NCBI GenBank assembly: GCA_964583685.1
Contig: CAZOVJ010000002.1
Coordinates: 213,862-277,861 of the forward strand
DNA length: 64,000 bases
From: an uncultured Gammaproteobacteria bacterium
Lineage (GTDB): Bacteria > Patescibacteriota > Microgenomatia > UBA8517
Reading direction: 5' to 3'
A model generated the notes under the pieces. The model was not told the origin of the DNA. It was given only the letters and a program-made list of their open reading frames with translations, and made no database searches. Made by a program: the position numbers and the translations under genes. How positions within the stretch are numbered: the stretch's first letter is position 1; every line of letters starts with the position of its first letter. Shown piece by piece: positions 1 through 64,000 of this stretch.

Positions 1-463
1 CCTGGTCAACCTCGGAAAGCTTGGTCACATCCACAATAAACTTTTCCGGTAGGTTCTTGGCCAATGCTTCTACTTCCACCTCGTTAAGTTGGACAACCAT
101 AATTCCCTTGCCAGACTTCTCGGCCGGAGGCTCTCCTACTATTTCGATCGGCACAGCGGTGGAAACCTTTTCCCTGAGATTAACTTGTAAAAAATCCAAG
201 TGTAATGGCTCTTCGTTAATCGGGTCTGTCTGAACGTTGTGGATCAAGGCCGGTTTTTTAAGCGAACCAAGCAGAAGCTCAATAAGACCAGTTTCCCCCA
301 CCTTTTTATAAAGAGCTTGGAACTCGCTCTTTTTGACTTGGATTGCCAAGGATTTTATCTTTTTGCCATAAATATTCGCCGGTAAAATGCCCTGTTTCCG
401 GAGTTTTTTTACCTTTCTTCCTAAAATTTTTCTTTTTTCTACTTTAAGCGTGTGTTTCTTCAT
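1..463 (-). CDS. rplY: 50S ribosomal protein L25/Ctc (bL25), 3' partial (runs off window start)
   Basis: Minus-strand translation from ATG (rc of 461-463) reads MKKHTLKVEKRKILGRKVKKLRKQGILPANIYGK...LHLDFLQVN..., the L25/Ctc N-terminal pattern; no stop before position 1. Not in ORF track because truncated. Confidence 0.65.
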   Translation of the reverse strand, partial: MKKHTLKVEKRKILGRKVKKLRKQGILPANIYGKKIKSLAIQVKKSEFQALYKKVGETGLIELLLGSLKKPALIHNVQTDPINEEPLHLDFLQVNLREKVSTAVPIEIVGEPPAEKSGKGIMVVQLNEVEVEALAKNLPEKFIVDVTKLSEVDQ

Positions 464-465
464 CT

Positions 466-3132
466 TTACCAATCAATCTGGGCGCTGAAATCTTTCAACA
501 GGTTTGTATTATATCCAAAAGTCTCCCCGTCGGTCAAGGAAAAACCAGGAACTACTCTGACCGGTTTTCTAGGTATTGCCAGTTTAATTATAATAGGATC
601 TTTGTCTGTCCCTGATTGCTTTTGCCACCCCAGAAGATATTTGCCGGGCCGGGAAAAATCTAAATGGGCCGGCGTATGCCAAGAAAAGATGATGCTTTTC
701 TTTTGACCTGGAGCTAAAGTTAGCAAGACTCCTGCCTCCAATCTACCAGGAAGCTTCTTTATCTCCGGAGTTAAATATCTTTTAGCCTGGGCACTAATTA
801 TCTTAACTGAATCAAAAAAGCTGTCCTCAGTAGTTATTGTTCTGATGTAAACCTTGTAACGGCCGGTAATATCTAGCGCGGCTGGAGCATTGTTTTGTAA
901 ATCAATGGTCAGACGATTATCAATCTTGTTTTGGCTGAGAACGGAAAATAACTCTGCTCTTCGTTCTATAAAATAATTGACCTTGTTTACTCCCACATTG
1001 GCCTCGATTATAACCAACCAAGAAACAGCACAATTTCCTTTACAGCCAAGAGGCTTCACTGCTCCGTCCCAATTCAGTAAAGAAACCGCCTGGTTCACCT
1101 TAGTATTATCAACAAATATCTGGATGTGTTGTGTCTCGAGGTTTTCAAAAAGAATACGTCCTACCCGAAGATAATCAGTTGAGTCCAAGTTGGTTAGTTT
1201 GGTCAAAATTACTTGAACCAAGGCAGTGAGAAAGTTAGCTTTCTTGTGCGAACCCGGGAAAAACTCAGATTCAACTTCGTACTGAATCTTTTCATAAACA
1301 TTTTTATAATCAATCTCTTGGCCAAAGTCAGGCAGTCTAACCGGGCCCAACTCTTTAAGAAAAGACTTAACAAGTTCTAAATCGATGGCCACAACCCCAT
1401 CCACCTTTCTGTCTATCTCTTTTTCCAAAAACCACTCCGCTCTCCTGGCAGAGGTGGGAAAATCCGGGTCCCAATTAGAATCTCTTAGAAACCAATTTGC
1501 CTCTCCTAAATAATCTCGGATGGCAACAGGAGGCTCAACATGGCCCTTCAGCTGTCCATCCGCCGAGTAGACATCAAGAACACTCATGTCAATTAATCTT
1601 CCCTTGTCAAAAGTTACCAAAGCAAAAGAACCGATAAAGCCCCCGGTGGGTCTCAATTCCATGTTATTTTGAAAAAGTACCAAATAAGTTTTCGGTCTGT
1701 CCGACCCCAAAAGAAGAGGTAAACAACCGGCTATTTCTCTAAGGGGGCCCATATATTTCCTAAATTCTCTTAAAACCTGCCCTTGAGAAAGAAGGTTTTT
1801 GCCAAAAAGCGATGATTGGTCAATCTCGCTCTCTAGAAATGAAATCTCTTGATATAAAAACTCAAGTTCTAGAACCATCTCTTTTGAAAGCTGCCCAATA
1901 TCGTATTCTTGGTCGCTGAAAATTCCATTAACCAAAGTAAAAAGGTTATCCAGAAAGACAATTCCTCTTTTACCTGTTAAACTGGCTCTTTGCAAAACAG
2001 AGGCTGTTTCAGCCATAAAATTAAGCCTTTCAATTAACATCCCCTGCTTGGCCAGGACCGCCAGTTTTTCTGAAATATTGAGAAGAACTTGAGCAGAATC
2101 CCAGCGTCCCTTTAAAGCAGTTCTGTAAGCTAAAGTTAGGGCCGCCCCTGAAGCGAACATTGAAACAAAAGGTAAAATTAAAAGCCAGAGAAAAAGCAAA
2201 AATAGAAATGCTACCTGCCGCCACCTAAAAGAAAATCGCCATCTCAATCTTGGGGTTATTCTTTTTTGTTCTGGTTCTGGTTTCAGTTTTTCTGGTTCGA
2301 TCCCTTGCCGAGCAAACCATGCAAAAGTTTGTTTTAAAAAATCTTTGTCTGGCTTTTTAACAACAACAAAACCAGAAACATTAGCCAGGGGAAATTCTTT
2401 CATTGAGGCTACTTTAATAAATGAAAGTCCTGTTTTTATTTGTTGAAGTCTTTTCAGAAATTTATAGACCGTAGTTTTTCTCACTAAAGCGGTCTTCTTT
2501 TTTGCAAACCCATAAGAAAAAATTGCCCCAATCAATTCCTTTACCGCCTGACCGACAAAAAGAGGAAAAATCGGGAAATCTTCTTCTGGTATTCGAATCG
2601 CTCCTCCAGAAATAGCTTCTTTAATCATTTGGCCAACAATCTCCTGACTTGAAAGGTACATCTTCGGACCATATAGCTGGCCGAGAAAAACAATTCCCGG
2701 CTCGGGCGTAAGTTTTTGTAAATATTGGTCAACCAAGGCTTCTGTTAATTTCTGCGATGCGCTCGTCTGAACATAGGGAAGGAAAACATAAGTTTTTGTC
2801 TTAACTCTTTGGACAAAGGAAAAGACTCTAGACAATCTCTTGCTTATCTTTCTGGAATATTCTTTTTCGTTTTTGGCTGTTTCAATTCCTTCAATAATAA
2901 AAACATAATCCGCCCTTTCGGGTAATTTATTCTTCAGTTTAAAAATCTTCAAATTATTGTTGTCTTTTAAATAGGCTGTCTCCCTTACCCATTGTTTTGC
3001 CTTTTCTGTAAAGACATTAACAATACAGTGATTAGCCAAAAGTGAATCAACTAAATGGATAGATAAAATATTCACTTCTGAAAAAATCACCACCGAAGGC
3101 TTTGTTTCAAGACTGACAATCTGCGAGGCCAT
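466..3132 (-). CDS. Large membrane-associated protein, DUF4012-like (motif LVLFQNNMELRPTGGFIGSF) with Rossmann-like N-terminus and one TM
   Basis: 888-aa ORF; central hydrophobic segment FLFLLFLWLLILPFV; conserved-looking NxxExRxTGGFIG motif I associate with DUF4012 proteins of cell-envelope loci. Family assignment from memory only. Confidence 0.4.
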   Translation of the reverse strand: MASQIVSLETKPSVVIFSEVNILSIHLVDSLLANHCIVNVFTEKAKQWVRETAYLKDNNNLKIFKLKNKLPERADYVFIIEGIETAKNEKEYSRKISKRLSRVFSFVQRVKTKTYVFLPYVQTSASQKLTEALVDQYLQKLTPEPGIVFLGQLYGPKMYLSSQEIVGQMIKEAISGGAIRIPEEDFPIFPLFVGQAVKELIGAIFSYGFAKKKTALVRKTTVYKFLKRLQQIKTGLSFIKVASMKEFPLANVSGFVVVKKPDKDFLKQTFAWFARQGIEPEKLKPEPEQKRITPRLRWRFSFRWRQVAFLFLLFLWLLILPFVSMFASGAALTLAYRTALKGRWDSAQVLLNISEKLAVLAKQGMLIERLNFMAETASVLQRASLTGKRGIVFLDNLFTLVNGIFSDQEYDIGQLSKEMVLELEFLYQEISFLESEIDQSSLFGKNLLSQGQVLREFRKYMGPLREIAGCLPLLLGSDRPKTYLVLFQNNMELRPTGGFIGSFALVTFDKGRLIDMSVLDVYSADGQLKGHVEPPVAIRDYLGEANWFLRDSNWDPDFPTSARRAEWFLEKEIDRKVDGVVAIDLELVKSFLKELGPVRLPDFGQEIDYKNVYEKIQYEVESEFFPGSHKKANFLTALVQVILTKLTNLDSTDYLRVGRILFENLETQHIQIFVDNTKVNQAVSLLNWDGAVKPLGCKGNCAVSWLVIIEANVGVNKVNYFIERRAELFSVLSQNKIDNRLTIDLQNNAPAALDITGRYKVYIRTITTEDSFFDSVKIISAQAKRYLTPEIKKLPGRLEAGVLLTLAPGQKKSIIFSWHTPAHLDFSRPGKYLLGWQKQSGTDKDPIIIKLAIPRKPVRVVPGFSLTDGETFGYNTNLLKDFSAQIDW

Positions 3133-3214
3133 GGTAATTCATCCTACTTTTCCGCAAAAGACTAATTTCCCTTATCAAAGACTTGTCGGTCATCAACAAG
3201 AAAAGCTGGGCTTT

Positions 3215-3628
3215 TCAAGTGACGGAGAAATCTAAAGTCGTGTTAACCAAAAGGTCTGCTTTCTTGTTTTCCTCCCTGGGAATGTGTTTATAATTTACTA
3301 CTAAATCGAGGCCTCTCTCTAGTTCCTTAATCTTTAAAACCAAAAGTTGAAGCTTTCTGTTTTTAATTCTAAACTCGCCTTTTAATTGCTTTACAACCAA
3401 CTTTGAATCCAGATAGAAATATATTCTTTGAAAACTAATTTTATCTTTGTTTTTTAACAACCAGCCAAGGGCCATTATCACTGCTTGATATTCGGCAACA
3501 TTGTTGGTGGCCTGACCTAAAAACTTCGCTTCTTGGCAAACTACCTTTTTGTTCTCGTCAAAGACCACAAAGGCGGAAGCGGCCGGCCCAGGGTTACCTC
3601 TCGCCCCGCCATCACAGTAAATTTTCAT
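3215..3628 (-). CDS. rnhA: Ribonuclease HI
   Basis: MKIYCDGGARGNPGPAASAFV...ATNNVAEYQAVIMAL: canonical RNase H DGG/GNPGP and NN-AEY motifs. Confidence 0.8.
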   Translation of the reverse strand: MKIYCDGGARGNPGPAASAFVVFDENKKVVCQEAKFLGQATNNVAEYQAVIMALGWLLKNKDKISFQRIYFYLDSKLVVKQLKGEFRIKNRKLQLLVLKIKELERGLDLVVNYKHIPREENKKADLLVNTTLDFSVT

Positions 3629-4902
3629 TCTCTGATTGTATCACCTTTTAAGGAAAAGAGGGCACCCAAGACAAGAGCAAAAAGGAGCTGTGTTTGTTGA
3701 AGTGTAAACCAATAATGATCAACTACTCCGCTTAATAAAATTACCAGAAAAGCAAAAATTAAATGCTGATGATTCCTCGCTTCTGCTTTCTTTAAAGCCC
3801 TAAATATTATGTAAAAGAAAAGCAAAAAACCGATTATCCCCATCTCACTAAGAATTAAAAGGTAGATGTTGTGGACCGGCTGCAGCTGCCAAATAACTCG
3901 AGGTTGAAAAAAGGCCCAATTGGCCTTTTGAATCTGGGGAAGTAGAGCAATAAAGTTACCCGCACCGACTCCTATCAGTGGAGATTTTACAAAGGCTATG
4001 CCCGCGGCCACCACCAACTCTAGCCTATCTTGGACATTTTCTGGAAAAGAATAATTAGCAAGTATCACTCCTTTACTAACAATCGGCAAAATCAAGGAAC
4101 CGACGATTAACAAAACTACCAACGGTGAACAAGAAAACGAAATATTCAACCTGTTTTTGAACTTCACTAAAAGAAAAACCAACAAAGCGACCAGCCAGAC
4201 ATTTTGAGAAAAGGAAAGGACGATTATAACAAAAGCCATGAGCACCGAGAAAAAATATAAAAGGCTTTTCCCCTTCTCTTTAAAAAGAAGGGCTACAACA
4301 ACCAAAGAATAACCGGCTAAGGCATTTGGGTGAGGAAAGGTAGCATACGGTCTTAAATAACTTCTCTCAAACAGGTTAAAGAGGGCGATACCAGGAGTAG
4401 AAGAGCTAAAGGTTCTCTCGCCCAAAAAATAGAAAGGGCCGCCAATCGTTCTCTGTAAAAGAAATTGACCAAGGCTAATCAGTCCGGTATAGATAATCGA
4501 GACTGCCAAGGGAAGGACAACCAGCTTATTCTTCTGTTTGTAATTAACAGAAAAATAAAACACCAACAAACCAATCTCCAAAAATTTAAACCATTTAAGA
4601 AGTGCCACTTGCCAAACAAAGGCAAAATAAACATTCAGAAAAGCAAAAAATATTAGGCAAAAAATAGCAAGCATCCCCGCCCCTCCCGGGCTTGATAACC
4701 GATGACTACTCCCCTTCAAATCAATCAGCCAAAAAACTATTAATAAAAAAACAAGAATATCCGTTAAGTAAATGGCTGGAGAAAGATAATCAACCCTTAT
4801 TCCAAAAATTAAGGCCCATTTTGGCCAAAAATGATAGCCCAGCTGGATAGGTAGAAGGGCAAGTAAGATCTGAAATAGGCGATGATGAAGCTTCATCGCC
4901 AA
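3625..4902 (-). CDS. O-antigen ligase-like (Wzy_C domain) polytopic membrane protein
   Basis: About 10 TM segments; motif QPVHNIYLLILSEMGIIGF matches the H-N-x-(Y/F)-L-x4-E-x-G signature of the O-antigen ligase/Wzy_C family. Confidence 0.55.
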   Translation of the reverse strand: MAMKLHHRLFQILLALLPIQLGYHFWPKWALIFGIRVDYLSPAIYLTDILVFLLIVFWLIDLKGSSHRLSSPGGAGMLAIFCLIFFAFLNVYFAFVWQVALLKWFKFLEIGLLVFYFSVNYKQKNKLVVLPLAVSIIYTGLISLGQFLLQRTIGGPFYFLGERTFSSSTPGIALFNLFERSYLRPYATFPHPNALAGYSLVVVALLFKEKGKSLLYFFSVLMAFVIIVLSFSQNVWLVALLVFLLVKFKNRLNISFSCSPLVVLLIVGSLILPIVSKGVILANYSFPENVQDRLELVVAAGIAFVKSPLIGVGAGNFIALLPQIQKANWAFFQPRVIWQLQPVHNIYLLILSEMGIIGFLLFFYIIFRALKKAEARNHQHLIFAFLVILLSGVVDHYWFTLQQTQLLFALVLGALFSLKGDTIRE

Positions 4903-4915
4903 TATTATAGCCTTT

Positions 4916-5386
4916 CTAAGATTTTATTTTAATAACTAGAAATCTTTCTTCTCCTTCTCCCTCGGATTCAGTTTCAATATCTTTGTTGTCTGATAGAGCA
5001 AGGTGAATTATTCTCCTCTGCCCCGGAGAAAGATTGTAGAGATACTGTGGCTCTCCAGTTAATTTTGCCCGTTCTGCTGCTTGCTTGGCTAAAAATTCCA
5101 AGTGCTCTTCTTGCTTCACTCGCCAATCACCAATATTAACAACAGTCCTCGGCCAACTCCCTGTTTTTTGGGCAATGGCCACTCTTAAAAAAAACTGGAT
5201 GGCATTCAAAGTTTCTCCGTGCCTACCAATTAAAAGCCCAACCTCCTTGTCCGGCTCGATATCAATCTTTAATGTCTCGTTTAGCTGGACATCAATTTTT
5301 GCCCCTATTCCCAAAAGGGCAAAAAGCTCACCAGATAATATCTCTGCCTCTTTTTTTAAATCTTTACTTTTTTCTTTCTTTGCCAT
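4916..5386 (-). CDS. khpB: Jag/KhpB RNA-binding protein (KH + R3H)
   Basis: R3H-like LSPGQRRIIHLAL motif, KH-like GRHGETLNAIQF; located immediately downstream of yidC as in the conserved yidC-jag operon. Confidence 0.7.
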   Translation of the reverse strand: MAKKEKSKDLKKEAEILSGELFALLGIGAKIDVQLNETLKIDIEPDKEVGLLIGRHGETLNAIQFFLRVAIAQKTGSWPRTVVNIGDWRVKQEEHLEFLAKQAAERAKLTGEPQYLYNLSPGQRRIIHLALSDNKDIETESEGEGEERFLVIKIKS

Positions 5387-6245
5387 TTGAACCAGGTAAT
5401 TTTAACAGACCAAGTTTCTTAATCCAAGGAGTCATTCCTCCCCAACCAGCCATCCTATATTGTTGAACGGTTTGGTATAAAGAAAAAACCACCCAGTAGA
5501 TTGCCAGCCCAGAAGGAAAACGCATACCAATAATCAGAGTAAAAAAGGGCATGGTGTAAATCATCGATTTTTGCATCGCTACCTGAAAATCATCTGCTTC
5601 GCCTTTGGTTTTTTTGGCAATTTTCTTTTCTGTTTCAATATAGGGAGTCATTATTTTTGCTGAAATGAACTGACTAATGGCGGCCGTAATAAGTACTGGC
5701 CCAGGAATGGCAAAAGCCAGAAAAGGCAATTTAAGAAGGTCGGGTTTAGCAATGTCTAGATAAAGAAATTTTGTATTGATAACCGCGCCCTGAGAAAATC
5801 TCAACGGCTGATACAAAAGCTCATTAAATTTGGAAACAGTATCACCATCACTAGAAAGTGCTCTTAAAAAAACCTGAAACAGGGCAATAAGAACAACTAG
5901 TTGTAAAAGTTGAGGAAGACACCCTGCTCCTGGATTAATACCCTTTTGTTTATAAAATTCGGCTTGAGCTTGCATTAATTTTTTCCTATCACCCTTGTGT
6001 CTTTTTTTCAGTTTTGCCAATTGGGGCTCGAACTCCTTCATCTTCTTCATGGATTTCATTGAGGACTTTGTTAAAGGACTAAAAACAACCCTTAAAAAAA
6101 GGGAGAAACCAATAATGGCCAAGCCCAAATTCTGGCCAAGCAGCTTATAAAAAAGCACTAGTCCATTGGCTAAAGGTTGAATGAGAAAAACGGTAAAGAT
6201 GTTCATAAAACAGGATCGTAGCTTGGTTGGCCCAAGGGATGACAA
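5364..6245 (-). CDS. yidC: Membrane protein insertase YidC/Oxa1 (short form)
   Basis: Motifs KQKGINPGAGCLPQLLQLVVLIALFQVF and 5 TM; synteny with yidD-rnpA-rpmH. Confidence 0.85.
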   Translation of the reverse strand: MSSLGPTKLRSCFMNIFTVFLIQPLANGLVLFYKLLGQNLGLAIIGFSLFLRVVFSPLTKSSMKSMKKMKEFEPQLAKLKKRHKGDRKKLMQAQAEFYKQKGINPGAGCLPQLLQLVVLIALFQVFLRALSSDGDTVSKFNELLYQPLRFSQGAVINTKFLYLDIAKPDLLKLPFLAFAIPGPVLITAAISQFISAKIMTPYIETEKKIAKKTKGEADDFQVAMQKSMIYTMPFFTLIIGMRFPSGLAIYWVVFSLYQTVQQYRMAGWGGMTPWIKKLGLLKLPGSNGKERKK

Positions 6246-6424
6246 CGGATAATCCTTTTAAGGCCTAAAAATACTCCCCTCACAACTCCATATCTGGTAA
6301 TAGCCTCCTGACAATAACAAGAACAAGTTGGCCTAAATCGACAGCCACCACTAAAAAGCAAGCTAAAAAAGCCAGAAAAAAATCTCTGATAAAAAACAAT
6401 CAATAAAATCAGTACCTTTCTCAT
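6203..6424 (-). CDS. yidD: Membrane protein insertion efficiency factor YidD
   Basis: CRFRPTCSCYCQEAI...RGVFLGLKRIIRCHPLG: the YidD CRFxPTCSxY signature. Confidence 0.8.
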   Translation of the reverse strand: MRKVLILLIVFYQRFFSGFFSLLFSGGCRFRPTCSCYCQEAITRYGVVRGVFLGLKRIIRCHPLGQPSYDPVL

Positions 6425-6765
6425 TTTAATAACCCGGCGTCCCTCAGGCTCTCCTGGACTTCCCCCACAAGTTCATCTGCATATTTTCTAAGAACTATTT
6501 GTTTGGCCAAAAAGAGACAATCAAATCCATCCTTGATATAGGCAACTAAGTGTCTGGTTGCTTCACTCAGAACCCTTTTAACCCTATTCCTCTTGGAAGC
6601 ATCCTTAGATATTTTTGTTGAAATAACAAAGCCAAAACGAGAGGGTTCGTCATCTCCCCGGCGCAGAGTTACTAGGGCAAAGGACTCGCTTTGCCAAAGC
6701 TTACCCTCTTTTTTTATCCTCTCAAAGGCAAATTTATCTTTTAAGCGATTTTGGCGAGCCAACAT
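6421..6765 (-). CDS. rnpA: RNase P protein component
   Basis: 114 aa, ...KDASKRNRVKRVLSEATR... RnpA RNR-motif; start ATG overlaps rpmH stop (TAATG). Confidence 0.85.
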   Translation of the reverse strand: MLARQNRLKDKFAFERIKKEGKLWQSESFALVTLRRGDDEPSRFGFVISTKISKDASKRNRVKRVLSEATRHLVAYIKDGFDCLFLAKQIVLRKYADELVGEVQESLRDAGLLK

Positions 6766-6902
6766 TAGCTAGACAGTTTCTCCCTTCCTTTTAATCTTCT
6801 CCTACGAAGAATTTTCCGGCCAGAAGCGCTTCTCATTCTTACCCTAAAGCCATGGCTTCTTTTTCTTTTTCTTCCACTCGGTTGGTACGTTCTCTTGGGC
6901 AC
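6765..6902 (-). CDS. rpmH: 50S ribosomal protein L34
   Basis: GTG-initiated 45 codons: (M)[44 protein letters not shown]. Classic L34 sequence; not in ORF track (<60 aa). Confidence 0.85.
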
Positions 6903-6981
6903 AATAGGATGATTATATCACTGCAGTTACCAATTTCCAACCAACTAATTAATTATTTTCAGCCTTCGCCTTTTTTCGGGG

Positions 6982-7011
6982 TTGACGGCCTGTGGATATC
7001 TTAATTAATAT
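6982..7011 (+). promoter_or_regulatory. Candidate dnaA promoter (TTGACG-N17-TTAATA) with DnaA box TGTGGATAT in the spacer
   Basis: TTGACG at 6982-6987, 17-nt spacer containing rc of ATATCCACA (6991-6999), -10-like TTAATA at 7005-7010, dnaA ATG at 7078: autoregulatory layout. Confidence 0.4.
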
Positions 7012-7077
7012 GCAATTGCTTCTTTTGGCAAACTTTCTGCTCGTGCTTTTTGACTTAATTTATTAATCTGGAAAAAA

Positions 7078-8448
7078 ATGACAAAGTACAACAAGAACAA
7101 AATCTGGCACGAAGTACTAGAAAGCGTCAAGGTTTCTATTTCACCAGCTATTTTCTCAACCTGGCTTTCTCAGACCCATTTGTCAGAGCTAAAACAAATT
7201 AATAATAAAAGATGTCTGGTAGAAGTTGGTTGCTCTTCTTCGTTCGTTAAAACAACAGTTGAACAAAGATATTTTGGACTTCTTCAAAACTCTCTGGCTA
7301 AAGCCCTTAAACTTAATTGCGACTTGGTCTTTATAGTGAAACAAAACCCGCTAATGGAGACAGACCAAGAAGACTTCTCCAGTCCGCTTTTTGAACAGAG
7401 AAACGAGTATCAAGAATTTCTGGATAGGTTAATAAGCACAAGAATTAATTCCCACTATACTTTTGAGAATTTTGCTGTTTCTACCTCAAACCAGATGGCC
7501 TGGGCTGCAGCCGAGGCAGTGGCCAAAAAACCGGCTCATGCTTATAATCCCCTCTTTGTTTGGGGAGGAGTAGGAGTCGGCAAAACTCATTTAATGAACG
7601 CTGTTGCCTACCGCCTACTTAAAAAAAATATCGATGCCAAGGTATTCTTTTGCACTGGCGAGGAGTTCACCAATGACATTGTTGAGGGAATAAGAAATAA
7701 AACCACTCAATCTTTTCGAAGTAAATACAGAAAGCTTGAAGTACTTTTGATAGACGATATCCAATTCATTGCTGGAAAAGATGCTGTCCAGGATGAATTT
7801 TTCCACACCTTTAACGCTGTCACTGCCGCCGGAGGACAAATTATCTTAACTTCTGACAAGCATCCTTCTGAAATTGCCAGATTGGCTGGTCGTCTAAGAA
7901 GCCGTTTTCAGGCTGGTTTGATTGTTGACATTTCTCCTCCAGACTTCGAGCTTCGTTGTGCTATTGTTCAGATAAAATCAAGGCAAAGAAAAGTATCACT
8001 TCCTATGGATTTTGTTCAGTTAATAGCCGGAAATATCAACACTGCCCGGGAATTGGAGGGATTTATTATTCGCCTCATCTCTGAAACAAAAATTAAAAAG
8101 ACGGAAATCAATGAGGAACTCATCAAAAACCTACTTGGTCAGGGAATGGATACCAAAGAAAAGAGAAAAACTACAAGCCCGGAGGAGCTGGTAAGCGCTG
8201 TCTGTCAACATTTCTCAATCAGTAAAAGAGCAATGATGGGCCAGGCCCGTGCAAGAATTATTGCCCGGCCAAGACAAATTTTGATGTACCTCCTAAGAAC
8301 AGAGCTGGGTTTACCTTTTGAAGAAGCGGGAAGAATTGTTGGCCGGGACCATTCAACTGTTATTCATGCTGTGAATAGAATAACTCAAATGGCCTCCACC
8401 AATGTGCAAATCCGTGAGGATATCCTGGGGATTAAAGATTCCCTTTAG
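7078..8448 (+). CDS. dnaA: Chromosomal replication initiator DnaA
   Basis: Walker A GGVGVGKTHL, AAA+ box, C-terminal DNA-binding HTH (...VIHAVNRI...). Confidence 0.95.
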   Translation: MTKYNKNKIWHEVLESVKVSISPAIFSTWLSQTHLSELKQINNKRCLVEVGCSSSFVKTTVEQRYFGLLQNSLAKALKLNCDLVFIVKQNPLMETDQEDFSSPLFEQRNEYQEFLDRLISTRINSHYTFENFAVSTSNQMAWAAAEAVAKKPAHAYNPLFVWGGVGVGKTHLMNAVAYRLLKKNIDAKVFFCTGEEFTNDIVEGIRNKTTQSFRSKYRKLEVLLIDDIQFIAGKDAVQDEFFHTFNAVTAAGGQIILTSDKHPSEIARLAGRLRSRFQAGLIVDISPPDFELRCAIVQIKSRQRKVSLPMDFVQLIAGNINTARELEGFIIRLISETKIKKTEINEELIKNLLGQGMDTKEKRKTTSPEELVSAVCQHFSISKRAMMGQARARIIARPRQILMYLLRTELGLPFEEAGRIVGRDHSTVIHAVNRITQMASTNVQIREDILGIKDSL

Positions 8449-8643
8449 GGAAAACTTTTGAGATTTATTCACTTATCAACAAAATGTTTTACTTTATCCA
8501 CAATTTTATAAACATATGAATATGTTCAATATCAACAAAGCAGTTTCCAGTCAACTAGGCATGACTATCCACATATCCACACTCTCTACTACTACTACTA
8601 CTAATATTAATATAGAAAAATACTATCTGGTTCTTGTATACTA
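8449..8643. promoter_or_regulatory. Candidate oriC: DnaA-box cluster plus AT-rich unwinding element
   Basis: TTATCAACA 8473-8481, perfect TTATCCACA 8494-8502, ATATCAACA 8529-8537, CTATCCACA 8565-8573, ATATCCACA 8573-8581, then (TAC)5 8588-8602 followed by TAATATTAATATAGAAAAATA. Confidence 0.6.
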
Positions 8644-9756
8644 ATGGAGATGAAATTACAAGTTTTACAAGAAGAATTGGCAAAAGCCTTGCTCTTTTCC
8701 ATCCGCTTTGTCAATCCTCGGGCACAACTTCCGATTTTAGCAAATGTTCTTTTAGCAGCAAAAGGAAATAAACTTTCAGTTTTGGCCACAAACTTAGAAG
8801 TTTCACTAGCACTTTCAATAGGAGCGAAAATAGAAAAAGAGGGAAAAATAACTGTTCCGGCCAAGACAACGGCTGATTTAATCTCTAACCTTCCTCCCGA
8901 TTCAATTCGATTATTGGCTGAAAAAGAACAGCTGAAGGTCGCTTCAAGAGGATTTTCTGGTTTTATTTCTGGGACAAACGCTTCTGATTTTCCTTCAATT
9001 CCCCAAACTCTCGGGAAAAAGAGTTTTCAACTTCCCAAGGATGAATTTACAAAAGCCCTCAATCAGGTAATATTTGCTGCTTCGATTGAAGAGACACGAC
9101 CTGTACTAACAGGAGTCCTGTTTTTATTTGATAAGAAAAATCTGGTATTGGTTGCTTCAGACGGATTCAGATTATCGCAAAAGAAAATTTCGTTTAAGCA
9201 AACTTTAAAGCCTCAAAAGATGATTTTACCCAGAGGGGCCCTTTCTGAATTAGCAAAGATTTTGGCCACTTCTGAGGATTCTCTTTTCCTCCAAGTTAGA
9301 GAGACCGATAACCAGGCAATGTTTGGAATAGGAAGTGTAGTTCTTACAGCAAGAATGCTCGAAGGTGAATTTCCCAGTTTTGAAAAAATAATTCCTAAAT
9401 CATCTAAAGTAAAAATAAGAGTTGACAAGGAAGACTTAACCAGAGCAATAAGAACAGCCTCAGTTTTTGCAAGAGAATCAGCAAACATCGTTAATTTTGA
9501 TATTAAAAAAGGCCAGCTTTTGGTCTCTGCTGAAAGTTCAAAAAGTGGAAGTCAGAAGACGAAAATAGAGGCGAAAGTTGAAGGGGAAAGACTGAAAATT
9601 GCCTACAATTTCCGTTTTGTAGAGGATTTCCTAAGCACGGTTGAGAGTGATGAGGTGCAAGTTGAATTTACAGACACGCGCTCTCCTGGAGTTTTTAAAG
9701 ACCCAAAAGACCCGGATTTTCTCCATCTCATCATGCCCGTAAGAGTTCAGGGCTGA
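8644..9756 (+). CDS. dnaN: DNA polymerase III beta sliding clamp
   Basis: 370 aa; three-domain clamp pattern, N-term MKLQVLQEELAKALLFSIRFV...LANVLLAAKGNKLSVLATNLE. Confidence 0.9.
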   Translation: MEMKLQVLQEELAKALLFSIRFVNPRAQLPILANVLLAAKGNKLSVLATNLEVSLALSIGAKIEKEGKITVPAKTTADLISNLPPDSIRLLAEKEQLKVASRGFSGFISGTNASDFPSIPQTLGKKSFQLPKDEFTKALNQVIFAASIEETRPVLTGVLFLFDKKNLVLVASDGFRLSQKKISFKQTLKPQKMILPRGALSELAKILATSEDSLFLQVRETDNQAMFGIGSVVLTARMLEGEFPSFEKIIPKSSKVKIRVDKEDLTRAIRTASVFARESANIVNFDIKKGQLLVSAESSKSGSQKTKIEAKVEGERLKIAYNFRFVEDFLSTVESDEVQVEFTDTRSPGVFKDPKDPDFLHLIMPVRVQG

Positions 9757-9760
9757 GTTT

Positions 9761-10210
9761 TTAGATACTCATTTCTTCAAGGTCGGAACTGGTAACGCGG
9801 AGGGGCTCAAAAGAGTAATTGATAGGAGGTAATCCTCGACCGTCTTTGGATTTGACAGAAAGTTTAATATTGTAAACACTGTTGAACTTCCAAGAAGGGA
9901 CAGGTTTAAGATAGATAGTTTTATCTGTTTTGTCCGTTGATATTTCGTAGTCTGTTAAGGGATTAATGTTCACCACGATGCTTGATTTATCAACAGCCGA
10001 GCTGAAAAGAAAGGATATTGCCAAGTCGGGAATTACTATTTCTTGTTTTCCCTCAGTGGGGGAGATTTGTTCTAAGACAAAAGGGACGGGAGTTGGTGCT
10101 GGTTGAGGAGCAGGGCTTGGCTCGGGCCTGAAGATAAAAAAGAGAGTGATACCTAAAACTAAAAGAAGAACAATGGCAATTATCTTATGTCTTTTTAGAA
10201 AACTTCGCAT
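9761..10210 (-). CDS. Secreted/anchored small protein with Pro-rich linker and Ig-like beta domain
   Basis: N-terminal TM/signal (IIAIVLLLVLGITLFFIF), PAPQPAPTPVP linker. Confidence 0.4.
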   Translation of the reverse strand: MRSFLKRHKIIAIVLLLVLGITLFFIFRPEPSPAPQPAPTPVPFVLEQISPTEGKQEIVIPDLAISFLFSSAVDKSSIVVNINPLTDYEISTDKTDKTIYLKPVPSWKFNSVYNIKLSVKSKDGRGLPPINYSFEPLRVTSSDLEEMSI

Positions 10211-10224
10211 ATTTTCATTCTACA

Positions 10225-11991
10225 TTAAAAACAGAAATATTCCTCGGGTCTAACGTAGACACCGTTTATGGCAAACTCCAAGTGCAAATGAGTGTTTCCT
10301 CCTAGATTAAATAACTCTCCTATTTTTGCCCCACTGGGGATACTCGTCCCGTAATTCGCTTCCCTTTTAAGGTGGGTGAAAACGATTGTGTATCCCCTAT
10401 TGGAGTCAAGATAAACATGGCTCCAGCCGGCTCTACCATTAGAAAAGCTGTTGTCATATACCCAGATGGTTTCTTCACCCAAGACCCGGGGAGCGAGGAC
10501 ATCAGTCGAGCCTGAAGGGAAAACATCGATGGCATAACCATAATAGGAGCACCTATTTGCCTGGCCTGAGCAGATGTTTCCTGGGCTGTTCAAAGGGCCC
10601 CGGCAGCCAGTTCCCTGAGGGAGAGCATAGCGACAACTACCTCCAACCCTTATCCAATACTCATTACTGCCGTGGCCAATTTCCCGTCCAGAATCATAAG
10701 AACCGTCAAGAGCCCCACGCATTCTTCCTCCGGGAACAGGACAATCAATAGGCGGATTGCCGATGACCACAGAGGCATTTGTGCTGGCAGTTGCCCCTTT
10801 CTGTTCTGATGTGTTGGCCGTGACAGTCAGGGAGTCAATAATGATTGAGTTATCATATTCTGTCCCCAAATTTAGTGAGTAGGTAAAGGTAAAACCTTGA
10901 CCCGGAGAGATTGTTTGAGGAAGATCGTTAAGTGCTTCTATCTCTGGATTTGGTTCGGCTGCATTACTTTCTCCGATGACTTTATATTGGTTTCTGATTT
11001 GAATATTGCTTAAACTTCCTTTTTTAGCGTAAATTTTTACTGTATATTCTACTGGGCCAAAACTGGGACAGCCAGCCCTGTTCATACAATTAGGGTCTGC
11101 GGTTTTCTCAATACCGATATAAGGAGAAGTGATTGCTCCTGGGACAAATGAGGGTGCTGGGGGGACAATGTAGGCGCCGGAATTGATGATAAAGAGAATG
11201 ACGGCGACGATGAGGGGGATAGCTACTATTACAACAACTGCAGGAGCAATCATCGCTCCGAGTGCCGCGCCCAATAAACCGGGAAAGGCGACTAAAATTA
11301 CACCAAGGCCAATAGCCGCTCCTGGAACCCCGCCGACCACAGCCAGGCCAGCGGCAGTTAGGCCAGCCATTACCTTTTTCCAGTTACGCTTGAGCAAGGG
11401 AATAACCTTGGTGGCAACCTGACTAGCTAGGGCACCAACAATTGGCGAGGCGACAATTGAAGCGGCAATCCCGGCAATCTTTGAAGCCAGAAACTGAACT
11501 CCTTTTTTAAGAAGTTTAGCCAGTCCTGTTTTAGCTAGTTTTCCAATACCTTTTTTAACAAGACCGCCAACGACTTGTTCTCCGGCCATCCTTCCTACTT
11601 CACCAAACACTCCTTTTAGGGGTATTGGGTTCTGCTTGAGGTTGGTTTCTAGTCTAGTATTAAAGTTTTCTTTCCAGACATTGTGAACATCTGTATTAAG
11701 CTCAACCTTGCTGGCTTCAATATCGGCGCTATGTTGCTGGTATTCATCTAAAAGGTTCAAGACTTCTGGTTCTGGCCTGGCCGGCTGGCCCGGGACTGGT
11801 CGGGAGACCTCTTTTTGGAGCAAGCCTTGAATTTGTTGAAGTTTCTGATCAGCGGGGATGTTCTCAGGGATTGTTCCTCGGAAAAGGGAAAGGAATGTTT
11901 CTTTTGAAACTCCCCGGTATTCATCTGACTGGGGACGAAGACGGAAAAAGCTGGCGACATCGATTAAAAATTGGGCTAATGACCTTTTCAT
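10225..11991 (-). CDS. Membrane protein with C-terminal M23 (LytM-type) peptidase domain; putative T4SS-associated cell-wall hydrolase
   Basis: N-terminal coiled coil, Gly/Ala-rich multi-TM core, C-terminal YAIDVF...GNTHLHLEF (HxxxD and HxH M23 motifs); adjacent to VirB4. Confidence 0.6.
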   Translation of the reverse strand: MKRSLAQFLIDVASFFRLRPQSDEYRGVSKETFLSLFRGTIPENIPADQKLQQIQGLLQKEVSRPVPGQPARPEPEVLNLLDEYQQHSADIEASKVELNTDVHNVWKENFNTRLETNLKQNPIPLKGVFGEVGRMAGEQVVGGLVKKGIGKLAKTGLAKLLKKGVQFLASKIAGIAASIVASPIVGALASQVATKVIPLLKRNWKKVMAGLTAAGLAVVGGVPGAAIGLGVILVAFPGLLGAALGAMIAPAVVVIVAIPLIVAVILFIINSGAYIVPPAPSFVPGAITSPYIGIEKTADPNCMNRAGCPSFGPVEYTVKIYAKKGSLSNIQIRNQYKVIGESNAAEPNPEIEALNDLPQTISPGQGFTFTYSLNLGTEYDNSIIIDSLTVTANTSEQKGATASTNASVVIGNPPIDCPVPGGRMRGALDGSYDSGREIGHGSNEYWIRVGGSCRYALPQGTGCRGPLNSPGNICSGQANRCSYYGYAIDVFPSGSTDVLAPRVLGEETIWVYDNSFSNGRAGWSHVYLDSNRGYTIVFTHLKREANYGTSIPSGAKIGELFNLGGNTHLHLEFAINGVYVRPEEYFCF

Positions 11992-13766
11992 TTTGTGATA
12001 AGTCGATATTCCTCTTGGGAGGAGACAATTTTAATGGGTGCATGATGGGGTCCGGCAAAAAGAATCCCCTCGCCAATATTGGCGGCCATGAGTAATTGTT
12101 TTTCTCCTTGAGATAAATAGAAAACCTCACCCACTTTGTCAATGGCAGCAGGAGATTGCTTTAAGAGGAGTTGCATGGCTGAGTTGGTAAGAATTGCCTT
12201 GCCAATATCTTGAGCCAGGAAATCTTCAACATCTTGGGTAATGGTTGTTAATCCTAGAGAATATTTTCTGGCCCGTTTGACCACAGACCAAAGAAATTGG
12301 GCCGAGTCTGGAAACCTCATCATATGCCAGGCCTCATCAACAACCAGCAGTCTTCTTTTTCGCTCTTTTTTGATTTTTGTCCAGATAAAATCAAGAATGA
12401 TGAACATGGCGATTGGTCTTAAGACATCCTCGAGCTCTCTAACAGAAAAGACGGTAAAAGGATTTCGAATATCAATGTTCGTGTGCTGGTCAAAAATTCC
12501 CACAAAAGAACCTTTGACAAATTTTTCAATTCTAGCGGCCAGGTCAAGGGCTTCTTTTGTTTCCATGCCGATTAAAACTTTGTAAAGATCTTCCATCAGG
12601 GGTGGCTCTTTGCTTTGGCTGTTCGGGTCCTGGGTGATCCCCTTTGCCTTATAGGAGGCAACCAGAGCTCCATCAAGTAACGCTTCTTGAGAGGCGGTTA
12701 GCTGGCCCATGATTATCTTAAGAAGAGAATGGAGAGAAAGGATTTTCAATCCCAGTTGATTTTCCCCCGCTTCATAGATCTGGGAGAGACCAAAAGGATT
12801 AATTTTAGAAGGAGAGGAAAAAGAGAAGGAGATAAATTCGCCTCCAACAGCATCAGCAAGGTTTTTATATTCACTTTCCGGGTCGATGACGATTATCTCT
12901 GTTCCCAACATCAAAGACCTTAAAGACTCAAGTTTGACAAAAAAGCTCTTCCCCGCCCCGCTGGTGGCAAAGATGCTCATATTTGAATTCTCCAAAGAGA
13001 ATCTGTCAAAAATAATAAAGGACTCATTTTGAGAATTGATTCCGTACAAAACACCGCTGTCACTTGAAAGTTCAGCCGAAGTAAAGGGAAAGGTTGTTGC
13101 CAGAGAAGTGGTGTCCATGTTGCGGGTGATTACCAGTTTATCTAAGCCGAAGGGGGCGGTTGAAAGGAAACCCTGTTCCATGTCCAGCGTTGCCTGTCTG
13201 GCCACAACCATTAAAGACCCCAGGGTTGATTCAACTTGACGAGTAAGTTGATTGAGTTCCTCTAAAGATGAAGCAGGGATGGTTATATAAAAGGAAAACT
13301 CAAAAAATCTCTCTACCCCCTTAACCAACTGTTCTTGTAAAACTTTGGCATCTTCCAGTTTTGCCTGGGTTGATGGGTTGGCAATTTTACCTCTTTGTAT
13401 ATCAGTAGAGATTTCCGCCTCCATTTCAGCGATTTTACGTCTGAGATCATCGAGGACGCCTTTTCCCTCAACTGGATGAATATAAAAGGAGATATCCAGG
13501 GAGGCGTTAAAGTTGATTATCGGTTCCAACCAACCAGGGGAGACAAATCTAGGATAGCCGGCCATGAACAGGGTTCGCAGATAAACATCACCAATCTTTA
13601 TGTAGCCAAAATCAACCTCCATCTTTTCCGGGGCGATTAAATCTAAAGAATGGAGAAATTTTTGTTCAAAGGCAATCAAAGGGTCAGCGATTTTTGGCTT
13701 TTCCACTATGGGGGCAGGAACCGGAGTTGTTCTTTTCTCAACAGGCTTTTTTTTAGGCAGTTTCAT
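11988..13766 (-). CDS. virB4: VirB4/TrbE/CagE-family conjugative ATPase (C-terminal ATPase part)
   Basis: Walker A SGAGKSFF, Walker B LLVVDEAWHMM, 592 aa. Confidence 0.8.
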   Translation of the reverse strand: MKLPKKKPVEKRTTPVPAPIVEKPKIADPLIAFEQKFLHSLDLIAPEKMEVDFGYIKIGDVYLRTLFMAGYPRFVSPGWLEPIINFNASLDISFYIHPVEGKGVLDDLRRKIAEMEAEISTDIQRGKIANPSTQAKLEDAKVLQEQLVKGVERFFEFSFYITIPASSLEELNQLTRQVESTLGSLMVVARQATLDMEQGFLSTAPFGLDKLVITRNMDTTSLATTFPFTSAELSSDSGVLYGINSQNESFIIFDRFSLENSNMSIFATSGAGKSFFVKLESLRSLMLGTEIIVIDPESEYKNLADAVGGEFISFSFSSPSKINPFGLSQIYEAGENQLGLKILSLHSLLKIIMGQLTASQEALLDGALVASYKAKGITQDPNSQSKEPPLMEDLYKVLIGMETKEALDLAARIEKFVKGSFVGIFDQHTNIDIRNPFTVFSVRELEDVLRPIAMFIILDFIWTKIKKERKRRLLVVDEAWHMMRFPDSAQFLWSVVKRARKYSLGLTTITQDVEDFLAQDIGKAILTNSAMQLLLKQSPAAIDKVGEVFYLSQGEKQLLMAANIGEGILFAGPHHAPIKIVSSQEEYRLITK

Positions 13767-14445
13767 TCTGGGAATTTTCTCCTTTCTTTATGACTTTTAT
13801 GGGTTGGGGATTATATGTTTCGTAAAAAAGGTTTATTAATTGTTCTGTTGTTAGCTGTTTTAATTTAAGCCCCAAGCGACCGGCTTGTCTGATGATATGG
13901 TCACGTTTTGGGTAAAGGGCGATTTTTGCCTTTTTAATAACATAGTTTTTGGGAAAGGGAAGCGGACCAGATTTTTTGGTTGTTGCCAGGAATGATTTTG
14001 TTATTCCCAATTCAAGGTTGGAGAAGGGGATAATGATGAAAAACCTTTTGCCCAAAACATTTTTCTTTTTGATTGTTTCAGAAATGAAATTTTTATAACC
14101 AGCCATGATGACTTGAAGCTTGGGATTGCTGATTTTCTGGCCTGCTTGGTCAAGGAAGGATAAATAATTTGAGATATCCTTTCTTTGTGAGCGAATGAGA
14201 ATTTGAACAGAAAAGGAAAGGCTGTTTAGAAATGCAGCATAGGAAACAATTACCGCCTGCTGTTCCTTTTCCGACAAGAGACCGAAGTTAAGGGAAGTTG
14301 ATTCAAGAACCAGAGCAGCCCCACCGTTCTTAAAAAGAACAATGTTTTCCAGAACATCGGCTATGGGTAGCCCCTTTTGGCTGGTGGAAGAGATGGGTCT
14401 ATCAGGGATGTTCAGTAAAGGTATTTTTAGGTTTTTAATTGACAA
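13753..14445 (-). CDS. VirB4 N-terminal-domain-like protein (separate ORF overlapping virB4 by 14 nt)
   Basis: 230 aa, ...FKNGGAALVLESTSLNFGLLSEKEQQAVIVSYAAFLNSLSFSVQILIRSQRKDISNYL... resembles the N-terminal region of Gram-positive-type VirB4 proteins; 230+592 aa gives a full-length VirB4. Confidence 0.4.
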   Translation of the reverse strand: MSIKNLKIPLLNIPDRPISSTSQKGLPIADVLENIVLFKNGGAALVLESTSLNFGLLSEKEQQAVIVSYAAFLNSLSFSVQILIRSQRKDISNYLSFLDQAGQKISNPKLQVIMAGYKNFISETIKKKNVLGKRFFIIIPFSNLELGITKSFLATTKKSGPLPFPKNYVIKKAKIALYPKRDHIIRQAGRLGLKLKQLTTEQLINLFYETYNPQPIKVIKKGENSQNETA

Positions 14446-15430
14446 CTTCTACGCTCCTTTCTCTGGCCTTGGCCTTGACGGCAATGGGCGGGATTATTGA
14501 GCCCTTGGCCTCAAATTTTAGAGGGCTAAAGATTAATCCTTCTTTCTCCGTTATCAATTCATAGGTGCCGTTAATCAAGGGAGTTAGGGCTAAGAAATGA
14601 CCAGCCTTGTTGGTTTTAAATGCCCTAACCGGCCGGCCTTGGGCATCTTTTATTTCCAATATCGCGCCTTCAACTATCTTGGCCTCAGGGGTCATTACCT
14701 GACCAACTACAGTATTTGGTCTGGTTGGTGGATTGGGAGGGGCTGCTTCAAGGGAAAACTGGGGCAACTGAGCGCCGATTGCTCTTTGCCCCTTTAGAGT
14801 TTGTTCAACCATGGTTGTTTGCGGCTGGATGACGCCCACCTGGGCTGGGGCTGATGTTTCTTCAACAACAAAACCGGCCTTAGGTGGTTTAGGTGATTTA
14901 GGAATGGGTATTGTTTTTTGGGGAACCTGGACCGTTTTTTGTGGGGCAGAAGGGAGAATAGAGGTTAAGAGGGCGGTAATCTTAGAAAGAAAAGATTGTT
15001 CAGATGTTTCCAGCTTGGTTAGAAAAGGACTTTTCAATTGGGGCAGGGTTGCCAAATAAGTTTCGGCCGCTTTTTCTCCATGGGGGATGATTATTTCTTC
15101 TTTGGGAGCTGGTCTTTCTTCTCTAAAGAAAATTGGTGGCTTTTTACTTCCTCGCCAAAAATAGAGGGTTGGTGAATAAACAGACCTAAAAAAGGCGATA
15201 ATCCATTTTTCTAAAGACCTTTCTTGAAAGGGTAAAAAGGCCAGGGCTGCTCCCAGAAGGGCAAAAAACAAAATAGCCGGCCATTTAATTATCGGATGGA
15301 GAGGGGAGGCATAGAACAAAAGGGAGACCAAACAGCCCCCGGCAAGCTGAAGAAATTGCTTTAAGGTCATGTCTCCTACCAAGCGAAATTGGTAAGAAGA
15401 GATTTGTTGCGGGACAGGATGCTGCTCCAT
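14435..15430 (-). CDS. PrgI/VirB3-like two-TM protein fused to Pro-rich linker and carboxypeptidase-regulatory-like beta domain
   Basis: N-term LKQFLQLAGGCLVSLLFYA...WPAILFFALLGAALAFLPF (2 TM, PrgI-like); C-term GAILEIKDAQGRPVRAFKTNKAGHFLALTPLINGTYEL (CarbopepD_reg-like); directly upstream of VirB4. Confidence 0.4.
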   Translation of the reverse strand: MEQHPVPQQISSYQFRLVGDMTLKQFLQLAGGCLVSLLFYASPLHPIIKWPAILFFALLGAALAFLPFQERSLEKWIIAFFRSVYSPTLYFWRGSKKPPIFFREERPAPKEEIIIPHGEKAAETYLATLPQLKSPFLTKLETSEQSFLSKITALLTSILPSAPQKTVQVPQKTIPIPKSPKPPKAGFVVEETSAPAQVGVIQPQTTMVEQTLKGQRAIGAQLPQFSLEAAPPNPPTRPNTVVGQVMTPEAKIVEGAILEIKDAQGRPVRAFKTNKAGHFLALTPLINGTYELITEKEGLIFSPLKFEAKGSIIPPIAVKAKARERSVEVVN

Positions 15431-15497
15431 TGTTCTAATTTTTAGCTTATCCCATGAAGGATTGATTTCAAGTAGTGCCTGTTTTCACAGAAGGACG

Positions 15498-16148
15498 TTA
15501 GAGTTGTTTCCCTTTGTATTCTCTTGTGGTTTTTATAAAGTATTTGACAATTTCTTCTACTTTATATTCTTCTCGCAGATAATTTACGCCAAAGTCGACG
15601 ATATCCTTAGTATAAACGAGCTGTTCTAGGAAAAGCCTTGGGTTAAATTCACCCCTGAAACGCTTTATTGCTTCTTTTATGACAGAATCTATTGTTGTGT
15701 AACCTTCTTTCAGAAAAAAGAACATATCTACATAATCCCTCCAGGTACCTCGCCGTCCTATGGCATAGGCTTTATTACTTGCTAAATCGTGTAGACTGAA
15801 AAGGTTAATTGAGGTTGTCATAACGAGGGGATGTAGAGGGGGATATGGATATTTTACAAAACTGATTTTAACTTCACCTGGAGTAATGATGTCGATTTGG
15901 TTTGTAATATCTTTTATTATCTGAGAACTATGGCCAAATACTTTTCTAATTTTTTGACGTAAATAATCTGTTGTTTTGCTTTTTATAAAGATGTCGAAGT
16001 CAAAAGATTTTCGGTGTTTTATTTGAAGTGCTATAGCTGTTCCACCTCCAAGTACCCCGGTTTTCTTAAAAGACCCGAGTTTCTTAAAAACCCTAAGCCT
16101 TTCTCTGTCAAATATTTCTAGGTAAATTTTCGACATACTTACTCTCAT
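15498..16148 (-). CDS. Nucleotidyltransferase AbiEii/DUF1814-like toxin
   Basis: GGGTAIALQIKHRKSFDFDIF matches the GGTAL / R-S-D-D-F motifs of AbiEii-family NTases. Confidence 0.55.
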   Translation of the reverse strand: MRVSMSKIYLEIFDRERLRVFKKLGSFKKTGVLGGGTAIALQIKHRKSFDFDIFIKSKTTDYLRQKIRKVFGHSSQIIKDITNQIDIITPGEVKISFVKYPYPPLHPLVMTTSINLFSLHDLASNKAYAIGRRGTWRDYVDMFFFLKEGYTTIDSVIKEAIKRFRGEFNPRLFLEQLVYTKDIVDFGVNYLREEYKVEEIVKYFIKTTREYKGKQL

Positions 16149-16410
16149 CTAGGGTTTGTTTTAGGTTCTCTAAGAGAATTGTTTTAACCCAATTGAAAGA
16201 GAACGAAGAGTAAATCTTCATTGGTTTTTTTAGAAATACTTTTTTTATTTCTTCTTCTGAATAAGCCTTAAAAAGCCACTTTAAATGTTTAAAGGTGCCA
16301 TAAGCCAAGGTTTGGTTGATAATGTAGGCGCGGTCTTTTTCGAGGTCTAGACTTTTGATATCCCGTGACCAAAGAATTGGTTGTAGTCTTTGAGGAATTT
16401 TAGCTTTCAT
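16108..16410 (-). CDS. Putative cognate antitoxin (short AbiEi-like) for the AbiEii-like NTase
   Basis: 100-aa ORF overlapping the NTase gene by 41 nt, upstream position. Confidence 0.3.
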   Translation of the reverse strand: MKAKIPQRLQPILWSRDIKSLDLEKDRAYIINQTLAYGTFKHLKWLFKAYSEEEIKKVFLKKPMKIYSSFSFNWVKTILLENLKQTLDESKYVENLPRNI

Positions 16411-16640
16411 TGTAGTTTAATTATATCTTTTACTTCTTCTCCTTTCCACTTTCCCCTTGCACTCCTTGCTCCCCCGTTTTAATATAGTTCTACGAGGTTG
16501 TGTTTAAGGAAACCCGTGACCTCCTTCGCCGAAGCTTTGGCGGGGAGTTATTCGGGTGCTGTGCCGCAACTGTAATCCCGCAAAGCGGGAGAGCCAGAAA
16601 ACTAACAACCTTCGGCCAAAGGCCGACCCGCCTCTGACGG

Positions 16641-17690
16641 GTGTCCCGAGCAGGAGAAAAAATGTCAAAAGAACTTGCACTTAATACCCAACTTTGGCAG
16701 CCTAAGTTGGGTGAGTCTCCAGGACAGGCAAGAGAGAGAACGCAAAGAGATTTCGCCTCAGCCCTAATTGAGCAACATGGAGGAAAATTAGAGGAAGGGA
16801 TTAATCCCTATTTTTTGATTTTGGATTCAGATGGGGATTTAGTAGACCCGGACTCAGGCGAAAAGCTGGAGAATTTCTTGAGACGGGAAACCAGAATTGA
16901 TTTTTGGGAGAACAAGGCTTTTAAGCGGATTTCAGAGTGGGCAAGAAGGAACAGAGAGGGTTATTTGATTTGGGCGAGTCCTCCCTCCTCAGAAGTAGGC
17001 TACACAGAGTCCCGCTTTATAGTGATGGAGTTGATATCAGAACCAGAAAAGCAAAAGTCTTATCTTGAGGAACTTAAGAGTATTGGTATCGATATTGAAA
17101 TCATGGGCGGCTGGCAAAAGGTCCTTTTCTGTCGAGCCATTCGTGGCCGACAAACAGAGAAAGATTGTTTACAAATTGCTAGGCAAATTGCCCCTTTTTC
17201 TCCTGAGGAGATAGATACCTTCGAAAATACAGATGATTTGCGGGCCACTCCTATTCCTTTTGAGCCGGGTTTTGCTATGGACTGGATAGACTTTTTAGCC
17301 CAGTTTATTGAGCCCCCAGAAATTTGGCAAGCGATAAGAAGGGGCGATGATTGGCGAGCCAAAAGGAAAACGACCGAGATTGCCGATCAGATTGTTGAGA
17401 GGAACTATCCAGGTATTTTAAAAGCAACAACAGAGCTTGATTTTTTACTGGCCGGTGCCCAGATGGAGTTTGAAGCAGCTCGGATGGGAAGACCTCTTCA
17501 GGCAGTAGGTAGTTGTGGCGTGTCCAATATCGAGGCCTTGAAAAGACAAGGTATTTTTAATTTTCTTTATTCTTATTTTTCTTTAGAGAAAACCTTTCCT
17601 TGCCCAAATTGCGGCATGCCCATCCAGCGGGGTACTAGTCGGTGTCCTTATTGCGGGGCAAGAAACAAAGGCTGTCAGCTTCATAAATAG
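16641..17690 (+). CDS. Hypothetical protein with C-terminal zinc ribbon (CPNCG...CPYCG)
   Basis: 349-aa ORF with RBS GAGCAGGAG; no recognisable family. Confidence 0.5.
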   Translation: MSRAGEKMSKELALNTQLWQPKLGESPGQARERTQRDFASALIEQHGGKLEEGINPYFLILDSDGDLVDPDSGEKLENFLRRETRIDFWENKAFKRISEWARRNREGYLIWASPPSSEVGYTESRFIVMELISEPEKQKSYLEELKSIGIDIEIMGGWQKVLFCRAIRGRQTEKDCLQIARQIAPFSPEEIDTFENTDDLRATPIPFEPGFAMDWIDFLAQFIEPPEIWQAIRRGDDWRAKRKTTEIADQIVERNYPGILKATTELDFLLAGAQMEFEAARMGRPLQAVGSCGVSNIEALKRQGIFNFLYSYFSLEKTFPCPNCGMPIQRGTSRCPYCGARNKGCQLHK

Positions 17691-17722
17691 CTAAAAAATT
17701 TTCCAAATGCTAAAATATATTC

Positions 17723-19468
17723 ATGTCTGAACAAGGAGAAGGACCGGAGATAATACCTGCTGGTGGGTCGTGGAGCCCGGAGACAATAAAGAGGACAGCC
17801 GAGGCAACAAAGGTTAAAGGCTACGGCCCCATTCGCCCGGGAGGGGAGAAGGAGCAAATCCCGCGTATAGAAATTGATACAGGCCCCCTGGCAGACCAGG
17901 TAAAGGAGTTAATAAAAGGCCAGGAGGGTTTATTGGCTACTTTTGAAGCTCAACGTTTATCAACTGAGCAGCTTCTTGGGCTCTCACAAAAACAGAGTGA
18001 TGAATTAGTCAGAAGTTTGCAAAAGTTGCCGACCAGTCAAGAACGAGCACGGTGGGTGGACGTAGAATATAACCGTCTATTTTATACAAGATTTACTCCC
18101 AACATCGAGCCAAGATTTTACACAGAGATTTCCGATCCAGAAGAGAGAGCATTGTGGGACGCCAGATGGCAACTTGCCCGGGCCGCTTACTTTAAGCTGG
18201 CAACAACCGCCTTTCCCGATAAGTATGTAGAAAATGCAGACATTCAGCTTTTAAGCAATGAGCAGCTGGGGAGGCTTTATAAAATGCCCGGGGTTAAGCC
18301 AATGCTAAAGGCGTATGCAGAGGCAATAGTTGGAAAAAGAAAAGTGGTTGTTGAGAAGGATGGTGAAGACGAGACAATAACAATCTGGGATTGTAAAAGC
18401 ATGGCGGATTTTGAAAAATTCCGGACAAAATTGAGAGGGGAAAGTTTATCTATTGATGAACAGATGAAGGATGCAGTAGAAAGGGAAATAGAGAAACGAG
18501 AGCGTTCGGAATCAAGAAAGCTTAATGAAAGAGAAAGAAGAGAAACCAGAAAGCTTTTGGAAAAGGAGGCGGATGCGGTTGCCTTTAACCTATTTTGGGT
18601 TTCTAATCAAATAGAATCCTCTAATAGTCGTTATTCTGATGCCGGTAAGTTTCATAGATTACCTGGCGGAATGGCCTCACTGGAATTTTGGAGTGTGATG
18701 CATCCACAGGAGAGATTTGAGATTAAGGTCGAGCATTCTCAGAATTGGGGAGCGTTTAGTACTTGGGGAATTGAACAAATAGAAAGATTTAAAAATGAGG
18801 TGGGTTTTGACGATGATGATAAGGATAATAAGATAGAATTTCAAGCCGCTCCACGAGATAAATATTGGGAAAGGGGTCCAACAACAGAGCTTCCCGAAAA
18901 AAAGGGTAAGGTTTATACAATTTATGCCCCAGAATGTTATCCGATACTCACTTGTAGAAGTCTTTTTGAACATACCCGAGAGGAGGGGGGGAGTAAAAAA
19001 ACACTTTTGGAGCGCTTCTCAAAGGGCGGAGATGTAATCTGGGGAGATATTGGGGCAGACGCAGCAGTAAGGTGGCTTACCAGTAAATTTAACAAAGCGG
19101 TACCGCTTCTTGAGTATTATAATCCCGGAAAACCGTTCGAAAGGCGAGATTTCGGTTGGGGAAAGACATGGGCAGACCCTTTGAAAGAATTACTCGAAGC
19201 CCGTTTGAAATTGAACAAGGCCCTGGAAGGCCCCAAAGGGAAAGAAAGAAAGGAAGGATCCATACTGGGGATAACCCACCAGACCTATCACAACCTAAAA
19301 GTTTGGGCCATTTATGCTGCTCATGGGGGTGTGGCCTTTCCAGACAAAAGAGAACCGACACTAAATCTACCGGGTCTTCCGGGGAATGAGCAATTAATAT
19401 TAGGGAGGGCGCTGCGCCACGAAAAAGTTGAATATTTGGATATGCATGAAGGCTTCAGAATAGAATAA
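17723..19468 (+). CDS. Hypothetical protein (581 aa, charged coiled-coil middle, W/G-rich C-terminal region)
   Basis: Long ORF immediately downstream of the zinc-ribbon protein; no recognisable motifs. Confidence 0.5.
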   Translation: MSEQGEGPEIIPAGGSWSPETIKRTAEATKVKGYGPIRPGGEKEQIPRIEIDTGPLADQVKELIKGQEGLLATFEAQRLSTEQLLGLSQKQSDELVRSLQKLPTSQERARWVDVEYNRLFYTRFTPNIEPRFYTEISDPEERALWDARWQLARAAYFKLATTAFPDKYVENADIQLLSNEQLGRLYKMPGVKPMLKAYAEAIVGKRKVVVEKDGEDETITIWDCKSMADFEKFRTKLRGESLSIDEQMKDAVEREIEKRERSESRKLNERERRETRKLLEKEADAVAFNLFWVSNQIESSNSRYSDAGKFHRLPGGMASLEFWSVMHPQERFEIKVEHSQNWGAFSTWGIEQIERFKNEVGFDDDDKDNKIEFQAAPRDKYWERGPTTELPEKKGKVYTIYAPECYPILTCRSLFEHTREEGGSKKTLLERFSKGGDVIWGDIGADAAVRWLTSKFNKAVPLLEYYNPGKPFERRDFGWGKTWADPLKELLEARLKLNKALEGPKGKERKEGSILGITHQTYHNLKVWAIYAAHGGVAFPDKREPTLNLPGLPGNEQLILGRALRHEKVEYLDMHEGFRIE

Positions 19469-19469
19469 T

Positions 19470-19649
19470 TTATTTCTTAACAACCCTCTTTATTATTCTG
19501 GCTATTGTTAGGTCTGTTCCGCTTCGTCTGCCAGCAGCCCAGGCAGATTCTTCAATTATTCGAATAGCTTTCTCATAACCGTATTTTTTAAACATTTTTA
19601 CCAATTCCCTTTCCACGCCCTTGGCAGCGGTATTTCTTTGTATACTCAT
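19470..19649 (-). CDS. Small protein (59 aa) translationally coupled to VirB6-like gene (TAAATG)
   Basis: MSIQRNTAAKGVERELVKMFKKYGYEKAIRIIEESAWAAGRRSGTDLTIARIIKRVVKK; ATG directly abuts upstream stop; below ORF-track size cut-off. Confidence 0.25.
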   Translation of the reverse strand: MSIQRNTAAKGVERELVKMFKKYGYEKAIRIIEESAWAAGRRSGTDLTIARIIKRVVKK

Positions 19650-21311
19650 TTATTGTTTTTTAAGCCCCAGCAGCCTCCTGGCTGTGCGGGCGATAGCAAT
19701 CTTCCGGCCCACATCTTGTCCAGCGCCTCTCTCGCCTTCTTCTAAGGCCTGAATTCCCATTTCTGCACCGTATAAACCTCCCCATTTACCCACCTGGCGG
19801 GATGGGCCAAAAGTTTCTCCTATTGCCGCACCGAAGGGGAAGGGTTTGCCTTCAATAAGCGAGCGAATCAAATTTCCGGCAGAAGGAACAAGGAAAAGAA
19901 TGACCAGAGAGACAAGAAAACCCACAAGAGCGGGGCTTCCCCAAAATCCCGGAAGTGAAATAAGGTCCGAAGAAATTGTGTTGTTGCTAAGATCAAAGAG
20001 ATCAAGGCCGCTGCTGCTAAATGGCCCAAGCTTAAGAGGAACTGTTGCCCAAAAGAAGTAGTGAGATAGAAAGAGCATAATAATAATCGTTGGATAGACA
20101 GCAGCATTGGCAAGCAGGTTTTTTAGCCAAGAACCAATTCCTCCAAAGCCAGGAAAGGCACCAAGAAGTAGGATTAAAGGGCCGGCAATTATTAAGAGGA
20201 GAAGGTTGATAAAGGTTTTAACTTGGAGCCAGACGATACGAATTACAGCGACAAGCAGAGCAATGAAGATTAATAGGAGCATTACTAAACCCATGATAGC
20301 CCCGACGACCGCGCCAGCCCCCATCGCATACCCCGCTCCTATGATTGCAGCCCCCCCGACAAGAGGCACAGTAGCGGCAATCAACAATGAGAGGCAAATC
20401 GCAAGGAGAGAGGGGCCTCCTATCATTTCTTGAATTAGCCTTCCCAAATCGAGATAGCTGATATCTGTGCCAACAGATTTCACACATACTCCTACTGCCG
20501 CGACGACAACATAAGAGAGGTCTATTACAAGACCGGCAATAGCATAGGAGAAAGCAATTAAAATCAAGACAAGTATTAATCGGGGGAGGGCAGATTGAAT
20601 GGTGATTACTGTTTGGGGCGAGATTTTGACCCGGAACATAATCATAAAGGCAATAGCCACAAAAACAAGAACCATTAAGAAGTAGGCTATATTACTGGTT
20701 GCCTTCCAAAGGGACTGAATGGGTTGGAGGTTTCTAAAACCGTAGCCTTGGGCACGGGCCTCAGGGATGATGTGGAGACGCGAGGCTGCGTCAGCCAGAT
20801 ACTGGACACCCGAGGCAGGATGATTTGTTGAAAAGGAATCACCGACAGCGGCCAAGGTGAGTATTGGCCCTAATGAAGGGAGAGATGATTGATCAGGAGA
20901 CTCTGTGTTTTCTTGCTGATTTCCTATTAAACTTGGAACGATTACATTTAAACAGTCTCTTACCATCTCAAGATTACCGCTTTTACCTTCGGCCAAACAC
21001 CTGCTTACTTCCTCGTCGTTGGCAATTATTGTTAATGAATGTCCTATCCAGGCAACCTGGGCATAGGTATAGCGCTCGCCGAAGATTTCAGTTGGGTTAT
21101 CCGGATCAAAGACCCTGAGAACAAAATCGGCAAAATCTGGATTATACCAGGGCCTTGGCTCCTCCTGAGCCCTGGCAACGGACACGGTAAAAGAAATCAA
21201 GAGAAAGCAGGCAAGGAGAATCGAGACAAGCAGTTTTTTGGGCATAGCAAAATTATAATAACATATCTTATCGCCCAGGGGGGAGATGACCTTCGTCAAT
21301 CCACATTGCAA
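19650..21311 (-). CDS. VirB6/TrbL-like polytopic membrane protein
   Basis: Signal/anchor, periplasmic N-domain, at least 6 TM in Gly/Ala-rich core; location next to pilin array and SLT protein. Confidence 0.45.
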   Translation of the reverse strand: MQCGLTKVISPLGDKICYYNFAMPKKLLVSILLACFLLISFTVSVARAQEEPRPWYNPDFADFVLRVFDPDNPTEIFGERYTYAQVAWIGHSLTIIANDEEVSRCLAEGKSGNLEMVRDCLNVIVPSLIGNQQENTESPDQSSLPSLGPILTLAAVGDSFSTNHPASGVQYLADAASRLHIIPEARAQGYGFRNLQPIQSLWKATSNIAYFLMVLVFVAIAFMIMFRVKISPQTVITIQSALPRLILVLILIAFSYAIAGLVIDLSYVVVAAVGVCVKSVGTDISYLDLGRLIQEMIGGPSLLAICLSLLIAATVPLVGGAAIIGAGYAMGAGAVVGAIMGLVMLLLIFIALLVAVIRIVWLQVKTFINLLLLIIAGPLILLLGAFPGFGGIGSWLKNLLANAAVYPTIIIMLFLSHYFFWATVPLKLGPFSSSGLDLFDLSNNTISSDLISLPGFWGSPALVGFLVSLVILFLVPSAGNLIRSLIEGKPFPFGAAIGETFGPSRQVGKWGGLYGAEMGIQALEEGERGAGQDVGRKIAIARTARRLLGLKKQ

Positions 21312-23889
21312 CTCCGTGACAATAGGTTATCCCGGCCCCCCAGCGGATCACTCCGATATCGACGTAGCCCCCACGTTCCCTGGTTTCCTCATCGCTGCAG
21401 CCAATAGTTCCACCATAGTTGCCAACATAAACCATGTCTCCCCCAAGAGTCACCTTTCCATTACTGTCATACTCGAGCTGGATGCCCCGGCCGCCATATG
21501 TAGGGTCAGAGGGATTAAATCTACCGTATTTTTTCCAAAGTAAGATGCGCGCAGCCAGTTCCAGAGCATCAGAGGCTTCGCAAGGGTTTAAGAAATTGGG
21601 ACTGTTGGGGTTCTGTTCGTCTGTTGTCGTCACGCCATAGTAGGCACCGCGACCGATTTGTACAGGACCGCAGTAAGAAGAGCGTAGTTCGTAGGTATCC
21701 CATTCCCCACAGAGCTCACCCTTTTTCGAGGGTTTACATGGGCCTGATTGGCTACCATTGCTTTCGATTTGCCAGATAGCCTCAAGGACTTCTGCTGGCA
21801 CATCGTATCTGACGGCAATACCGGCCAGGTCCTGAGAAATCGGATGAGGAAAGCCAGAGATTGTTTCGCCAAAGTCTTGAGGCCGTAAAGCCTTTTGGAT
21901 TCCCTTTAAAAAATATTCATAGATTCCACCAAGATGGGGGATAAAAATATTAGCCCTTTCACCAGACCTGTTATTGGATGGATTTCCGGCCAGAACTTCG
22001 ACACCATCAGTAGTTGATGAATAACGGGCAGTAGTTACTCCAGGCAAATCCATAAGCTCAACTTGCTCCAGAAGACCTTTGGGATAAAGTCGTTTATAAA
22101 TAGATTGTTCCCCGGCCACCAGCTTGTCCCAGACCTCGTCAGCCTTGGGCGTTCTGGTATAAACAGAAAGAGCAACATAAACATCTTTTTCGCAAATGTC
22201 TACAGTGGACTGACGCCGGCATTGATCAATTTCCTCTTGGGAAGGAGGGGTACCCCCGGGAAGTCGTCCTTGAAGTTGGTGAATACAATTTCGATACCTA
22301 CTTTCATCAAGTTCTGCCTCATCAGCCCCACCGAAATCACAAGTAAATTTGGCGGTATAACGGATAGTTCCGGACATTTGTTCATCTGTGTCTTCGTTTG
22401 CAGAGATCGCTTGTTCATGGTATTCACCAAAAAGGTCGTCGCCTGAATTCCAGCGGGCATTTTCTAAATCGCAATAATCGGTGTCATAAAACTTGACCTT
22501 TTCCGTCAGTACTCCCAGGGTTTCTCCTCCAATAGCGGCACTATCTTGGTCACTTCTGACCTTGGGTATCTTGGGTTTTTTGCCTGGAACATAGGTTTTT
22601 TGCAGCAGATTGGCTAAATCGGAAACCTCTTCCATGTGGCTAAAGTAAAGATTGTGGAAATCGCTATCTGGATAATCCTCGTAGTCTGGGGAATCAGGTT
22701 CAAAAGTTACATCCGTAACCTCGACATCGTTCTCAAGATTAATTTCCGGCTGGCTGGTGGCTGAAAGGTCAGCAATAACCTGTCCCTTTCTATTCTCGGT
22801 GGAGGAATAGGGGATATAGGGAAAGAGGTAGGAGAAAAGGCGTCGGTCACTAAGAGGATCGTCGATGCAGAAGTAGATTGGTAACCCAAAGACTCCAAGA
22901 TGGGGAGTACAAACTTTTCCTCTCCATCTTAGATAATCCCGCCAGTAATCGATAAAATTTGAATAATCTTCTTCACGAGGAGGGAGATAGTTAATCCATT
23001 CGCTAAGGCGATATTTGTTTTCAGAGAAAAAGAGGTTTGCAAATAGAGTCTGTAATGCTGGAGCTAGATTTTCACCAACCAAATTTTTGGTTGCCGGTTC
23101 ATAGCAAGGAACCTGGACTTCAGGATTAAGCGGAAAAAGAGCGCCGGGCTCTGCGGTGCAGACGACTATTTGATTATGTCTAAAAGAAGTAACCTCGAAT
23201 TCCTGGGTTAGACGGGCATTGGCTATCTGCTGAAATCGTGCATCGGCTTGAACGCGCCAGGGAAGGAGTTTGTTTAAGGGGCCTGAATAATCGATGAGAA
23301 GATAGCTTATTTGCTCAGGGGTATAGGGACTATAAGAGCTGACAGGCCAATTGCCAAGGGACAATTCTTCTGGCCGGTAAAGGGACCCGTTCAAATACCA
23401 ACTGACATATTCGTTCATCCTGGTGGATGGACCAAGCATATTTCCACCTAGATCACCCATCCCTTCTTGACTGTTTGGCACGAGCTGGGTGTTGCCCATG
23501 ATGGGCAGTTCGGCGTCGGATAAGCCTATGGAGACATAGGCTGTTTCCTGGGATTCGTAATAGCAGGTTCGCGAGCCATCAGGACCTATTTTGCAGCTCC
23601 CGGTAGCTGGGGTAACGGTGAAGGTTTTTTTGATAATCAGGTCATTGCCGCAATAAAGCTTGGTTTCTTTAACTTCCCTATCACAGGGGCTGGCTTGGTA
23701 GGGCCGGAGAGAATGAAACTCGTCATCATCAGTTATTTCGTTTGTTTCATTACAGGGAACATAAGGCTCAGGAACCTGGGCAAAGGTAGAAGCAGGGAAT
23801 ACCAAATGCGAAGTACCAAATGCGAAGTACCAAATGAAGATAGTTATCGTATCTCGTATCTCGTATCTCGTGGTTTTGGGCAGACTCAT
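21268..23889 (-). CDS. Large secreted Cys-rich surface protein with C-terminal lytic-transglycosylase (SLT/VirB1-like) domain
   Basis: 873 aa; signal peptide; ...VPAEVLEAIWQIESNGSQSG... SLT-type catalytic ES motif; many Cys. Confidence 0.55.
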   Translation of the reverse strand: MSLPKTTRYEIRDTITIFIWYFAFGTSHLVFPASTFAQVPEPYVPCNETNEITDDDEFHSLRPYQASPCDREVKETKLYCGNDLIIKKTFTVTPATGSCKIGPDGSRTCYYESQETAYVSIGLSDAELPIMGNTQLVPNSQEGMGDLGGNMLGPSTRMNEYVSWYLNGSLYRPEELSLGNWPVSSYSPYTPEQISYLLIDYSGPLNKLLPWRVQADARFQQIANARLTQEFEVTSFRHNQIVVCTAEPGALFPLNPEVQVPCYEPATKNLVGENLAPALQTLFANLFFSENKYRLSEWINYLPPREEDYSNFIDYWRDYLRWRGKVCTPHLGVFGLPIYFCIDDPLSDRRLFSYLFPYIPYSSTENRKGQVIADLSATSQPEINLENDVEVTDVTFEPDSPDYEDYPDSDFHNLYFSHMEEVSDLANLLQKTYVPGKKPKIPKVRSDQDSAAIGGETLGVLTEKVKFYDTDYCDLENARWNSGDDLFGEYHEQAISANEDTDEQMSGTIRYTAKFTCDFGGADEAELDESRYRNCIHQLQGRLPGGTPPSQEEIDQCRRQSTVDICEKDVYVALSVYTRTPKADEVWDKLVAGEQSIYKRLYPKGLLEQVELMDLPGVTTARYSSTTDGVEVLAGNPSNNRSGERANIFIPHLGGIYEYFLKGIQKALRPQDFGETISGFPHPISQDLAGIAVRYDVPAEVLEAIWQIESNGSQSGPCKPSKKGELCGEWDTYELRSSYCGPVQIGRGAYYGVTTTDEQNPNSPNFLNPCEASDALELAARILLWKKYGRFNPSDPTYGGRGIQLEYDSNGKVTLGGDMVYVGNYGGTIGCSDEETRERGGYVDIGVIRWGAGITYCHGVAMWIDEGHLPPGR

Positions 23890-23896
23890 TTTGGCC

Positions 23897-24220
23897 CTAT
23901 TGGTAAATTTTGAATCTAAGAATTCCTGTCACTCCGGTGAAGTCAGCAATGAAGCGGAGGACGAGATAAGAAAGGGCAATAAAGACCAGGCCGGCGATGG
24001 CATAGGTCAGGGTCTTTTTTGCTCCTTCTAAGGCTTTTGGTTCTCCAGCGGCAGTGATGAACTTGAATCCTCCGAGAACAAGCATGATAAAAAAAACAAT
24101 CCCTACTATTCCCAAGATGGCTGAGATGACATTAGCAAACGAACCTTCAAGGCCCTCTAATGTAGCAATGCCACCTTGGGTTTTAATCACTGCTGCCTGA
24201 ATTGTCTTTGCCCTTAACAT
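23897..24220 (-). CDS. VirB2/TrbC-like pilin paralog 1
   Basis: Signal-like N-term, two hydrophobic helices, shared motif LVLGGFKFITAAGEPKALEGAKKTLTYAIAGLVFI. Confidence 0.5.
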   Translation of the reverse strand: MLRAKTIQAAVIKTQGGIATLEGLEGSFANVISAILGIVGIVFFIMLVLGGFKFITAAGEPKALEGAKKTLTYAIAGLVFIALSYLVLRFIADFTGVTGILRFKIYQ

Positions 24221-24318
24221 AATTGCACCCCAGCTATGTGTTGTGTTCTAAGTTTAGCCCAAGAAGAGAACTTCAAGCAAGTTGCTGGTTCTCAAAATTT
24301 TTATAATTCGAGTAGTTG

Positions 24319-24702
24319 TTATTGTATAGAAGGAATTGTAAGTCCCCCAAGAATATCAATGCCAAAGAAGGTTTCTATTAATTTAATAATTGCCCAGGCG
24401 GCAAAGACGATGACCAAGCCAACCAGGGCAGCGGTAATCTGGTTTCTGGCCGTTTCTGTTTGAGCCTTATCTCCACCAGAGACTATCCAGCGGATTCCTC
24501 CGACGACTAGGATGAAGAAGAAGACAACTGCGGCAACAACCATGGCAAACTTGATAGCACCTGATATGATTCCGGGGACGGTGATTTTTGACAAATCTAC
24601 AGCCAAACCCTCACCACTAGGCGAAAGGTCTATTGTTGTATTTGTATCGGATGTACCACTACCAGCTGCTGCGTGGATTATATTAGACAGAAAACTAAAC
24701 AT
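24319..24702 (-). CDS. VirB2/TrbC-like pilin paralog 2
   Basis: Motif LVVGGIRWIVSGGDKAQTETARNQITAALVGLVIVFAAWAIIKLIE. Confidence 0.5.
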   Translation of the reverse strand: MFSFLSNIIHAAAGSGTSDTNTTIDLSPSGEGLAVDLSKITVPGIISGAIKFAMVVAAVVFFFILVVGGIRWIVSGGDKAQTETARNQITAALVGLVIVFAAWAIIKLIETFFGIDILGGLTIPSIQ

Positions 24703-24716
24703 TTCCTTAGCTAATA

Positions 24717-25058
24717 TTATTGAATCTTCAATGGACCGATGTCAAGGGTTAAAATGTTGGTGCCAAAGAAGGATTCAACAAGCTTGATAATGGCAAAGCT
24801 GGAGAAGAGAATGACAATACCTACCAGGGCATTAACTACTTTCCCGCGGGCTTGTTCAACCGCTGCTTTATCACCGCCAGAGGTTATCCACTGAATGGCG
24901 CCGATAACCAGGATAAAAAAGAAAATGATAACGCCAATGACAAAGATTAAACCAACTAGATTAGGAAGTAACCTTTGAAGAAATCCGATTCCTCCCTCTG
25001 TCTGTAAAATTTCTTGGAGATTGTCAGAGAGAGCGGGGTTTGTAATCGGGTTTTCCAT
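24717..25058 (-). CDS. VirB2/TrbC-like pilin paralog 3
   Basis: Motif LVIGAIQWITSGGDKAAVEQARGKVVNALVGIVILFSSFAIIKLVE. Confidence 0.5.
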   Translation of the reverse strand: MENPITNPALSDNLQEILQTEGGIGFLQRLLPNLVGLIFVIGVIIFFFILVIGAIQWITSGGDKAAVEQARGKVVNALVGIVILFSSFAIIKLVESFFGTNILTLDIGPLKIQ

Positions 25059-25059
25059 T

Positions 25060-25455
25060 TTAGCCTCCCATCCTACCGATTGTGTTAATGATTTCTGCTG
25101 GGTTAAGAATCAAATCAAAGCCAAGGATTTTACCAATCAGCTCGATGAGGAAAATGGCGGCAATAACAATGACCAGCCCGACCAACCCGTTGGTAATACT
25201 TTTTTTGGCTGATTCCATGGCTGCCTTGTCTCCACCAGCAGCCATGATACCGATAGCACCGATGAAGAGGATAATGATAAACCAGATGGCGGCAATCATG
25301 GTCATGATGCCGATAGTGCCGGATAGGACTTTGTTTAAAAGCCCAGGAGCTGCACTTGCCTCCTTTCCTTCAAGGCCAAGGGGGCCTATTCCCCTAAGCA
25401 TGTCGTCTGGATAAAGCTTAATCTCTGCTAACAATTGTCCTGATAAACTATTCAT
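25060..25455 (-). CDS. VirB2/TrbC-like pilin paralog 4
   Basis: Motif LFIGAIGIMAAGGDKAAMESAKKSITNGLVGLVIVIAAIFLIELI. Confidence 0.5.
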   Translation of the reverse strand: MNSLSGQLLAEIKLYPDDMLRGIGPLGLEGKEASAAPGLLNKVLSGTIGIMTMIAAIWFIIILFIGAIGIMAAGGDKAAMESAKKSITNGLVGLVIVIAAIFLIELIGKILGFDLILNPAEIINTIGRMGG

Positions 25456-25805
25456 GGTGTAGGTATCGCTGGTTTAAGAAAAGCGGTTGGGTCTCCAAGT
25501 AAAAGCTGGCCAAAGATGGCGGCCAAACTAAAAGAACCGAGAACAACAGCCAGGCCCAAAAGAGTTTGCCAAATCTTGGCCCAGGCACCAGCTATTTTTT
25601 GGGTATCATCACCAGCATTTAAAAAAGCATAGCCGGCCAGAATTAGGTTGATAATCCCGTAAATTCCGGCAACGACAATCAGAAAGTTGAAGATTAGATT
25701 GATAAATTTACCAATCGCTCCACTCTCAACATCGCCGTATTTTGAGGTCATAGTGTCAGGCAGTTTTATTGTGCCAAAGGGACTCTGGCTTAATAGTTTT
25801 CTCAT
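25452..25805 (-). CDS. VirB2/TrbC-like pilin paralog 5 (more divergent)
   Basis: Two hydrophobic helices; LILAGYAFLNAGDDTQKIAGAWAKIWQTLLGLAVVLG. Confidence 0.45.
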   Translation of the reverse strand: MRKLLSQSPFGTIKLPDTMTSKYGDVESGAIGKFINLIFNFLIVVAGIYGIINLILAGYAFLNAGDDTQKIAGAWAKIWQTLLGLAVVLGSFSLAAIFGQLLLGDPTAFLKPAIPTP

Positions 25806-26116
25806 CCGAGTATAGTTGCTCCGGTGAGCAATTCAATTAATCTTACTATCCAATAGGCAGCAAAAACAACAATGAATCCGATAACCGCCCCGGTTATTGC
25901 CTGTTTGCCCTTAGCTGCTTGTTCAGGATTGTTTGTTCCCGCACTCATCATCAAGGAGAAGCCGCCAAAAATTAAAAGAAGAATGAGCAGGATTCCGGCA
26001 ATGGCAATGGCCGCTTTCAGCACCACTGAGACTAAACTGCCAACCCCGGTCAGTTGACTAAGAAAATGACCGCTCGTTCCAAAAAACTGTTGGCCAATGT
26101 CAAAACCCTGCTTCAT
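25802..26116 (-). CDS. VirB2/TrbC-like pilin paralog 6
   Basis: LLIFGGFSLMMSAGTNNPEQAAKGKQAITGAVIGFIVVFAAYWIVRLIE. Confidence 0.5.
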   Translation of the reverse strand: MKQGFDIGQQFFGTSGHFLSQLTGVGSLVSVVLKAAIAIAGILLILLLIFGGFSLMMSAGTNNPEQAAKGKQAITGAVIGFIVVFAAYWIVRLIELLTGATILG

Positions 26117-26120
26117 TTTT

Positions 26121-26435
26121 TTACTGAAAAATACTTTTTATTCCTTCTAATCCAAGAATCAAGCTAGCGGCCTGGGTTATCCAGTAAGCAAGAAAGATGA
26201 TAACAAAGCCAAGAATAGCATAGGTTATCTTGTTTTTTGCCTCCTGCATCCCCTTGGGATCGCCAAGTGAAGTTATCAGTTGAAATCCTCCAAATAAGAG
26301 ATAAAGGAGAACCAAAATTCCGGCTCCGGCAAAAATATATGTAAGCAGGCTACTGATGATGTCGCCGATAGTTCCTCCACCGAACTTAAAACCAGGGATA
26401 TATTGCTGTAGCTTGCCAAAATTGATTCCTTCCAT
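26121..26435 (-). CDS. VirB2/TrbC-like pilin paralog 7
   Basis: YLLFGGFQLITSLGDPKGMQEAKNKITYAILGFVIIFLAYWITQ. Confidence 0.5.
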   Translation of the reverse strand: MEGINFGKLQQYIPGFKFGGGTIGDIISSLLTYIFAGAGILVLLYLLFGGFQLITSLGDPKGMQEAKNKITYAILGFVIIFLAYWITQAASLILGLEGIKSIFQ

Positions 26436-26443
26436 AAGATGAT

Positions 26444-27388
26444 TTAACCTCCTCCGAATCCTGGTAGCCTTAATATATTAACCCCAATTAGTTTTAGAAT
26501 AAAGACTGAGAAAATTAAGAGAATTAGGCCGGCAATGGCCGAGGTCAGAAGCTCTTGGCCGGCCTTTAATCTTTCCGGATTGCCGCTGCAGGTCATGATT
26601 TGGAAGCCGGCAAAAAGTATTAGAAGAAAGGCAATACCGCCGCCAATGCCAATTGCCCAGCGGAGAAAAAAGCCAATAAATTCATTAGTGTCTCCAATGG
26701 GAATGCAACCAATGGCAGTGTTGATACCCGTATCACCATCACAAAATATGTCAGCCTCTTCAGCTACACAAGAGCACGAACCCTCACTGCTACACTCTGC
26801 TGTAGAACCAGAAAGACAATTGTCAGAGTCAACTCCCCAATACCCTCTTCCTGCTCCAGAAAGAGGTTGCAGGGGATCTGCTGGCAAGACATAATATTTA
26901 CAGGTGCAGCTATTATCTGGTTCTACGATGCTGGTCTCTGGCGGTGATCCGCTACAACTGCACATGGTGCAATTGGAATAGCAGGTTACTAGGCCTGGGA
27001 TATCACAGTTGTTCACAGTAATACTACATACCCCAGAAGATCCAATAGAACACTCACAAGTGTTGGGAGAAGCAGGGGTTTCGGCCAGGCAAATAAAAGA
27101 CCCGGCAGTATCGCATTCCTCTTGAGATAGCCCGTGACACTGGGAGCCAGTTCTAAAGCCTTCATTGCAATTGGAAATTAGTGGTACACACCTTCCTCCG
27201 TCCTCAAGAGGTAGCCAGTAACATTGGTAGGTACCGGGGCCTTCTTGAGCAAAGATTTCTTTTGGAGCAAAAACTTGTATCAATAAAAAAAGGGCAGAAG
27301 CTAAAAACAACCTTTTCATAATTTTCAGTTTAGCACAAGGGAAAGAAGTGAGTATAGAGAACTTGCTATAATAAAAGACTGTGGGCAT
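26444..27388 (-). CDS. Cys-rich extracellular domain fused to C-terminal pilin-like module (candidate tip adhesin/minor pilin)
   Basis: Signal peptide, about 30 Cys in N-terminal 220 aa, C-terminus LILFAGFQIMTCSGNPERLKAGQELLTSAIAGLILLIF matches the pilin-paralog motif. Confidence 0.5.
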   Translation of the reverse strand: MPTVFYYSKFSILTSFPCAKLKIMKRLFLASALFLLIQVFAPKEIFAQEGPGTYQCYWLPLEDGGRCVPLISNCNEGFRTGSQCHGLSQEECDTAGSFICLAETPASPNTCECSIGSSGVCSITVNNCDIPGLVTCYSNCTMCSCSGSPPETSIVEPDNSCTCKYYVLPADPLQPLSGAGRGYWGVDSDNCLSGSTAECSSEGSCSCVAEEADIFCDGDTGINTAIGCIPIGDTNEFIGFFLRWAIGIGGGIAFLLILFAGFQIMTCSGNPERLKAGQELLTSAIAGLILLIFSVFILKLIGVNILRLPGFGGG

Positions 27389-29180
27389 TCAAAATTCTCC
27401 CTCAGAGAGGGATCCCGCTTTGCGGGAAAAATTCAAAACTCTCCCGCGGAACGGGATAATATTTATTTTGGGGGTGGTTGTTTTGGCTTCCTTGCTATTC
27501 ACTATTCACTGTTCACCGTCCATCGTTCACTGTCCACTGTTTAGTCTTGCCCGAGCCACCAATTGTCCTGAAACAGACTATGATTGTCAAATCACCGAGA
27601 TTCAAAGGGAAAAAGATGCCTTGACTCCGGCCCATGAATACAACAAAAAAGAACTGGCCGATTTAAATAAACAGCTGGCAGGTTTGAAAAAAAGAATTCT
27701 TCTAATTTCCGATCAATTGGTAAAGGTAGGAGCAGATATTTTTCAGAGAGAAGAAGACCTGGCTTATGCCCAAGAGATTTTTGAAGAAAAAACCAACAAT
27801 CATTATAAATTTATCAGGACTTATGACCCGATTTTTCCCTTTCTTTCTTCAACCAATGCCTCGCAAGCCTTCCGGGAGATAATCTTCCGTCAAAAGGCGG
27901 CCGGTGAAGACCGCAAAACAATGGAGAAATATGCCCAGGACATTCTTCAATTAAGAGAGGACAAAAAAGGCTTAGAAAAAAATCAGGCCAGTTTAGCATC
28001 AGTCCAAGGTAAAGTAGATGAAAGGGCGACTTTTCTCTCGGGCGAAGTAGAAAAAGTTGAGGTATATTTAGCCAGCCTGACTGCAAAACAGCAACAATTC
28101 ATTGCCCGGAAATTGGGAAGCCTTAATTTGCCAACGACTTTGGGTGCCGGGCCCTTATATTGTGTTGACGACAGGAACTTAGAGCCGGGATTTAGGCCGG
28201 CCTTTGCCTTTTTCACCTATGGTATTCCCCACCGGGTGGGTATGAATCAATATGGAGCCTATGGCCGAGCAAAATCAGGCCAGTCTTATCAAGACATTCT
28301 TCGTACATACTTTGAAAGCATCTCTTTTGAAAAACGGCCCAACATAAATATAAAAGTTGCAGGACATGGGACAATGCCTTTAGAAACCTATCTTTTGGGA
28401 ATCTATGAAATGCCTGATAGCTGGCCCATCGAGGCCCTCAAGGCCCAAGCAGTGGCGGCTCGCTCTTATGCTTTGGCTTATACCAACAATGGAGCCAACG
28501 AGATTTGCACTACCCAGAAGTGCCAGGTTTACAAAGGAGGCAATAAAGGAGGTAATTGGGAGGCGGCCGTTCACCAAACAGAGGGAGAGGTGGCTCTTCA
28601 CGCTGGCCAGATAATTACCGCCTGGTATGCCTCGACCTCGGGTGGCTATACCTTTAGTTCCTCTGATGTGGGTTGGAGTTATCGACCCTGGACTAAAAGA
28701 TTGAGAGATACGAATGGCGATGTGGCTAGTTTTTCCGACCTTCAACAGAAAGCCTATGATAAGGAATCTCCCTGTTTTTATGCGGCCCAGGGTTGGCGCA
28801 AGGAGTACGGGAAATCGGCTTGGTTGAAGTCAGAGGAAGTCGCCGATATTGTCAATGTCCTATTGTTGACCCAAACAGACCCCTCGACCCGCGAGCATTT
28901 ATACCAAACAGATAAACCAAATCCAGCCGGGACCGATACCTGGAGCGCTGAACGGGTCAAACAGGAGTTGAACAATCGGGACATTGCTTCTTATAACAGT
29001 GTTTCAAATGTTTCCAGTTCCGGTGTTGATTGGGGGACTGGCAGAACAACAGGCATAACCGTTAGTGGCGATGCCGGTACAAAAACACTCGACGGTTCTC
29101 AATTCAAGGACTTTCTCAATCTCAGGGCTCCGGCCAATATCCAGATAGTTGGTCCGCTTTACGGAGTCGAAAAAAAGTAA
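27381..29180 (+). CDS. SpoIID/LytB-domain protein with N-terminal anchor and coiled coil
   Basis: ...ALKAQAVAARSYALAYTNNGANEICTTQKCQVYKGG...: SpoIID/LytB signature. Confidence 0.7.
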   Translation: MGIQNSPSERDPALREKFKTLPRNGIIFILGVVVLASLLFTIHCSPSIVHCPLFSLARATNCPETDYDCQITEIQREKDALTPAHEYNKKELADLNKQLAGLKKRILLISDQLVKVGADIFQREEDLAYAQEIFEEKTNNHYKFIRTYDPIFPFLSSTNASQAFREIIFRQKAAGEDRKTMEKYAQDILQLREDKKGLEKNQASLASVQGKVDERATFLSGEVEKVEVYLASLTAKQQQFIARKLGSLNLPTTLGAGPLYCVDDRNLEPGFRPAFAFFTYGIPHRVGMNQYGAYGRAKSGQSYQDILRTYFESISFEKRPNINIKVAGHGTMPLETYLLGIYEMPDSWPIEALKAQAVAARSYALAYTNNGANEICTTQKCQVYKGGNKGGNWEAAVHQTEGEVALHAGQIITAWYASTSGGYTFSSSDVGWSYRPWTKRLRDTNGDVASFSDLQQKAYDKESPCFYAAQGWRKEYGKSAWLKSEEVADIVNVLLLTQTDPSTREHLYQTDKPNPAGTDTWSAERVKQELNNRDIASYNSVSNVSSSGVDWGTGRTTGITVSGDAGTKTLDGSQFKDFLNLRAPANIQIVGPLYGVEKK

Positions 29181-29227
29181 GCGCTTATAAGTAGAGAACT
29201 GGTCTCTAGGTTAATTTCGTGCTTGGG

Positions 29228-29236
29228 TGTTATAAT
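29228..29236 (+). promoter_or_regulatory. Extended -10 element TGTTATAAT 9 nt upstream of ATG 29246 (leaderless-type promoter)
   Basis: TGnTATAAT consensus match; predicted TSS at or adjacent to the start codon. Confidence 0.4.
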
Positions 29237-29245
29237 AAGAGCACT

Positions 29246-29905
29246 ATGCCGGATATTTTTGTAGCCAAAAAAGAGAAAAAAATTAAGAAAAAATCCGCAC
29301 CCAAGAAAAAGAAAACAAAAGCGGCCAAAAAAATTCCCAAGGCAGGGCAGCATCCCCTGGCGGCCTATGTCGAATTTCCTACTAAGGTAAGTTTCGAAAC
29401 CCAGAAAAAAGAAGAAAAAGTAGTTCTGCTTTTACGCCGCCATCCGATTACTAATTTGCCCTGGATAATAATTGCTCTCTTTATGCTTTTTGCACCCGGA
29501 TTGTTAAGTCTCTTTCCGGTTTTCAGTTTTTTGCCGGCAAGATTTCAGCTCATTGCTGTAATCGGTTGGTATCTGGGATGCACGGCCTTCATATTAGAGA
29601 ATTTTTTAATCTGGTTTTTTAATGTCAATATTATTACCGACGAAAGGATTATTGATATAGATTTTTACAACCTTATTTATAAAGAAGTTTCTGATGCCAA
29701 GATAGATAAGATTCAAGATGTTACCTACAAGATGGGCGGGGTTGTCAGAACTATTTTTAATTACGGAGATGTTTTAGTCCAGACCGCGGCAGAAGTGCCA
29801 AATTTTGATTTTTTGGCAGTTCCAAGACCCAACCGTGTGGCCAAAAGATTACAAGAATTGATAATTGAAGAAGAAAAGGAAAAATTGGAGGGAAGAGTTA
29901 GATGA
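29246..29905 (+). CDS. Bacterial PH-domain (bPH_2/YdbT-like) membrane protein
   Basis: Lys-rich N-term, two TM, then PH-like C-domain; ORF-track start 29219 is GTG inside the promoter, so ATG 29246 preferred. Confidence 0.45.
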   Translation: MPDIFVAKKEKKIKKKSAPKKKKTKAAKKIPKAGQHPLAAYVEFPTKVSFETQKKEEKVVLLLRRHPITNLPWIIIALFMLFAPGLLSLFPVFSFLPARFQLIAVIGWYLGCTAFILENFLIWFFNVNIITDERIIDIDFYNLIYKEVSDAKIDKIQDVTYKMGGVVRTIFNYGDVLVQTAAEVPNFDFLAVPRPNRVAKRLQELIIEEEKEKLEGRVR

Positions 29906-30129
29906 TTGATACCTTGCCTATATTAAATATTTCAATTTGGCAGATTGCCAAGATTTTTGTTCTTTTTTGTCTCGGACTTTATTTGGTTTTTGCCTATGTT
30001 ATTATTCGGCAGGTTCAACTGATGATTAACACTTTGGAAATGGGCTCTGAAGATTTAATTAAAACACTTGCCCTTACTCATTTCTTTTTTGCCCTGGGAG
30101 TATTTATTCTTGCTCTGATAATACTGTGA
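29902..30129 (+). CDS. Small two-TM membrane protein
   Basis: 75 aa, overlapping stop/start with flanking genes (operon). Confidence 0.3.
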   Translation: MIDTLPILNISIWQIAKIFVLFCLGLYLVFAYVIIRQVQLMINTLEMGSEDLIKTLALTHFFFALGVFILALIIL

Positions 30130-32024
30130 AGTTTATTCTTGCTTCAGCAAAATTAACCGGTAGTCCTGACTCTTCCGGATGGGCCCAGGTCCACGAATAT
30201 GAGCCGGAGGATAAGGAGAAATTGGCCCTCCGAGGAAAACTTTTTGCTGTTATTAGCATGAAGACAGATGTTGAAAAAGACCCAACATCTCAAGAGGGAG
30301 GGATGGATACTGTCATAGCTGGTCGGGAAATTCTGGCCCGGCTCCACGAGGAATATTTCGGTAATACAGAAGCCGGTCCTTTTAATGCTCTTAAGGAGGC
30401 AGTGAACAAGGTAGTCAGTCAATTTTCCGCTCCCAAAAGCAAAATAGGAATTGGAGCAGTTGTTTATTTGGAAGATGCACTTTATGTGGTTGTTGTCGGA
30501 GGGGTTCAGGCATGGCTTTTAAGGGGTGGAATGTTGGCCAAGATACTTGAAAGTAAGGGGGAAAAGGCTGTTTGCGCCTCTGGCTATCCTCAAGCTAAAG
30601 ATGTTTTCCTTTTAGGAACAAAGGTCTTTTTTGAGATACTCACAGAGGGAATTATTAAGGCTGCCCTAGAAGCCCCGACTCCGGCAGCAAGCATGGAAAT
30701 TCTCAGTCCAATTGTTCATTCTGAGGATAATTTGGGAGCCTTGGGTGCTGGGGTGATTAAGTTTGAGAAGTCAGATACAGGCCAAGTTTTAAGGTTGGCC
30801 CAAGAGAAACGGATGTCTTTCAAAAAGAGATATCCTTATTTTGTTAAAAACCTGAAGCGATTTATCAGGGTTTTACCGGAAAGAAAAATTTTTATCAAGC
30901 CTGATGCTCGGACTCTTGAGATGGAGCAAAAAAGAAAAACAGCGGTTTCTGTCGGGCTGATTTTACTTTTCCTTTTGGCAATAAGCATATTTTTGGGAGT
31001 AAGACAGAGAAGGATTAAGCAGGAGAAAGCTAGATACGAATCAAAACTGAGCCAGGCACAACATGAATTTACCGAGGCTCAGTCCTTGGTTTCTTTAAAT
31101 CCAGGCCGGGCGCGAGAGTTGTTAATTAGTGCCAGAGAAATTACCTTGGCTTTAAAAGAGGAAGGTATAAAAGATGCCAACTTGGATCTTCTCTTGAGGG
31201 ATATTGGCGCCAACATGGCCCAAATCACCGGAATTTACCAGGTCGAGCCGGATCTTTTTCTTGACCTTTCTATTTTAAGTAAAGGTTTGAAGGGAGACGA
31301 TTTGGTTTTGTCAAAAGAGAAGATGTTAATTTTAGACCAGGAAGGAGAAAGGCTAGTTGGTGTTCAGATAAACAACAAACGGACAGAGGTTCTTGCCGGG
31401 CCCGATCTTTTATCAAAACCCTTGTTTGCCTTGGTCTATTCGGATCGTAATTTCGTGGTTTCCGAGAAAGGGGTTTGGGAAGTGAACGAAGAAGCAAGGC
31501 TTTTACTCGAAGCCGATTGGCAAGGAGAGATTCTCCCCTATATTTATGGCGGAAATGTTTATGTCTTGGACAAGCAAAAATCTCTTATCTGGCGCTATCC
31601 CGGTCTTACTCAAGCAGCTGGTGGAGGCTTTGCCGCTAAACAAAATTGGCTTGGCCCGGGTGTCAAGCCTGATTTGAGTGACGTTCTCTCTTGGACAATA
31701 GATGGCTCTATTTGGATTTTAAACAGAGGTGGTAGGATTATGAAGTTTTCCCACGGCAAACAGGACTCCTTTTCTGTTTCTGGTTTGGGAACCTCTTTAA
31801 TTAGTGTTCTCGATATCTATACCAACGAGGAATTATCTGCTATCTATCTATTAGATCCGGAAAATTCTCGAATAGTTGTTTTTAGTAAGGATGGTCAATT
31901 TAGAGCCGAATATGTTAACGACAAGATTCATGAGGCAAAACAGCTGGTGGTTTCTGAGAAAGATAAAAAAATAATCATCTTAGAAGATTCAAAACTTTAC
32001 TCTATTAAAGTGGAACATTTGTAA
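30126..32024 (+). CDS. Hypothetical protein: degenerate PP2C-like N-domain, one TM, C-terminal beta-rich domain
   Basis: ALYVVVVGGVQAWLLRGG resembles PP2C core strand; central TM AVSVGLILLFLLAISIFLGV. Confidence 0.35.
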   Translation: MKFILASAKLTGSPDSSGWAQVHEYEPEDKEKLALRGKLFAVISMKTDVEKDPTSQEGGMDTVIAGREILARLHEEYFGNTEAGPFNALKEAVNKVVSQFSAPKSKIGIGAVVYLEDALYVVVVGGVQAWLLRGGMLAKILESKGEKAVCASGYPQAKDVFLLGTKVFFEILTEGIIKAALEAPTPAASMEILSPIVHSEDNLGALGAGVIKFEKSDTGQVLRLAQEKRMSFKKRYPYFVKNLKRFIRVLPERKIFIKPDARTLEMEQKRKTAVSVGLILLFLLAISIFLGVRQRRIKQEKARYESKLSQAQHEFTEAQSLVSLNPGRARELLISAREITLALKEEGIKDANLDLLLRDIGANMAQITGIYQVEPDLFLDLSILSKGLKGDDLVLSKEKMLILDQEGERLVGVQINNKRTEVLAGPDLLSKPLFALVYSDRNFVVSEKGVWEVNEEARLLLEADWQGEILPYIYGGNVYVLDKQKSLIWRYPGLTQAAGGGFAAKQNWLGPGVKPDLSDVLSWTIDGSIWILNRGGRIMKFSHGKQDSFSVSGLGTSLISVLDIYTNEELSAIYLLDPENSRIVVFSKDGQFRAEYVNDKIHEAKQLVVSEKDKKIIILEDSKLYSIKVEHL

Positions 32025-32038
32025 TAGAATAGTCGATT

Positions 32039-32470
32039 ATGCGAGTGATTAACAAAAGAGCAAGATTTAATTACCGGCTAATAGATGAACTTGAAACAGG
32101 AATAAGTCTTACAGGTAAAGAAGTGAAGGCAGTGAGAGCTGGCCTTGTTGACTTAACCAGTGCTCATGGAAAAATTTTGCGAGGAGAAGTTTATCTAGTG
32201 GGAGCGGTTATCAATGCTTCTCGGGCCCAAAACTACGACCCTTCGCGTAGTAGAAAACTACTTTTGCATAAAAAGGAGATTGTTTCCCTTCAGAACAAAA
32301 TGAAACAAAAAAAGTTGACTCTTGTGCCTACTGCAATGTATACTAGGGGACGTTTAATTAAGTTGAAGCTAGCTTTAGCTAAAATTAAGCGCAAATTCGA
32401 GAAAAAAGAGACAATTAAGAAACGAGATATAGAGAGAGAAATCGAAAAAGAATTAAGGGGACGTCAATAG
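32039..32470 (+). CDS. smpB: SsrA-binding protein SmpB
   Basis: MRVINKRARFNYRLIDELETGISLTGKEVKAVRAG...: canonical SmpB N-terminus. Confidence 0.9.
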   Translation: MRVINKRARFNYRLIDELETGISLTGKEVKAVRAGLVDLTSAHGKILRGEVYLVGAVINASRAQNYDPSRSRKLLLHKKEIVSLQNKMKQKKLTLVPTAMYTRGRLIKLKLALAKIKRKFEKKETIKKRDIEREIEKELRGRQ

Positions 32471-32816
32471 GTTTCGACGAAAAGCACCTTTAAAAGATTG
32501 CAAGCAGACTTTGGTCTAGAGTCTTAAAAAAAGGCCGAACAAAACAAGCGTCAACGAAAAAAGTTACGCTCCCCAATACGCAGTAGCTTAATTGGGGTGT
32601 TCACCGACTTGTTTCTCGACCGAGCCGGATGGGCATAAACCAGTCGAGATGTAAGATATAGCATGACTTAAGGCCATATCTTAAGATTTTTAAGTCTTAC
32701 TCTGAATTATCCGGCCAACTGGTAAAATTTAGAGGAAATACTAAAGTTGGCAAAGCTTGTAGAGATTTTTTAAAGAACTTATTCGGACGAGGGTTCGATT
32801 CCCTCCGTCTCCACCA
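32457..32816 (+). ncRNA. ssrA: tmRNA (SsrA)
   Basis: 5' GGGGACGUCAAUAGGUUUCGACG pairs with 3' ...GGUUCGAUUCCCUCCGUCUCCACCA (tRNA-like T-arm + acceptor, CCA encoded); internal tag frame ...VNEKSYAPQYAVA-stop; follows smpB. Confidence 0.8.
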
Positions 32817-32831
32817 AGAAAAATTATGCCA

Positions 32832-32855
32832 TCCCGCACATTAGTGCGGGTTTTT
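32832..32855 (+). terminator. Rho-independent terminator after ssrA
   Basis: CCCGCAC-atta-GTGCGGG followed by TTTTT. Confidence 0.6.
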
Positions 32856-32857
32856 GT

Positions 32858-33547
32858 GTGCACAATGAGTTTATGGGGTTCTTGGATTTTATTTTTCCAC
32901 GAACTTGTTTAGGCTGTGGTGCTTCTGGCAAATATCTTTGTAGTCAGTGTATCCAAAAAATCAAGAAAGCTCCGGAAATCTGTTCCTACTGTGGTAGTTA
33001 TTCATTTCGGGGTGCGACCCATCAATCTTGTAAAAGACCTTTGGGTTTGGATGGAGCTTTTTCTGCTTGGAATTATGAAGGAGTGATGAGAAAGGCAATT
33101 TTGGCTCTCAAATATAAATTTGCTTCGGAAATTGCCAAGGAGCTGGCAGCAATACTTGCAAATGAGCTCAGGAAAAGGCCGCTTCAATTGACTAAAGCGG
33201 TGCTTGTTCCTATTCCTCTACATAGACAAAGAAAACTTTGGCGAGGCTTTAATCAAACAGAGGAAATCGGAAAACTGGTTGCCGAGAAAATGGGCTGGAA
33301 GTTTGAGAAAAATCTTATCTTAAGACAGGTTGATACCCTACCTCAGGTTCAATTAAAGAAAGAGAAGCGCAAATCGAATGTCCGCGGCGCCTTTTCTCTA
33401 AACCCCACTCACCAATCACCGGTTCTTTTTGATGATGTTTGGACAACTGGTCCAACCCTTAAAGAAGCGGCCAAAGTTTTAAAAACCTGTTTTCGCAGGC
33501 TGGAAAAAGGAACTGGAAAGGTTTGGAGCCTGACTCTGACTCGTTAA
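32858..33547 (+). CDS. comFC: ComF-family protein (double zinc ribbon + phosphoribosyltransferase domain)
   Basis: CLGCG...CSQC / CSYCG...C zinc ribbons, PRTase motif VLFDDVWTTGPTL. Confidence 0.65.
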   Translation: MHNEFMGFLDFIFPRTCLGCGASGKYLCSQCIQKIKKAPEICSYCGSYSFRGATHQSCKRPLGLDGAFSAWNYEGVMRKAILALKYKFASEIAKELAAILANELRKRPLQLTKAVLVPIPLHRQRKLWRGFNQTEEIGKLVAEKMGWKFEKNLILRQVDTLPQVQLKKEKRKSNVRGAFSLNPTHQSPVLFDDVWTTGPTLKEAAKVLKTCFRRLEKGTGKVWSLTLTR

Positions 33548-33548
33548 A

Positions 33549-33640
33549 GGCGGTGAGGGTGGGATTCGAACCCACGGTCCCGATATAATCGGAACACTCG
33601 CTTTCCAGGCGAGCCCGTTCGACCACTCCGGCACCTCACC
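33549..33640 (-). tRNA. tRNA-Ser (anticodon GGA)
   Basis: rc = GGTGAGGTGCCGGAGTGGTCGAACGGGCTCGCCTGGAAAGCGAG + long variable arm + GGTTCGAATCC T-loop; loop CUGGAAA. Confidence 0.8.
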
Positions 33641-33656
33641 ACATTTCGACAAATTC

Positions 33657-34094
33657 TTAAAACGGTCGAGGCTTTTGTCTTTCTAATTTTTTTAAAACCT
33701 CTTTAGCCTGCCTGAGCATTAATTTGTCTCGCTTATTGGCCAATTTTCTTACAGCTTTGCCATATTCTAGCCAGGCACAGTCAGTATATCCAATAACTTC
33801 ACTACCACTTATTTGGACTACTAGATAATAAAGACATCTTTGTGGTACGACTTTGTTGTTAATTTTTACAACCCCACCCGACCGTCCCGCTTCTTCTAAA
33901 ACTTTTACTTCCATTGCTCCCTGTTCGCCCATTGTCCGTATTGCGGTCCGCGCCGTTGACTCTGTTTTTCTTGCTGCTGCTTTGGGAATTTCCCATTTGC
34001 TGTCTTGGTTTTGTTTTACGATGAACCAAACAGTTTTACCCCTGAGTTTTTTGAAAACTATTGGGGCTGATAGTAAGAGTTGTTGGTTTCTCAT
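33657..34094 (-). CDS. Hypothetical protein (start trimmed to MRNQQ... to avoid tRNA overlap)
   Basis: ORF-track version (to 34145) overlaps tRNA-Ser(UGA); internal Met at 34094 abuts the tRNA. Confidence 0.35.
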   Translation of the reverse strand: MRNQQLLLSAPIVFKKLRGKTVWFIVKQNQDSKWEIPKAAARKTESTARTAIRTMGEQGAMEVKVLEEAGRSGGVVKINNKVVPQRCLYYLVVQISGSEVIGYTDCAWLEYGKAVRKLANKRDKLMLRQAKEVLKKLERQKPRPF

Positions 34095-34104
34095 AAGATT
34101 AAAG

Positions 34105-34188
34105 CGGAGGGTACAGGATTCGAACCTGTGCGGGTTTTCACCCACTGGTTTTCAAGACCAGCGCCTTAGACCACTCGGCCAACCCTCC
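34105..34188 (-). tRNA. tRNA-Ser (anticodon UGA)
   Basis: rc = GGAGGGTTGGCCGAGTGGTCTAAGGCGCTGGTCTTGAAAACCAG + long variable arm + GGTTCGAATCC. Confidence 0.8.
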
Positions 34189-34220
34189 AAGGTTCTGGTT
34201 TTTCCACAATAATTATTTTG

Positions 34221-34308
34221 CGGTGGGGACAGGATTCGAACCTGCGCGAGGGGATTAACCCTCAATGGTTTAGCAAACCATCGCCTTAGACCACTCGGCC
34301 ACCCCACC
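34221..34308 (-). tRNA. tRNA-Ser (anticodon GCU)
   Basis: rc = GGTGGGGTGGCCGAGTGGTCTAAGGCGATGGTTTGCTAAACCAT + long variable arm + GGTTCGAATCC. Confidence 0.8.
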
Positions 34309-34377
34309 AAACAGACTCAATTATAACAGATTTTAGGTTTGGAATGAAGCTTAAAATAAAGTATAATAAAATCCAAG

Positions 34378-34893
34378 ATGGCTGCCAAAGAAGAGACATT
34401 ACCTGTTGCCATCAGAAAAGAGACGGAAAGAGTCTTAATTAGTTGGATGGCACCAGCGAGGCCCTTTAAAAGAAGAAGCCGGGATTTCTATATCACCATA
34501 GTGGCTATTGCCATAGTTTTCGGACTAGTCCTTTTTTTTGTTGAAGGCTGGCTTCCTGTTATTCTTGTTATTTCTCTGGTTTTCCTGGTTTATGTTATGT
34601 CAAGCGTTGAGCCAGAGAGCATAGAGTATAAGATAAGCAATCAGGGAATAAAGGTTGCCGGTAAAAGGACTGATTGGCGAGCGATGACCAGGTTTTGGTT
34701 TAGTAAACGGTTGGGAGTAGACCTTTTGGTGATTGAAACTTGGAAACTGCCGGGAAGGTTAGAGGTTGTTATCAATCCGGAGTTAAAAAAGGAAATTACC
34801 AAGGAGATTTCCAGGTTTTTGCCCCATGAAGAGGTGCCGCCTTCTTTCCTAGATAAAGCCAGTAATTGGTTGAGCAAGAAATTGCCTTCTTAA
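34378..34893 (+). CDS. Small membrane protein (two TM), unknown function
   Basis: 171 aa; TM pair FYITIVAIAIVFGLVLFFVEGWLPVILVISLVFLVYV. Confidence 0.45.
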   Translation: MAAKEETLPVAIRKETERVLISWMAPARPFKRRSRDFYITIVAIAIVFGLVLFFVEGWLPVILVISLVFLVYVMSSVEPESIEYKISNQGIKVAGKRTDWRAMTRFWFSKRLGVDLLVIETWKLPGRLEVVINPELKKEITKEISRFLPHEEVPPSFLDKASNWLSKKLPS

Positions 34894-34965
34894 GCCCTTG
34901 TAGCTTAACGGATAGAGCATTGGTTTGCGGAACCGAAGATACCAGTTCGATTCTGGTCAAGGGCA
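34894..34965 (+). tRNA. tRNA with anticodon GCG (Arg by anticodon; unusual isoacceptor)
   Basis: GCCCTTGTAGCTTAACGGATAGAGCATTGGTTTGCGGAACCGAAGATACCAGTTCGATTCTGGTCAAGGGCA; cloverleaf folds, anticodon loop UUGCGGA. Confidence 0.55.
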
Positions 34966-34969
34966 CATT

Positions 34970-35057
34970 GGTGGGGTGCCGGAGTGGCCAAACGGGATGG
35001 TTTCGAAAACCATAGGGAGTAATCCCTTCGCGAGTTCGAATCTCGCCCCCACCGCCA
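34970..35057 (+). tRNA. tRNA-Ser (anticodon CGA), CCA encoded
   Basis: GGTGGGGTGCCGGAGTGGCCAAACGGGATGGTTTCGAAAACCAT + long variable arm + GAGTTCGAATCTC...ACCGCCA. Confidence 0.8.
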
Positions 35058-35121
35058 CAAACAAGTCAATTTCTTCAGTTTTTCTTCGGGTATATCTGAT
35101 ATAATGGATTAGGCAGAAAAG

Positions 35122-36924
35122 ATGGCTGACCAAATAGAAGAAATTAAAGGCAAAATAGATATCGTTTCTTTGATTGGCGAATATATTGACCTGAAAAAAG
35201 CAGGCAGAAATTATAAAGCTCTCTGTCCTTTTCATTCTGAAAAAACACCTTCCTTTATGGTTTCTCCCGAGCTTCAGATTTTCAAATGTTTCGGTTGTGA
35301 TGCTTCAGGAGACGCGATTGCCTTTTTGCAAAAGTATGAAGGGATGGATTTTCCAGAAGCCTTAAAATTTTTAGCCGATAGAGTGGGTGTTGAACTCAAG
35401 TCTACCTGGCAGAGGGGCAAGTCAGACAAAGAGAAACTTTATCGAATAAATGATCTGGCCTCGAAATTTTATCACTATCTTCTTCTCCAGCATTCAACAG
35501 GTAAGGCAGCCCTAAATTATCTTCTTTCTACCAGGGGATTGAAGATGAAAAGCATTAAAACTTTTGGGCTGGGTTTTGCTCCGGACAGTCCGCGAGCCTT
35601 GATTAAGTTTTTGAAAGAGAAAAAAGGATTTGATTTAAGAGATTTGGAGCAAGCAGGCGTGCTTAGTAGGGGACGAAGAGGTCTTTTAGATAGATTCAGG
35701 GACCGGGTAATTTTCCCTATTTCTGATCATCGAGGCAATGCTATTGCCCTGGCCGGCCGAGTCTTGCCCGAAAGAGAGAAATCCACCAGATGGCCGATAT
35801 CGAAATACATAAATTCACCAGATACCCCTGTTTATCATAAGGGGAAAATGCTCTATGGTCTAAACATTACCCGGAGAGAGATTAAGAAAAAAGAAACTGT
35901 TGTTCTTGTTGAGGGAGAGTTTGATTTAATTTCCTCTTGGCAAGTGGGAGTTAAAAATGTTGTTGCCACCAAAGGCTCAGCTCTAAGTGAAGATCAATCA
36001 AGGTTGTTGTCTCGATTTGCGAGCGAAGCTATATTCGCTTTTGATTCCGATATTGCCGGCAATCTTGCTGCCAGGCGAGCCATTTCCGCTGCTGAAGCGA
36101 TGGGTTTTGACATTAAGGTGGCCAAACTTGGTAAATACAAGGACCCGGATGATGCTGCCAGAGCAGACCCCAGTGGTTACAAAAAATCTCTCAAGTCTAG
36201 CGTTGGTGTTTGGGATTTTCTTATTGATTCGGTCATGGCAAAACATGATTCAAGAACAGGTACAGGCAAGGCAAAGATTAGTCGTGAACTGGTTCCGATC
36301 CTTGCTTCAATTTCAGACAAGATTGTCCAGGCCCACTACTTGAAAGTCTTTGCAGAAAAAATGCAAGTTTCCCCAGCGGTGGTTGCTGACCAGCTAGATA
36401 GAATTTCAAGAAAACAAAAGCAAGAGGAACCAGCATTATATGTTGGTCCAAAAAAGGAAGAAAAGGGTAGGCGTGAGCTTCTTGAAGAAAGGCTGCTAGC
36501 CTTAATTTTCCAGCTGGAGCCCGAATTTCTCTCTAAAAGAGTTTACTCTCAACTGATTTCAACCAATTTGGCTAAAAGGATATTAGAGGAATTTCGAGTC
36601 TATTCAAAAAAATATTCGAAATTTACTCTTTCTTCCTTTTCTCAGAAATTACCCAAAGAATTAGTTGAAGGATTTACAGAAATGATGCTCTTAAACACAG
36701 AGGAGCTAAAAAAGGAAAACAAAGAAGAGTTGCTCAAGGAAATCTCTTTGCTTAAACATGAACTGATGATATTGAATATTAAAGAACAATTGGCCTTAGA
36801 AGGAAAATTGATATCAAAATATGAAGTAGGAGGAGAAAAGAAAAAATTGAAACAGGCAGAGAAGAGGATTTCTAAGCTATCAGAGAAGCTCGCCAATTTG
36901 AAGAAAGGGAAAGCAAAGGTATAA
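35122..36924 (+). CDS. dnaG: DNA primase
   Basis: CHC2 zinc finger CPFHSEKTPSF...CFGC, TOPRIM VVLVEGEFDLIS. Confidence 0.9.
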   Translation: MADQIEEIKGKIDIVSLIGEYIDLKKAGRNYKALCPFHSEKTPSFMVSPELQIFKCFGCDASGDAIAFLQKYEGMDFPEALKFLADRVGVELKSTWQRGKSDKEKLYRINDLASKFYHYLLLQHSTGKAALNYLLSTRGLKMKSIKTFGLGFAPDSPRALIKFLKEKKGFDLRDLEQAGVLSRGRRGLLDRFRDRVIFPISDHRGNAIALAGRVLPEREKSTRWPISKYINSPDTPVYHKGKMLYGLNITRREIKKKETVVLVEGEFDLISSWQVGVKNVVATKGSALSEDQSRLLSRFASEAIFAFDSDIAGNLAARRAISAAEAMGFDIKVAKLGKYKDPDDAARADPSGYKKSLKSSVGVWDFLIDSVMAKHDSRTGTGKAKISRELVPILASISDKIVQAHYLKVFAEKMQVSPAVVADQLDRISRKQKQEEPALYVGPKKEEKGRRELLEERLLALIFQLEPEFLSKRVYSQLISTNLAKRILEEFRVYSKKYSKFTLSSFSQKLPKELVEGFTEMMLLNTEELKKENKEELLKEISLLKHELMILNIKEQLALEGKLISKYEVGGEKKKLKQAEKRISKLSEKLANLKKGKAKV

Positions 36925-36948
36925 TGCAAATAGCAACGAGGAGTTATT

Positions 36949-38028
36949 ATGTTTAGGAAAGCTACCCGAGAACTGATTAAAAAAGGACAGGGACAGGGTT
37001 TTCTGACCCAGGAGGAAATATTGGAGATCTTTTTTGATGCCGAGAAAAGAATTGATGAACTTGACCTTTTATACGAAAAGCTTTTAGGTGAGGGAATAGA
37101 TGTTTTCGAATCGGTTACCCCGGAAGAGGTGGAGGAGAGCGAACAAGTACAAAAGACTTTTGAGAAGGAAATTGTCATACTTTCTCGGTTTGAGAAATCG
37201 GAATCTATTGACCCAGTGCGCCAATATTTGAAAGAAATAGGTCAATATCCTCTTTTGACTGCTGAAGAGGAAATAGAGCTTGCCAAGCGAGTTGAAAAAA
37301 GAGACAAACGGGCTAAGAGTAAATTAACAGAATCGAATTTAAGACTGGTTGTTTCAATTGCCAAAAAATACATTGGTAGGGGTCTTTCTTTTCTTGATCT
37401 TATTCAAGAGGGAAACCAGGGATTAATTCGAGCTGTAGAAAAATATGACTGGAGAAGAGGCTATAAATTTTCAACCTACGCTACCTGGTGGATACGCCAG
37501 GCGATTACTCGAGCAATAGCTGACCAGGCAAGGACAATAAGAATTCCGGTCCATATGGTAGAGACAATCAACAAGCTTTATAAGACCAGTCAGCGACTTA
37601 TGCAGGACTTAGGCCGCGAGCCCACACCAGAGGAAATAGGTAAAGTATTGGAGATAACCGGTGACCGGGTGCGGGAGATTTTCAGGTTTTCTCAAGAGAT
37701 AACCTCTCTTGAGGCCCCGGTGGGTGAGGATAGAGAAAGTCTTTTGGGAGATTTTATTCCAGATGACAGTCGGCCCACTCCGGTTGAGAGAGCATCAGAG
37801 CAGCTTTTAGAAGATAATCTCAAAGAGGTCTTGGAAACTCTTTCTGACCGTGAAGCAAGAGTTTTAAAACTGAGATTTGGTCTAGAAGGAGGCGATTCCA
37901 TGACCTTAGAGCAGGTGGGTAAGGTTTTTGGAGTTACTCGCGAACGCATTCGTCAGATTGAGGCCAAGGCTTTACGCAGATTAAAACACCCAAGTAGAAG
38001 GAAAAAACTCCAAGACTATCTAGATTGA
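36949..38028 (+). CDS. rpoD: RNA polymerase sigma-70 factor RpoD/SigA
   Basis: Region 2.4 [27 protein letters not shown], region 4 [31 protein letters not shown]; dnaG-rpoD operon. Confidence 0.9.
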
Positions 38029-38114
38029 CTAGGGTTTGAGGCAAGAGTTTGATATAATATGGAGGCTAGAGAACATTTTACATTTTGCACTTTGAATTTT
38101 GAATTGGTTATCAT

Positions 38115-38186
38115 TCCCCGGTAGCTCAATGGTAGAGCGCTCGCCTGTTAAGCGAAGGGTTGCTGGTTCGAGTCCAGCCCGGGGAG
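38115..38186 (+). tRNA. tRNA-Asn (anticodon GUU)
   Basis: TCCCCGGTAGCTCAATGGTAGAGCGCTCGCCTGTTAAGCGAAGGGTTGCTGGTTCGAGTCCAGCCCGGGGAG; anticodon loop CUGUUAA. Confidence 0.8.
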
Positions 38187-39785
38187 CATAAGTGTACGAT
38201 TCTGACATTTAACGAGGATATCAAAGGGTTTTTTGTAGGTAAAATCAATCTTTTTGTCCTTCAAGGTTAGGTTCTGAAATACAAAATTTAATAGCTCACT
38301 CTTTCGTTTATCACTTGCCTTGTTAAATAATTCTTTTGCTTTTTGAGACAGTTCTAAGTAGAGAATGGCTCTCTTAAACCATTTTTTGTCTAGGTTTTTG
38401 TATTTCTCGATTTCCTGTTCAAGTTCTTGCTTTTCCTGCTCATATTGGTCGTTTTTCTTGTCAAATTGGGCTTTTTTTATCTTTTGGTCTATATAGAGTT
38501 CTAGTAATCTATCTTGTTTAGGTTGTAGTTTTCCAAGGTGTCTGTTTAGGTTCTGTAATGATACATCCCTAATTTTTTGCTCCTCTTTAAGACCCTCTTT
38601 TAGCTCCTCTCGAAAAATTGGGCTAAGTTCTTCAGGCAAGCTGACCTTTTCTATTGCTTCTTCAAACACTCTCTGGAGATATTCGTGCTTAACCGAGCCC
38701 TGAGAACAACCGAAGCGATTTCTGGTGCAGTGATAGTAGATGTAGTGTAGATACAAAGGCTTTTTCATCTTTTTGATGGGTGTTTTACACTTAGGGCAAC
38801 ACCTTTTGTTCTTGTAGTGGAATTTGTTTTTACACTTGGGACAAATTAACTGAAACTTTTGCTCGGCAGTAATTCCTGCTCCACACTCACCGCATCGCAT
38901 TTCCTCAAGCTTGAAAGGGAAATCATAGATTCGTTGAAAACGGTGACCTTTGGCTTTTAGCCTTTCTTGGACTCTTTGCCAAAGCTCGTAATCAATAATT
39001 GGTTTGTGGCTGCCTTTATGTAATTTTCCTTTCCACCTAAACCAACAGTAATAGAAGGGATTTGTTAGTATATTATGCCAAGCTCCTTTACCGACCTTGC
39101 CCCCTGGCTTTCTTTTAGTAGCCCTACTCCTAAAACCATTTTTGTAAGCCCATTCCACAATCCCGTCAATAGAAAGTCTACCCACGTCATAGAGCTCAAA
39201 TGCCTTTTGGATTATCGGGGCCTTCGAGAAATCAACCTCTCTTTTATCTGATTCTTTGCCTGTTAGGGCAAAATACTCTTTCCTGGTTAAGTAACCAAGT
39301 GGGGGGACACTTGGAAAAAAACCTTGCTTAACCCTTTCCGCTTGCCCTTTTTTAGTTTCCTCACTGAGGTTGTCTATTTGCCATTTGGCCATAAGAGCTT
39401 GTAGGCCAAACATAGCGTGGCCTTGAGAATTGTTTTCAAACCTACCGGTGACACAGACTAAATCCAATTCTTTAACTCTCCATACATCGCATATTTGTCC
39501 TAAATCGTGCCAGTTTCTTGTTAGCCTGTCTGGCTTATGAGACAAAAGGCCGTACTGGCCAGTTGGGACTTGTCCTAGTATGCCCATCACTTCATTAAAC
39601 AATGGCCTACCTGAGTCTTTAGCTGATTTCTTTTCAGAAAACCACTTGATAATTTTCAATCCTTCTTTTTTAGCAAAATCTTCAATTTGATGTTTTTGGG
39701 CAGCAAGACTTAATTCTTGCTTGTCCTCGGTATCGGTTGACTTTCTGATATAAGCAAGATATTTTTTGTTGTTCATATTTGTCAT
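38148..39785 (-). CDS. Large serine recombinase (integrase)
   Basis: N-term YIRKSTDTEDKQELSLAAQ (resolvase catalytic Ser), recombinase domain, Cys-rich zinc-ribbon region CGECG...CPKC...CPKC; last 13 codons and stop lie inside tRNA-Asn. Confidence 0.8.
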   Translation of the reverse strand: MTNMNNKKYLAYIRKSTDTEDKQELSLAAQKHQIEDFAKKEGLKIIKWFSEKKSAKDSGRPLFNEVMGILGQVPTGQYGLLSHKPDRLTRNWHDLGQICDVWRVKELDLVCVTGRFENNSQGHAMFGLQALMAKWQIDNLSEETKKGQAERVKQGFFPSVPPLGYLTRKEYFALTGKESDKREVDFSKAPIIQKAFELYDVGRLSIDGIVEWAYKNGFRSRATKRKPGGKVGKGAWHNILTNPFYYCWFRWKGKLHKGSHKPIIDYELWQRVQERLKAKGHRFQRIYDFPFKLEEMRCGECGAGITAEQKFQLICPKCKNKFHYKNKRCCPKCKTPIKKMKKPLYLHYIYYHCTRNRFGCSQGSVKHEYLQRVFEEAIEKVSLPEELSPIFREELKEGLKEEQKIRDVSLQNLNRHLGKLQPKQDRLLELYIDQKIKKAQFDKKNDQYEQEKQELEQEIEKYKNLDKKWFKRAILYLELSQKAKELFNKASDKRKSELLNFVFQNLTLKDKKIDFTYKKPFDILVKCQNRTLMLPGLDSNQQPFA

Positions 39786-39917
39786 TATTTTTCTTTACTG
39801 AGTTGGTGTAAGTTGGTGTATATTTTGTGCCTGTTTCTGACTAATTCTTTCGCCTGCTTAGGCACAAAAATCTTATGTAACAGTTTTTTGGCCTCTCCCA
39901 CCATCCCTGACATCCGC

Positions 39918-40568
39918 CTAACATTTCTTACTTAACCTTCTCTTATTCAGCTTTCTTAGTTTCCAAACTTTCTTTTTATATTTGTCGTTTTTTATAGAAA
40001 TAGGTTTGTTCAGAAGTATCCCCTCATAATAGAATTTCTCATCCGCATTTTTCTGATAATCGCCTGAAAGCTGTTTTAGTAACCCTCGCCCTCTTTCCGT
40101 ATGCTCGTCAAGAGCTTCTGATTGAATTTTTAGTTTCCAGCCCGCCTTTCTTTTCAAATCAATATAATCGCAGGCGTAGTCAATTTCTCTGGATTTTTTA
40201 GCCCTACAAAGATAGAGGACAGCCATAGCAGGATGAAATGTTTCTATGTAATACTTTTTATTCACCCTTTCATTTAATTGGGCTAAGGCGTTAATTAGGA
40301 TTGGAGCTTGCGAGTCGGCAAGGCCAGCATCTTCAACAACAATGACGCTTAGCCTTCTCCAAAGGTAAGCAATATAGCGACCTTTAATTAGCTCCATCAT
40401 CCAAAACAAAGCCTTTTCCTCTTGGCCTCTACGAATAGCTTTTTGGAGTGAACTGACTACCTCATCCAATTTATACCCACCCGGAGTTTTGAGTTCAAAA
40501 GCAGGCTTTCTATCCTTCTTTTTTCCGTTTTTCTTTGTTTGGCTTTCTGCCTTAGTTTGGTTTTTCAT
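39918..40568 (-). CDS. Stand-alone MgsA/RarA C-terminal-domain-like protein
   Basis: LDEVVSSLQKAIRRGQEEKALFWMMEL...WRRLSVIVVEDAGLADSQAPIL... matches the MgsA_C pattern; no AAA+ domain. Confidence 0.4.
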   Translation of the reverse strand: MKNQTKAESQTKKNGKKKDRKPAFELKTPGGYKLDEVVSSLQKAIRRGQEEKALFWMMELIKGRYIAYLWRRLSVIVVEDAGLADSQAPILINALAQLNERVNKKYYIETFHPAMAVLYLCRAKKSREIDYACDYIDLKRKAGWKLKIQSEALDEHTERGRGLLKQLSGDYQKNADEKFYYEGILLNKPISIKNDKYKKKVWKLRKLNKRRLSKKC

Positions 40569-40780
40569 TTTAATCTCCTTTTTGGCCTTCTGAGATGCTC
40601 CTGAACGCTCTTTAGCAGCTTCAAGGTAGATGTTTATTGTTTTATCTCAAATGGCTCTTTTATCAGCTTATAATTTTTCTATCAGACTTTATTAGATTTT
40701 GGGACTGACAGTCTCAGCTAGGTTTATGAATGTGCAAAATAGCCTGATTTATGATATATTTTGAGCGTAACAGCCTGGCC

Positions 40781-41185
40781 TCATACGTCAAGTAAGGGTT
40801 CATTTGCCCCCGAAAGTTCCTTCTTAACTTTTTTAATCACTGTGTGCAGTTTTTCAATTATTTTGCTTGTTGGTAAATTCCCTATTTCATCCCAAATCCG
40901 GATGACTAATTCTTGGCTTTCGTTATTAAGTAATCTCAAGAGGTTGTCTGTATTTTTCATAAGTTGAATCTTCCGCCTCCATTTTCTGGCTTCTGATTTG
41001 GGAATATACATTTTCTTCAACTTTCTCTCTAATCTTTCGTCATAATCTCGGTAATACAGATAATAGGCTTTATGCCCTTTACCTCTGGTACAACGGCAAT
41101 TTGATTTTCCGCATTTAACTTTTTCAAGCCTGATTATTCCTAGCTCTTTCGGTTTATACTCTCTAAATGCTAAATCGTAGGCCAT
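40781..41185 (-). CDS. Small Cys-containing basic protein (CGKSNCRC), unknown
   Basis: 134-aa ORF in island. Confidence 0.35.
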   Translation of the reverse strand: MAYDLAFREYKPKELGIIRLEKVKCGKSNCRCTRGKGHKAYYLYYRDYDERLERKLKKMYIPKSEARKWRRKIQLMKNTDNLLRLLNNESQELVIRIWDEIGNLPTSKIIEKLHTVIKKVKKELSGANEPLLDV

Positions 41186-41189
41186 ACTA

Positions 41190-41444
41190 CTAACTTTCAG
41201 AAAATACCCTCGCTTTTAAGTTTTTGATGCTATTGACAAAAGATTTGACCTCAACCTTTGCTTCTCCCAACCAGTAGCAATTAACCTTTTCCTCGCATCG
41301 CCCTTTGTTGTTAAACACAAACCAGAAAAAGTCTTTTTCGGGCTCAAGTCTCACCAGTTTTTCCGACAGAGACAAGAAACTGGCAAGATATAAATCTTTA
41401 GTTCTGTATTCGTTCTGTTTTGGCATTTTTGGTTTCCTTTTCAA
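41190..41444 (-). CDS. Hypothetical small protein
   Basis: 84-aa ORF, tight spacing with neighbours. Confidence 0.3.
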   Translation of the reverse strand: MKRKPKMPKQNEYRTKDLYLASFLSLSEKLVRLEPEKDFFWFVFNNKGRCEEKVNCYWLGEAKVEVKSFVNSIKNLKARVFSES

Positions 41445-41668
41445 TCTTGTATAAAGTCACTAAAAAACCTCTGATATTCGCCGAAATCCCCCTGACTTCG
41501 TTGTCAGTAAGATTTCTCTGATACAGAGGTTCAAAGTATTGCTTGATTCGCTGCTGGTTTTTGGTAAGTTTGATGTCCATTTTCTCTGGGTTTTAATCTT
41601 TAATCCCAGATTAAGGCATTAAACTTCTTAATGTAATGGAGGTTTAATAGAAAGCTAAGTTTCCGCTT

Positions 41669-42349
41669 TTAAGAGGCTTGGAGTCTTTTTTCGTACTGCT
41701 TTACTGCCTTCCTGACCGTTTCTTTATACTTTTCAGGGTCAATGCCGCCTCTTTCTTTGTCTTCTGTGGCGATTTGCAGGTGAGTTTTCTCTTGTTTCTT
41801 TTTCCAATACCATTTCCTGTCCCTTTTTATATTGCTGATTGTATCGGGCGGTGCGTCTCCGTATGAGAGATAAACCCTATCAAAAGGTCTGATTTTCCTG
41901 ATAGTCTTAACCTGGGTTTTGAACTCCCTAAAAGCAGCTTCTAACTCTTTCTTGGTGGTGTCTGCTGTTATATAAATAGCAAATCTTGTAGGTGTACCCA
42001 CATCCATATCATTATCAACAGGACGCCAGTAGGCGGTTTCGTAGATTTTGTCATCAATATATCCGCTAATGATAGCCATATAGATAGCCCTGTCAAAGTT
42101 GGCTGTGAGCCTAAAGTGATTTCTTATTGGAGCAACATCTTTCCAGAAGCTATCGTATTGACCTTTTTTAACCATCCTGCTTGCCCATTCAAACTCCTGC
42201 TTTGGCTTAATAAGTCTAGTAATCTGCCACTTTTGCCTTAATCTGGTTACCTCTTTCAGAAAATCTTTTCTATCCACCAAGAAAGCAATATCGCAGTATT
42301 TCTTTTTATTCTTAATCTTTATCCTTACAGGTTCATATTTCATCTTCAT
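41669..42349 (-). CDS. Hypothetical protein (226 aa)
   Basis: ORF with upstream AG-rich RBS; no motifs recognised. Confidence 0.4.
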   Translation of the reverse strand: MKMKYEPVRIKIKNKKKYCDIAFLVDRKDFLKEVTRLRQKWQITRLIKPKQEFEWASRMVKKGQYDSFWKDVAPIRNHFRLTANFDRAIYMAIISGYIDDKIYETAYWRPVDNDMDVGTPTRFAIYITADTTKKELEAAFREFKTQVKTIRKIRPFDRVYLSYGDAPPDTISNIKRDRKWYWKKKQEKTHLQIATEDKERGGIDPEKYKETVRKAVKQYEKRLQAS

Positions 42350-42471
42350 CTAACTGGTATTTTATTGGATTAGAAGGATTTATTCAAAAATGGAGGTGTT
42401 CAAGGGAAAGTATCCGACAAAACAAAGCTAAGGAGCAGTCTTACTTTTTGAGCCAAAAATAGACAAGTTGC

Positions 42472-42903
42472 CTATTTGTAGTCTTCCACAATCATCTCGT
42501 AATTACCCAAAGAGTTAGAGTCGATATAGTATTCTCCCGAGCCATAAAAAATCGATTCATCCTTTACTGAGCCAGTTGTGTTCATAATCAGGTCTGACAT
42601 AATCTCACTATCTGGTTTTTGCAAAAAAGCTTGGCATAAATCGCCAGTACAGTTGTATTTGATTTTGAATCTATCCCCAGTAATTGTGAATGGTTCAGAT
42701 TTTTTAGCCCCATTGCCCTTGAAGGTAAAAACTGGTTGGTATTCTTTGGTGGCTTCTTTACTTTTTTGTGAGACTTCGGTTTCAGTCGTTGGACTGGTAT
42801 TTGATTGTTTTTCTCCACCACTGCCTGCCAATAAGCCAATGACTATAAAAACAGCCAATATGATACCTGCTATTTTTAGAACTTTTTTCACTTTTCTTCT
42901 CAC
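42472..42903 (-). CDS. Membrane-anchored secreted small protein
   Basis: N-terminal TM IAGIILAVFIVIGLLAG then Thr/Ser-rich linker. Confidence 0.4.
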   Translation of the reverse strand: MRRKVKKVLKIAGIILAVFIVIGLLAGSGGEKQSNTSPTTETEVSQKSKEATKEYQPVFTFKGNGAKKSEPFTITGDRFKIKYNCTGDLCQAFLQKPDSEIMSDLIMNTTGSVKDESIFYGSGEYYIDSNSLGNYEMIVEDYK

Positions 42904-42988
42904 CTCCTTTCGTTTTGGTTTGTTTGGTGAAAATATAACAGATTTACCGTCAAAAGTCTATGTTTACTGCGTTGTCGTTTTCTGAGGA

Positions 42989-43225
42989 TTGGTAAACAAT
43001 AGATTCACAATGCTATCCAAAAAAGCCTTCGCGGAGAAAGTTGGAAAAAATATAAAACGATTGAGAGAAAAAAGGGGGCTATCACAGGAGGAATTAGCTC
43101 ACAAAGCTGGACTTTACCGAACTTACATGGGTCACTTAGAAAACGCCAGATATTCCCCCAGTGCTTATATTTTGTATAAACTAGCTAAGATTTTGAAAAT
43201 AAAGATTTCGGAGTTTTTTTCTTAA
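42989..43225 (+). CDS. XRE-family HTH transcriptional regulator
   Basis: NIKRLREKRGLSQEELAHKAGLYRTYMGHLENARYSPSAYILYKLAKIL: classic HTH_XRE. Confidence 0.6.
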   Translation: MVNNRFTMLSKKAFAEKVGKNIKRLREKRGLSQEELAHKAGLYRTYMGHLENARYSPSAYILYKLAKILKIKISEFFS

Positions 43226-43236
43226 CGAAGTCAATT

Positions 43237-43701
43237 TTAGGATGCTTGAGTTGTTTTTTGAATCATTTCTAAATTCTTTAGTAATTGTTTGAGGATGGAT
43301 TTTTCAAAGAACTCAAAAGCTGGTTTATCTTTTGTCGTAAGCAAGTATCTTGCGGCTTTACTAGAAACTCTTAGGTGATGATATTTTGCCCTTATAGATG
43401 GAAATCTTTTAGCAATCAGGGTTTCCCTAAAGGCGTGCATGCTTTTATCTATGTCTAATGAGGCCATAGTTGACCGGTGGCGATTATAACAGTCATCAGT
43501 ATGCAATATTTCTGGGATACGGGTGAATGCAGCTTCAACGAAATGAAGAGCAGCATAAAAAGCACAAGTAATAGACCAATCTATAAAATCTGTCTTGGAA
43601 AGTTGTTTTGAGAGTTTCTTATTGTGCTCCGCTTGAGCATTATGCGTAGATAAACTTGACATTTTGGTAATCAAATGATTTTGCTGGGTGCAGATAGTCA
43701 T
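43237..43701 (-). CDS. Hypothetical protein (possible HEPN-like helical domain)
   Basis: 154 aa; ...WSITCAFYAALHFVEA...RAKYHH...; assignment weak. Confidence 0.35.
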   Translation of the reverse strand: MTICTQQNHLITKMSSLSTHNAQAEHNKKLSKQLSKTDFIDWSITCAFYAALHFVEAAFTRIPEILHTDDCYNRHRSTMASLDIDKSMHAFRETLIAKRFPSIRAKYHHLRVSSKAARYLLTTKDKPAFEFFEKSILKQLLKNLEMIQKTTQAS

Positions 43702-44323
43702 TAAATTCAGTTGACTCCTCTCTTTTTTTAACTGATAAATTTTCTTGTATTGCTCTGGTGAATATCAGTCTGTCTTCCTGGGGATTTATTAGGTTATTAC
43801 TTTCAGGATAATATGGAATATATTCAAAACTGATTAGTTTTTCTGAGAATGAGTCTTTAACAGGAAATTCTGCTTCATTAAAAATTTTGTCCATCAAATT
43901 GTAGTTATAGTGCTCAACATCTAATATGACCTTGACGGTTGTTAATTCTTCATTATGACTAATATAAATTTCTCTTATTTGTTCAAAATTTTTCAACCTG
44001 CGTGCTATTTTTAATTCTAATTGCTCTTCCGGTGTTGTTGGGTAATCTGACATAAGAGTAAAATCTTGTAAAGGCTGGTTAAAAGCTAAATAGCTTTGTG
44101 GTGGTGAGGCTGTGAAGTAAATAACTTGATTCATTTGTTGTTCACTTTGTGTCCCTAAGGAGATAAGGGCGGATTCTTCACAGGAGGCATTTATTGACTT
44201 TACTTCTATCGATGCCCCAGGAGATGCGTTTTCTTCATCAATAAACTTCCTTTGTAGTGAGGCAAGTAAGTAAGTATCATTTAATTTAGAGGTAGCTTCA
44301 AAACTGCTATTTATTGTGTTCAT
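43640..44323 (-). CDS. Hypothetical protein (227 aa)
   Basis: Overlaps downstream gene by 62 nt; AT-rich. Confidence 0.4.
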   Translation of the reverse strand: MNTINSSFEATSKLNDTYLLASLQRKFIDEENASPGASIEVKSINASCEESALISLGTQSEQQMNQVIYFTASPPQSYLAFNQPLQDFTLMSDYPTTPEEQLELKIARRLKNFEQIREIYISHNEELTTVKVILDVEHYNYNLMDKIFNEAEFPVKDSFSEKLISFEYIPYYPESNNLINPQEDRLIFTRAIQENLSVKKREESTEFNDYLHPAKSFDYQNVKFIYA

Positions 44324-44328
44324 TTTAA

Positions 44329-45030
44329 CTATAGTCCGAGACTGGCGAGAGTACTTTTTACCGATAATTCAAAGGCGTTACTAAAAAATGCCATCGCTTT
44401 TGGAAAATCAATTTTGTATTTAATTGTTTTTAATGTATTGATGTCTGATATTACTAAAAACAATCCTTTTTCTTTATTTCCTTCTTTTGAAATTAGCCTT
44501 ATCCAGTTATTTGTTTTGAAATCTCCAATTTTTTCAATAAATAATCTATGTATCTGTAGTTCGGTTGAGGCGTCTTTCGGATTACTAAGATAATTTTTCT
44601 TTAGGAGTTCTATTCCGTTGATAGATTGGCTGACTTTGTATTTTGTAACTAATCCTAGTCTATTGCTGGTCATTGAAAATCTAGTAAAGGTAATTTTGGC
44701 TAGTCTTTGGACAACCTTAAAGAAATCTTCTTTTGTTTTCTCAAGCGGCTTTTTCTCATCTGTTTCTTTATAGCTTAAATCAAGCCTATTGGCAGCGATA
44801 TTACAAGTTAGGTTTTTGTCTTTGCTAATTAAAATTATTCTTGGTATTTCTAAAGGTGCATCATCTGGTATTGGAAGGGTAGTTGGTGTTCCATTGAGTT
44901 TTGGAGATAGTCCTTTTTGTATTAAACTAGCTACACTTAACCTGTTTGATAAATCTATATTCCCGAGGAAAAAAGCAGCCTGAATGGATTGTGTAGAGAA
45001 TGGTATTTTCATAAAATCTAAATTAGACAA
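44329..45030 (-). CDS. Hypothetical protein (233 aa)
   Basis: First gene of three-gene minus-strand operon. Confidence 0.4.
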   Translation of the reverse strand: MSNLDFMKIPFSTQSIQAAFFLGNIDLSNRLSVASLIQKGLSPKLNGTPTTLPIPDDAPLEIPRIILISKDKNLTCNIAANRLDLSYKETDEKKPLEKTKEDFFKVVQRLAKITFTRFSMTSNRLGLVTKYKVSQSINGIELLKKNYLSNPKDASTELQIHRLFIEKIGDFKTNNWIRLISKEGNKEKGLFLVISDINTLKTIKYKIDFPKAMAFFSNAFELSVKSTLASLGL

Positions 45031-45189
45031 ATATATTATAACAGAAGGTAAAATTAATTTCTTTTTACACCATTAAACTAGTCCGAACTTCGTCTACGAT
45101 GGGGAGCCGAACTTTTTTGGCCTCAGATTTTACTACCCTCAGCAGGACGTTAAAACCCATGCTAGACTTGTTCAGACCTTTATAATGTT

Positions 45190-45762
45190 GTGAACAAACC
45201 AAGACCCAACAAGGCAGAGAAAAAGTTTTTGAATTTAGCATACAACAAGTTTTACGACATTTTTGATGAGATTGCCAATGACTCCTTTTGGAAGAAAAGT
45301 GATTATTACAGATTATGTAAAATTAAAGAAGCCTTTTCTTTGTATTCCGAACTTCTTAATTATCCACCAATAGGTTGGTTTATAGAGCAATTAAAGGAGA
45401 ACCGTCCCCCAATGGAGGCAGAGATAGGTGGTGAACTATTTCGTTTTGTCAGAAATGTTATGGTTCACTTTCCCTTATTTGAAGGCTGGAATGAAATTTG
45501 GATAGATAAAGATATTGTAAATTGGCACAAAAAAGGATTGTCCATTGATAGGTTTCTTAAAAAATACGATGGACATAAAGTGGTTAAATATAGAATTTGG
45601 GAAGCAGCAAAAAAGAAAATGACTTATATAAGTATAAAATTTCCTAAAAGCTACAAAAAGGGCAAGAAGGTTTACCTAAGGGATGTTATTGAAGAAAAAG
45701 ATGGAATTTGGTTTTCGGTAGTTTTTATGAAAAAAATCCTGGACCCTCAAATTGAACAATGA
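45190..45762 (+). CDS. Hypothetical protein (190 aa)
   Basis: GTG start 3 nt after a TATAAT hexamer; start uncertain. Confidence 0.4.
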   Translation: MNKPRPNKAEKKFLNLAYNKFYDIFDEIANDSFWKKSDYYRLCKIKEAFSLYSELLNYPPIGWFIEQLKENRPPMEAEIGGELFRFVRNVMVHFPLFEGWNEIWIDKDIVNWHKKGLSIDRFLKKYDGHKVVKYRIWEAAKKKMTYISIKFPKSYKKGKKVYLRDVIEEKDGIWFSVVFMKKILDPQIEQ

Positions 45763-45776
45763 TGGAAACTGGCTTC

Positions 45777-46436
45777 TTATAACAATTCAGAAGGGCGATA
45801 TTTATTCATTCCTGGGTTTGGCCATATTTCCCCAATGAATACCCGTTCACTTGAAACACTATAAAACATTACTGCCGAAAATGGATAGTTTTTAGAATTG
45901 AAACGCTTGGAAATTATTTCCCAATCCACAAAACTGACATCCTCAGGAATTATTAGCAACTTTGTGTTTGTTTTTGTGTACCGCCGAGGTATTTCCTTGT
46001 TAAGGTATTCTAAAAGAGTTTCTGTTATGTCTCCCTTTTTATGTTTTCTAAAGCGTTTTAATTGAAACGCAATACCTTTGGAAGTTTTCCTGTCCATATA
46101 TTTTATTTTTCCTGGGCTTATTACAACATCTATTGGAGTATTAGAGTCGGTATATCTTCTCAAAATCTCTCTAATTAACAACAGATTCGCCTTTCCTTTA
46201 TCTGGTATGTCTCTCGCATATTTATCTTTTAGCTTAAATCCTATTAGGGTATCGGTTTTCCACAATTTACGGTAGAAACCACTTAATAGTAAACTTATTA
46301 TTAATTCGTAGTTTTGGGAATCAGACTTTATGTTAACTTTTTTTAATAATGCCTTTAAAGTTCGTCTCTTAATAAAAAATGTCTCCACAAGACCTATTAT
46401 ATTAGATGTTGTGAAGATAAAAGGTTCTGACTTCAT
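45777..46436 (-). CDS. Hypothetical protein (219 aa)
   Basis: Convergent with previous gene; start abuts conserved 132-nt intergenic block. Confidence 0.4.
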   Translation of the reverse strand: MKSEPFIFTTSNIIGLVETFFIKRRTLKALLKKVNIKSDSQNYELIISLLLSGFYRKLWKTDTLIGFKLKDKYARDIPDKGKANLLLIREILRRYTDSNTPIDVVISPGKIKYMDRKTSKGIAFQLKRFRKHKKGDITETLLEYLNKEIPRRYTKTNTKLLIIPEDVSFVDWEIISKRFNSKNYPFSAVMFYSVSSERVFIGEIWPNPGMNKYRPSELL

Positions 46437-46616
46437 CCACGATAAGATTTCGTGCTTTATGTAGAAAGAAAATTACGCTGATAATCTGGATGAAGAATTA
46501 GAAACGGGCTTGGTACTTCTGTGTAATGCCTGATGAAATAGTTTCTGTATTTATATATATTAGGGAGCTAGCTTCAGAAAACCTATTTAGCGGGCTTTAT
46601 TTGGTAGAATAGAAGT

Positions 46617-47330
46617 ATGAGAGTTGGGTTGGTGATTGCTAAAGATGAGAAAGATTTATCTGAACTGAGAAAGTTCGTTCTTGAAACAAAAGAGGTAGAT
46701 TTGTTTCTTTTCCCCGAGGGATATTTAGATGCAGCCCAGCTTGATGAAGCATCGGAAATCGTGGCAAGGTCAAGTAAGTGGCTTGTAACTAGCTATTCTG
46801 ATGAAAGAAAAAAGAGAAAAATTGAGGTGGGAGTTGTATTTAATAGGAGAGGTAAAATAGTTGGCAAGCACGCTAAGACGACTTTAACCCGAGATGAGAT
46901 AAAAAAGGGTTACGTCTCGGGCAAAAGTATTGAAATTATCAAAACAGAATTTGGGAAAATAGGAATCTGTGTTTGTTACGAGATGCATTTTCCTGAAATA
47001 GCTCGGGAATACAAACTCCAAGGTGCAAGAGCGATTTTCAACCCCGTCGGGACAGGAATGTATAACGAGGAACAATATAGGCTTTGGGCTTCGTTGGGTA
47101 AAACCAGAGCTTATGAAAATGGAGTTTACACCTTTGGCTGCAGCCACCTTAGCGATGCGATTCCAATAGCCTACGCTTATGATAAAGATGGAATTGAGCT
47201 ACTAAAAGCAAGGGCTGTAAATAAGCTCTTTATACTTAATGTTCCTGTTGAGGAGATGACGAGGAAAGATGATAGGTGTAGTTTGATAACCAAAAGAACT
47301 CCCAAGCTTTATAAAAACCTTTCTAGGTAA
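46617..47330 (+). CDS. Carbon-nitrogen hydrolase (nitrilase superfamily) protein
   Basis: Catalytic triad context LFLFPEGYL (Glu), K, GICVCYEMHFPE (Cys). Confidence 0.6.
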   Translation: MRVGLVIAKDEKDLSELRKFVLETKEVDLFLFPEGYLDAAQLDEASEIVARSSKWLVTSYSDERKKRKIEVGVVFNRRGKIVGKHAKTTLTRDEIKKGYVSGKSIEIIKTEFGKIGICVCYEMHFPEIAREYKLQGARAIFNPVGTGMYNEEQYRLWASLGKTRAYENGVYTFGCSHLSDAIPIAYAYDKDGIELLKARAVNKLFILNVPVEEMTRKDDRCSLITKRTPKLYKNLSR

Positions 47331-47437
47331 CTAAACTAGTTCGAACTTCGTCCACGATAGAGTAACTTCAAGCTCAATTTGATGGGCTTTCTGATTTTTA
47401 ATTTTCGCTAGCGATGATGTTTTGGTAGAATTAACAT

Positions 47438-48109
47438 ATGAGTACTACAATAGATTGTCTTAGAACCAGGAGGAGTATCAGGGTTTATAAACCAGACCCA
47501 ATCCCCAAAGAGATTTTAAAGAAAATCTTCGAGGCGGCAGAACATGCACCTTCTTCTAAAAATACCAGACCTTGGGAATACTATGTTTTAACCGGGAAAG
47601 AAAAAGACCATATTTGCGATATAGTTGTTGAAGAATATCCCAAGAGAAAAGGCCCTTTCAGGAAGCGAGAAGAGTATGCACCCGCTAAATCCGTTAGCGA
47701 TGATAGAAATATTGATGATTTTCGGACTGCCAGAATAATGACGAATATCGGCAGTACAGTCTTTATTCGTCAGGCTCCAGCTCTGGTTTTAGTATTCAAT
47801 AAGGCTCCATACACTGCCGGAGAGCAAGATGTCATCGATGAAGCAGGAAAAGAGGCGCTTTTGGCCTATTGCGTTGAAATTCAAGGCGTGGCGGCTTTTA
47901 TTTATAGCCTTTTATTGGCCGCTCACGAACTTGGCTTGGGTGGTTGCTGGATTGCCGATATCAATTTCTGTCGGGACAAAATCAAAAAATACATTGGCAC
48001 AGACAACGATTTGGTTGCAGGCGTGGTTTTGGGCTATCCTGAAACTAAGGTTCCCCCTAAGAAAATTTCTTTGGATGAGCGAAAATTAGCTTCCTGGAAG
48101 AAGAAATAG
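47438..48109 (+). CDS. Nitroreductase-family protein
   Basis: RRSIRVYKPDPIPKEILKKIFEAAEHAPSSKNTRPWEY: nitroreductase signature. Confidence 0.7.
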   Translation: MSTTIDCLRTRRSIRVYKPDPIPKEILKKIFEAAEHAPSSKNTRPWEYYVLTGKEKDHICDIVVEEYPKRKGPFRKREEYAPAKSVSDDRNIDDFRTARIMTNIGSTVFIRQAPALVLVFNKAPYTAGEQDVIDEAGKEALLAYCVEIQGVAAFIYSLLLAAHELGLGGCWIADINFCRDKIKKYIGTDNDLVAGVVLGYPETKVPPKKISLDERKLASWKKK

Positions 48110-48193
48110 TTTCTGACCTTGCCCATCAGGTGGAGCTAGCTTCAGAAGCCCAGTTTCCTGGGCTTTTTTGGTTTGTGGTAGAATATTGCCAGC

Positions 48194-49291
48194 ATGCTTT
48201 CAGATATTTCTCCTCTTATTAGCAAGGTAAGCGAGGGGCAGAACCTAACAGCAGCGGAGACAGAAAGGGCTCTTGATACTGTTATTGAAGAAGACAAAGA
48301 GGGATGGTTTGCTTGGTCACTTCTTCTTGCACTCCATACCAAAGGGGAAACAGGAGATGAGTTCCTAGGATTTTGCAAGAGCTATGTAAAACGCCTTCCT
48401 AAACTTAACCCAAAAATTGACATTGATAACACCACTGACACTTCTGGGACCGGAGGAGATAAGTTAAAGACCTTCAATATTAGCACGACGGCCTCTGTGG
48501 TGCTTGCTGGAGCAGGTGTCACAGTAGCCAAACAAGCGTTTTTTGCTGTCACGGGATTCTCTGGGAGTGCTGAGATATTCGGGGCATTTGGAGTGGATGT
48601 CTTAAAAATAAGACTTCAACAAGTGGAAAAGACTCTGGAGACGATTGGGATTTGTCCATATCTTAAAGAAGTTTTAGTTGAGAAAACTGGTCTTGAGAAT
48701 CTGATGGTCACAAAAAAAGTCTCGGATATGGGGCTAAAGCTAGTTTCTCCTCTCCATATTGTTGCCAATGTAGTCGCACCAATTAAAATGAAAAGGAGAG
48801 TTTACGGTTGCACTTGGAGAAAATATTTGCCTGTTTTAGCTGAGCTTTTTCAAAAGCTGGGATACACAAAGGGAATGGTCGTTCATGGCGTGGACGGAAT
48901 CGATGAGATGTCAAATATTGGCAAGACAGAGATTGTAGAGTATACAGCAAAAAGGACAAAGGCCTACAAACTTAGCCCAGCTGACTTAGGAATTAGAAAA
49001 GCAAAATTTGAGGATATTAAAGCCATTAGCAAAGAGCGAAATGTGATTGACTTCTTACGAATCCTTTACGGGAAAGAGAAAAGTCCCAGAAGAGATATTG
49101 TTCTTGCCAACACCGCTGCTTCTTTATATGTTATGGGTAAGGTTAAAAACTTGAGTGAGGGGGTGGCGATGGCAGGAGAAGTTATAGACGAGGGGTTAGC
49201 CTTTAAGAAATTAGAACAACTAGTAAAAGCTTTAGGAGATGAAAAGCAGCTTGAGAATTGGAAGAAGAAAGCTGGTTTAGCTTCAAACTAG
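48194..49291 (+). CDS. Glycosyl transferase family 3 / anthranilate phosphoribosyltransferase-like (TrpD homolog)
   Basis: DTSGTGGDKLKTFNISTTASVVLAGAG: TrpD GTGGD...FNIST motif. Confidence 0.65.
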   Translation: MLSDISPLISKVSEGQNLTAAETERALDTVIEEDKEGWFAWSLLLALHTKGETGDEFLGFCKSYVKRLPKLNPKIDIDNTTDTSGTGGDKLKTFNISTTASVVLAGAGVTVAKQAFFAVTGFSGSAEIFGAFGVDVLKIRLQQVEKTLETIGICPYLKEVLVEKTGLENLMVTKKVSDMGLKLVSPLHIVANVVAPIKMKRRVYGCTWRKYLPVLAELFQKLGYTKGMVVHGVDGIDEMSNIGKTEIVEYTAKRTKAYKLSPADLGIRKAKFEDIKAISKERNVIDFLRILYGKEKSPRRDIVLANTAASLYVMGKVKNLSEGVAMAGEVIDEGLAFKKLEQLVKALGDEKQLENWKKKAGLASN

Positions 49292-49610
49292 TCCGAACTT
49301 CCTCAGCACCATTCACTTCGTTCAGGTACGGGGCAGGCGTCCACGATAAGACCTCGTGCTTTATGCAGGAAGAAAACTGTGTTGATATTCTGGGTGAAGA
49401 ATTAAATATGGGCATGGTACTTCTGTATAGTGCTTAATGAAATAGTTTCTGTATTTATATATATTAGGGAGCCCTGAATAAAAAGAGCCTATGTATGACT
49501 CTTTTTTATTTACTTTGCCTGTTTCCCTCCCTGTATCCAAAAATCTCAACCGATCCAAAGTCATCCGGGTTTCAAGAGGAAGATATTCTTACAAGAAATA
49601 ATCTCCAGGC

Positions 49611-49638
49611 TTGACGTCTTTAATATTTTTGTTATAAT
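49611..49638 (+). promoter_or_regulatory. Consensus sigma-70 promoter TTGACG-N16-TATAAT
   Basis: TTGACG 49611-49616, TATAAT 49633-49638; about 350 nt upstream of the next ATG (49991). Confidence 0.5.
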
Positions 49639-49990
49639 ACCTCTAATTTAATAATCAGGGAGGGATGGACAATTGCTGCCCATCCTTTTTGATTATTAAA
49701 GACCAATTTTTTCAAGTAAAGTGGAAGGCTTTTAACGGCAAAGCGCCAAATAAGGCCTGACACAATGCTTTTAAAATATTCAGTTTTAGTCCCGAATCGT
49801 CGGGAGCACCTTAACAAGTAAATAATGGATAAGAAATAGCGCCGTTGTCCCTCTGTGATAAAAACCCTGAGTTCTATTAGTGAAGGAGTTATCAGCCAGT
49901 CACCTGTGTCCTGAGAGAAATCAAAGGACTCCTGAGGTGACCCAGTTGTGTGTCAATTTGACACCGACAAAAAAGATAAGGAGAGAGAAA

Positions 49991-50335
49991 ATGAACTGGG
50001 TTATTAACATCATCTTTTGCCTGATCACAGCGGTAAACTTCACTTTATATGCCTTGGCATTCCGTAAGGTTGGTCCAGCCGAAATATCATTTAACTATGT
50101 TTTTTCGGTTTTGACTAATCCTTTCTTTGTCTTGGCCCTGGTGATGGCACTGCTCGGCTCAATCCTCCGGATGGCAGTATTTACTGCCTTTGGGGTAATG
50201 CGCTCAGCTGTCGTTTCTGAGATGACAGTGGTCTTTACGCTGGTGTTAGCTTTCTTGGTTTTTCAGGAAAAGCTTGACCTACGCTTCTTCGTAGGAACAG
50301 GCTTCATCCTGATCGGTGTCTACCTCCTCAGCTAA
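49991..50335 (+). CDS. Small 4-TM DMT/EamA-like (ArnE/F-like) membrane protein
   Basis: ATG 49991 with RBS AAGGAGAGAG; ORF-track start 49880 is a likely over-extension; four hydrophobic helices. Confidence 0.5.
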   Translation: MNWVINIIFCLITAVNFTLYALAFRKVGPAEISFNYVFSVLTNPFFVLALVMALLGSILRMAVFTAFGVMRSAVVSEMTVVFTLVLAFLVFQEKLDLRFFVGTGFILIGVYLLS

Positions 50336-50385
50336 ACCAGGTTTTCTCCGCAGAGTCAAACGCAAATCTACTGAAAGGAGAGAGT

Positions 50386-51549
50386 GTGATGAAAATCCTG
50401 TTGGTATCCAACTTCATTCCTGGTGGGAGGCCTGTCAGCGAATATTGTTACTACTTGGTTGAGGCACTCAGAAAAATTGACGAGATAGCAGAAATCACGG
50501 TGTTAGCGGATATTGTTCAAGGAAAGCCTCCAATTACGAGAGATGGAAAAGTTACTATCCGGAGGTGCTGGGAGTTTAATTCGCACCTCACGCCGTGGAG
50601 GGTGGCAAAAACCATCAGGTCGCTTAACCCTGAAATCTGCTGGTTCAACATCACTCTTGGTAGCTTTGGTATGACGACAGCCAACTTTGCAGGTCTCTTG
50701 TCGCCACTAATTGTAGAACGGCTGCTCGGCATACCGTGTTTGATCACCCTCCATAACATTGTTGATCTAACTGATACTCGGGAAACGAAGTTTCGTGGAG
50801 GAAAACTAACAATTCTTGGAGCAAGGATTGCAACTAGGATCTTGTGTAAGGCAAGCCTGGTTTCCGTTCTTCTTCCAGAATACGAACCAATCTTAAGGAG
50901 AAGATATGGTGCCATGGATGTCAAGATCGTTCCTCTCGGGACCCTGGGTCAACCCATAAACTGGCCGTATAATTCTGAGACAAAGCGCATCCTCAGTCTC
51001 GGTATATTTGGGACCCACAAGAGGCTCGAAACCACACTTGAAGCGATGGAAAGTCTGTACGCAGGAGATCCTACTATAAAACTGACCATAGTGGGAGGAT
51101 CCAATGTCCATAACCCAGACTATCTCGCAAAACTCCAGCAAAAATTCAGGTCACTTCCGAATGTCGATTTTGTAGGATACGTTCCAGAGGATTGTGTCGC
51201 TGATGTTTTTAGGGAATGCAGGGCTGTGATTTTACCCTACCAAACAATTGGAGGCGAATCGGCTACCCTCATCCAGGCAGGGATGTACGCAAGACCAATC
51301 CTTGTATCCGACCTACCTTTGTTTCGTCGCAAGGCAGAGGATGGGTATATTCTCAACTTCTTCGACGTCAATGATCCTGAAAGTATCAAGGAGGCAATCC
51401 TGGCCCTACTTCGGCAAGACCAAGAAACACTAGCCAGGCAAGGTAAACAAAACTTTCGGGCTGCGACATCCTATCCGATGAGTGAAGTTGCTCAAATCTA
51501 CGTAGACTTGATTGAGGAAATCCTTAACAAGAAAGAAGGAGGTGTGTGA
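50386..51549 (+). CDS. Glycosyltransferase family 4 (GT-B) protein
   Basis: C-terminal GT4 pattern ...AVILPYQTIGGESATLIQAGMYARPILVSDLPLF... Confidence 0.65.
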   Translation: MMKILLVSNFIPGGRPVSEYCYYLVEALRKIDEIAEITVLADIVQGKPPITRDGKVTIRRCWEFNSHLTPWRVAKTIRSLNPEICWFNITLGSFGMTTANFAGLLSPLIVERLLGIPCLITLHNIVDLTDTRETKFRGGKLTILGARIATRILCKASLVSVLLPEYEPILRRRYGAMDVKIVPLGTLGQPINWPYNSETKRILSLGIFGTHKRLETTLEAMESLYAGDPTIKLTIVGGSNVHNPDYLAKLQQKFRSLPNVDFVGYVPEDCVADVFRECRAVILPYQTIGGESATLIQAGMYARPILVSDLPLFRRKAEDGYILNFFDVNDPESIKEAILALLRQDQETLARQGKQNFRAATSYPMSEVAQIYVDLIEEILNKKEGGV

Positions 51550-53318
51550 TGGACAGGCGGCTTATAATAGCCATTTCCGTAATTACCCTCTTGAACCTCC
51601 CCCTAATGGCTAGCCTCTTTTTCGACAACAACTGGGACAGTGAAACCCACCTCTTCTTTGCGGATCATTACCGTAGAGATTGGTTTGATCCCTGGGAGGA
51701 AAAGTGGTATGGCGGCTTTTGGGTTTATAGCTATCCGCCGTTAACCCATCAGCTAATCGCTATCTTTTCCCTTCCCTTCGGGTTAGAGGTGGGATACAAA
51801 TTGGTTCAAGGCCTTTCTCTCTCAGCTTTCCCTTTAGCTGTGTGGTTACTTGCCAAGGAGGTGGTAGGTAAGAAGTATGCAGGATGGGCTGCCTTACTCA
51901 GTACGGGGGTGGCGGGCGTCTATGTCATTCTTTACACGTTCGGACAGCTTCCCGCCTTCTTGGCCCTGGTGTTTGTCTTGATAGCAGGAACTTTTCTCGC
52001 CCGTTATCTAAAATCGGGTGGGTTAATTCCGCTATTCGGGTGGTTCTTCTTTACAGGAACGACTGCTGCAACACACCATCACACTGCTTTTGTAATGCTG
52101 CCAATGCTGGCAAGTGTTTTAGCTCTTCAAAACTGGATTACCAAGCCATTCAGCTTTTCAAGATTCCTGTTTCGGCCAGCAATAGCTGCACTGCTGTTCG
52201 TCTTCGTGGTAGCAGTAGCCATCGCCCCATTCTGGTGGTGGTTCTCCACCCAAAGCCTACCCCAAGCCGAGATACCCCATCCCACTCGGGAAAATATCTT
52301 CAGAGTCTGCCGTGAGTCACGGATGTTCTTCTGGGATATGTATGGAGGCATCCTGGTTTTACTGCCTGTTGGATTCTGGGTTACAGTTCGTCGGCGAGAC
52401 CTATGGCCACTAGGAATCTTCATTGTTTTCTTGGGAATACTAGGGCTAGGGGGACTCACCATCGTACCAGAGGTGGTTTTCCAGAGATGGTGGAGGGTGT
52501 TCACCTATGAACGGTTTCCCTTGTGGGCTGCTGTTCTCAGCCTGATACCAATCAGTGTTTGGGTAGGAAACTTGGAAAGGCGCGGCATTTGGCGATACAC
52601 CACAATCTCTCTCTCATTACTTCTAGCAATAGGGACAATGAGGGCAATCTCATTCCCATTAGATAATGATGACCTCTTACCAAAACCGCTAAAGAGGTGG
52701 GAGGAGACAGAGATAGTCAAATTCCTAGAGGTTGATGGTCATTCCCAATGGAACTACGTCACTTTTGGACTAGGAGAATCGCAACTTGCTCGACTTTCCA
52801 GACTTACTTCTGCTCGAACCATAGATGGTTTCTTCCACCAGGCCCGCTGGAGAGTAGAACAGAGAGAATCTGGTGTTGGAACGATCGACAGCTCTCCTTG
52901 GGCGGGGGAGGAAAGCTATAGCCTTCTTTTCCCAATTCTCCAACGTCCCTGGGAGTGGAGTCTCAGGTGGGCTATAGTCGCTAATTCATGGGCAGAGGAG
53001 CACTTACGAAATTCCGGCTGGTCACTCCTTCGCCCTGCTGATTGGTCACTCCTTCACCCTATTGGCTCCGACGATTCATATAAACTAGGAGACCCGGCTT
53101 ACAGTCTAGTCACGGTCTGGGAAGCACCAAATGAAGTACCTATCCCGGAGGTTGAACCAGGCCAACAAGTAGGTCCGCCCTACTACCCACAAAGTAGTCC
53201 TGTCAAGCAATTCGTCAAACAATTCCTGCCTTACTTGTGGGGTTTGGTACCTCTGTTTCTTCTAGTCGGAGGACTTTGGGTAATGTACTGGGAAGTGTGG
53301 AATCAAAAAACTGAATAG
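51546..53318 (+). CDS. Polytopic membrane protein, putative GT-C-type glycosyltransferase
   Basis: 590 aa, more than 10 TM, aromatic-rich loops; start overlaps GT4 stop. Confidence 0.45.
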   Translation: MMDRRLIIAISVITLLNLPLMASLFFDNNWDSETHLFFADHYRRDWFDPWEEKWYGGFWVYSYPPLTHQLIAIFSLPFGLEVGYKLVQGLSLSAFPLAVWLLAKEVVGKKYAGWAALLSTGVAGVYVILYTFGQLPAFLALVFVLIAGTFLARYLKSGGLIPLFGWFFFTGTTAATHHHTAFVMLPMLASVLALQNWITKPFSFSRFLFRPAIAALLFVFVVAVAIAPFWWWFSTQSLPQAEIPHPTRENIFRVCRESRMFFWDMYGGILVLLPVGFWVTVRRRDLWPLGIFIVFLGILGLGGLTIVPEVVFQRWWRVFTYERFPLWAAVLSLIPISVWVGNLERRGIWRYTTISLSLLLAIGTMRAISFPLDNDDLLPKPLKRWEETEIVKFLEVDGHSQWNYVTFGLGESQLARLSRLTSARTIDGFFHQARWRVEQRESGVGTIDSSPWAGEESYSLLFPILQRPWEWSLRWAIVANSWAEEHLRNSGWSLLRPADWSLLHPIGSDDSYKLGDPAYSLVTVWEAPNEVPIPEVEPGQQVGPPYYPQSSPVKQFVKQFLPYLWGLVPLFLLVGGLWVMYWEVWNQKTE

Positions 53319-53404
53319 TGAGAAATAAAGATCACGATTCGCCGTAGGCGAAATTTGCTGTTCTCACCAGCAAGTACCGAAAGGTTAAAGTGATCTTGTT
53401 CCGT

Positions 53405-53436
53405 CAAAAAACCCACCCTAAAGGTGGGTTTTTTGT
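53405..53436. terminator. Bidirectional rho-independent terminator
   Basis: AAAAA-CCCACC-ctaaa-GGTGGG-TTTTTTG. Confidence 0.6.
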
Positions 53437-53786
53437 TTCAGACTATTGATATTTTTTAGTGTCCTCAACAACCAGGATGTGGTAGGAGATAGTACGTTTA
53501 TTTTACAAGCCCGCCGCAAATGCAAGTCCTTGCACGCTTCAGAAAGCCCAACTGCTCCAATCCCACATCGGAATTGGTTGACATTTTGTATAAGCGAGAA
53601 ATCAGAGGTGACAAACCAAAACCAGGACACGAGCAGGATATTGCCAATCTAAGATTGATTACTCATGCTAGAGAAGTTGAAGCTAGGCTTGCAGAATAAG
53701 TCCTTTAGGGGGAGCCATCTTTCGCCAGGGCTTCAGAGTGGCAAGCCACGCATTTTTTGGCCTCAAATTTTATTACTCCAAATAAG

Positions 53787-54227
53787 ATGATAGAACCTGA
53801 TATAATTTTCTCAATGAAAATAGGTGTTGTTGGTAGCATGCAGTACACAGAAGAAATGATGGGATTCCGTGATGAGTTGGCTAAATTGGGCCATGATGCC
53901 TTTTTAACAAACTTGGCCACGCCTTTTGTTGGGAAAGGCAATGAGGAAAAAGAAAAAATAAAAATACACCAAAAGCAAAACATGGATGCCATACGAGAAT
54001 TTTGGAATTTAATGCAAGGTGCGGATGCGATTTTAGTTGTGAACCTGGATAAGCATGGAATCAAGAATTACATTGGTGGAAACACTCTCATGGAAATAGG
54101 ATTTGCTCATGTTCTTGATCAGAAGATATTCTTACTCAATCCCATACCAGACATTCCTTATTACAAAACTGAAATCGAAGCCGTAAAGCCTATTATTATC
54201 GACGGAGATTTAAGCAAAATTAAATAG
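53787..54227 (+). CDS. Nucleoside 2-deoxyribosyltransferase-like protein
   Basis: KIGVVGS...DAILVVN...GGNTLMEIGFAHV pattern; ORF-track start 53757 is TTG, so first ATG used. Confidence 0.45.
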   Translation: MIEPDIIFSMKIGVVGSMQYTEEMMGFRDELAKLGHDAFLTNLATPFVGKGNEEKEKIKIHQKQNMDAIREFWNLMQGADAILVVNLDKHGIKNYIGGNTLMEIGFAHVLDQKIFLLNPIPDIPYYKTEIEAVKPIIIDGDLSKIK

Positions 54228-54284
54228 AAAACTAGTCCGAACTTCCCACCAAATTAGGTTTTTTTGGTTTGGTAGAATAAAGAT

Positions 54285-54803
54285 GTGAAACTAGCAGAGT
54301 ATAGAAAGACCTTAACTGGGCCCTTGAAGCAAGCAACTTTATGCTTTTTGATTAGAGAAGGTGGAGTGTTGTTGGCAATGAAAAAGCGGGGCTTTGGGAA
54401 AGGAAGATGGAATGGGCTTGGTGGAAAACCTGAGCAAAATGAAACAATAAAGAAAGCTGCAATCAGGGAAACACAGGAAGAGATTGGTGTTACTCCCGTT
54501 TCCCTCCGTAAAGTGGCAAAATTAGATTTTTATACCCCCAACAATCCTGAGTGGAATCAACAAGTCATCGTGTTTTTGGTCGATAAATGGAAAGGAGAGC
54601 CAAAAGAATCCGAAGAAATGGCCCCTCAATGGTTTAAAATGGAAGATATCCCCTTTGATTCTATGTGGGCTTGCGATTCCCACTGGCTACCTAAAGTCTT
54701 AGAGGGGAAGACTCTTACGGCCGAGTTTATGTTTGACGAAAACGACGAGATTTTGGAAATGGCAATCCACGAGGGAGAGCAAAATCTTATTAACCAGACG
54801 TAG
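54285..54803 (+). CDS. NUDIX hydrolase
   Basis: Nudix box GGKPEQNETIKKAAIRETQEEIGV. Confidence 0.75.
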   Translation: MKLAEYRKTLTGPLKQATLCFLIREGGVLLAMKKRGFGKGRWNGLGGKPEQNETIKKAAIRETQEEIGVTPVSLRKVAKLDFYTPNNPEWNQQVIVFLVDKWKGEPKESEEMAPQWFKMEDIPFDSMWACDSHWLPKVLEGKTLTAEFMFDENDEILEMAIHEGEQNLINQT

Positions 54804-55186
54804 GGGAGCCAAGCTTGGCGAGGGCGTAAAAAGCAATTTTGTCAAGAAAATGCCCTGGGTGCTATAGTTAAAAGCATGAGAAAAGCAAGGAAACTTCATC
54901 CTAAATAACTCCGTCTGAATTGTATTCTCAAACGCCTTAGTAATCTTGGAAATACTAGTTCTAACAATCCCGCTGAGCGGGGCAGGTCTCAGGGCTGGGG
55001 AGCCAGTTTGTTTTAATAAAAACCCAAATTATAGGGTTCATATGAAAAAATGAAAAAGAAAAATTTATGTTGCTGGTATAATAAAAACTCGGCTATGAAA
55101 AGAGCCTGATGGAACTGTCGATGAGAATTTAAAATGAAAGAAAGACAGGAAGAGTCATCGGAAGGAATAGCGCAGCCTGGTGAAAA

Positions 55187-56095
55187 ATGCCACAAACTGA
55201 ATTGATAAAAGAAATAGAGGAAAGGAAGAGAGAGAGGAATGCGGTTATTCTAGCACACGTCTATCAAATAGATGACATTCAACGGATAGCTGATTTTACT
55301 GGAGATTCTCTAGACTTAAGTAGAAAAGCTATCGATACAGATGCTGAGGTGATTGTTTTTTGTGGAGCACGTTTTATGGCTGAAACAGCTGCGATACTCA
55401 ATCCTTACAAAACAGTTCTTTTACCAGATGAAGATGCGGGTTGTCCTTTAGCAGATATGATTACAGTAGAAGAACTACGAGCTAAAAGAAAAGAATATCC
55501 CAATGCGGCAGTTGTCAGTTATGTGAATTCTTCGGCTGCTGTTAAAGCAGAGAGCGATATTTGCTGCACATCATCTAACGCTGTCAAAGTCGTTGATTCA
55601 TTAGAAGAGGAGCAAGTTATATTTGTTCCGGATAGGAACTTGGGAAGGTATGTTGCTAGTCAAACAGATAAGGATATTGTTTTATGGGATGGATTTTGTT
55701 ATGTGCACAATAACAATATTAGGGTTGAAGATATCGAACGAATGAAACTACATCATCCTGAAGCAAAAGTTATGGTTCATCCTGAATGCCAACCTGAAGT
55801 CATTGACCTGGCAGATTATGTTGGTAGTACTGCACAGATGTTAAAATATGCTTCTGAAACTCCTGCTGAAGAATATATCGTTGGAACAGAAAGGGGTTTG
55901 CTTTATAGATTGCGACAAGAGAACCCCGATAAAAAATCCTATTCACCCTCAGGGGGTATCATTTGTGAAGATATGAAAAAGATAACTTTAGAAAAAGTAG
56001 CAAAATCTTTAGAAAACATGTTATACAAGGTTGAAGTTCCGATGGAGATAAGCAAGAAAGCAAAAAGAGCTCTAGATAGAATGTTGGAGATTTAA
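55187..56095 (+). CDS. nadA: Quinolinate synthase A
   Basis: 302 aa, NadA three-repeat architecture, ...VILAHVYQ...FCGARFMAETA... Confidence 0.8.
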   Translation: MPQTELIKEIEERKRERNAVILAHVYQIDDIQRIADFTGDSLDLSRKAIDTDAEVIVFCGARFMAETAAILNPYKTVLLPDEDAGCPLADMITVEELRAKRKEYPNAAVVSYVNSSAAVKAESDICCTSSNAVKVVDSLEEEQVIFVPDRNLGRYVASQTDKDIVLWDGFCYVHNNNIRVEDIERMKLHHPEAKVMVHPECQPEVIDLADYVGSTAQMLKYASETPAEEYIVGTERGLLYRLRQENPDKKSYSPSGGIICEDMKKITLEKVAKSLENMLYKVEVPMEISKKAKRALDRMLEI

Positions 56096-56096
56096 A

Positions 56097-56807
56097 ATGG
56101 AAGAAAGACGAAGCCAGTCACCAAAGAAAGTAGTCAATTCTGGGATAAAAGAAAATGTGGTGAGTTTATTGAAAGAATTGCCAGAGGGAGTTGAGTTAGT
56201 CGCAGCAGCAAAAGAAAGAAAACCGGAAGAAATTTTGGAAGCAGTTAAAGCGGGAGTGAGAATTATCGGCGAAAATTATATTGGGGAGGCAAAAAGAGTA
56301 TATGCAGTAGTAGGCAAGGAAGCAAAATGGCATTTTATTGGGCTTCCTGAAAGACAGAAACATGGTTTTCTAAGGCCAAGTGTTCTGAAAATGTTTGACA
56401 TGATAGAGACCATTGGCTCTTTTGAGATAGCAAAGGCAGTTAATGAAAAATGTGCCTCAATTGGTAAAGTGATGCCAATATTGGTCGAAATAAATAGCGG
56501 CAAAGAACCTCAGAAATATGGTGTATTACCAGAGAGTACAGTAGAGCTGGTAGAAAAGATATCTCAACTCCGTAACATAAAGGTGGTGGGGTTGATGACA
56601 ATGGGGCCTCGTGTTGGTAATCCAGAGGAGGCAAGGCCTTATTTTGTGGCAACAAGGGAGATATTTGATGGGCTGGAGAAGCTTGATTGGCCCAATGTAA
56701 GGATGAAATATCTTTCAATGGGAATGTCGAACTCGTGGAGAATTGCCGTTCAGGAGGGAGCCAATATGGTGAGAATAGGGACGGGGATATTTGGTAAAAG
56801 AGATTAG
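56097..56807 (+). CDS. yggS: YggS-family pyridoxal-phosphate homeostasis protein
   Basis: 236 aa, alanine-racemase-N fold pattern, ...VGLMTMGP... Confidence 0.75.
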   Translation: MEERRSQSPKKVVNSGIKENVVSLLKELPEGVELVAAAKERKPEEILEAVKAGVRIIGENYIGEAKRVYAVVGKEAKWHFIGLPERQKHGFLRPSVLKMFDMIETIGSFEIAKAVNEKCASIGKVMPILVEINSGKEPQKYGVLPESTVELVEKISQLRNIKVVGLMTMGPRVGNPEEARPYFVATREIFDGLEKLDWPNVRMKYLSMGMSNSWRIAVQEGANMVRIGTGIFGKRD

Positions 56808-56869
56808 AGAAAATAGTTCTCCTTCTTATTGGAACTTCTTTATCTTTGTAAATAGAGTTAAAGGGATAG

Positions 56870-57169
56870 TTAAATCTTGAAGTTTGTGTCCACAATTAGC
56901 TCTCTCTCCTCTCCAGTTAAGGAAGGTTGAGGCTTTCCGCCTGTTGTTAAGCATGTATCTGCTGTGGCTTGGTGATGGAAAGCCTCTTTTTGTTCTTGGG
57001 TCAGCCTTGGTTGGTCTATATCAAGAAGTACTTTTAGCTCTAGTAATCTTTCTCTATCTTCTTCTGTCCAACTGCGAGAGTTTGTTTGTTTTCTGGTAAG
57101 CTCAAGGTATTCTTGGTATTCTTCACTGAGAGCCTCTTCTATTGTTAGTGCTTGTAATGATTCAGACAT
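56870..57169 (-). CDS. Hypothetical acidic protein
   Basis: 99-aa ORF. Confidence 0.3.
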   Translation of the reverse strand: MSESLQALTIEEALSEEYQEYLELTRKQTNSRSWTEEDRERLLELKVLLDIDQPRLTQEQKEAFHHQATADTCLTTGGKPQPSLTGEERELIVDTNFKI

Positions 57170-57375
57170 ATCTTTTGGAATTATAGCATAGCAGAATATT
57201 TTCTGGTATCGTCCACGACAGGATAGTTAAATTGAAAATTTTCGCCAAAAGTATTCTTTTCTTGTCACGAGCTCAAAATTCAGCTATAATATGAGCCAGA
57301 AGAGCTTGCCTTCTTTGTGTATCCTATATTGTCCACTTGCGATGGATTTTAGAAAGGGGTAGCTTGGTGGCCTCA

Positions 57376-57906
57376 ATGAAAAACAATACACCATTAAAGG
57401 TTGGTGATAAGATAGTTGACTTTGGTCAAGTTTATAGAATTTTTAAAATTGAAAAGAGAAAGAACACCGAGGGTAAAAGAGAAAAGGTTATCTCTTTCAA
57501 GCCATTTTTTAGAAATCGACAGAATAAAGGTTTAGTTTGTTCCATTCCTATAAAAAATATCAGCCTGACCAATATTAGAAGGCCAATTTCTAAGAGGAAA
57601 TTGAAAGAATTATTAAAGAGGCTCTCAAAAAAACCAGAGACTAAAAAACCAATTAACACCAAAAAGGCAAGAAATACGCTGAACCTAAATGGGGTTCAAA
57701 AAGCAGCCCAAGTTTTAAAAAGAATCTGGTTGGATAAAAATGATGGATCAACAAACCTTACTAAAGCCAAAAGAGACATTCTTGATTTATCAATGAAAAG
57801 GTTAGTGGAAGAAGTTGCTTTTGTTTTTGGCATTTCTGTTGCCCAGGCGAGGAAAAAAATTAAAAGAAGATTAAAAAGGTTAGGAAATGAACAAAACAAA
57901 GCTTAA
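57376..57906 (+). CDS. CarD/CdnL-like (CarD_TRCF RNAP-interacting domain) protein with Lys-rich C-terminus
   Basis: LKVGDKIVDFGQVYRIFKIE...FKPFF...IPIKN resembles the CarD N-terminal domain; start taken at Met-14 of track ORF. Confidence 0.35.
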   Translation: MKNNTPLKVGDKIVDFGQVYRIFKIEKRKNTEGKREKVISFKPFFRNRQNKGLVCSIPIKNISLTNIRRPISKRKLKELLKRLSKKPETKKPINTKKARNTLNLNGVQKAAQVLKRIWLDKNDGSTNLTKAKRDILDLSMKRLVEEVAFVFGISVAQARKKIKRRLKRLGNEQNKA

Positions 57907-58016
57907 CACTAACAGTGCCCAGCTTTTCTGCCTAAAGGATTTAATAAAACTTACTGTGAAATGACTCCTAAGGAGAAATATTCAATGTTGGATGCTAGAA
58001 CCTGATATAATTCAGA

Positions 58017-58277
58017 TTGATGAGCGAAATTACTTTGTCTCAAAAAGCTAAAAACATAAAACCAGGGATATATGAGCATTACAAAAAGCACAGATACCAA
58101 GTTCTTGGTGTTGTGATTCACAGCGAAACTTTAGAGGAACTGGTCTTGTATAAAGCTCTGTATGGCAAAAAACTAACTTGGATAAGACCTTTGAACATGT
58201 TTTTTGAAGAGGTTGAAGTAGGGGGCGTAAAACAGCCAAGGTTTAAATTGATTAAAGAGACAAAAAAGCCTTTATAG
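58017..58277 (+). CDS. DUF1653-like protein
   Basis: YEHYKKHRYQVLGVVIHSETLEELVLYKALYG...WIRPLNMFFEEVEV. Confidence 0.45.
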   Translation: MMSEITLSQKAKNIKPGIYEHYKKHRYQVLGVVIHSETLEELVLYKALYGKKLTWIRPLNMFFEEVEVGGVKQPRFKLIKETKKPL

Positions 58278-58295
58278 GAATTCTCGCTATTTTAG

Positions 58296-58586
58296 ATGAG
58301 ATTGTGTAGACTGATTCTAATGGAAGGCCTTGATCAGCAGCTAACCCAGTTTTTCTCTAATCCTCAACTTTTCTTACCATTATTAATCTGGAATATCTTT
58401 TGGAAGGGTTTTGCTTTGTGGAAAGCGAGCCAGAAAAGGCAACTTGTCTGGTTTGTTATTTTATTGTTGGTCAATAGCTTGGGGTTACTGGAGATTGCCT
58501 ATATATTCTTCCTCAATCGCTGGGACATTGATGGAGGAAAGTTATTAAGCTTTTTAGAGAAAAAGTTTAGTAAATCGAAAAGTTAA
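58296..58586 (+). CDS. Small membrane protein
   Basis: 96 aa, 2-3 TM. Confidence 0.3.
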   Translation: MRLCRLILMEGLDQQLTQFFSNPQLFLPLLIWNIFWKGFALWKASQKRQLVWFVILLLVNSLGLLEIAYIFFLNRWDIDGGKLLSFLEKKFSKSKS

Positions 58587-58587
58587 G

Positions 58588-59124
58588 ATGAAGAAAATAG
58601 TACCCATTTCAATAATTGTTCTGTCTTTGTTTGTTCTACCGTCTATTGTTTTAGCCCAAGGTCAAGCCAAAGGACAACCTAAATCAGTCAGTTCTAGAAG
58701 CGAAATTGCTAGACAGCATATGAGTGTGGTGGCTGAAACAGTTGAAGAGCTACTGACTACTCAAGGAGCCAAAGGTGGCATTGGCCAGCAAATAAGCGAA
58801 GTGGCCAGACAACAACAGCAAGCCCAGGAAGATATTGAGGAGCAGGTAGATAAACTGGAGGCAAGGCGGGGCTTGATGAAAAAGCTGTTCGGTCCTGATT
58901 ACAAAGCAATTAAGAATCTTAACCGGCAAATGGGGCGGAATCAGCTAAGAATTCAGCAATTGGAACAGCTACAAACTCAAGTTACTAATCAAGCCGACCA
59001 AACTCAGATTCAAGGAACAGTTCAAGCCATGGTTGAGCAAAATACTGTCTTACAAGAGCAAGTTCGAGCTGAAGAACAAGTAGGCAGTCTTTTTGGCTGG
59101 CTATTTAAACTGCTTGCAGGGTAA
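58588..59124 (+). CDS. Secreted Gln-rich coiled-coil protein
   Basis: Signal peptide + QQQ-rich heptad segments; terminator hairpin follows. Confidence 0.4.
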   Translation: MKKIVPISIIVLSLFVLPSIVLAQGQAKGQPKSVSSRSEIARQHMSVVAETVEELLTTQGAKGGIGQQISEVARQQQQAQEDIEEQVDKLEARRGLMKKLFGPDYKAIKNLNRQMGRNQLRIQQLEQLQTQVTNQADQTQIQGTVQAMVEQNTVLQEQVRAEEQVGSLFGWLFKLLAG

Positions 59125-59259
59125 AGCAAATCAGTTAGCCCGGGGAGCTAATTTGTTTTTTTTGAGATTTAGTGTTACAATCTTTTTGTAAAAGATTTAC
59201 TTTTGGCAGTTATGCTTCAAAGAAATCTTCAAAATAAAGATAAAGGTGGTGAGAATTAA

Positions 59260-59514
59260 TTGAATAAAAAACTTTACGTAGGCAACTTAGATTATTCTGT
59301 TACCCAAGATCAGTTAAAAGAACATTTTGCTCAAGCAGGTAGTGTGGTTGATGTAGCAGTGATTACGGATAGATATTCAGGAAGAGGTAAGGGTTTTGGT
59401 TTTGTTGAAATGGCTACTGAGGAAGAGGCAAAAAAGGCAATAGAAATGTTTAATGAAAAAGATTTTGGTGGAAGAAATATTGTTGTCAACGAAGCTCGTC
59501 CAAAAAGAGAGTAA
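59260..59514 (+). CDS. RRM-type RNA-binding protein
   Basis: RNP2 LYVGNL, RNP1 KGFGFVEM; TTG start with RBS AAGGTGGTGA. Confidence 0.75.
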   Translation: MNKKLYVGNLDYSVTQDQLKEHFAQAGSVVDVAVITDRYSGRGKGFGFVEMATEEEAKKAIEMFNEKDFGGRNIVVNEARPKRE

Positions 59515-59567
59515 AAAGCAGCGGGGTGAATAGAAACTTAAAAATTCGATTTAGACTCGTGAGAGGT

Positions 59568-60332
59568 TTATTTTCCCTTTGCGCCTTTCGCTCCTGAACG
59601 GTAAAGGCGGTGCAGGTTATGTTTTGACGCTGCCTTACGGACTAGGGCTCTATAATCTTTATAAGAATAATAAAAAGGAACCAATAAACCACCTCTTTTA
59701 ATAAACTCTCGCTGTTTTTTTAACTGGGGGTTGATGATTCCAGGAGGGAGGACAAGGATATATGCTAACAGACCTTGGTAGAGGCATCTTTCCCAGAAAA
59801 ATTCTTCGATAGGAGCAAGAGATTTTCCAATTTGGCCAGGATTGAGCACGGATTGTATACCACTGCTGCGCTTAACGACCCCTTTTCTTGATCGGTCACT
59901 GGGGTACCTATGGATCATTTTAACTTCCCAAACCGTCGGTATGCCTCCAATAATGGTTATCAAATCGTATTCTGTCTGAGGACGACTTGTTTCTTTAGAA
60001 TAGGCTATTAGATACCCGTTTTGTTCTTTAAATATAAATCCTTGGGTTCTAGCTTCGTCGAGAATAGGGTCAACAACTACTTTTATGTCTCCAGTATATT
60101 CTTTCAATATTCTTTCAAGATGAACTTCTGCCAGGATTCCTGGCAGATCTTTAGATTGCCAGAGTCTCTGCCTTCTATAATCTTCTTGGAGAAGAGCTAT
60201 TGTCGCGTCCATTTTAAAAGGAGCCGTTCGGACAAACTCGGCTATTTGTCGCAACTGAGGAGTTTGGGCCAATTGAAGTGCATCTTTTTTAGGTTGTAAG
60301 ACTGGTTCTTGAGATAGTATTTCTATGTTCAC
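59568..60332 (-). CDS. Hypothetical protein
   Basis: 254-aa ORF; possible PD-(D/E)xK-like D...EVK but unverified. Confidence 0.35.
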   Translation of the reverse strand: MNIEILSQEPVLQPKKDALQLAQTPQLRQIAEFVRTAPFKMDATIALLQEDYRRQRLWQSKDLPGILAEVHLERILKEYTGDIKVVVDPILDEARTQGFIFKEQNGYLIAYSKETSRPQTEYDLITIIGGIPTVWEVKMIHRYPSDRSRKGVVKRSSGIQSVLNPGQIGKSLAPIEEFFWERCLYQGLLAYILVLPPGIINPQLKKQREFIKRGGLLVPFYYSYKDYRALVRKAASKHNLHRLYRSGAKGAKGK

Positions 60333-60461
60333 TCTTTAATTATAGGCTATTTTTCTAGCTTTCTCAATGTAAAATCGTTTCACAGGTCGAACGAATATCC
60401 TATAAGATTGAATTTGGGATATTTTGTGGTATTATTTAGCCGCGAGAAACTGTTTTGATTT

Positions 60462-61706
60462 GTGATGGTTGAAATATTGAGAGCAGCACCAATTGAGGGT
60501 AAGTATAAAAGAGGTGAACGTAGGGCTAAGCAGGAGCAAACACTGGGTTTGTTACTCCAGGTAAATCCTCTTACCATGGATGAGATCTTGACAAAGGTTC
60601 ATACTCAACTTGTGAGGCTGTTAGTCGTTACACCAGGGAGGACAGATAAAAGCCCAAGGGAAAAGATAGAGATGGTACTGAGGGCCTTTGGCAATACTGA
60701 TTCTGCGGTGGCTAAGGAATATGAGGCAACTCGTAATTCGCTACGAAGGTATAGGAGAGATGTGGTGGTTGCTTTGGCTTTTGTTTTGTCTCAAGGTTCC
60801 TACTCTATTGACGGCTTGATTCACTTGAGTCCAGAGGAAGAGCATAGATTTGATCGATTAGTTGAGATTCAACGAAGATCTGAATTAATTGAGCGTAAAC
60901 TGAACAATGAGCAAGTTTCAGAGACCCTGGCTGATTTTCCCCATGTTAGGGAGCTGTTGAGGGCTTACCAAGAATATGGAGATGTAAACCCCCTTCTTAG
61001 AGAGGCAGGAATAGATATGAAGAAAAGGGAGAAACGTTATGCTAATGACGCGGTGAAAGCTTATTTATTTGGACAGACAAGACGGGGAAGCAAAAGAGAA
61101 AATGAGGGGGTTGAAGGGGTTCGTTTATGGGCAAGGAGGCTTGTCTTAGGCAGATGGTACAAGAATGGAACAGATTATCGGGGACGCGAAATTGGCTCAA
61201 AAAAAATTTCTTTGGCGGCGGCCGCTATCATCTCTCGTCCTTTAGAAAACCCAGACCGTAAACTATGGATGGCTTACCATGGTGCTAGCAGGTTCTTTGA
61301 AAAGATTTTGGAAAAAGAGTTTCTTAGCCTGAGAGATGACCCAGGTCCGATATTTAAGGAATTTTTCCCATTGAAAGATAGCACTGGGGAATTAAAGAGC
61401 TTTGAGGATGTTGATGTAGCCAGCTCGTATCGTGTTTATGCTGATTATCACTTAGTACCCGGGAGTCTAAGGGACTTAATAAAATCAGTTGTCGATGGAG
61501 GTAGTCGTACAAACTTAGGAAGATCACTTCCAAATGGGGAGTTTTATTCTGAAAGTGAAATTAATAGATGGATGAGGTCAGGGCTCATGTTAGTTGAACG
61601 CTGTTTATTGTTGTGGGAAGTGCCAAGTAATCGAGTAAAGTTTTTTCCTAAGGGCCAGGGGGAGAACCTAAGGGAGGCCAAAAGGGAAATTTTACAGGTT
61701 AATTAA
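60462..61706 (+). CDS. Hypothetical protein (414 aa)
   Basis: Long ORF; no motifs recognised. Confidence 0.4.
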   Translation: MMVEILRAAPIEGKYKRGERRAKQEQTLGLLLQVNPLTMDEILTKVHTQLVRLLVVTPGRTDKSPREKIEMVLRAFGNTDSAVAKEYEATRNSLRRYRRDVVVALAFVLSQGSYSIDGLIHLSPEEEHRFDRLVEIQRRSELIERKLNNEQVSETLADFPHVRELLRAYQEYGDVNPLLREAGIDMKKREKRYANDAVKAYLFGQTRRGSKRENEGVEGVRLWARRLVLGRWYKNGTDYRGREIGSKKISLAAAAIISRPLENPDRKLWMAYHGASRFFEKILEKEFLSLRDDPGPIFKEFFPLKDSTGELKSFEDVDVASSYRVYADYHLVPGSLRDLIKSVVDGGSRTNLGRSLPNGEFYSESEINRWMRSGLMLVERCLLLWEVPSNRVKFFPKGQGENLREAKREILQVN

Positions 61707-61739
61707 GACATGAGGCGGAAATCTGCTAAGATATAGAAA

Positions 61740-62072
61740 GTGAAAATCTTTTCTAAAAACATAAACCCTTCTTTGGCCTTCATTGCTTTTTTGCAGGCAC
61801 TGAGTTTGGCTGTTTATTGCTGCCTGGTGGGGATGCTGATTTGGCGGGGCAATAGATGGTTTGGCCCGATAACAACTTTTTGGGGACCAGTTCTTTTTTT
61901 GGTTCTTTTTGTTGCCTCGGCCTTGGTTTGTAGCCTCTTAGTGCTGGGCTATCCGATTATTCTGTTCTGGGAAAAGAAGCAAACGATCCGTGCTTTGAGG
62001 TTGGTTGTCTGCACCACTTGTTGGCTAATATTTTTCACCTTTCTTATTATTCTGACCCTTATTTCTTGCTAA
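61740..62072 (+). CDS. Small membrane protein
   Basis: 3 TM. Confidence 0.35.
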   Translation: MKIFSKNINPSLAFIAFLQALSLAVYCCLVGMLIWRGNRWFGPITTFWGPVLFLVLFVASALVCSLLVLGYPIILFWEKKQTIRALRLVVCTTCWLIFFTFLIILTLISC

Positions 62073-62076
62073 AGGG

Positions 62077-62505
62077 ATGAAAAAAATAACAACAACATTT
62101 TGCTTATTAATGGTTATTTTCGTAGCAATCACAAGTGCCATTTTCATTCCAGCTCCTGTTTCTATAAAGCAGAACCTTTTTCCTTTAATGGCCTTTCTCT
62201 CGATTGCTTATTTTTTATTGGGTATCAGCTTGGTTTTTTTAACCTTAAAGGAAAAGGTGAAGGGGAGGCTCAAAAAATTTTTGCTATTGACCGGAGCTTG
62301 CGCAACAGGATTTTTACCCAGTGTCTTGTTCCACAATTTCCTTTATGGCCTAAGTGTGCTGAGTGCTGAAGTTATTTTACTCCACAATTTACTGGAAGTT
62401 CTTCATGCCGCATTTTTTATCATAGCCATCCTTGCCTGCCCCCTGGGTTTTTTGATTGGCGCCGTGGCGAGCGTGGTCTTGTTTTTCAGGAAAAGAAAAA
62501 AATAA
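62077..62505 (+). CDS. Small membrane protein
   Basis: 4 TM. Confidence 0.35.
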   Translation: MKKITTTFCLLMVIFVAITSAIFIPAPVSIKQNLFPLMAFLSIAYFLLGISLVFLTLKEKVKGRLKKFLLLTGACATGFLPSVLFHNFLYGLSVLSAEVILLHNLLEVLHAAFFIIAILACPLGFLIGAVASVVLFFRKRKK

Positions 62506-62558
62506 TTCTTTAGCTAACCAGATGTGGTATAAATTAAAGAGAGAAAAGAGGTGAGAGA

Positions 62559-63098
62559 ATGAAAAAGATTTTTCCAATTGTGGCTATTGTCGTTGTTGGC
62601 CTATTGGCTGTTGGAGCTTGGTTGATTTTTGGTCAAGGGAAGTCTGTTTCTGGACCGGCCGAGCTGTTGGTAGGAAAAAAAGAGGAAACCCTTACAGGCA
62701 GCCTTAAAGATTTAATTACTCGTGGTATATCAATGAAGTGTAGTTTCAAGAATGAGAGTCTTTCTGGCACCGCTTATCTTAAGGGCCAGAAATATTACGC
62801 TGAGATTAGCCAAGAGGGAAAGCAGGGTTTTATTATCATGAAGGATAATTGCATGTGGACATGGGATAAGGACAGTGCCCAGGGAGTGAAAATGTGCTTT
62901 CAGCCAAGCGAAGTAGAAGGAGAGGATGTTTGGGAACAAGCAGACCAGACAGGGCAGGGTTCGCCAGAGGGCGAATATACTTGTCAGGCCGCTGTCGTTT
63001 CTGATTTGAAATTCAATCCTCCGACCAATGTAGAGTTCATGGATATGAGCCAAGGTTTGCCTAGCTTGCCGAGTCAGGGCCTCCCTGCCGGCTTCTAG
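62559..63098 (+). CDS. Secreted/anchored protein
   Basis: N-terminal TM/signal, Cys pairs. Confidence 0.4.
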   Translation: MKKIFPIVAIVVVGLLAVGAWLIFGQGKSVSGPAELLVGKKEETLTGSLKDLITRGISMKCSFKNESLSGTAYLKGQKYYAEISQEGKQGFIIMKDNCMWTWDKDSAQGVKMCFQPSEVEGEDVWEQADQTGQGSPEGEYTCQAAVVSDLKFNPPTNVEFMDMSQGLPSLPSQGLPAGF

Positions 63099-63967
63099 CC
63101 GAACATCAAAATTTCAGGCTTGAAGATAAGTAAAATGCCGATAATGGCCATGAGGACGCCACCAATTAGGTGAGAAGCGCGGCTGTACTTGGTGCTGATT
63201 CCTGTTATTTCTAGGGTGATCATGGCAACAAAAAAGACAAATAAGTCATCAAGCATGAAGACGAAAATATAAAGCAACATATAGAGATAATAGTGCCATT
63301 TAGAAAGATGGCTTAAACTTAAAATCTGGGTAAAGACAACCGGCAAGCCGGCAGAACATATCAGCTCTATCAGATTGACAGCAAAAGCCAAAACAATTAT
63401 TCCCCCAAGGGCGAGTAAAAACTGCCTGCGGAGGGTATTTTTTTTCAGTTCTTCAAAGACCCTCTGCCTTTTTCCTTGACCTGTTATCTTGCAACTGCTT
63501 GCCTTGTTGACAAAGTATTCCCTTAAATTGTAAACGCCTCCACCTAGAGCTACCAGGCCAACAACAATTCTCACCCAGATAATAAAACCTAGAAATAAAA
63601 GCAGATTGAGCCAAGAGGCCATAAAGAGGAAGTAGACAAAGGCAGAAGTAACAATAAAAGCAGTTCCTAGAACCCACCTTCTCTTTTTATCTTTCATGGC
63701 CAAAAGAAGAGTGATTAAAAACAAAAGGGTCCACATGGCACAGGGATTAAACCCATCCAGTCCTCCCAGAATTACTGTCAATATTGGCAAAGATAGATTT
63801 TTAGTTTCTATTTCGCCAAAAATCGGCAGTCGAATTTTTTCTAAAGGGATGGGGTTTTCGGCCATCTGGGCCTTCACTGCCGGGTTAAGATTCTTTGGTC
63901 CAAGCAAGCCTTTGACAACATCATTACAGCCATTTTGGGCAGCGCACTGAATTGCCCGCTCTATCAA
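63095..63967 (-). CDS. CcdA/DsbD-family transmembrane thiol-disulfide transporter (N-terminus may extend beyond window end)
   Basis: ILTVILGGLDGFNPCAMWTLLFLITLL: DsbD/CcdA Cys motif; 6+ TM. Confidence 0.5.
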   Translation of the reverse strand: MIERAIQCAAQNGCNDVVKGLLGPKNLNPAVKAQMAENPIPLEKIRLPIFGEIETKNLSLPILTVILGGLDGFNPCAMWTLLFLITLLLAMKDKKRRWVLGTAFIVTSAFVYFLFMASWLNLLLFLGFIIWVRIVVGLVALGGGVYNLREYFVNKASSCKITGQGKRQRVFEELKKNTLRRQFLLALGGIIVLAFAVNLIELICSAGLPVVFTQILSLSHLSKWHYYLYMLLYIFVFMLDDLFVFFVAMITLEITGISTKYSRASHLIGGVLMAIIGILLIFKPEILMFG

Positions 63968-64000
63968 GCTACCAGTAATTTCTTCGTCATACCAGCCAAC

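Follow-up and report, generated by a model that had tools for sequence, protein, structure and literature searches.

The window, the whole stretch of 64,000 nucleotides that we analysed, comes from a member of the Patescibacteria (CPR), a Woesebacteria-like genome of the Microgenomates. At 23897-27388 it carries eight consecutive minus-strand open reading frames (ORFs). Their products measure 107, 127, 113, 131, 117, 104, 104, and 314 aa in order of coordinate, and each contains two strongly hydrophobic segments by hydropathy. We number them from the 27388 end:

26444..27388, minus strand: p1, the "lead" pilin; 314 aa from M1, 291 aa from M24; PF18895 30.5 bits, residues 241-301
26121..26435, minus strand: p2, pilin-like hairpin; 104 aa; PF18895 41.9 bits; NF045849 36.5 bits; type 2 by position-specific HMMs
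25802..26116, minus strand: p3, pilin-like hairpin; 104 aa; PF18895 41.1 bits; type 3 by position-specific HMMs
25452..25805, minus strand: p4, the most divergent hairpin; 117 aa; PF18895 17.5 bits; NF045849 E = 3e-5
25060..25455, minus strand: p5, pilin-like hairpin; 131 aa; PF18895 27.2 bits; type 5 by position-specific HMMs
24717..25058, minus strand: p6, pilin-like hairpin; 113 aa; PF18895 32.9 bits; weak TrbC match, E = 0.13; type 6 by position-specific HMMs
24319..24702, minus strand: p7, pilin-like hairpin; 127 aa; PF18895 33.7 bits; 2117 homologues at E <= 0.001
23897..24220, minus strand: p8, pilin-like hairpin; 107 aa; PF18895 42.4 bits; type 8 by position-specific HMMs

Seven junctions of this array are tight (-4 to +14 nt), with start and stop codons overlapping or abutting, and one, between p7 and p8, measures 98 nt, a spacing that ranges from ~50 to 1240 nt in relatives. 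We regard the genes as real because orthologues of each keep the same order in dozens of genomes, which bears out the eight tandem two-helix ORFs reported in a preliminary description of this DNA. Cysteine is absent from all seven short proteins (p2-p8), and none of these has a signal peptide; p1 alone has one. No class III signal peptide or prepilin-peptidase motif was found in the array proteins of the window.

[quoted passage not shown] Seven of the eight exceed the curated gathering score of 26.6 bits, and only p4 (25452-25805, 17.5 bits) falls below it. The modules also align with one another, as had been claimed: leave-one-out HMMs, each built from the other seven modules, recovered all eight, p4 with 24.9 bits and the rest with 40-81 bits. 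The sequence motif quoted for the module, running from GGF to VI, holds as a consensus, with a full match only in the 26121-26435 product and two alignment columns invariant across the eight. The closest paralogue of p6 is p7 (59% over 64 aa), and p4 makes up a strongly conserved orthologue group of its own, whose consensus signature is AGYxF.SAGDD.KK..AWAKIWQ. The classical TrbC/VirB2 family PF04956 gave no significant match in the window array, and 2 of the 46 relatives matched it with E >= 0.044. The description of these proteins as VirB2/TrbC-like pilins is supported in part, by PF18895 and by the T4SS gene cluster detailed below, and not by PF04956 at the sequence level.

Sequence profiles recovered no pilin from the PDB. 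For p7, AF2 gave a confident helical hairpin (helices 42-74 and 79-113): over residues 51-110, pLDDT averaged by blocks of 10 residues stays above 90. Fold matches of the hairpin were non-specific, the likeness to ATP-synthase c-type ring subunits being as great as that to pilins. Hydrophobic hairpins draw weak spurious matches to many TM families.

The lead subunit p1 and its outer domain

In p1, a signal peptide is followed by a Cys-rich outer domain, then by a conserved loop with two cysteines, and finally by the hairpin module, so that the fusion of an exported Cys-rich extracellular domain to the module of the neighbouring proteins, as first described, is confirmed:

27248..27319, minus strand: probable Sec signal peptide, residues 24-47, MKRLFLASALFLLIQVFAPKEIFA/Q; hydropathy peak
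26744..27247, minus strand: Cys-rich outer domain, residues 48-215; 20 Cys in blocks of 6 + 8 + 6
26447..26743, minus strand: conserved C-terminal module, residues 216-314; C216...C228 loop (CDGDTGINTAIGC), IPIGDTNEF..RWAIG, helix 1, GNPERLKAG loop, helix 2

The start of p1 is ambiguous: GAGGGAG lies upstream of M1, and M24 agrees with the orthologues. M24 is also the start of the JGI protein P0001, to which p1 is identical. The MKK...AQ leader is kept in 16 p1 orthologues (alignment A2), and AF2 places a helix at residues 2-17 of P0001, in the signal-peptide region. We counted 24 cysteines, fewer than the "about 30" originally given: 20 in the outer domain (residues 56-207), C216 and C228 in the conserved loop, C267 in the inter-helix loop, and C18, which lies upstream of the probable true start M24. 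By predicted topology, 22 of the 24 would be extracellular. An MdbA-like oxidoreductase and VKOR are enriched in CPR genomes (10.1101/335083), and extracellular disulfides are therefore plausible.

The C-terminal module retains 34 invariant columns across the 16 orthologues, both loop cysteines included, and AF2 places its helices at 211-243 and 248-278 (P0001 numbering, pLDDT 70-87); for the outer domain, AF2 gave no reliable model (pLDDT 31-58). In alignment A2, the signal peptide and the C-terminal module are constant and the middle is hypervariable. The size of the outer domain among orthologues ranges from absent (in many) to ~360 aa, and the loci L008 and L002 share 79.5% identity over p2-p8, yet have unrelated p1 outer domains. 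Its first 6-Cys block is common to some other lead pilins. For the remainder we found no homologue among 1.84 billion representatives except itself and one spurious match, and the outer domain of the window is essentially an orphan. It is the sole hypervariable part of the locus, and this hypervariability would fit a role in surface recognition; p1 may be the "disulfide-knotted tip adhesin" suggested earlier.

Type IV secretion neighbourhood

Downstream of the array lie genes for VirB1-like, VirB6-like, PrgI/VirB3-like, and VirB4-like proteins and an M23 hydrolase, and dnaA/dnaN adjoin:

21268..23889, minus strand: candidate VirB1-like wall hydrolase or envelope component; 873 aa, 20 Cys; weak lytic-transglycosylase-like C-terminal motif ..WQIESNG.., SLT_2 E = 0.073 only
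19650..21311, minus strand: candidate VirB6-like platform; 553 aa, polytopic; N-terminal hydrophobic segment, ~170 aa extracytoplasmic, ~6-7 TM helices (hydropathy)
14435..15430, minus strand: PrgI (VirB3-like) family protein; Pfam PrgI 26.4 bits, cut-off 27
11988..13766, minus strand: VirB4-like ATPase; Pfam TraG P-loop 1.2e-29, AAA_10, DUF87
10225..11991, minus strand: membrane protein with a C-terminal M23 peptidase-like domain; Peptidase_M23 E = 1.1e-5, 26 bits, cut-off 28.7

The 873-aa VirB1-like candidate, for which we found no sequence relative in the PDB, follows the array immediately in 30 loci. The 553-aa VirB6-like candidate is syntenic in 25 loci and had no match in Pfam or NCBIfam. 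In L005 and L043 the T4SS cluster is contiguous, with the PrgI gene directly after the 553-aa gene; in the window, an inserted toxin-antitoxin pair, together with two further genes, lies between the pilin block and the VirB4 block. A scan of the 47 longer ORFs of the window found neither a relaxase nor a coupling protein.

Eight positional types across genomes

We recruited 80 comparison loci by similarity to the lead subunit p1, and the sample therefore covers one clade, the Microgenomates. Within the fetched loci, 35 arrays (the window's included) have an identical set of eight types in identical order. In comparisons among 34 complete arrays (1122 per position), a subunit found its best match in another genome at its own array position 99-100% of the time. 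Median identity was 47-65% between genomes at the same position, whereas it was ~31% between positions within a genome. The best conserved were the p1 module and p7 (each ~65% median identity across genomes); p4 reached 60%. Position-specific HMMs, trained on 16 arrays and applied to the window and 18 held-out arrays, read every one of these as 1-2-3-4-5-6-7-8, with margins of 28-176 bits (46-164 in the window). Type-4 margins were 104-150 bits in Woesebacteria-type arrays; in split arrays attributed to Gottesmanbacteria, the types were unchanged and the margins smaller.

Conservation of the pilin subunits equals that of SmpB, is about that of housekeeping neighbours, and exceeds that of the VirB6-like gene. 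Gene conversion among the paralogues, raised as a check in the preliminary description, has left no tracts in the array, where the longest nucleotide repeat spans 71 nt with 72% identity. A few loci (L036, L045, L046, and L068) carry type 1 or type 7 in duplicate. Judged by positional orthology across about 35 related genomes, the eight subunits are all different and form a fixed set conserved from ancient times, in which the outer domain of p1 alone varies.

Proposed assembly and relation to known systems

The eight genes probably encode the non-redundant subunits of a heteromeric stalk or pilus whose lead subunit is exposed and variable, part of a monoderm-type T4SS, and we infer its assembly as follows. 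The T4SS is chromosomal and origin-proximal, and each array product is a hairpin in the membrane, with a short polar loop between two long hydrophobic helices. Export of p1 through its Sec signal peptide would place the N-terminal domain outside, giving an N-out, loop-in, C-out topology; the seven leaderless paralogues would insert like p1, as ATP-synthase subunit c does through YidC. Co-transcribed and not interchangeable, the eight subunits would be polymerised on the VirB6-like platform, with power from VirB4, into one heteromeric envelope-spanning stalk or pilus, built either of one major subunit with adaptor or minor subunits or of successive layers. The exchangeable disulfide-rich outer domain of p1 would be exposed, probably distally, and could contact a host cell or substrate. 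The pilus of such monoderm PF18895 systems is termed hypothetical in reviews (PMC12857230).

We consider it distinctly less probable that the hairpins form or line a membrane-embedded translocon (a hetero-oligomeric ring or channel), with p1 as an anchored surface protein and no pilus. The NF045849 "pilin-like" family supplies homologues from Bacillota and from ICEs of wall-less Mycoplasma, groups for which we know of no reported T4SS pilus. Gram-positive T4SSs are generally pilus-less (PMC10633639; PMC12102498), and the resemblance to ATP-synthase c-type ring subunits as much as to pilins (also Wang et al. Table S2) is consistent with this reading. Helices of 33-35 residues, beyond what a bilayer needs, the match of two Southlakia members to PF04956 (E about 1e-6), and extracellular domains of up to ~360 aa in p1 orthologues speak against it, none of them decisively.

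In the preliminary description and in Quinonero-Coronel et al., the paralogues are seen as interchangeable major pilins serving antigenic variation or host-strain adaptation, which we judge unlikely here. The low identity inside the array (~25-31%; PMC12102498 and this array) and the duplicates of type 1 or type 7 would accord with such a role. However, expansion for antigenic diversification is at odds with eight ancient types, one of each in constant order across the Microgenomates genomes compared, each strongly conserved (47-65% identity across species-level genomes) and encoded in a tightly packed operon whose stops overlap starts, free of conversion tracts and of long nucleotide repeats. 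In Southlakia, each of the six paralogues scores as growth-defective or essential on its own, and variation is confined to one place, the outer domain of p1. That these are unrelated two-TM proteins (holin- or immunity-like, for example) with a coincidental likeness to pilin profiles is highly improbable: PF18895 scores are modest (17-42 bits) and hydrophobic hairpins attract spurious matches, but the idea is effectively refuted by the T4SS synteny kept in CPR and in a Bacillota replicon of the same gene order and by a profile-profile match (hhalign) to a Pontibacillus pilin-like protein (97.2% probability, E = 3e-11), which shares the polar-loop motif SGGD(P/K)..E.AK..IT with the window proteins.

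The heteromeric stalk or pilus that we favour can be set beside several known systems. Its module and polar-loop motif recur in the "Mbov_0395 family pilin-like conjugal transfer protein" (PF18895/NF045849) of Bacillota and Mycoplasma elements; the NF045849 equivalog cut-off is 40 bits, and the window proteins reach at most 36.5 bits. The Pontibacillus cluster has the same order as the window (pilin-like, VirB6-like, PrgI-like, VirB4, M23 hydrolase), with a TrbL/VirB6-like gene at the position of the 553-aa gene and an M23/NlpC-P60 protein at that of the M23 gene. Its pilin-like proteins, two copies compared with eight, resemble p1 in carrying a signal peptide together with a short outer segment that has two Cys, whereas the signal peptide and Cys loop are lost in seven of the eight window proteins.

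VirB2, TrbC, and TraA (PF04956) and the archaeal CedA1/TedC pili are, like the window proteins, small, with two hydrophobic helices and a short charged loop, and encoded with VirB3, VirB4, and VirB6 homologues. VirB2 has an N-out/C-out topology, in agreement with that proposed for the window pilins. The window differs from classical VirB2/TrbC/TraA systems in having no significant PF04956 match, seven leaderless proteins of eight, a monoderm envelope, and eight types in place of a single one, and in lacking VirB5. Conserved, ordered operons of small paralogues whose products are all required and co-assemble into one filament or rod, with a specialised distal complex, encode the major and minor pilins GspG-H-I-J-K (type II secretion, type IV pili) and the flagellar rod FlgB/C/F/G; these have no homology to the window proteins and a different fold, and offer a functional analogy only. 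PF04956 is also matched by two Southlakia PF18895 members (PMC10633639). The Bartonella and Anaplasma VirB2 arrays, for which antigenic or host-interaction variation has been proposed, are likewise tandem pilin paralogues in a non-conjugative host-interaction T4SS (PMC12102498); the window paralogues differ in being ancient, one per type, and positionally conserved, without a conversion signature.

Pilin-gene arrays have already been published for the T4SSs of Patescibacteria (Wang et al. 2023, Cell, PMC10633639; PMC12102498; review PMC12857230): 441 arrays of 2-11 genes, and one in Southlakia that is essential, so the window array belongs to an already described kind. Like these VirB2-like arrays (Wang et al. 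2023; Quinonero-Coronel et al. 2025, Microb Genom, PMC12102498), it consists of tandem PF18895 genes with ~25% identity inside the array, near virB4 and the replication origin. Microgenomatia, to which the window belongs, are reported to be particularly rich in such arrays. Tn-seq in Southlakia epibionticum found six pilin genes, SEML1_0014-0019, each growth-defective or essential (PMC10633639, Table S1); polar effects may account for part of the essentiality seen for upstream genes in that screen. In published accounts the paralogues count as "sequence-divergent" variants, and antigenic or host-range versatility is suggested for them, whereas the window has eight positional orthologue types and one hypervariable outer domain; we did not find eight-type positional orthology in the papers searched on Patescibacteria T4SS arrays. 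The hypervariability of the locus between genomes lies in the outer domain of p1.

Eight pilin-like genes within a type IV secretion cluster

Eight consecutive open reading frames on the minus strand occupy positions 23897-27388, exactly where the preliminary description had placed them. They are numbered here along transcription, with p1 as the lead subunit:

p1: 26444-27388, minus strand, 314 aa
p2: 26121-26435, minus strand, 104 aa
p3: 25802-26116, minus strand, 104 aa
p4: 25452-25805, minus strand, 117 aa
p5: 25060-25455, minus strand, 131 aa
p6: 24717-25058, minus strand, 113 aa
p7: 24319-24702, minus strand, 127 aa
p8: 23897-24220, minus strand, 107 aa

The genes are tightly packed, with six junctions at -4 to +8 nt, one at +14 nt, and a gap of 98 nt between p7 and p8. 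A promoter and terminator scan of the operon gave counts not above shuffled expectation, so we draw nothing from it on internal regulation or on the p7-p8 gap. The C-terminal part of all eight products is a module in which a polar loop of about 20 residues joins two strongly hydrophobic segments. As the preliminary description had expected, these modules align with one another (20-31% identity to the first module). Only two alignment columns are invariant, and the motif proposed earlier stands as a consensus, not as a strict signature, since only p2 matches it in full. Leave-one-out HMMs recovered all eight modules, seven at 40-81 bits and p4 at 24.9 bits; the closest paralogues are p6 and p7 (59% over 64 aa). 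The seven short proteins contain no cysteine, and their N-terminal tails are hydrophilic (about 29-52 residues) and devoid of a hydrophobic leader, which is found only in p1.

The array is encoded inside a type IV secretion system (T4SS) gene cluster, whose other members lie downstream:

873-aa Cys-rich protein, same strand, with a weak lytic-transglycosylase motif
553-aa polytopic membrane protein, same strand, VirB6-like by architecture only
PrgI/VirB3-like protein, same strand
VirB4-like ATPase, same strand
M23 peptidase-like protein, same strand

No sequence relative of the 873-aa protein was found in the PDB, and its SLT assignment remains weak. The 5' coding region of its gene carries a perfect 14-nt tandem duplication (23800-23827, TACCAAATGCGAAG twice), encoding a repetitive hydrophobic N-terminal segment (...WYFAFG...).

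About 10 kb separate the array from virB4, and about 14-19 kb separate it from dnaA/dnaN; the VirB4/M23 end of the cluster begins less than 500 nt from dnaN. The window spans the chromosomal origin region:

jag, yidC and rnpA: within 4916-9756, minus strand
dnaA and dnaN: within 4916-9756, plus strand

These genes, at 4.9-9.8 kb, make the T4SS origin-proximal, in agreement with the placement reported for Patescibacteria T4SSs. T4SS pilin arrays of this phylum have been defined as 2-11 tandem VirB2-like/PF18895 genes of about 25% mutual identity, located near virB4 on a chromosome without relaxase and coupling protein (PMC12102498, PMC10633639). The window array is one of these; a Pfam scan of the 47 longer window ORFs gave no relaxase or VirD4-type match.

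The 553-aa VirB6-like gene is separated from the PrgI/VirB4 block by the segment 15498-19468, which holds two plus-strand genes (a 349-aa zinc-ribbon protein and a 581-aa protein without a Pfam match) and an AbiEii toxin-antitoxin pair:

15498-16148: AbiEii-type toxin gene
16108-16410: small ORF upstream of the toxin gene

In two comparison loci from other genomes (L005 and L043), the PrgI gene directly follows the 553-aa gene and the T4SS blocks are contiguous. The interruption is thus local to the window genome, and the segment looks like a local insertion that split the cluster.

Further features accompany the array. SmpB, tmRNA, four tRNA-Ser genes and a tRNA-Arg gene lie a few kb away (32039-35057). 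Most related loci carry homologues of SmpB, a 632-aa membrane protein, a bPH-domain protein and SpoIID upstream of the lead pilin gene, with SmpB varying in orientation and distance. A large serine recombinase (38148-39785) overlaps the 3' end of a tRNA-Asn gene on the opposite strand (38115-38187) and is followed by a low-GC stretch (34-39%, versus 41-47% elsewhere) whose ORFs mostly lack Pfam matches; the region 38115-48000 may be an integrated mobile element. The window contig is also present in public metagenome assemblies.

Family membership, the lead subunit and a Bacillota relative

PF18895 (T4SS_pilin) matched all eight array proteins, seven of them at 27.2-42.4 bits, above its gathering score of 26.6 bits. 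The exception, p4, scored 17.5 bits, below that threshold, and matched NF045849, the Mbov_0395 family of pilin-like conjugal transfer proteins, at E = 3e-5. PF18895 also matched all 46 relatives. The TrbC/VirB2 affiliation suggested by the preliminary description fared worse: only p6 matched PF04956 (E = 0.13, 13 bits against a cut-off of 27.9), as did just two of the 46 relatives (E >= 0.044), and a PDB sequence search with a profile of the eight modules returned noise and no pilin. The sole bridge from PF18895 to PF04956 is indirect, consisting of two PF18895 proteins of Southlakia epibionticum for which Wang et al. (Table S2, PMC10633639) list PF04956 matches of about 1e-6. At the level of sequence, membership in PF18895 is therefore established, and membership in VirB2 sensu stricto is not.

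The architecture can be compared with that of known pilins. AF2 models p7 confidently as a hairpin: its helices span residues 42-74 and 79-113, and block-mean pLDDT exceeds 90 over residues 51-110. Two hydrophobic helices are present in all eight proteins. TrbC/VirB2 pro-pilins combine such helices with a long cleaved leader, whereas here the helices occur in eight proteins and the leader in p1. Such pilins are defined by an extracellular tube polymerised with phospholipid and driven by VirB4 and VirB6. Type IV pilins and pseudopilins, members of the type IV filament superfamily, have a single N-terminal hydrophobic helix, unlike the two of the array proteins, and a class III signal peptide (G|F/M-xxxE) is absent from the N-terminus of all eight.

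The start of p1 is most likely M24. The 291-aa JGI gene call begins there, and orthologues share the MKK start; a better Shine-Dalgarno-like sequence precedes M1, not M24. The protein is organised as follows:

Residues 24-47: leader, typical Sec
Residues 48-215: outer domain, 20 Cys in blocks of 6, 8 and 6
C216-x11-C228 (CDGDTGINTAIGC): conserved loop between outer domain and hairpin module
C-terminal to the C216-C228 loop: hairpin module

A Cys-rich exposed domain fused to a pilin-like module, as initially described, is thus confirmed, but the "about 30 cysteines" attributed to it are 24 in the whole ORF: 22 extracellular, one within the loop joining the helices and another preceding M24. The loop residue, Cys267 (26588-26590, in MTCSGNPERL), is an unpaired cysteine on the predicted cytoplasmic or lumenal face, where orthologues mostly have Ser. 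MdbA-like oxidoreductases and VKOR are enriched in CPR genomes (10.1101/335083), which makes extracellular disulfides plausible in this group.

When the outer domain was searched against 5.8 billion proteins, the only full-length match was the identical protein, and the 25 other matches covered the junction and module only. Across 1.84 billion representatives, an exhaustive HMMER scan added only one match, judged spurious: a 3236-aa protein (P0027) whose non-Cys residues were aligned to the query cysteines. The AF2 model of the domain (pLDDT 31-58) is too low in confidence to assign a fold or a "knot".

A tblastn search of plasmids with p2 matched a replicon of Pontibacillus (Bacillota), in a gene annotated as Mbov_0395-family pilin-like:

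Pontibacillus sp. ALD_SL1, NZ_CP062975, 11743-12655 of locus L085: two tandem PF18895 pilin-like genes

The two genes are followed by TrbL/VirB6-like and PrgI/TraL-like genes, a 274-aa ORF, a VirB4-like gene and an M23/NlpC-P60 hydrolase, the same order as in the window cluster. The architecture of p1 recurs in the two Pontibacillus proteins, each with a signal peptide and a short outer segment bearing two cysteines. NF045849 matched all eight array proteins (E = 3e-9 to 0.035), none of which reached its 40-bit equivalog cut-off (best p2, 36.5 bits). Homology to this family at the superfamily level is supported by hhalign, in which the p7 family profile matched the Pontibacillus protein at 97.2% probability (E = 3e-11, across the loop motif). 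Gene order, profile match and p1-like architecture together suggest that the pilin-like gene is a native part of monoderm T4SS clusters. What looks specific to Patescibacteria is its multiplication into a fixed set, with loss of the leader and Cys loop in seven members. The Pontibacillus cluster is hard to square with the frequent statement that VirB2-type genes are missing from Gram-positive T4SSs, and the link bears on the claim that these systems have no VirB2 equivalents.

Eight positional types across genomes

We compared the array with 80 related loci from species-representative genomes, recruited by similarity to the lead subunit, in which ORFs were called and searched with module HMMs. 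The window's relatives are Woesebacteria, Gottesmanbacteria and Microgenomates MAGs, and all informatively titled loci among the 80 are Woesebacteria, Gottesmanbacteria, Beckwithbacteria, Microgenomates or Patescibacteria MAGs. A complete eight-gene array was present in 34 loci, including the window. In 99-100% of the 1122 comparisons made for each position, the best BLAST match in another genome was its positional counterpart. Median identity was 47-65% for the same position between genomes, versus 31% for different positions of one genome. When trained on 16 arrays, position-specific HMMs read the window and all 18 held-out arrays as 1-2-3-4-5-6-7-8 in order, with margins between best and second-best type of 28-176 bits (46-164 in the window). 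Overall, the order 12345678 was found in 35 arrays, and each of the eight types has its own conserved signature. The pilin subunits are as conserved as SmpB (50-58%) and more so than the 553-aa and 873-aa neighbours (25-41%).

The preliminary description had proposed an expansion of paralogues with antigenic or functional diversification. The positional orthology and constant order contradict this, as does the check for gene conversion: the longest nucleotide repeat among the paralogues is 71 nt at 72% identity, and there is thus no sign of recent conversion. Within this clade, the sequences indicate eight types kept as a fixed set instead of a recent expansion.

In loci attributed to Gottesmanbacteria, types 1-2 are separated from types 3-8 by about 9 kb, with types retained and margins smaller. 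Split arrays were seen in L051, L052, L060, L065, L071, L073, L079 and L081, several titled Gottesmanbacteria; the lead gene and type 2 lie beside the SpoIID/bPH/SmpB block and the other types about 7-9 kb downstream. The distal block of L080 is inverted. A few loci carry type 1 or type 7 twice. Two tandem lead-type genes occur in L036 (8840-11993), L045 (6326-10261) and L068 (9188-10785), and in L036 and L045 the pair precedes a type-2 gene that is enlarged and contains Cys. The largest products in these loci have 482 aa with 46 Cys and 507 aa with 52 Cys. Outer domains can thus join subunits other than p1.

Variation is concentrated in the lead subunit. Among aligned p1 orthologues, the leader is conserved, the two-Cys loop invariant and the module 60-90% identical, whereas the middle is fully variable, with differing Cys-rich modules, Pro/Thr linkers or Ig-like repeats. 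In eight-gene arrays, the cysteines upstream of the loop mostly number 0, 6 or 12, and in many genomes the outer domain is absent altogether; only the first 6-Cys block of the window domain recurs in other lead pilins. The roughly 30% global identity of orthologous outer domains is background for short gapped alignments, and their variability is read from explicit cases of unrelated domains on near-identical modules. For example, L008 and L002 have unrelated outer domains although they share 79.5% identity over p2-p8 and 82% over the p1 module. As the only part free to vary, the p1 outer domain is a candidate host-specificity determinant.

Proposed assembly and comparison with known systems

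In Southlakia epibionticum, Tn-seq found each of the six pilin genes (SEML1_0014-0019) growth-defective or essential, with a polarity caveat for the upstream genes (PMC10633639, Table S1). T4SS and pilin genes are essential for epibiotic growth of the only genetically tractable Patescibacterium, and our comparative result sharpens the question of what they build. With a fixed set, "one multi-subunit machine" replaces "variable antigens" as the working hypothesis. Since the eight types are retained together, are co-transcribed and prove individually necessary in Southlakia, a single heteromeric structure is the most economical reading. We consider it probable that this is a stalk or pilus in which p1 is the exposed element carrying a host- or substrate-recognition domain. 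It may comprise a major subunit with adaptor subunits, or successive layers.

The p1 leader would force the N-terminus outside, giving the N-out, loop-in, C-out topology known from VirB2, and the leaderless homologous hairpins should adopt the same topology. Their slightly acidic N-tails and slightly basic loops would be compatible with YidC-type insertion, as used by ATP-synthase subunit c. If the analogy with VirB2 systems holds, the hairpins would be drawn out of the membrane and polymerised by VirB4 together with the VirB6-like platform.

More tentatively, the eight hairpins may form an obligately heteromeric, ordered conduit capped or decorated by p1, in the manner of the layers of a flagellar rod or of a pseudopilus bearing a tip complex. 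The p1 outer domain would then be an exchangeable cassette, missing in some genomes and up to about 360 aa long in others, composed of different Cys-rich or Ig-like modules, that decides which host cell the epibiont docks to. The ancestor would be a pilin-like protein with signal peptide and Cys loop from Bacillota/Mycoplasma-type conjugation systems; if so, monoderm T4SSs had a VirB2 equivalent after all.

The subunits could instead stay in the membrane as a ring or channel without a pilus. We regard this as unlikely, although the fold is generic and homologues occur in Bacillota and Mycoplasma systems, for which, to our knowledge, no pilus has been reported. That the paralogues are interchangeable variant pilins is improbable, being contradicted by the fixed eight-type set and by the location of variation in the p1 outer domain. 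Unrelated two-TM proteins that happen to share a hydrophobic hairpin are scarcely credible, given the conserved context and profile-profile match. Of the initial interpretation, pilin-like T4SS subunits and the exposed Cys-rich fusion are retained; recent diversification and antigenic variation are not.

Patescibacteria pilin arrays are already published, and the window array is a further example. Quinonero-Coronel et al. (2025) described 441 VirB2 arrays of 2-11 genes in 383 assemblies and, drawing a parallel to Bartonella and Anaplasma, proposed that they may provide antigenic or host-range versatility (PMC12102498), and a 2025 review calls the pilus hypothetical (PMC12857230). In the literature searched, we found neither positional orthology with a single hypervariable outer domain nor a link to the pilin-like genes of Bacillota conjugation clusters; both results argue against the antigenic-variation reading in this clade. 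Antigenic-variation arrays of the Bartonella and Anaplasma type would consist of lineage-specific, recently duplicated or recombining copies that vary between paralogues, which is not the pattern of the window array.

Follow-up and report, generated by a model that had tools for sequence, protein, structure and literature searches.

The locus

The window analysed here (a stretch of 64 kb) contains an intact tRNA-Asn gene and, on the opposite strand, an ORF for a serine recombinase, which overlap by 40 nt, stop codon included (Table 1). The strand antisense to the T-arm and the anticodon loop of the tRNA encodes the terminal residues of the recombinase and supplies its TAA stop: the integrated form of the protein ends in ...LMLPGLDSNQQPFA, the last base of tRNA-Asn falls on the third position of the Met codon of ATG CTC CCC GGG, and the TAA is complementary to bases 2-3 of the anticodon together with A37. 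An initial annotation of this DNA had already described the overlap, with a length of 39 nt that has to be corrected by one, and had traced the last residues and the stop to the reverse complement of the tRNA, with which the coordinates of both ORF and tRNA agree.

Table 1. Features of the tRNA-Asn locus (positions in the window)
Feature	Position	Strand	Remarks
tRNA-Asn(GTT), intact	38115-38187	+	ARAGORN; Rfam RF00005, 69 bits over 38115-38186; B half of attL
LSR gene, integrated form, 545 aa	38148-39785	-	residues 1-535 from the element; last 10 and stop antisense to tRNA-Asn
attL core GGAGC	38183-38187		GGGAGC (38182-38187) in the window; ends of four lineages compared
P' arm of attP, putative, approximate extent	38188-38215	-	inside the last LSR codons ..KCQNRTLM; conserved as DNA up to the core
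MgsA_C-like protein, conserved module	39918-40568	-	Pfam
DUF6788, conserved module	40781-41185	-	Pfam
DUF5659, conserved module	41190-41444	-	Pfam
60-aa ORF, conserved module	41398-41580	-	gene order in relatives
226-aa protein, conserved module	41669-42349	-	gene order in relatives
143-aa protein	within 42472-43225	-	weak Sie-like PHROG matches, residues 3-55 (about 3e-4)
XRE-type HTH protein	42989-43225	+	HTH gene at the same relative position in L001
Variable cargo, five ORFs (154, 227, 233, 190, 219 aa)	43237-46436		GC 33%
Displaced LSR 3' end, copy 1	46457-46567	-	LP+NIYKYRNYFIRHYTEVPSPFLILHPDYQRNFLST, stop; continues the LSR frame through the core
attR1 core GGAGC	46564-46568		right-hand boundary of the element (8,381 bp); core-anchored comparison
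Appended 2.9-kb segment between attR copies	46569-49360	+	GC 41%
CN hydrolase, appended segment	46617-47330	+	
Nitroreductase, appended segment	47438-48109	+	
TrpD-like glycosyl transferase family 3 protein, appended segment	48194-49291	+	
Displaced LSR tail, copy 2	49361-49472	-	LPNIYKYRNYFIKHYTEVPCPYLILHPEYQHSFLPA, stop; contains the attR2 core
attR2 core GGAGC	49468-49472		third copy of the core

Judged by its sequence, the recombinase is a large serine recombinase (LSR), with a catalytic domain, a Recombinase domain and a short att core. Pfam matches cover the resolvase catalytic domain (PF00239, residues 11-155, 8e-23) and the Recombinase domain (PF07508, residues 188-278, 2.9e-13); the catalytic motif reads YIRKSTD, and the serine nucleophile S16 together with R14, D86, R87 and R90 is invariant across homologues. 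Residues 226-330 match the A118 integrase C-terminal domain (E 3e-5), at low identity. The zinc-ribbon family PF13408 has no Pfam match in the window LSR or its close relatives; C298, C301, C353 and C360 are invariant in homologues, and the window family carries, in the putative zinc-ribbon region, an extra insert of ~35 residues that contains two CxxC pairs. An AlphaFold model of the homologue P0119, which is 28% identical to the window LSR, predicts the full LSR architecture and aligns over its full length to the solved LSR-att complexes 9y66, 9dxd and 9iu2 (E about 1e-19). On the IMG contigs that carry the window LSR, its gene had not been called; annotation pipelines probably discard such LSRs owing to their overlap with a tRNA.

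Ends of the element and attachment sites

The three copies of the core GGAGC delimit an element of 8,381 bp and an appended segment of 2,904 bp. In a core-anchored comparison of the ends in four lineages, this core (5-6 nt) is the sole repeat between the two element ends, and a second copy of the tRNA-Asn 3' part is absent from the 64-kb window, as the initial annotation, which expected no long direct repeat, had anticipated. With an integrase adjoining tRNA-Asn and a far end that repeats the tRNA terminus over 5-6 nt, the element has the layout of a tRNA-targeted island. The P' arm up to the core reads TGTCA[GA]AATCGT[AT]CACTTAT/GCTCC in the window and in two related elements (L001 and L002), and GCTCC is found in all four lineages (window, L001, L002 and L136). 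The similarity of the LSR 3' end to that of its relatives ceases exactly at the core, beyond which the tRNA T-stems differ. Rfam matched the tRNA alone on the island.

The attP junction reconstructed for the window element is ..TATATATTAGGGAGCATAAGTGTACG.. (across the core, ..TTTATATATATTAGGGAGC/ATAAGTGTACGATTCTG), and the two types of reconstructed attB are ..GTCCAGCCCGGGGAGC/CCTGAATAAAAAGAGCC and ..GGGGAGC/TAGCTTCAGAAAACC. Dyad symmetry of the reconstructed sites is weak, with no convincing centre, and the sequence does not fix a central dinucleotide; no obvious similarity is shared by the four lineages in their B' flanks, a situation uncommon among LSR sites. At the tRNA side, two Logan contigs stop precisely at 38187, and an island-side contig begins at 38158. 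The assembly graphs from two samples branch right after ..GGGGAGC (38187/38188), with no alternative continuation identified at that branch.

Comparison with related genomes, the route proposed in the initial annotation for defining the att sites, located the ends by means of a far-end block that is conserved. A metagenome scan for the 3' half of the window tRNA-Asn with a base other than A after it returned 35 loci, all of them tRNA-Asn genes of other bacteria that differ from the window tRNA in the anticodon stem, and recovered no empty attB of this host; nor was an excised circle of the element recovered. A 12-nt match to the tRNA-Asn 3' end (AGCCCGGGGAGC) at 59137-59148 was first taken as the end of a 21-kb island and then rejected, as it sits in a terminator hairpin (E about 0.6) and the far-end block puts the ends at 46568 and 49472.

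The displaced C-terminus of the integrase

The far-end block, which is common to the window and all three related elements and is present in two copies in the window, includes 29 nt that do not vary between the window, L001 and L002. It extends the LSR reading frame by 34 conserved codons, which places attP inside the integrase gene and, because of that, the natural LSR C-terminus at the opposite element end, at a distance of 8.4 kb. This is the main peculiarity of the locus, and the initial annotation missed it. As attP lies 34 codons before the natural stop, the LSR of the excised circle would have about 569 aa, and as the gene spans the attachment site, insertion would swap the conserved tail for residues read from the antisense of the tRNA. 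The attachment site thus sits within the integrase's own ORF, and integration partitions the gene.

It has to be considered whether the block is instead a DNA site only, i.e. a P arm with accessory sites or a promoter, with the integrase ending at ..LMLP. Its first ~27 nt, which also serve as the P arm of attP, are invariant as DNA, as a protein-binding arm would be, a weak promoter-like match overlaps it, and integrated genes that lack the tail are intact and frequent. Past the invariant arm, however, the changes cluster at third codon positions (15, 8 and 23 variable columns at positions 1, 2 and 3), pN/pS is 0.10-0.51 in 10/10 pairs, the LSR frame alone is open and conserved while the other two are closed, and the stop lies at the same codon in three of the five copies. 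Furthermore, homologous tails with the motif D-x-R-T are contiguous with the rest of the protein in many database entries, and in a modelled homologue they are predicted with confidence to form two helices. The tail is coding, and a purely non-coding role of the block is improbable.

Promoter and terminator scans were uninformative. Copy 1 of the tail is followed by a hairpin (46438-46454), and a terminator-like hairpin with a T-run lies beyond attR2 (49478-49506), which may be the original terminator of tRNA-Asn. Tails of the window family end in LST, LPA, LTY, IQN or ATA; a degron-like -AA ending is absent from them, so that a role as a degron lacks support in this element, and is confined to a sister subclade, in which 9-11 excised-form tails end in -AA, an end that the model predicts to be disordered.

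Cargo and the appended segment

The five-gene module next to the LSR has the same order in L001, L002 and L136, and its DNA is 68-74% identical to that of L001 and L002. The five ORFs of the variable cargo have no Pfam family at E<=0.01, and their PADLOC and PHROG matches are marginal (E at least 5.8e-05). GC is 33.3% at 43237-46436, compared to 42-44% in the flanks, and falls to 33-36% inside the element; the atypical composition noted in the initial annotation therefore stands, with 33-34% in place of its estimate of about 30%. In the relatives, the variable position holds an MmeI-type restriction-modification (RM) system, a type III RM system or a TIR protein.

Serine integrases being typical of temperate phages, the island could also be a (defective) prophage, for which weak PHROG matches to the ATPase phrog_33349 (5e-19) and to the Sie-like families listed in Table 1 can be cited. 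This is very unlikely, as the 8.4 kb contain no capsid, tail, terminase or lysis genes, the attP junction and the P-block have no match in IMG/VR, where no relative was found by DNA pattern, the best INPHARED phage match is 24% identical, and the relatives bear RM and TIR cargo.

The segment 46569-49472 has probably been accreted to the element. No LSR remnant was found in it by tblastn, and an exact-protein look-up of its glycosyltransferase with a GTG start returned nothing on record.

Related elements at tRNA-Asn

Three related elements, with LSRs 65-75% identical to that of the window, adjoin tRNA-Asn in other Woesebacteria-like genomes, so that the LSR module lies against the antisense of tRNA-Asn in four lineages (window, L001, L002-5 and L136-8), which differ in host flanks and cargo. 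This bears out the serine-integrase insertion at the tRNA-Asn 3' end put forward in the initial annotation, which had named an ancestral gene order conserved across distant relatives as the finding that would refute it; the reverse is observed. The ORFs of the close relatives end 12 nt into the tRNA, as opposed to 40 nt in the window, because their T-stem happens to read TAG (the T-stem is CCAGC or CCTAC/CCTAG depending on the host); the long tRNA-encoded tail of the window LSR is not a designed feature.

That the adjacency is kept in relatives and that the metagenome scan recovered no empty site would also fit an ancestral, domesticated chromosomal recombinase, with the tRNA overlap as incidental read-through. 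There is only a slim chance of this: the other side of tRNA-Asn, the far flank and the cargo vary between genomes, in L001 dnaG-rpoD is 8 kb off with other genes between it and the tRNA, and the far-end block and core repeat delimit a discrete unit with its own GC content. A crossover inside the tRNA (anticodon or T loop) in the style of tyrosine integrases, by which the element would bring a replacement tRNA 3' half and the 40-nt overlap would be element-borne, deserves next to no weight, given that no tRNA fragment lies at the candidate far ends or elsewhere in the window, the end-to-end identity is just 5-6 nt, and the T-stem varies with the host while the element is conserved up to the core.

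Proposed model of integration

In the model proposed here, which we hold with a probability of roughly 0.85, an LSR has inserted an element at the 3' end of tRNA-Asn from an attP within the integrase gene, whose tail was thereby displaced. Positions 38188-46568 would constitute an integrative element in a Woesebacteria-like (CPR) bacterium, inserted at the extreme 3' end of the tRNA by its LSR, the putative catalyst of the attP x attB event. The crossover core would correspond to the final bases of the tRNA (acceptor-stem 3' strand, discriminator and C), with strand exchange within GGAGC, i.e. the last acceptor-stem bases and the discriminator, leaving tRNA-Asn intact and duplicating 5-6 nt only. 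In the circular form, the ~569-aa LSR would carry its conserved C-terminal tail, followed by the hairpin; integration would carry the tail codons to the far end (attR), and the integrated gene would run into the antisense tRNA, gaining a short, host-dependent tail of 10 residues in the window (stop in the anticodon loop) and one residue in the relatives. The variable cargo of the family would consist of defence systems. We infer that the element still moves.

Distant homologues

Of 80 LSR loci retrieved from GTDB genomes as the nearest relatives (29-34% identity), 61 have an LSR ORF that overlaps an antisense tRNA, on at least 12 tRNA species. These loci are spread over Patescibacteria, Omnitrophota, Desulfobacterota, Armatimonadota, Planctomycetota and Acidobacteriota. 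Recurring at these 61 and at the 3 close homologous loci, the LSR/tRNA overlap is, on this comparison, not a product of chance. Among the 120 homologues listed, 41 have tRNA-antisense tails and 27 conserved D-x-R-T tails; most of the other 52 end within a few residues beyond the junction, and some have tail-like ends as well. A relative at tRNA-Arg (L115) carries a contiguous, intact P'-core-P attP junction, ~99% identical over ~265 nt to the junction rebuilt from its attL and attR halves. Far ends were also sought at the 61 distant loci, but neither a regex scan nor a short HMM outperformed frame-shifted, reverse-complement and shuffled controls, so that the generality of the split gene outside the window family rests on L115 and the two tail classes. 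L123 and L105 are plausible far-end candidates; L115 alone was validated independently.

Relation to known systems

Descriptions of serine integrases usually name protein-coding genes as their targets. To our knowledge, the characterised LSRs (A118, Bxb1, phiC31 and TP901-1) have protein-coding or intergenic targets and an attP outside the int ORF. The window LSR shares with them the resolvase and recombinase domains, a putative zinc-ribbon region that is rich in Cys and precedes long helices, the very short att core and an integrase gene that adjoins attP, and differs in that its attB is a tRNA 3' end and its attP lies inside the ORF. Serine recombinases with a tRNA gene as attB have been reported for phiRSM1 (tRNA-Ser), Mycobacterium AICEs (tRNA-Leu) and the Paracoccus phage Pami6 (tRNA-Met), one paper terming such use "rare" (PMC3218068; PMC6536676), and a 2022 survey of LSRs does not mention tRNA at all (PMC10083194). 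In contrast to the present family, those are isolated cases, the phiRSM1 enzyme being small and resolvase-like, and the texts searched make no mention of an int ORF entering the tRNA or of a split int gene. A full-text literature search, of incomplete coverage and not a proof of novelty, returned no account of the clade and none of a serine integrase whose gene is split.

The "suicidal" archaeal tyrosine integrases of the SSV1 type also have the recombination site within their own gene, target a tRNA and are partitioned on integration (PMC8371274). There, however, the enzyme is a tyrosine recombinase and the split gives two inactive halves, whereas the window LSR loses 34 C-terminal codons only and keeps its catalytic and DNA-binding domains in one ORF.

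A parallel for the swapped tail is the integration-dependent immunity of the mycobacteriophages BPs and Brujita, reportedly described by Broussard et al. in 2013. In these phages, attP likewise lies in a gene, attB is a tRNA 3' end, and the C-terminus is replaced with a stop at or near the junction; the removed C-terminal end is an ssrA-like degron (PMC9262239). Their split gene encodes the repressor, however, their integrase is a tyrosine recombinase, and the tail of the window family lacks the -AA end. It is tempting, if doubtful, to see in the tail swap a built-in sensor of the integration state across a clade of tRNA-targeting serine integrases. If this were so, the excised circle alone would encode the full-length enzyme, with the conserved tail governing integration competence, directionality or stability, and the integrated tail-less enzyme would differ, e.g. 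by being excision-competent or stabilised. Directionality control would then be partly independent of a separate RDF, and the clade would offer integrases naturally targeting near-universal tRNA 3' ends.

The effect of the swap aside, which we likewise infer, an attP inside the integrase gene, with a conserved tail exchanged on integration, may bear on the control of directionality and stability, and tRNA targeting, termed rare or unknown for serine integrases in the reference papers searched, is found at most of the 80 nearest loci fetched. The family would move defence systems among CPR bacteria, a group with poorly known mobile elements, and enzymes recognising conserved tRNA ends may be of use in genome engineering.

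The tyrosine-integrase islands of the Islander/TIGER type resemble the window element in that the integrase lies beside a tRNA whose function is kept and the far end repeats the tRNA end. They differ in the enzyme family, in tRNA-fragment repeats that are typically 15-50 nt or more as opposed to the 5-6 nt repeated here, and in a crossover located in the anticodon or T loop or at the 3' end. Tandem stacking at one tRNA is possible in both, and at L135 elements are stacked in this way.

Anatomy of the island

The window carries a large serine recombinase (LSR) island at the 3′ end of tRNA-Asn(GTT) whose integrase gene is itself split by integration, an anatomy to which we assign a probability of roughly 0.85. 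The integrase ORF contains Resolvase (8e-23) and Recombinase (2.9e-13) domains by Pfam, two of the hallmark domains of LSRs, and its nearest solved relative by sequence is the A118 integrase. The zinc-ribbon PF13408 was not detected by Pfam in this enzyme or its family; the zinc-ribbon region (residues ~310-345, about 38750-38860) holds an insert of ~35 residues with two extra CxxC pairs (CPKC..CPKC), defined for the window family against the more distant homologues P0010, P0011 and P0014. The overlap of this ORF with the tRNA, with its antisense tail and stop, stands as initially annotated, although it measures 40 nt and not 39 nt: the final base of tRNA-Asn coincides with the third position of the Met codon ATG in ATG CTC CCC GGG, and the stop TAA is complementary to bases 2-3 of the anticodon together with A37.

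In two JGI contigs (L006 11080-12837 and L009 1868-3522, corresponding to window 38028-39785 and 99.97-100% identical there) the 1.6-kb LSR ORF is uncalled, probably because of the tRNA overlap, and integrases overlapping tRNAs may be systematically absent from some annotations. In the L009 variant, which comes from another sample, the stretch from the LSR start to the MgsA_C-like gene is short of 146 nt (window 39794-39939); through this deletion the LSR loses its upstream region and the adjoining ORF grows to 246 aa.

A blastn comparison of two related contigs, L001 and L002, with the window revealed a non-genic block common to the far ends of the elements, the 29-nt heart of which, AGTTTCTGTATTTATATATATTAGGGAGC, is invariant in all three and present at two places in the window. 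For the four lineages (window, L001, L002-L005 and L136-L138), near and far ends were compared side by side, anchored on the common core, and the sole sequence that the two ends share is GCTCC in the LSR orientation, or GGAGC in the tRNA sense, extending to GGGAGC in the window, as anticipated by the earlier expectation that no long direct repeat would be present. The 3′ end of the element's LSR is conserved right up to this core and the tRNA T-stems past it differ between hosts, which places the crossover within the last tRNA bases and leaves the tRNA undisrupted.

Features of the window element and of related loci (window coordinates unless a contig is named)
Feature	Location	Strand	Description
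tmRNA and tRNA cluster	32457-35057		tmRNA (tag VNEKSYAPQYAVA); five tRNA genes (four Ser, one Arg)
tRNA-Asn(GTT)	38115-38187	+	ARAGORN; Rfam score 69 bits
LSR ORF	38148-39785	-	545 aa; C-terminal end ..KCQNRTLMLPGLDSNQQPFA, stop
Element	38188-46568		8,381 bp; GC 36%
Cargo ORFs	43237-46436		Five ORFs; GC 33%
Tail block, far end (attR1)	46436-46568		Heart 46540-46568; tail peptide LPNIYKYRNYFIRHYTEVPSPFLILHPDYQRNFLST, stop
Segment after attR1, through second copy	46569-49472		2,904 bp; CN hydrolase, nitroreductase, TrpD-like; GC 41%
Tail block, second copy (attR2)	49340-49472		Heart 49444-49472; tail peptide LPNIYKYRNYFIKHYTEVPCPYLILHPEYQHSFLPA, stop
L001			Tail peptide LPNIYKYRNYFIRHYTELPNPLLILHPDYQHNFLQ..; cargo MmeI-type restriction-modification (RM) enzyme
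L002			Tail peptide LPNIYKYRNFFIEHYAEVANPLLILNPNYYEN..; cargo type III RM and protease
Split tRNA-Asn(GTT)	L002 11581-11890		Adjoins LSR; also in L003-L005
Group I intron	L002 11627-11861	-	Rfam RF00028, 63.9 bits
L136			Tail peptide LHNIHNYRNFFIHHYTEVPNPLLVLPPDYQYQFATA, stop; cargo TIR-domain protein
L135			Cargo Type ISP C-terminal domain protein
L115 inverted copy	L115 9700-9960	-	Contiguous LSR 3′ end, core and tail block

The integrase gene spans the attachment site

Across the core the LSR frame is open and encodes a conserved peptide in all five far-end copies, the other two frames being closed. The pN/pS of this tail lies between 0.10 and 0.51 in 10/10 pairs (32 codons), with 15, 8 and 23 variable columns at codon positions 1, 2 and 3, and both window copies have a hairpin, CACGA-N7-TCGTG, past the tail stop, differing in the loop only. 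The open conserved frame, low pN/pS and hairpin thus identify the 133-nt block as the natural 3′ end of the integrase gene together with a likely terminator. An excised circle would accordingly encode an LSR of about 569 aa, and integration moves its last 34 codons 8.4 kb away, so that the gene continues into the tRNA antisense strand. In L001, L002 and L136 the T-stem carries an in-frame TAG, and the ORF ends 12 nt inside the tRNA; the T-stem of the window is CCAGC/GCTGG, so that reading goes on as far as the anticodon-loop TAA. The length of the tRNA-encoded tail is an accident of the host, and any functional consequences of the tail swap are hypothetical.

Serine-recombinase integration at tRNA genes has been called “rare”, the cases being phiRSM1, one group of Mycobacterium AICEs (tRNA-Leu) and one Paracoccus phage (PMC3218068; PMC6536676); tRNA goes unmentioned in a large LSR survey (PMC10083194), and reviews of IMEs place serine-recombinase sites inside genes (PMC5704250). 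The window element works like other tRNA-targeted genomic islands, and its gene-internal att site is shared with the archaeal SSV1-type “suicidal” tyrosine integrases (PMC8371274) and with mycobacteriophage integration-dependent immunity, in which the repressor gene is split and an ssrA-like tag is lost on integration (PMC9262239). No description of a serine integrase with a gene-internal att site of either type was found in the part of the literature covered, and a prior one is possible.

Close relatives and cargo

In a protein search, the window LSR matched seven full-length proteins at 65-75% identity, one of them named as Candidatus Woesebacteria. On their contigs the LSR has a common module on its upstream side, made up of a protein of 226-282 aa, one of 60 aa, DUF5659, DUF6788 and an MgsA_C-like protein, in a somewhat different order and spacing in L136. 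Antisense tRNA-Asn(GTT) directly follows the LSR in L001 and L136-138; ARAGORN called no tRNA in L002-L005, in which a group I intron splits the gene within the anticodon loop. Host flanks and cargo vary among the lineages; this is a mobile family and not a conserved neighbourhood, so that the ancestral gene order considered initially is not what is observed. With the shared core and far-end block, the relatives uphold the original interpretation of a serine-integrase element integrated at the tRNA-Asn 3′ end.

The five low-GC cargo ORFs of the window have only marginal PADLOC/PHROG matches (E of at least 5.8e-05) and no Pfam family at E<=0.01; as they fill the slot of the RM and TIR genes of sister elements, they are a candidate for a defence system of unknown type. 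The atypical composition noted to the right of the LSR is real, but the figure of ~30% needs correction to 33-34%, against 42-44% in the flanks. The presence of dnaG and rpoD upstream, with the tRNA cluster and tmRNA further left (3-6 kb from the island), marks the left side as host chromosome. At 59137-59148, 12 nt match the 3′ end of tRNA-Asn; they lie inside a terminator hairpin downstream of a 178-aa ORF, and the match was judged to be due to chance.

The wider family

The family alignment, run against one genome for each GTDB species, returned no close relative and 80 LSR loci at 29-34% identity, in Patescibacteria, Omnitrophota, Desulfobacterota, Armatimonadota, Planctomycetota, Acidobacteriota and others. 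In 61/80 the LSR ORF overlaps an antisense tRNA (Asn, His, Leu, Gln, Arg, Gly, Lys, Thr, Val, Tyr, Ser or Ile) at its 3′ end, and 11 of the remaining 19 leave the contig before the stop. Past the conserved ..KKPFDIL.. motif, the 120 homologues listed fall into three tail classes: tRNA-antisense tails (..DSNxxP.., GIEP, GFEP) in 41, a conserved tail 15-50 residues long with the motif D-[VIL]-R-T-[FYW], aligning with the ..YRNYF.. tail of the window family, in about 27, and, in the other 52, mostly short stops a few residues past the junction with some tail-like ends. The first and the short stops may be read as integrated copies, the second as excised-type.

Direct support for a split LSR gene beyond the window family comes from L115, a tRNA-Arg locus in which attL and the far-end block share a 9-nt core, GAATGGCGC, followed by the tail EWRSLADEIRTYFEAQLKKI and a stop. 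An inverted, contiguous copy in the same locus is ~99% identical over ~265 nt to the junction reconstructed from these two ends. This attP-configuration 3′ fragment sits inside the element, just upstream of the full LSR, and may be an inversion product or the remnant of a second copy. Generic far-end scans of the remaining distant loci performed no better than controls, and the split gene is therefore not claimed for every member.

The AlphaFold model of P0119, an excised-type homologue, has a mean pLDDT of 85.9 and aligns full-length to recent LSR-att cryo-EM structures (E about 1e-19); in its displaced part the model has two helices (pLDDT 81-91), after which the chain ends in a disordered ..RQSRAA. 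Such -AA ends, found in 9-11 excised-type tails of a sister subclade (P0068, P0070, P0088, P0092, P0096, P0101, P0115, P0119 and P0120, also P0060 and P0107), resemble ssrA-like degradation tags.

Probable passage through an excised form

The purifying selection seen on the displaced tail argues that elements of this family cycle through an excised form. Among contigs from other samples, 99.97-100% identical to the window genome, those of Logan SRR3095939 and SRR3095933 end exactly at 38187 and the island-side contig starts at 38158, a 30-nt (k-1) overlap, so that the assembly graph branches right after ..GGGGAGC, the predicted crossover. No alternative continuation matched the other branch at 38187, and contigs expected to merge with an empty site or excision product had no break at the expected points. 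Neither the empty site of this host, proposed initially for defining attL and attR, nor the circle junction of an excised form was found. The island-side Logan contig, L134, breaks in addition within the 226-aa module gene (window 41709), which suggests further strain-level variation within the element.

The second far-end copy and tandem arrays

The two tail blocks of the window are 86% identical, with 36 nt exact, and the segment between them is host-like in GC and holds no integrase remnant. The Logan contig L012 spans 46539-49472 with the same 30-mer at both ends, so that a tandem and a circular form are indistinguishable. A hairpin and T-run after 49472 would suit the tRNA's original terminator. 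L135 10001-21725 has a window-family LSR in an attP-like junction with its excised-type tail kept. Behind it come CBASS-like genes (SMODS/CD-NTase, Cap15), a gene resembling LexA, methyltransferases, a PvuII-like endonuclease and then a second LSR, an arrangement suggestive of defence islands in tandem array. As the four lineages have unrelated B′ flanks, recognition mainly by the tRNA half-site is plausible; a tRNA already occupied could then receive new elements, with the older ones decaying outward. The 2.9-kb segment may be a decayed element remnant, captured cargo or a hitchhiker.

Follow-up and report, generated by a model that had tools for sequence, protein, structure and literature searches.

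What do three AT-rich minus-strand genes, here called A, B and C from first to last, encode in a 64,000-nucleotide stretch of DNA from an uncultured bacterium (the window), and do they work together? The original prediction, made from the sequence, saw in them a candidate anti-phage or addiction module. HEPN RNases are central effectors in bacterial immunity and in toxin-antitoxin systems. To our knowledge, nearly all those that have been characterised carry a canonical Rx4-6H motif, and their control lies with MNT enzymes, small antitoxins, RNAs or cyclic nucleotides.

Results

Organisation of the locus

The three genes correspond to maximal open reading frames of 233, 227 and 154 aa on the minus strand (Table 1). 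They had been described as three overlapping genes; the frames and their lengths were recovered as given, but an overlap exists only between B and C, and a gap of 5 nt lies between A and B. The GC content of the triplet is 33.3% vs 41.4% for the window, which places it in the bottom 1.6% of equal-size windows, and the absolute minimum for a window of the same size begins at 43571, in agreement with the predicted lowest-GC stretch. The value of about 18% GC announced for parts of it was overstated, since the lowest 100-nt window has 24%. The start of A is favoured at Met7 of the maximal frame by an alignment of 16 homologues and by other gene calls. For C, the conserved protein starts at Met14 (43662) and a 100%-identical protein of 141 aa exists; the start stays ambiguous because the longer start, at 43701, has a Shine-Dalgarno-like GAGAGGAG 13 nt ahead of it. 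The overlap of B with C extends to 62 nt when this longer start is used.

Table 1 Features of the A-B-C locus, in window coordinates
Feature	Position	Strand	Description
Gene A	44329..45012	-	227 aa from ATG 45012; maximal ORF from TTG 45030, 233 aa
Gene B	43640..44323	-	ORF of 227 aa
Gene C	43237..43662	-	141 aa from Met14; maximal ORF from 43701, 154 aa
B stop/C start overlap	43640..43662	-	23 nt with the short C start, from the coordinates
Operon upstream region	45013..45060	-	TATAAT hexamer at 45040-45035, 22 nt before ATG 45012, read from the sequence
XRE-family HTH gene (context only)	42989..43225	+	convergent, 78 aa; PF01381, E 4.7e-15
Repeated intergenic module, first copy (context only)	45061..45100	+	core AAACTAGTYCGAACTTCSTC

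The cassette lies inside a small element that adjoins a tRNA-Asn and carries a large serine recombinase, as expected from the island context first proposed; a direct repeat of the tRNA-Asn 3' end, sought to delimit the island, was not found. The flanks were also correctly read at that stage. A convergent XRE regulator ends 11 nt from the stop of C, and to the right of A stands the first copy of a repeated intergenic module, present in four copies in the window vs 0 expected. The XRE gene was considered as a member of the system and excluded because it is not conserved beside the cassette, HTH_3 neighbours occurring in only 2 of 17 A-B-C loci, and the repeated module is local context, no conserved part of the cassette. 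The TATAAT hexamer upstream of A may serve as a promoter element, to judge from its letters and position; a scan for consensus promoters and terminators gave no signal exceeding shuffled expectation, and an Rfam scan of 42-50.5 kb gave no relevant match.

A conserved cassette with exchangeable parts

Co-occurrence of the triplet in other genomes, proposed at the outset as a check, was found. Homologues of A, B and C with 25-60% identity stand in the same order on many unrelated contigs, and this A-B-C arrangement is seen in some 30 independent loci spread over at least 7 phyla: at 6 of 6 A homologues with usable contigs, at 9-11 of the 52 genome loci retrieved with C and at 17 further metagenome loci. 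Carriers belong, among others, to Chloroflexota, Desulfobacterota, Bacillota, Aminicenantes, Aerophobetes and WOR-3, and one WOR-3 metagenome-assembled genome holds a pseudogenised copy. A search of 2.9 million viral contigs yielded only 4-5 loci each. A-B-C is a real cassette and is transferred as one unit among bacterial phyla. Where GC is low, some strands tend to carry long spurious ORFs, and the proteins match no family, yet the idea that the ORFs are chance frames in AT-rich DNA or functionless decayed remnants is extremely improbable and is already refuted by the conservation data, to which the invariant motifs and the confident structure models of both A and C (below) can be added.

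In 37 of 51 genome loci, B is the gene immediately before C. At the 17 loci where the junction could be measured, the stop of B and the start of C overlap in 9 and are separated by a gap of at most 12 nt in 8, and the overlap implies translational coupling. B-C is the conserved core of the cassette and its first gene is swappable: upstream of B-C stands A, a family of about 82 aa or DUF6941, and B-C without A is also seen after other first genes and in a phage. Downstream of A, in turn, stands B-C, a small protein, a coiled-coil transmembrane protein or a member of a family with an NWDSYGA motif. An A-family ORF was present in 106 of 120 motif-matched metagenome loci, with B-C in only about a quarter of the A-family metagenome loci that had enough downstream sequence.

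The neighbours vary from locus to locus, with restriction-modification or integrase genes sometimes present (restriction-modification, integrase and M78+HTH neighbours each in 2 of 17 A-B-C loci). One cassette splits an operon between its HGD-D and BcrAD genes and adjoins a type ISP restriction-modification gene; other loci adjoin Fic, PIN/PhdYeFM or DNA methyltransferase genes. Restriction-modification and mobile-element genes are only modestly enriched near the cassette, and many of the neighbours are ordinary metabolic genes.

Protein C has a divergent HEPN fold

The AF2 model of C (pLDDT 91.7) was compared with the PDB using Foldseek. The best 10 matches were all HEPN-domain proteins, with TM scores of 0.56-0.78, probabilities of 0.96-1.00 and E-values of only 0.015-0.32; the HEPN matches include 2hsb (the best), 1wol, 1ufb, 3o10, 2q00, 1o3u, 6m6u and 4nqf, and the sacsin HEPN is among the best. 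On this model C has a HEPN fold of divergent type, an all-alpha up-down helical bundle, and the HEPN-like helical core suspected in the last protein is borne out as far as the fold goes. A profile search gave a C family of at least 292 members (cluster representatives), one of which bears the JGI name 'UPF0332'. At the sequence level, 22 of 120 family members showed weak sub-threshold matches to PF05168 (best E 1e-4), none of the 120 reached the Pfam gathering score for HEPN, and C of the window did not match PF05168 at E<=0.1. Searches of C against NCBIfam, PADLOC and PDB sequences gave no significant match, and PDB sequence searches with single sequences and profiles of A, B and C returned nothing. 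The PADLOC comparison suggested by the original prediction found no model for any of the three families: C of the window had one weak, chance-level match (HEase, E 0.0026), A and B had none, and 115 members of the three families run against PADLOC-DB v2.0.0 gave single chance-level matches only, the best to PDC-M11A (3e-5) in one member. A mundane metabolic family was matched by none of A, B and C.

The invariant or near-invariant residues of C, numbered from Met14, are H7, Q10, H13, N14, D28, W29, Y36, H40, E43, H54, H76, R79, S101, A104, R105 and Y106. Among them, the polar residues H7, H13, H40, E43, H54, H76, R79, R105 and Y106 are held across more than 100 divergent members, an unusually large set with the look of an active site. 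C lacks the canonical Rx4-6H motif: near-invariant R105, at the end of helix 88-106 of the model, is followed by YL(L/S)xxx and no His. E43, near-invariant within helix 27-46, has no K/R at +4 (cf. Ex3[KR]). A variant site has been described in AF0298 and AbiV, in which the motif stands at the helix 3 end, the acidic residue belongs to helix 2 and the insert supplies an alternative His (PMC3710099). C has the all-helical HEPN fold in common with the HEPN-T clade (PF05168-like) of the AF0298 type (PDB 2hsb), and resembles AF0298 and AbiV in its basic residue at the helix 3 end with no His after it, in a strongly conserved alternative His in the helix-2/3 insert and, perhaps, in the acidic residue of helix 2. 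The conserved residues, mapped on the model, are compatible with this variant, in which R105 would pair with the insert His H54 or H76. C differs from AbiV in that neither the window protein nor its family matches PF18728 (AbiV) or the PADLOC AbiV model. The partners also differ from those of HEPN-T and AbiV systems, being proteins A and B instead of an MNT nucleotidyltransferase or an RNA antitoxin, which in the AbiV system is abiV2.

We considered that C might be a non-catalytic HEPN, nucleotide- or RNA-binding or a scaffold, in a non-toxic regulatory or nucleic-acid-handling complex of mobile elements serving, for example, element maintenance, replication control or RNA protection. The missing Rx4-6H motif would fit, as would the many housekeeping neighbours and the precedent that HEPN domains without the motif can be binding domains, such as the NTase-fused HEPN and that of human sacsin (PMC3710099), itself close to C in structure. 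We judge this unlikely in view of the active-site-like residue set, of the AF0298- and AbiV-type variants, which are proposed or, for AbiV, reported to be active RNases, and of the sporadic phyletic spread, mobility, swapping with transmembrane partners and decayed copy, which are traits of conflict systems.

The C family is also present in Bacteroidota and Nitrospirota. Anantharaman et al. 2013 describe a bacterial HEPN-T family (Cpin_6617) without Rx4-6H from Bacteroidetes and Nitrospirae, sometimes fused to 'a dyad of ferredoxin domains'. Compared by description only, C has the same two phyla and A has two alpha/beta repeats, so that Cpin_6617 might be the same family as C, which we offer only as a lead.

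Protein B, the proposed partner of C

B has a variable N-terminal half and a conserved C-terminal domain of about 100 aa (residues 95-195) with I119, Y120, Y139, L143, E152, F166, Y168 and P170 invariant. Its relatives, 37 among 1.84 billion representatives, all align over residues 95-195. B measures 190-250 aa in loci with A and 120-170 aa in loci with the 82-aa gene. Neither a significant Pfam, NCBIfam or PADLOC match nor a PDB sequence match was obtained for B, and scans extended to 115-120 family members gave nothing beyond the weak PF05168 matches of C and the chance-level PADLOC matches.

With HepT/MntA (type VII toxin-antitoxin), the cassette shares a small HEPN protein encoded directly downstream of its partner gene and translationally coupled to it, and sporadic, mobile cassettes. 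HepT is modified by its partner MntA. The modification target in HepT is a Tyr inside the motif, and C has an invariant Tyr (Y106) beside the motif Arg. The cassette differs from HepT/MntA by its third gene A, by the incomplete Rx4-6H of C and by B, which has no GSx(n)DxD signature, no NTP_transf_2 match and no hhalign similarity to an MNT. The reading of B as an MNT, even an inactivated one, was dropped as unsupported, the motif being absent from a 48-sequence alignment and hhalign against one MNT giving a probability of 0.2%.

Protein A and its partners

The AF2 model of A (pLDDT 91.2, pTM 0.88) is a two-repeat beta-sheet protein built of beta-alpha-beta3-alpha repeats, which we tentatively read as a TBP-like saddle. 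Foldseek paired the model with TBP, Rep_trans and viral TFIID/VETF-L, at TM scores that were low throughout (0.29-0.39 in the PDB, 0.55-0.62 for one unnamed viral protein); RnlA and LsoA were absent from the best 50 PDB fold matches. The motifs LPIPxDAPxEIPR, NxWxR and DINT are invariant, and E61, R64, R82, R124, H161, N174, W176, R178, D196 and N198 make up a dense invariant polar patch, with a conserved Arg/Trp/Asn/His/Asp surface on the beta-sheet. The window protein and its family members had no significant match in Pfam, NCBIfam or PADLOC, a PHROGs scan of A, B and C of the window gave only weak matches of A to function-unknown families, and no internal sequence duplication was detectable.

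The polarity of the system could also be reversed, A being the enzyme or toxin and B-C and the other downstream families being alternative regulators or immunity modules. A is indeed the more widespread module, with a dense invariant polar patch and highly variable downstream partners, as is often the case for immunity or antitoxin genes. This arrangement appears improbable, as A shows no recognisable toxin or enzyme family and its fold matches are nucleic-acid binders rather than enzymes; HEPN and coiled-coil transmembrane proteins are classical effectors, not immunity proteins, and B-C is found without A.

With A read as TBP-like, the parts of the cassette recall the anti-phage toxin-antitoxin systems RnlA-RnlB and LsoA-LsoB, which combine a pair of TBP-like modules with one HEPN domain and a small neutraliser of alpha/beta type. 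RnlA has the architecture TBP1-TBP2-HEPN, is paired with a small alpha/beta antitoxin, and needs TBP1 for RNA binding (PMC8266594). RnlA differs in being a single polypeptide with a canonical Rx4-6H motif, where the cassette has separate genes. Homology was rejected at the sequence level: neither A and C aligned with RnlA nor B aligned with RnlB reached an hhalign probability above 0.1%, and the cassette proteins matched no PADLOC model of RnlAB or LsoAB. The relation is an analogy, not a demonstrated homology.

Discussion

Given that C is modelled with the fold of HEPN RNA-cutting toxins, the most likely reading of the cassette is an as yet undescribed module of toxin-antitoxin or anti-phage type. 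Whether it is, more precisely, a self-contained and horizontally mobile three-component conflict module based on a HEPN fold, of toxin-antitoxin or abortive-infection type, we regard as roughly an even call. On this preferred reading, C would be a toxic RNase, a HEPN dimer cleaving RNA with an active site formed by Arg105, where core helix 3 ends, Glu43 from helix 2 and either H54 or H76 from the helix 2/3 insert. B would be its cognate neutraliser or adaptor, and the longer N-terminal half that B has in the presence of A may dock A. A would bind nucleic acid, as the sensor of the trigger or as a substrate-recruiting subunit, a role functionally parallel to that of the TBP1-TBP2 domains fused to HEPN in RnlA/LsoA. 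Any anti-phage role is likewise a prediction.

A broader proposal is possible, though doubtful: the cassette may belong to an undescribed and widespread modular class, found mainly in uncultivated phyla, that behaves as a split RnlA-like enzyme with exchangeable subunits, A being a sensor with a TBP-like sheet, B an adaptor or neutraliser and C a HEPN RNase with an Arg and insert-His site.

If true, the finding adds a HEPN family that is large, with at least 292 cluster representatives, and that has a variant active site; it also adds two partner families for which no family model exists and a plain example of first-gene modules and effector pairs being mixed and matched. The A superfamily emerges as a module that recurs with at least four different partners, namely B-C and at least three others. 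Most carriers belong to uncultivated lineages (Chloroflexota, Acidobacteriota, candidate phyla) whose defence repertoires are poorly annotated, and the cassette offers a testable way into the question of how these systems sense and how they are held in check.

Gene limits and local setting

The maximal reading frames of the three minus-strand genes, named A, B and C in their order, are listed in the table with the other features. Homologue alignments and independent gene calls, made for A on identical contigs from other samples, placed the start of A at the ATG at 45012 (227 aa) and the beginning of the conserved part of C at Met14 of its frame (43662, 141 aa), from which C residues are numbered here. 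Because the longer C start, at 43701, is preceded by a GAGAGGAG motif at a distance of 13 nt, we keep this start open as one that might be used. The original prediction of three overlapping genes held for B and C, which share 23 nt with the short C start or 62 nt with the long one, and not for A and B, which are 5 nt apart. The triplet (GC 33.3% vs 41.4% for the window) is indeed among the lowest 1.6% of equal-sized windows, but the 18-30% quoted for places within it was too low at its lower end, the 100-nt minimum being 24%.

As had been proposed, an XRE HTH gene is convergent with C, across an 11-nt gap, and a repeated intergenic module begins on the other side of the triplet. The presence of a tRNA-Asn, a large serine recombinase and a GC content lowered across 38-46.5 kb therefore bears out the island context; a repeat delimiting the right end of the island was looked for and not found.

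Two other island genes code for a 216-aa protein with an MgsA/RarA C-terminal-like domain only (PF12002, E 1.3e-10; phrog_33349, E 4.9e-19) and a 143-aa protein whose sole matches are weak PHROG ones to families of superinfection exclusion (Sie-like), confined to its first ~55 residues. A tmRNA gene followed by four tRNA-Ser and one tRNA-Arg lies upstream of rpoD and of the tRNA-Asn integration site. The 20-nt core AAACTAGTYCGAACTTCSTC of the repeated module occurs four times on the plus strand of the window vs 0 expected. At 49.3 kb it is directly followed by a 133-nt repeat, and at 45.1-46.5 kb the two are ~1.3 kb apart with two ORFs between them, which look as if inserted into a copy of the module. 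An Rfam search with the module gave no match.

Coordinates of the genes, repeats and related loci
Feature	Position	Strand	Remark
ORF A	44329-45030	-	maximal ORF
ORF B	43640-44323	-	maximal ORF
ORF C	43237-43701	-	maximal ORF
XRE HTH gene	42989-43225		
Repeated intergenic module	from 45061		
20-nt core	45075-45094, 47333-47352, 49285-49304, 54229-54248	+	
133-nt repeat	46436-46568, 49340-49472		86% identity
ORF between repeat parts	45190-45762	+	no assigned family
ORF between repeat parts	45777-46436	-	no assigned family
tmRNA and tRNA cluster	32457-35057		
tRNA-Asn	38115-38187		upstream of triplet
Large serine recombinase	38148-39785		Resolvase and Recombinase domains
216-aa protein gene	39918-40568	-	
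143-aa protein gene	42472-42903	-	
A-B-C, L007	8001-9830		Chloroflexota MAG contig
A-B-C, L033	3643-5384		WOR-3 MAG
C with C-terminal extension, L013	3403-4077		
C with C-terminal extension, L017	4998-5651		
A superfamily, L071	5977-7174		
A superfamily, L080-L199			metagenome contigs
C-family gene and partner, L075	5546-9364		IMG/VR viral contig
~82-aa first gene			L030, L032, L035, L042, L043, L045, L046, L053, L055, L062, L063, L065, L066
DUF6941 first gene			L050, L051

The A-B-C cassette recurs amid differing neighbours

None of the three proteins gave a significant match in Pfam, NCBIfam, PADLOC or PDB sequences. Among 5.8 billion clusters, A had 16 relatives with 94-27% identity, and all six with usable contigs were followed by B and C homologues in the same order, at identities down to ~30%. 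The flanks differed wholly in each of these contigs, with rRNA-dimethylase and MazG genes on either side in one case and a Fic-MerR gene with dnaA, PIN/PhdYeFM or a DNA methyltransferase adjoining in others. In Chloroflexota MAG contigs (L007-L009), what looks like a single metabolic operon is interrupted by the cassette, with the HGD-D dehydratase genes on one side of it and the BcrAD/BadFG genes for their activator on the other; a type ISP restriction-modification gene is 2 kb away.

A profile of C found 292 proteins and, in species-representative genomes, 52 loci spread over more than 10 phyla; a B-family gene directly preceded C in 37 of 51 of these loci, and 9-11 carried the full A-B-C. 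Searching metagenomes with a degenerate DNA pattern of the A motif yielded 120 loci, 17 of them further A-B-C sets. Neighbours, compared for 17 A-B-C loci, were heterogeneous (restriction-modification, integrase, M78+HTH and helicase genes in two loci each, and also ordinary metabolic genes). The B stop and C start overlapped or were at most 12 nt apart at all 17 measurable loci. This conserved order amid differing neighbours shows that the cassette is real, autonomous and mobile, and the check for co-occurrence elsewhere, which could have spoken against the triplet, went in its favour. Chance reading frames are refuted for A, B and C. In the WOR-3 copy, A is in three reading-frame pieces and C in two, reflecting either decay or assembly errors.

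Protein C has a predicted HEPN fold

A confident all-helical AlphaFold model of C was obtained (pLDDT 91.7, 120-sequence alignment), and its best ten PDB matches were all HEPN domains, among them AF0298 (2hsb), ST0689, TT1696, sacsin, the SSO PaREP-type protein 2q00, TM0613, HepT and 4nqf, with TM of 0.56-0.78 and E-values of just 0.015-0.3. This agrees with the HEPN-like helical core suspected originally. C itself is below the Pfam HEPN threshold; sub-threshold PF05168 matches were found in 22 of 120 family members, one of which carries the JGI name UPF0332. By its model, C belongs at fold level to the HEPN superfamily, nearest the HEPN-T clade. About 25 of the 120 members, of ~210-230 aa, have a C-terminal extension of ~75 aa.

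The canonical Rx4-6H motif was not found in C, and no His follows R105, which with Y106 ends the helix 88-106. The HEPN motif is located at the end of helix 3, with a conserved acidic residue in helix 2, and AF0298-like HEPN-T and AbiV proteins are described without the motif His and with a strongly conserved alternative His in the helix 2-3 insert (Anantharaman et al. 2013, PMC3710099). In the model of C, E43 is in helix 27-46, H54 and H76 (with R79) are in the insert and R105 ends the next long helix, a predicted placement that fits this variant site by position along helices and insert. AbiV was reported as an active rRNA-cleaving RNase (bioRxiv 10.1101/2024.05.05.592566).

In the reading that is best supported, to which we give about an even chance, A-B-C is a HEPN-based toxin-antitoxin or abortive-infection module, in which C would be an RNase effector with a variant Arg and insert-His site, B its co-translated neutraliser or adaptor, and A a nucleic-acid-binding sensor or substrate-recruiting subunit. 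With the canonical motif absent, C might alternatively be a non-catalytic HEPN binding module in a complex of non-toxic role; set beside the variant-site fit and the AbiV activity, this is unlikely.

Proteins A and B

The confident model of A (pLDDT 91.2, pTM 0.88) consists of two beta-alpha-beta3-alpha repeats. Those of its fold matches that have a name pointed consistently to pseudo-dimeric proteins of TBP-like type (TBP, Rep_trans initiators, giant-virus TFIID, poxvirus VETF-L and an inovirus Rep); since their TM is low (0.26-0.39) and the highest TM (0.55-0.62) went to an unnamed viral protein, the TBP-like label is tentative. Invariant polar residues are found on strands (R82, R124, H161, N174-x-W176-x-R178 and D196-x-N198), the remaining ones being in the loop LPIPxDAPxEIPR. 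In the model, their i/i+2/i+4 spacing would put the strand residues on a single conserved face of the sheet, which we infer to be a surface that binds a ligand, probably nucleic acid.

For B, 37 relatives were detectable among 1.84 billion representatives, all over residues 95-195, the N-terminal half being variable. B had no family or PDB sequence match; a nucleotidyltransferase motif was not found, nor similarity to an MNT or RnlB by hhalign.

Exchange of partners

B-C is the conserved core, and the gene in front varies: it is A, a member of an ~82-aa family (13 genome loci, mostly Acidobacteriota; consensus ...WN.Y.L.DGT.LK.K.V...V.R......NGDP.Y..., no Pfam match) or a DUF6941 protein (3 loci). 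B measures 190-250 aa with A and 120-170 aa otherwise, a difference that points to a link between A and the N-terminal half of B.

A, in turn, belongs to a much larger superfamily of first genes, marked by the motif PxPxDAPxEIPR, and was followed by B-C in only 15 of the 60 metagenome loci whose downstream sequence was long enough. The alternatives were an ~215-270-aa family with the motif NWDSYGA...PFVAP..DGGI..EW (32 loci), an ~110-aa protein ending in LFG..R..T.EE...G.N.FDL (16 loci) and a coiled-coil transmembrane protein (5 loci, and one viral contig). A could thus be read as the active or toxic component with the downstream genes as its regulators; beside a B-C core that also stands behind other first genes, we hold this to be quite improbable. 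In the viral contig L075, a 132-aa C-family gene and its 151-aa upstream partner are directly upstream of ORFs resembling, from translations alone, the small and large terminase subunits, a typical moron position.

Relation to known systems

RnlA/RnlB, in which two TBP-like domains and a HEPN are joined in one toxin that a small alpha/beta antitoxin holds in check (PMC8266594), is the closest functional analogy, whereas the parts of A-B-C would be separate and exchangeable. The likeness is analogy only, because RnlA/RnlB has no sequence similarity to the cassette and RnlA is absent from the top fold matches of A. PADLOC v2 contained nothing matching the cassette, which was rejected as a HEPN-MNT, RnlAB or AbiV system, lacking their defining features. 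Cpin_6617, a bacterial HEPN-T family without the motif in which fusions to a dyad of alpha/beta domains sometimes occur (PMC3710099), might be the same family as C, compared by description only.

The exchange of partners in both directions, with a HEPN protein in some loci and a transmembrane protein in others, is a typical trait of conflict systems. Since C is HEPN at fold level and falls outside the canonical motif, the Pfam threshold and the known systems, we rate the cassette as a variant HEPN-centred conflict module, a function that we infer, in which neither partner family has a model as yet.
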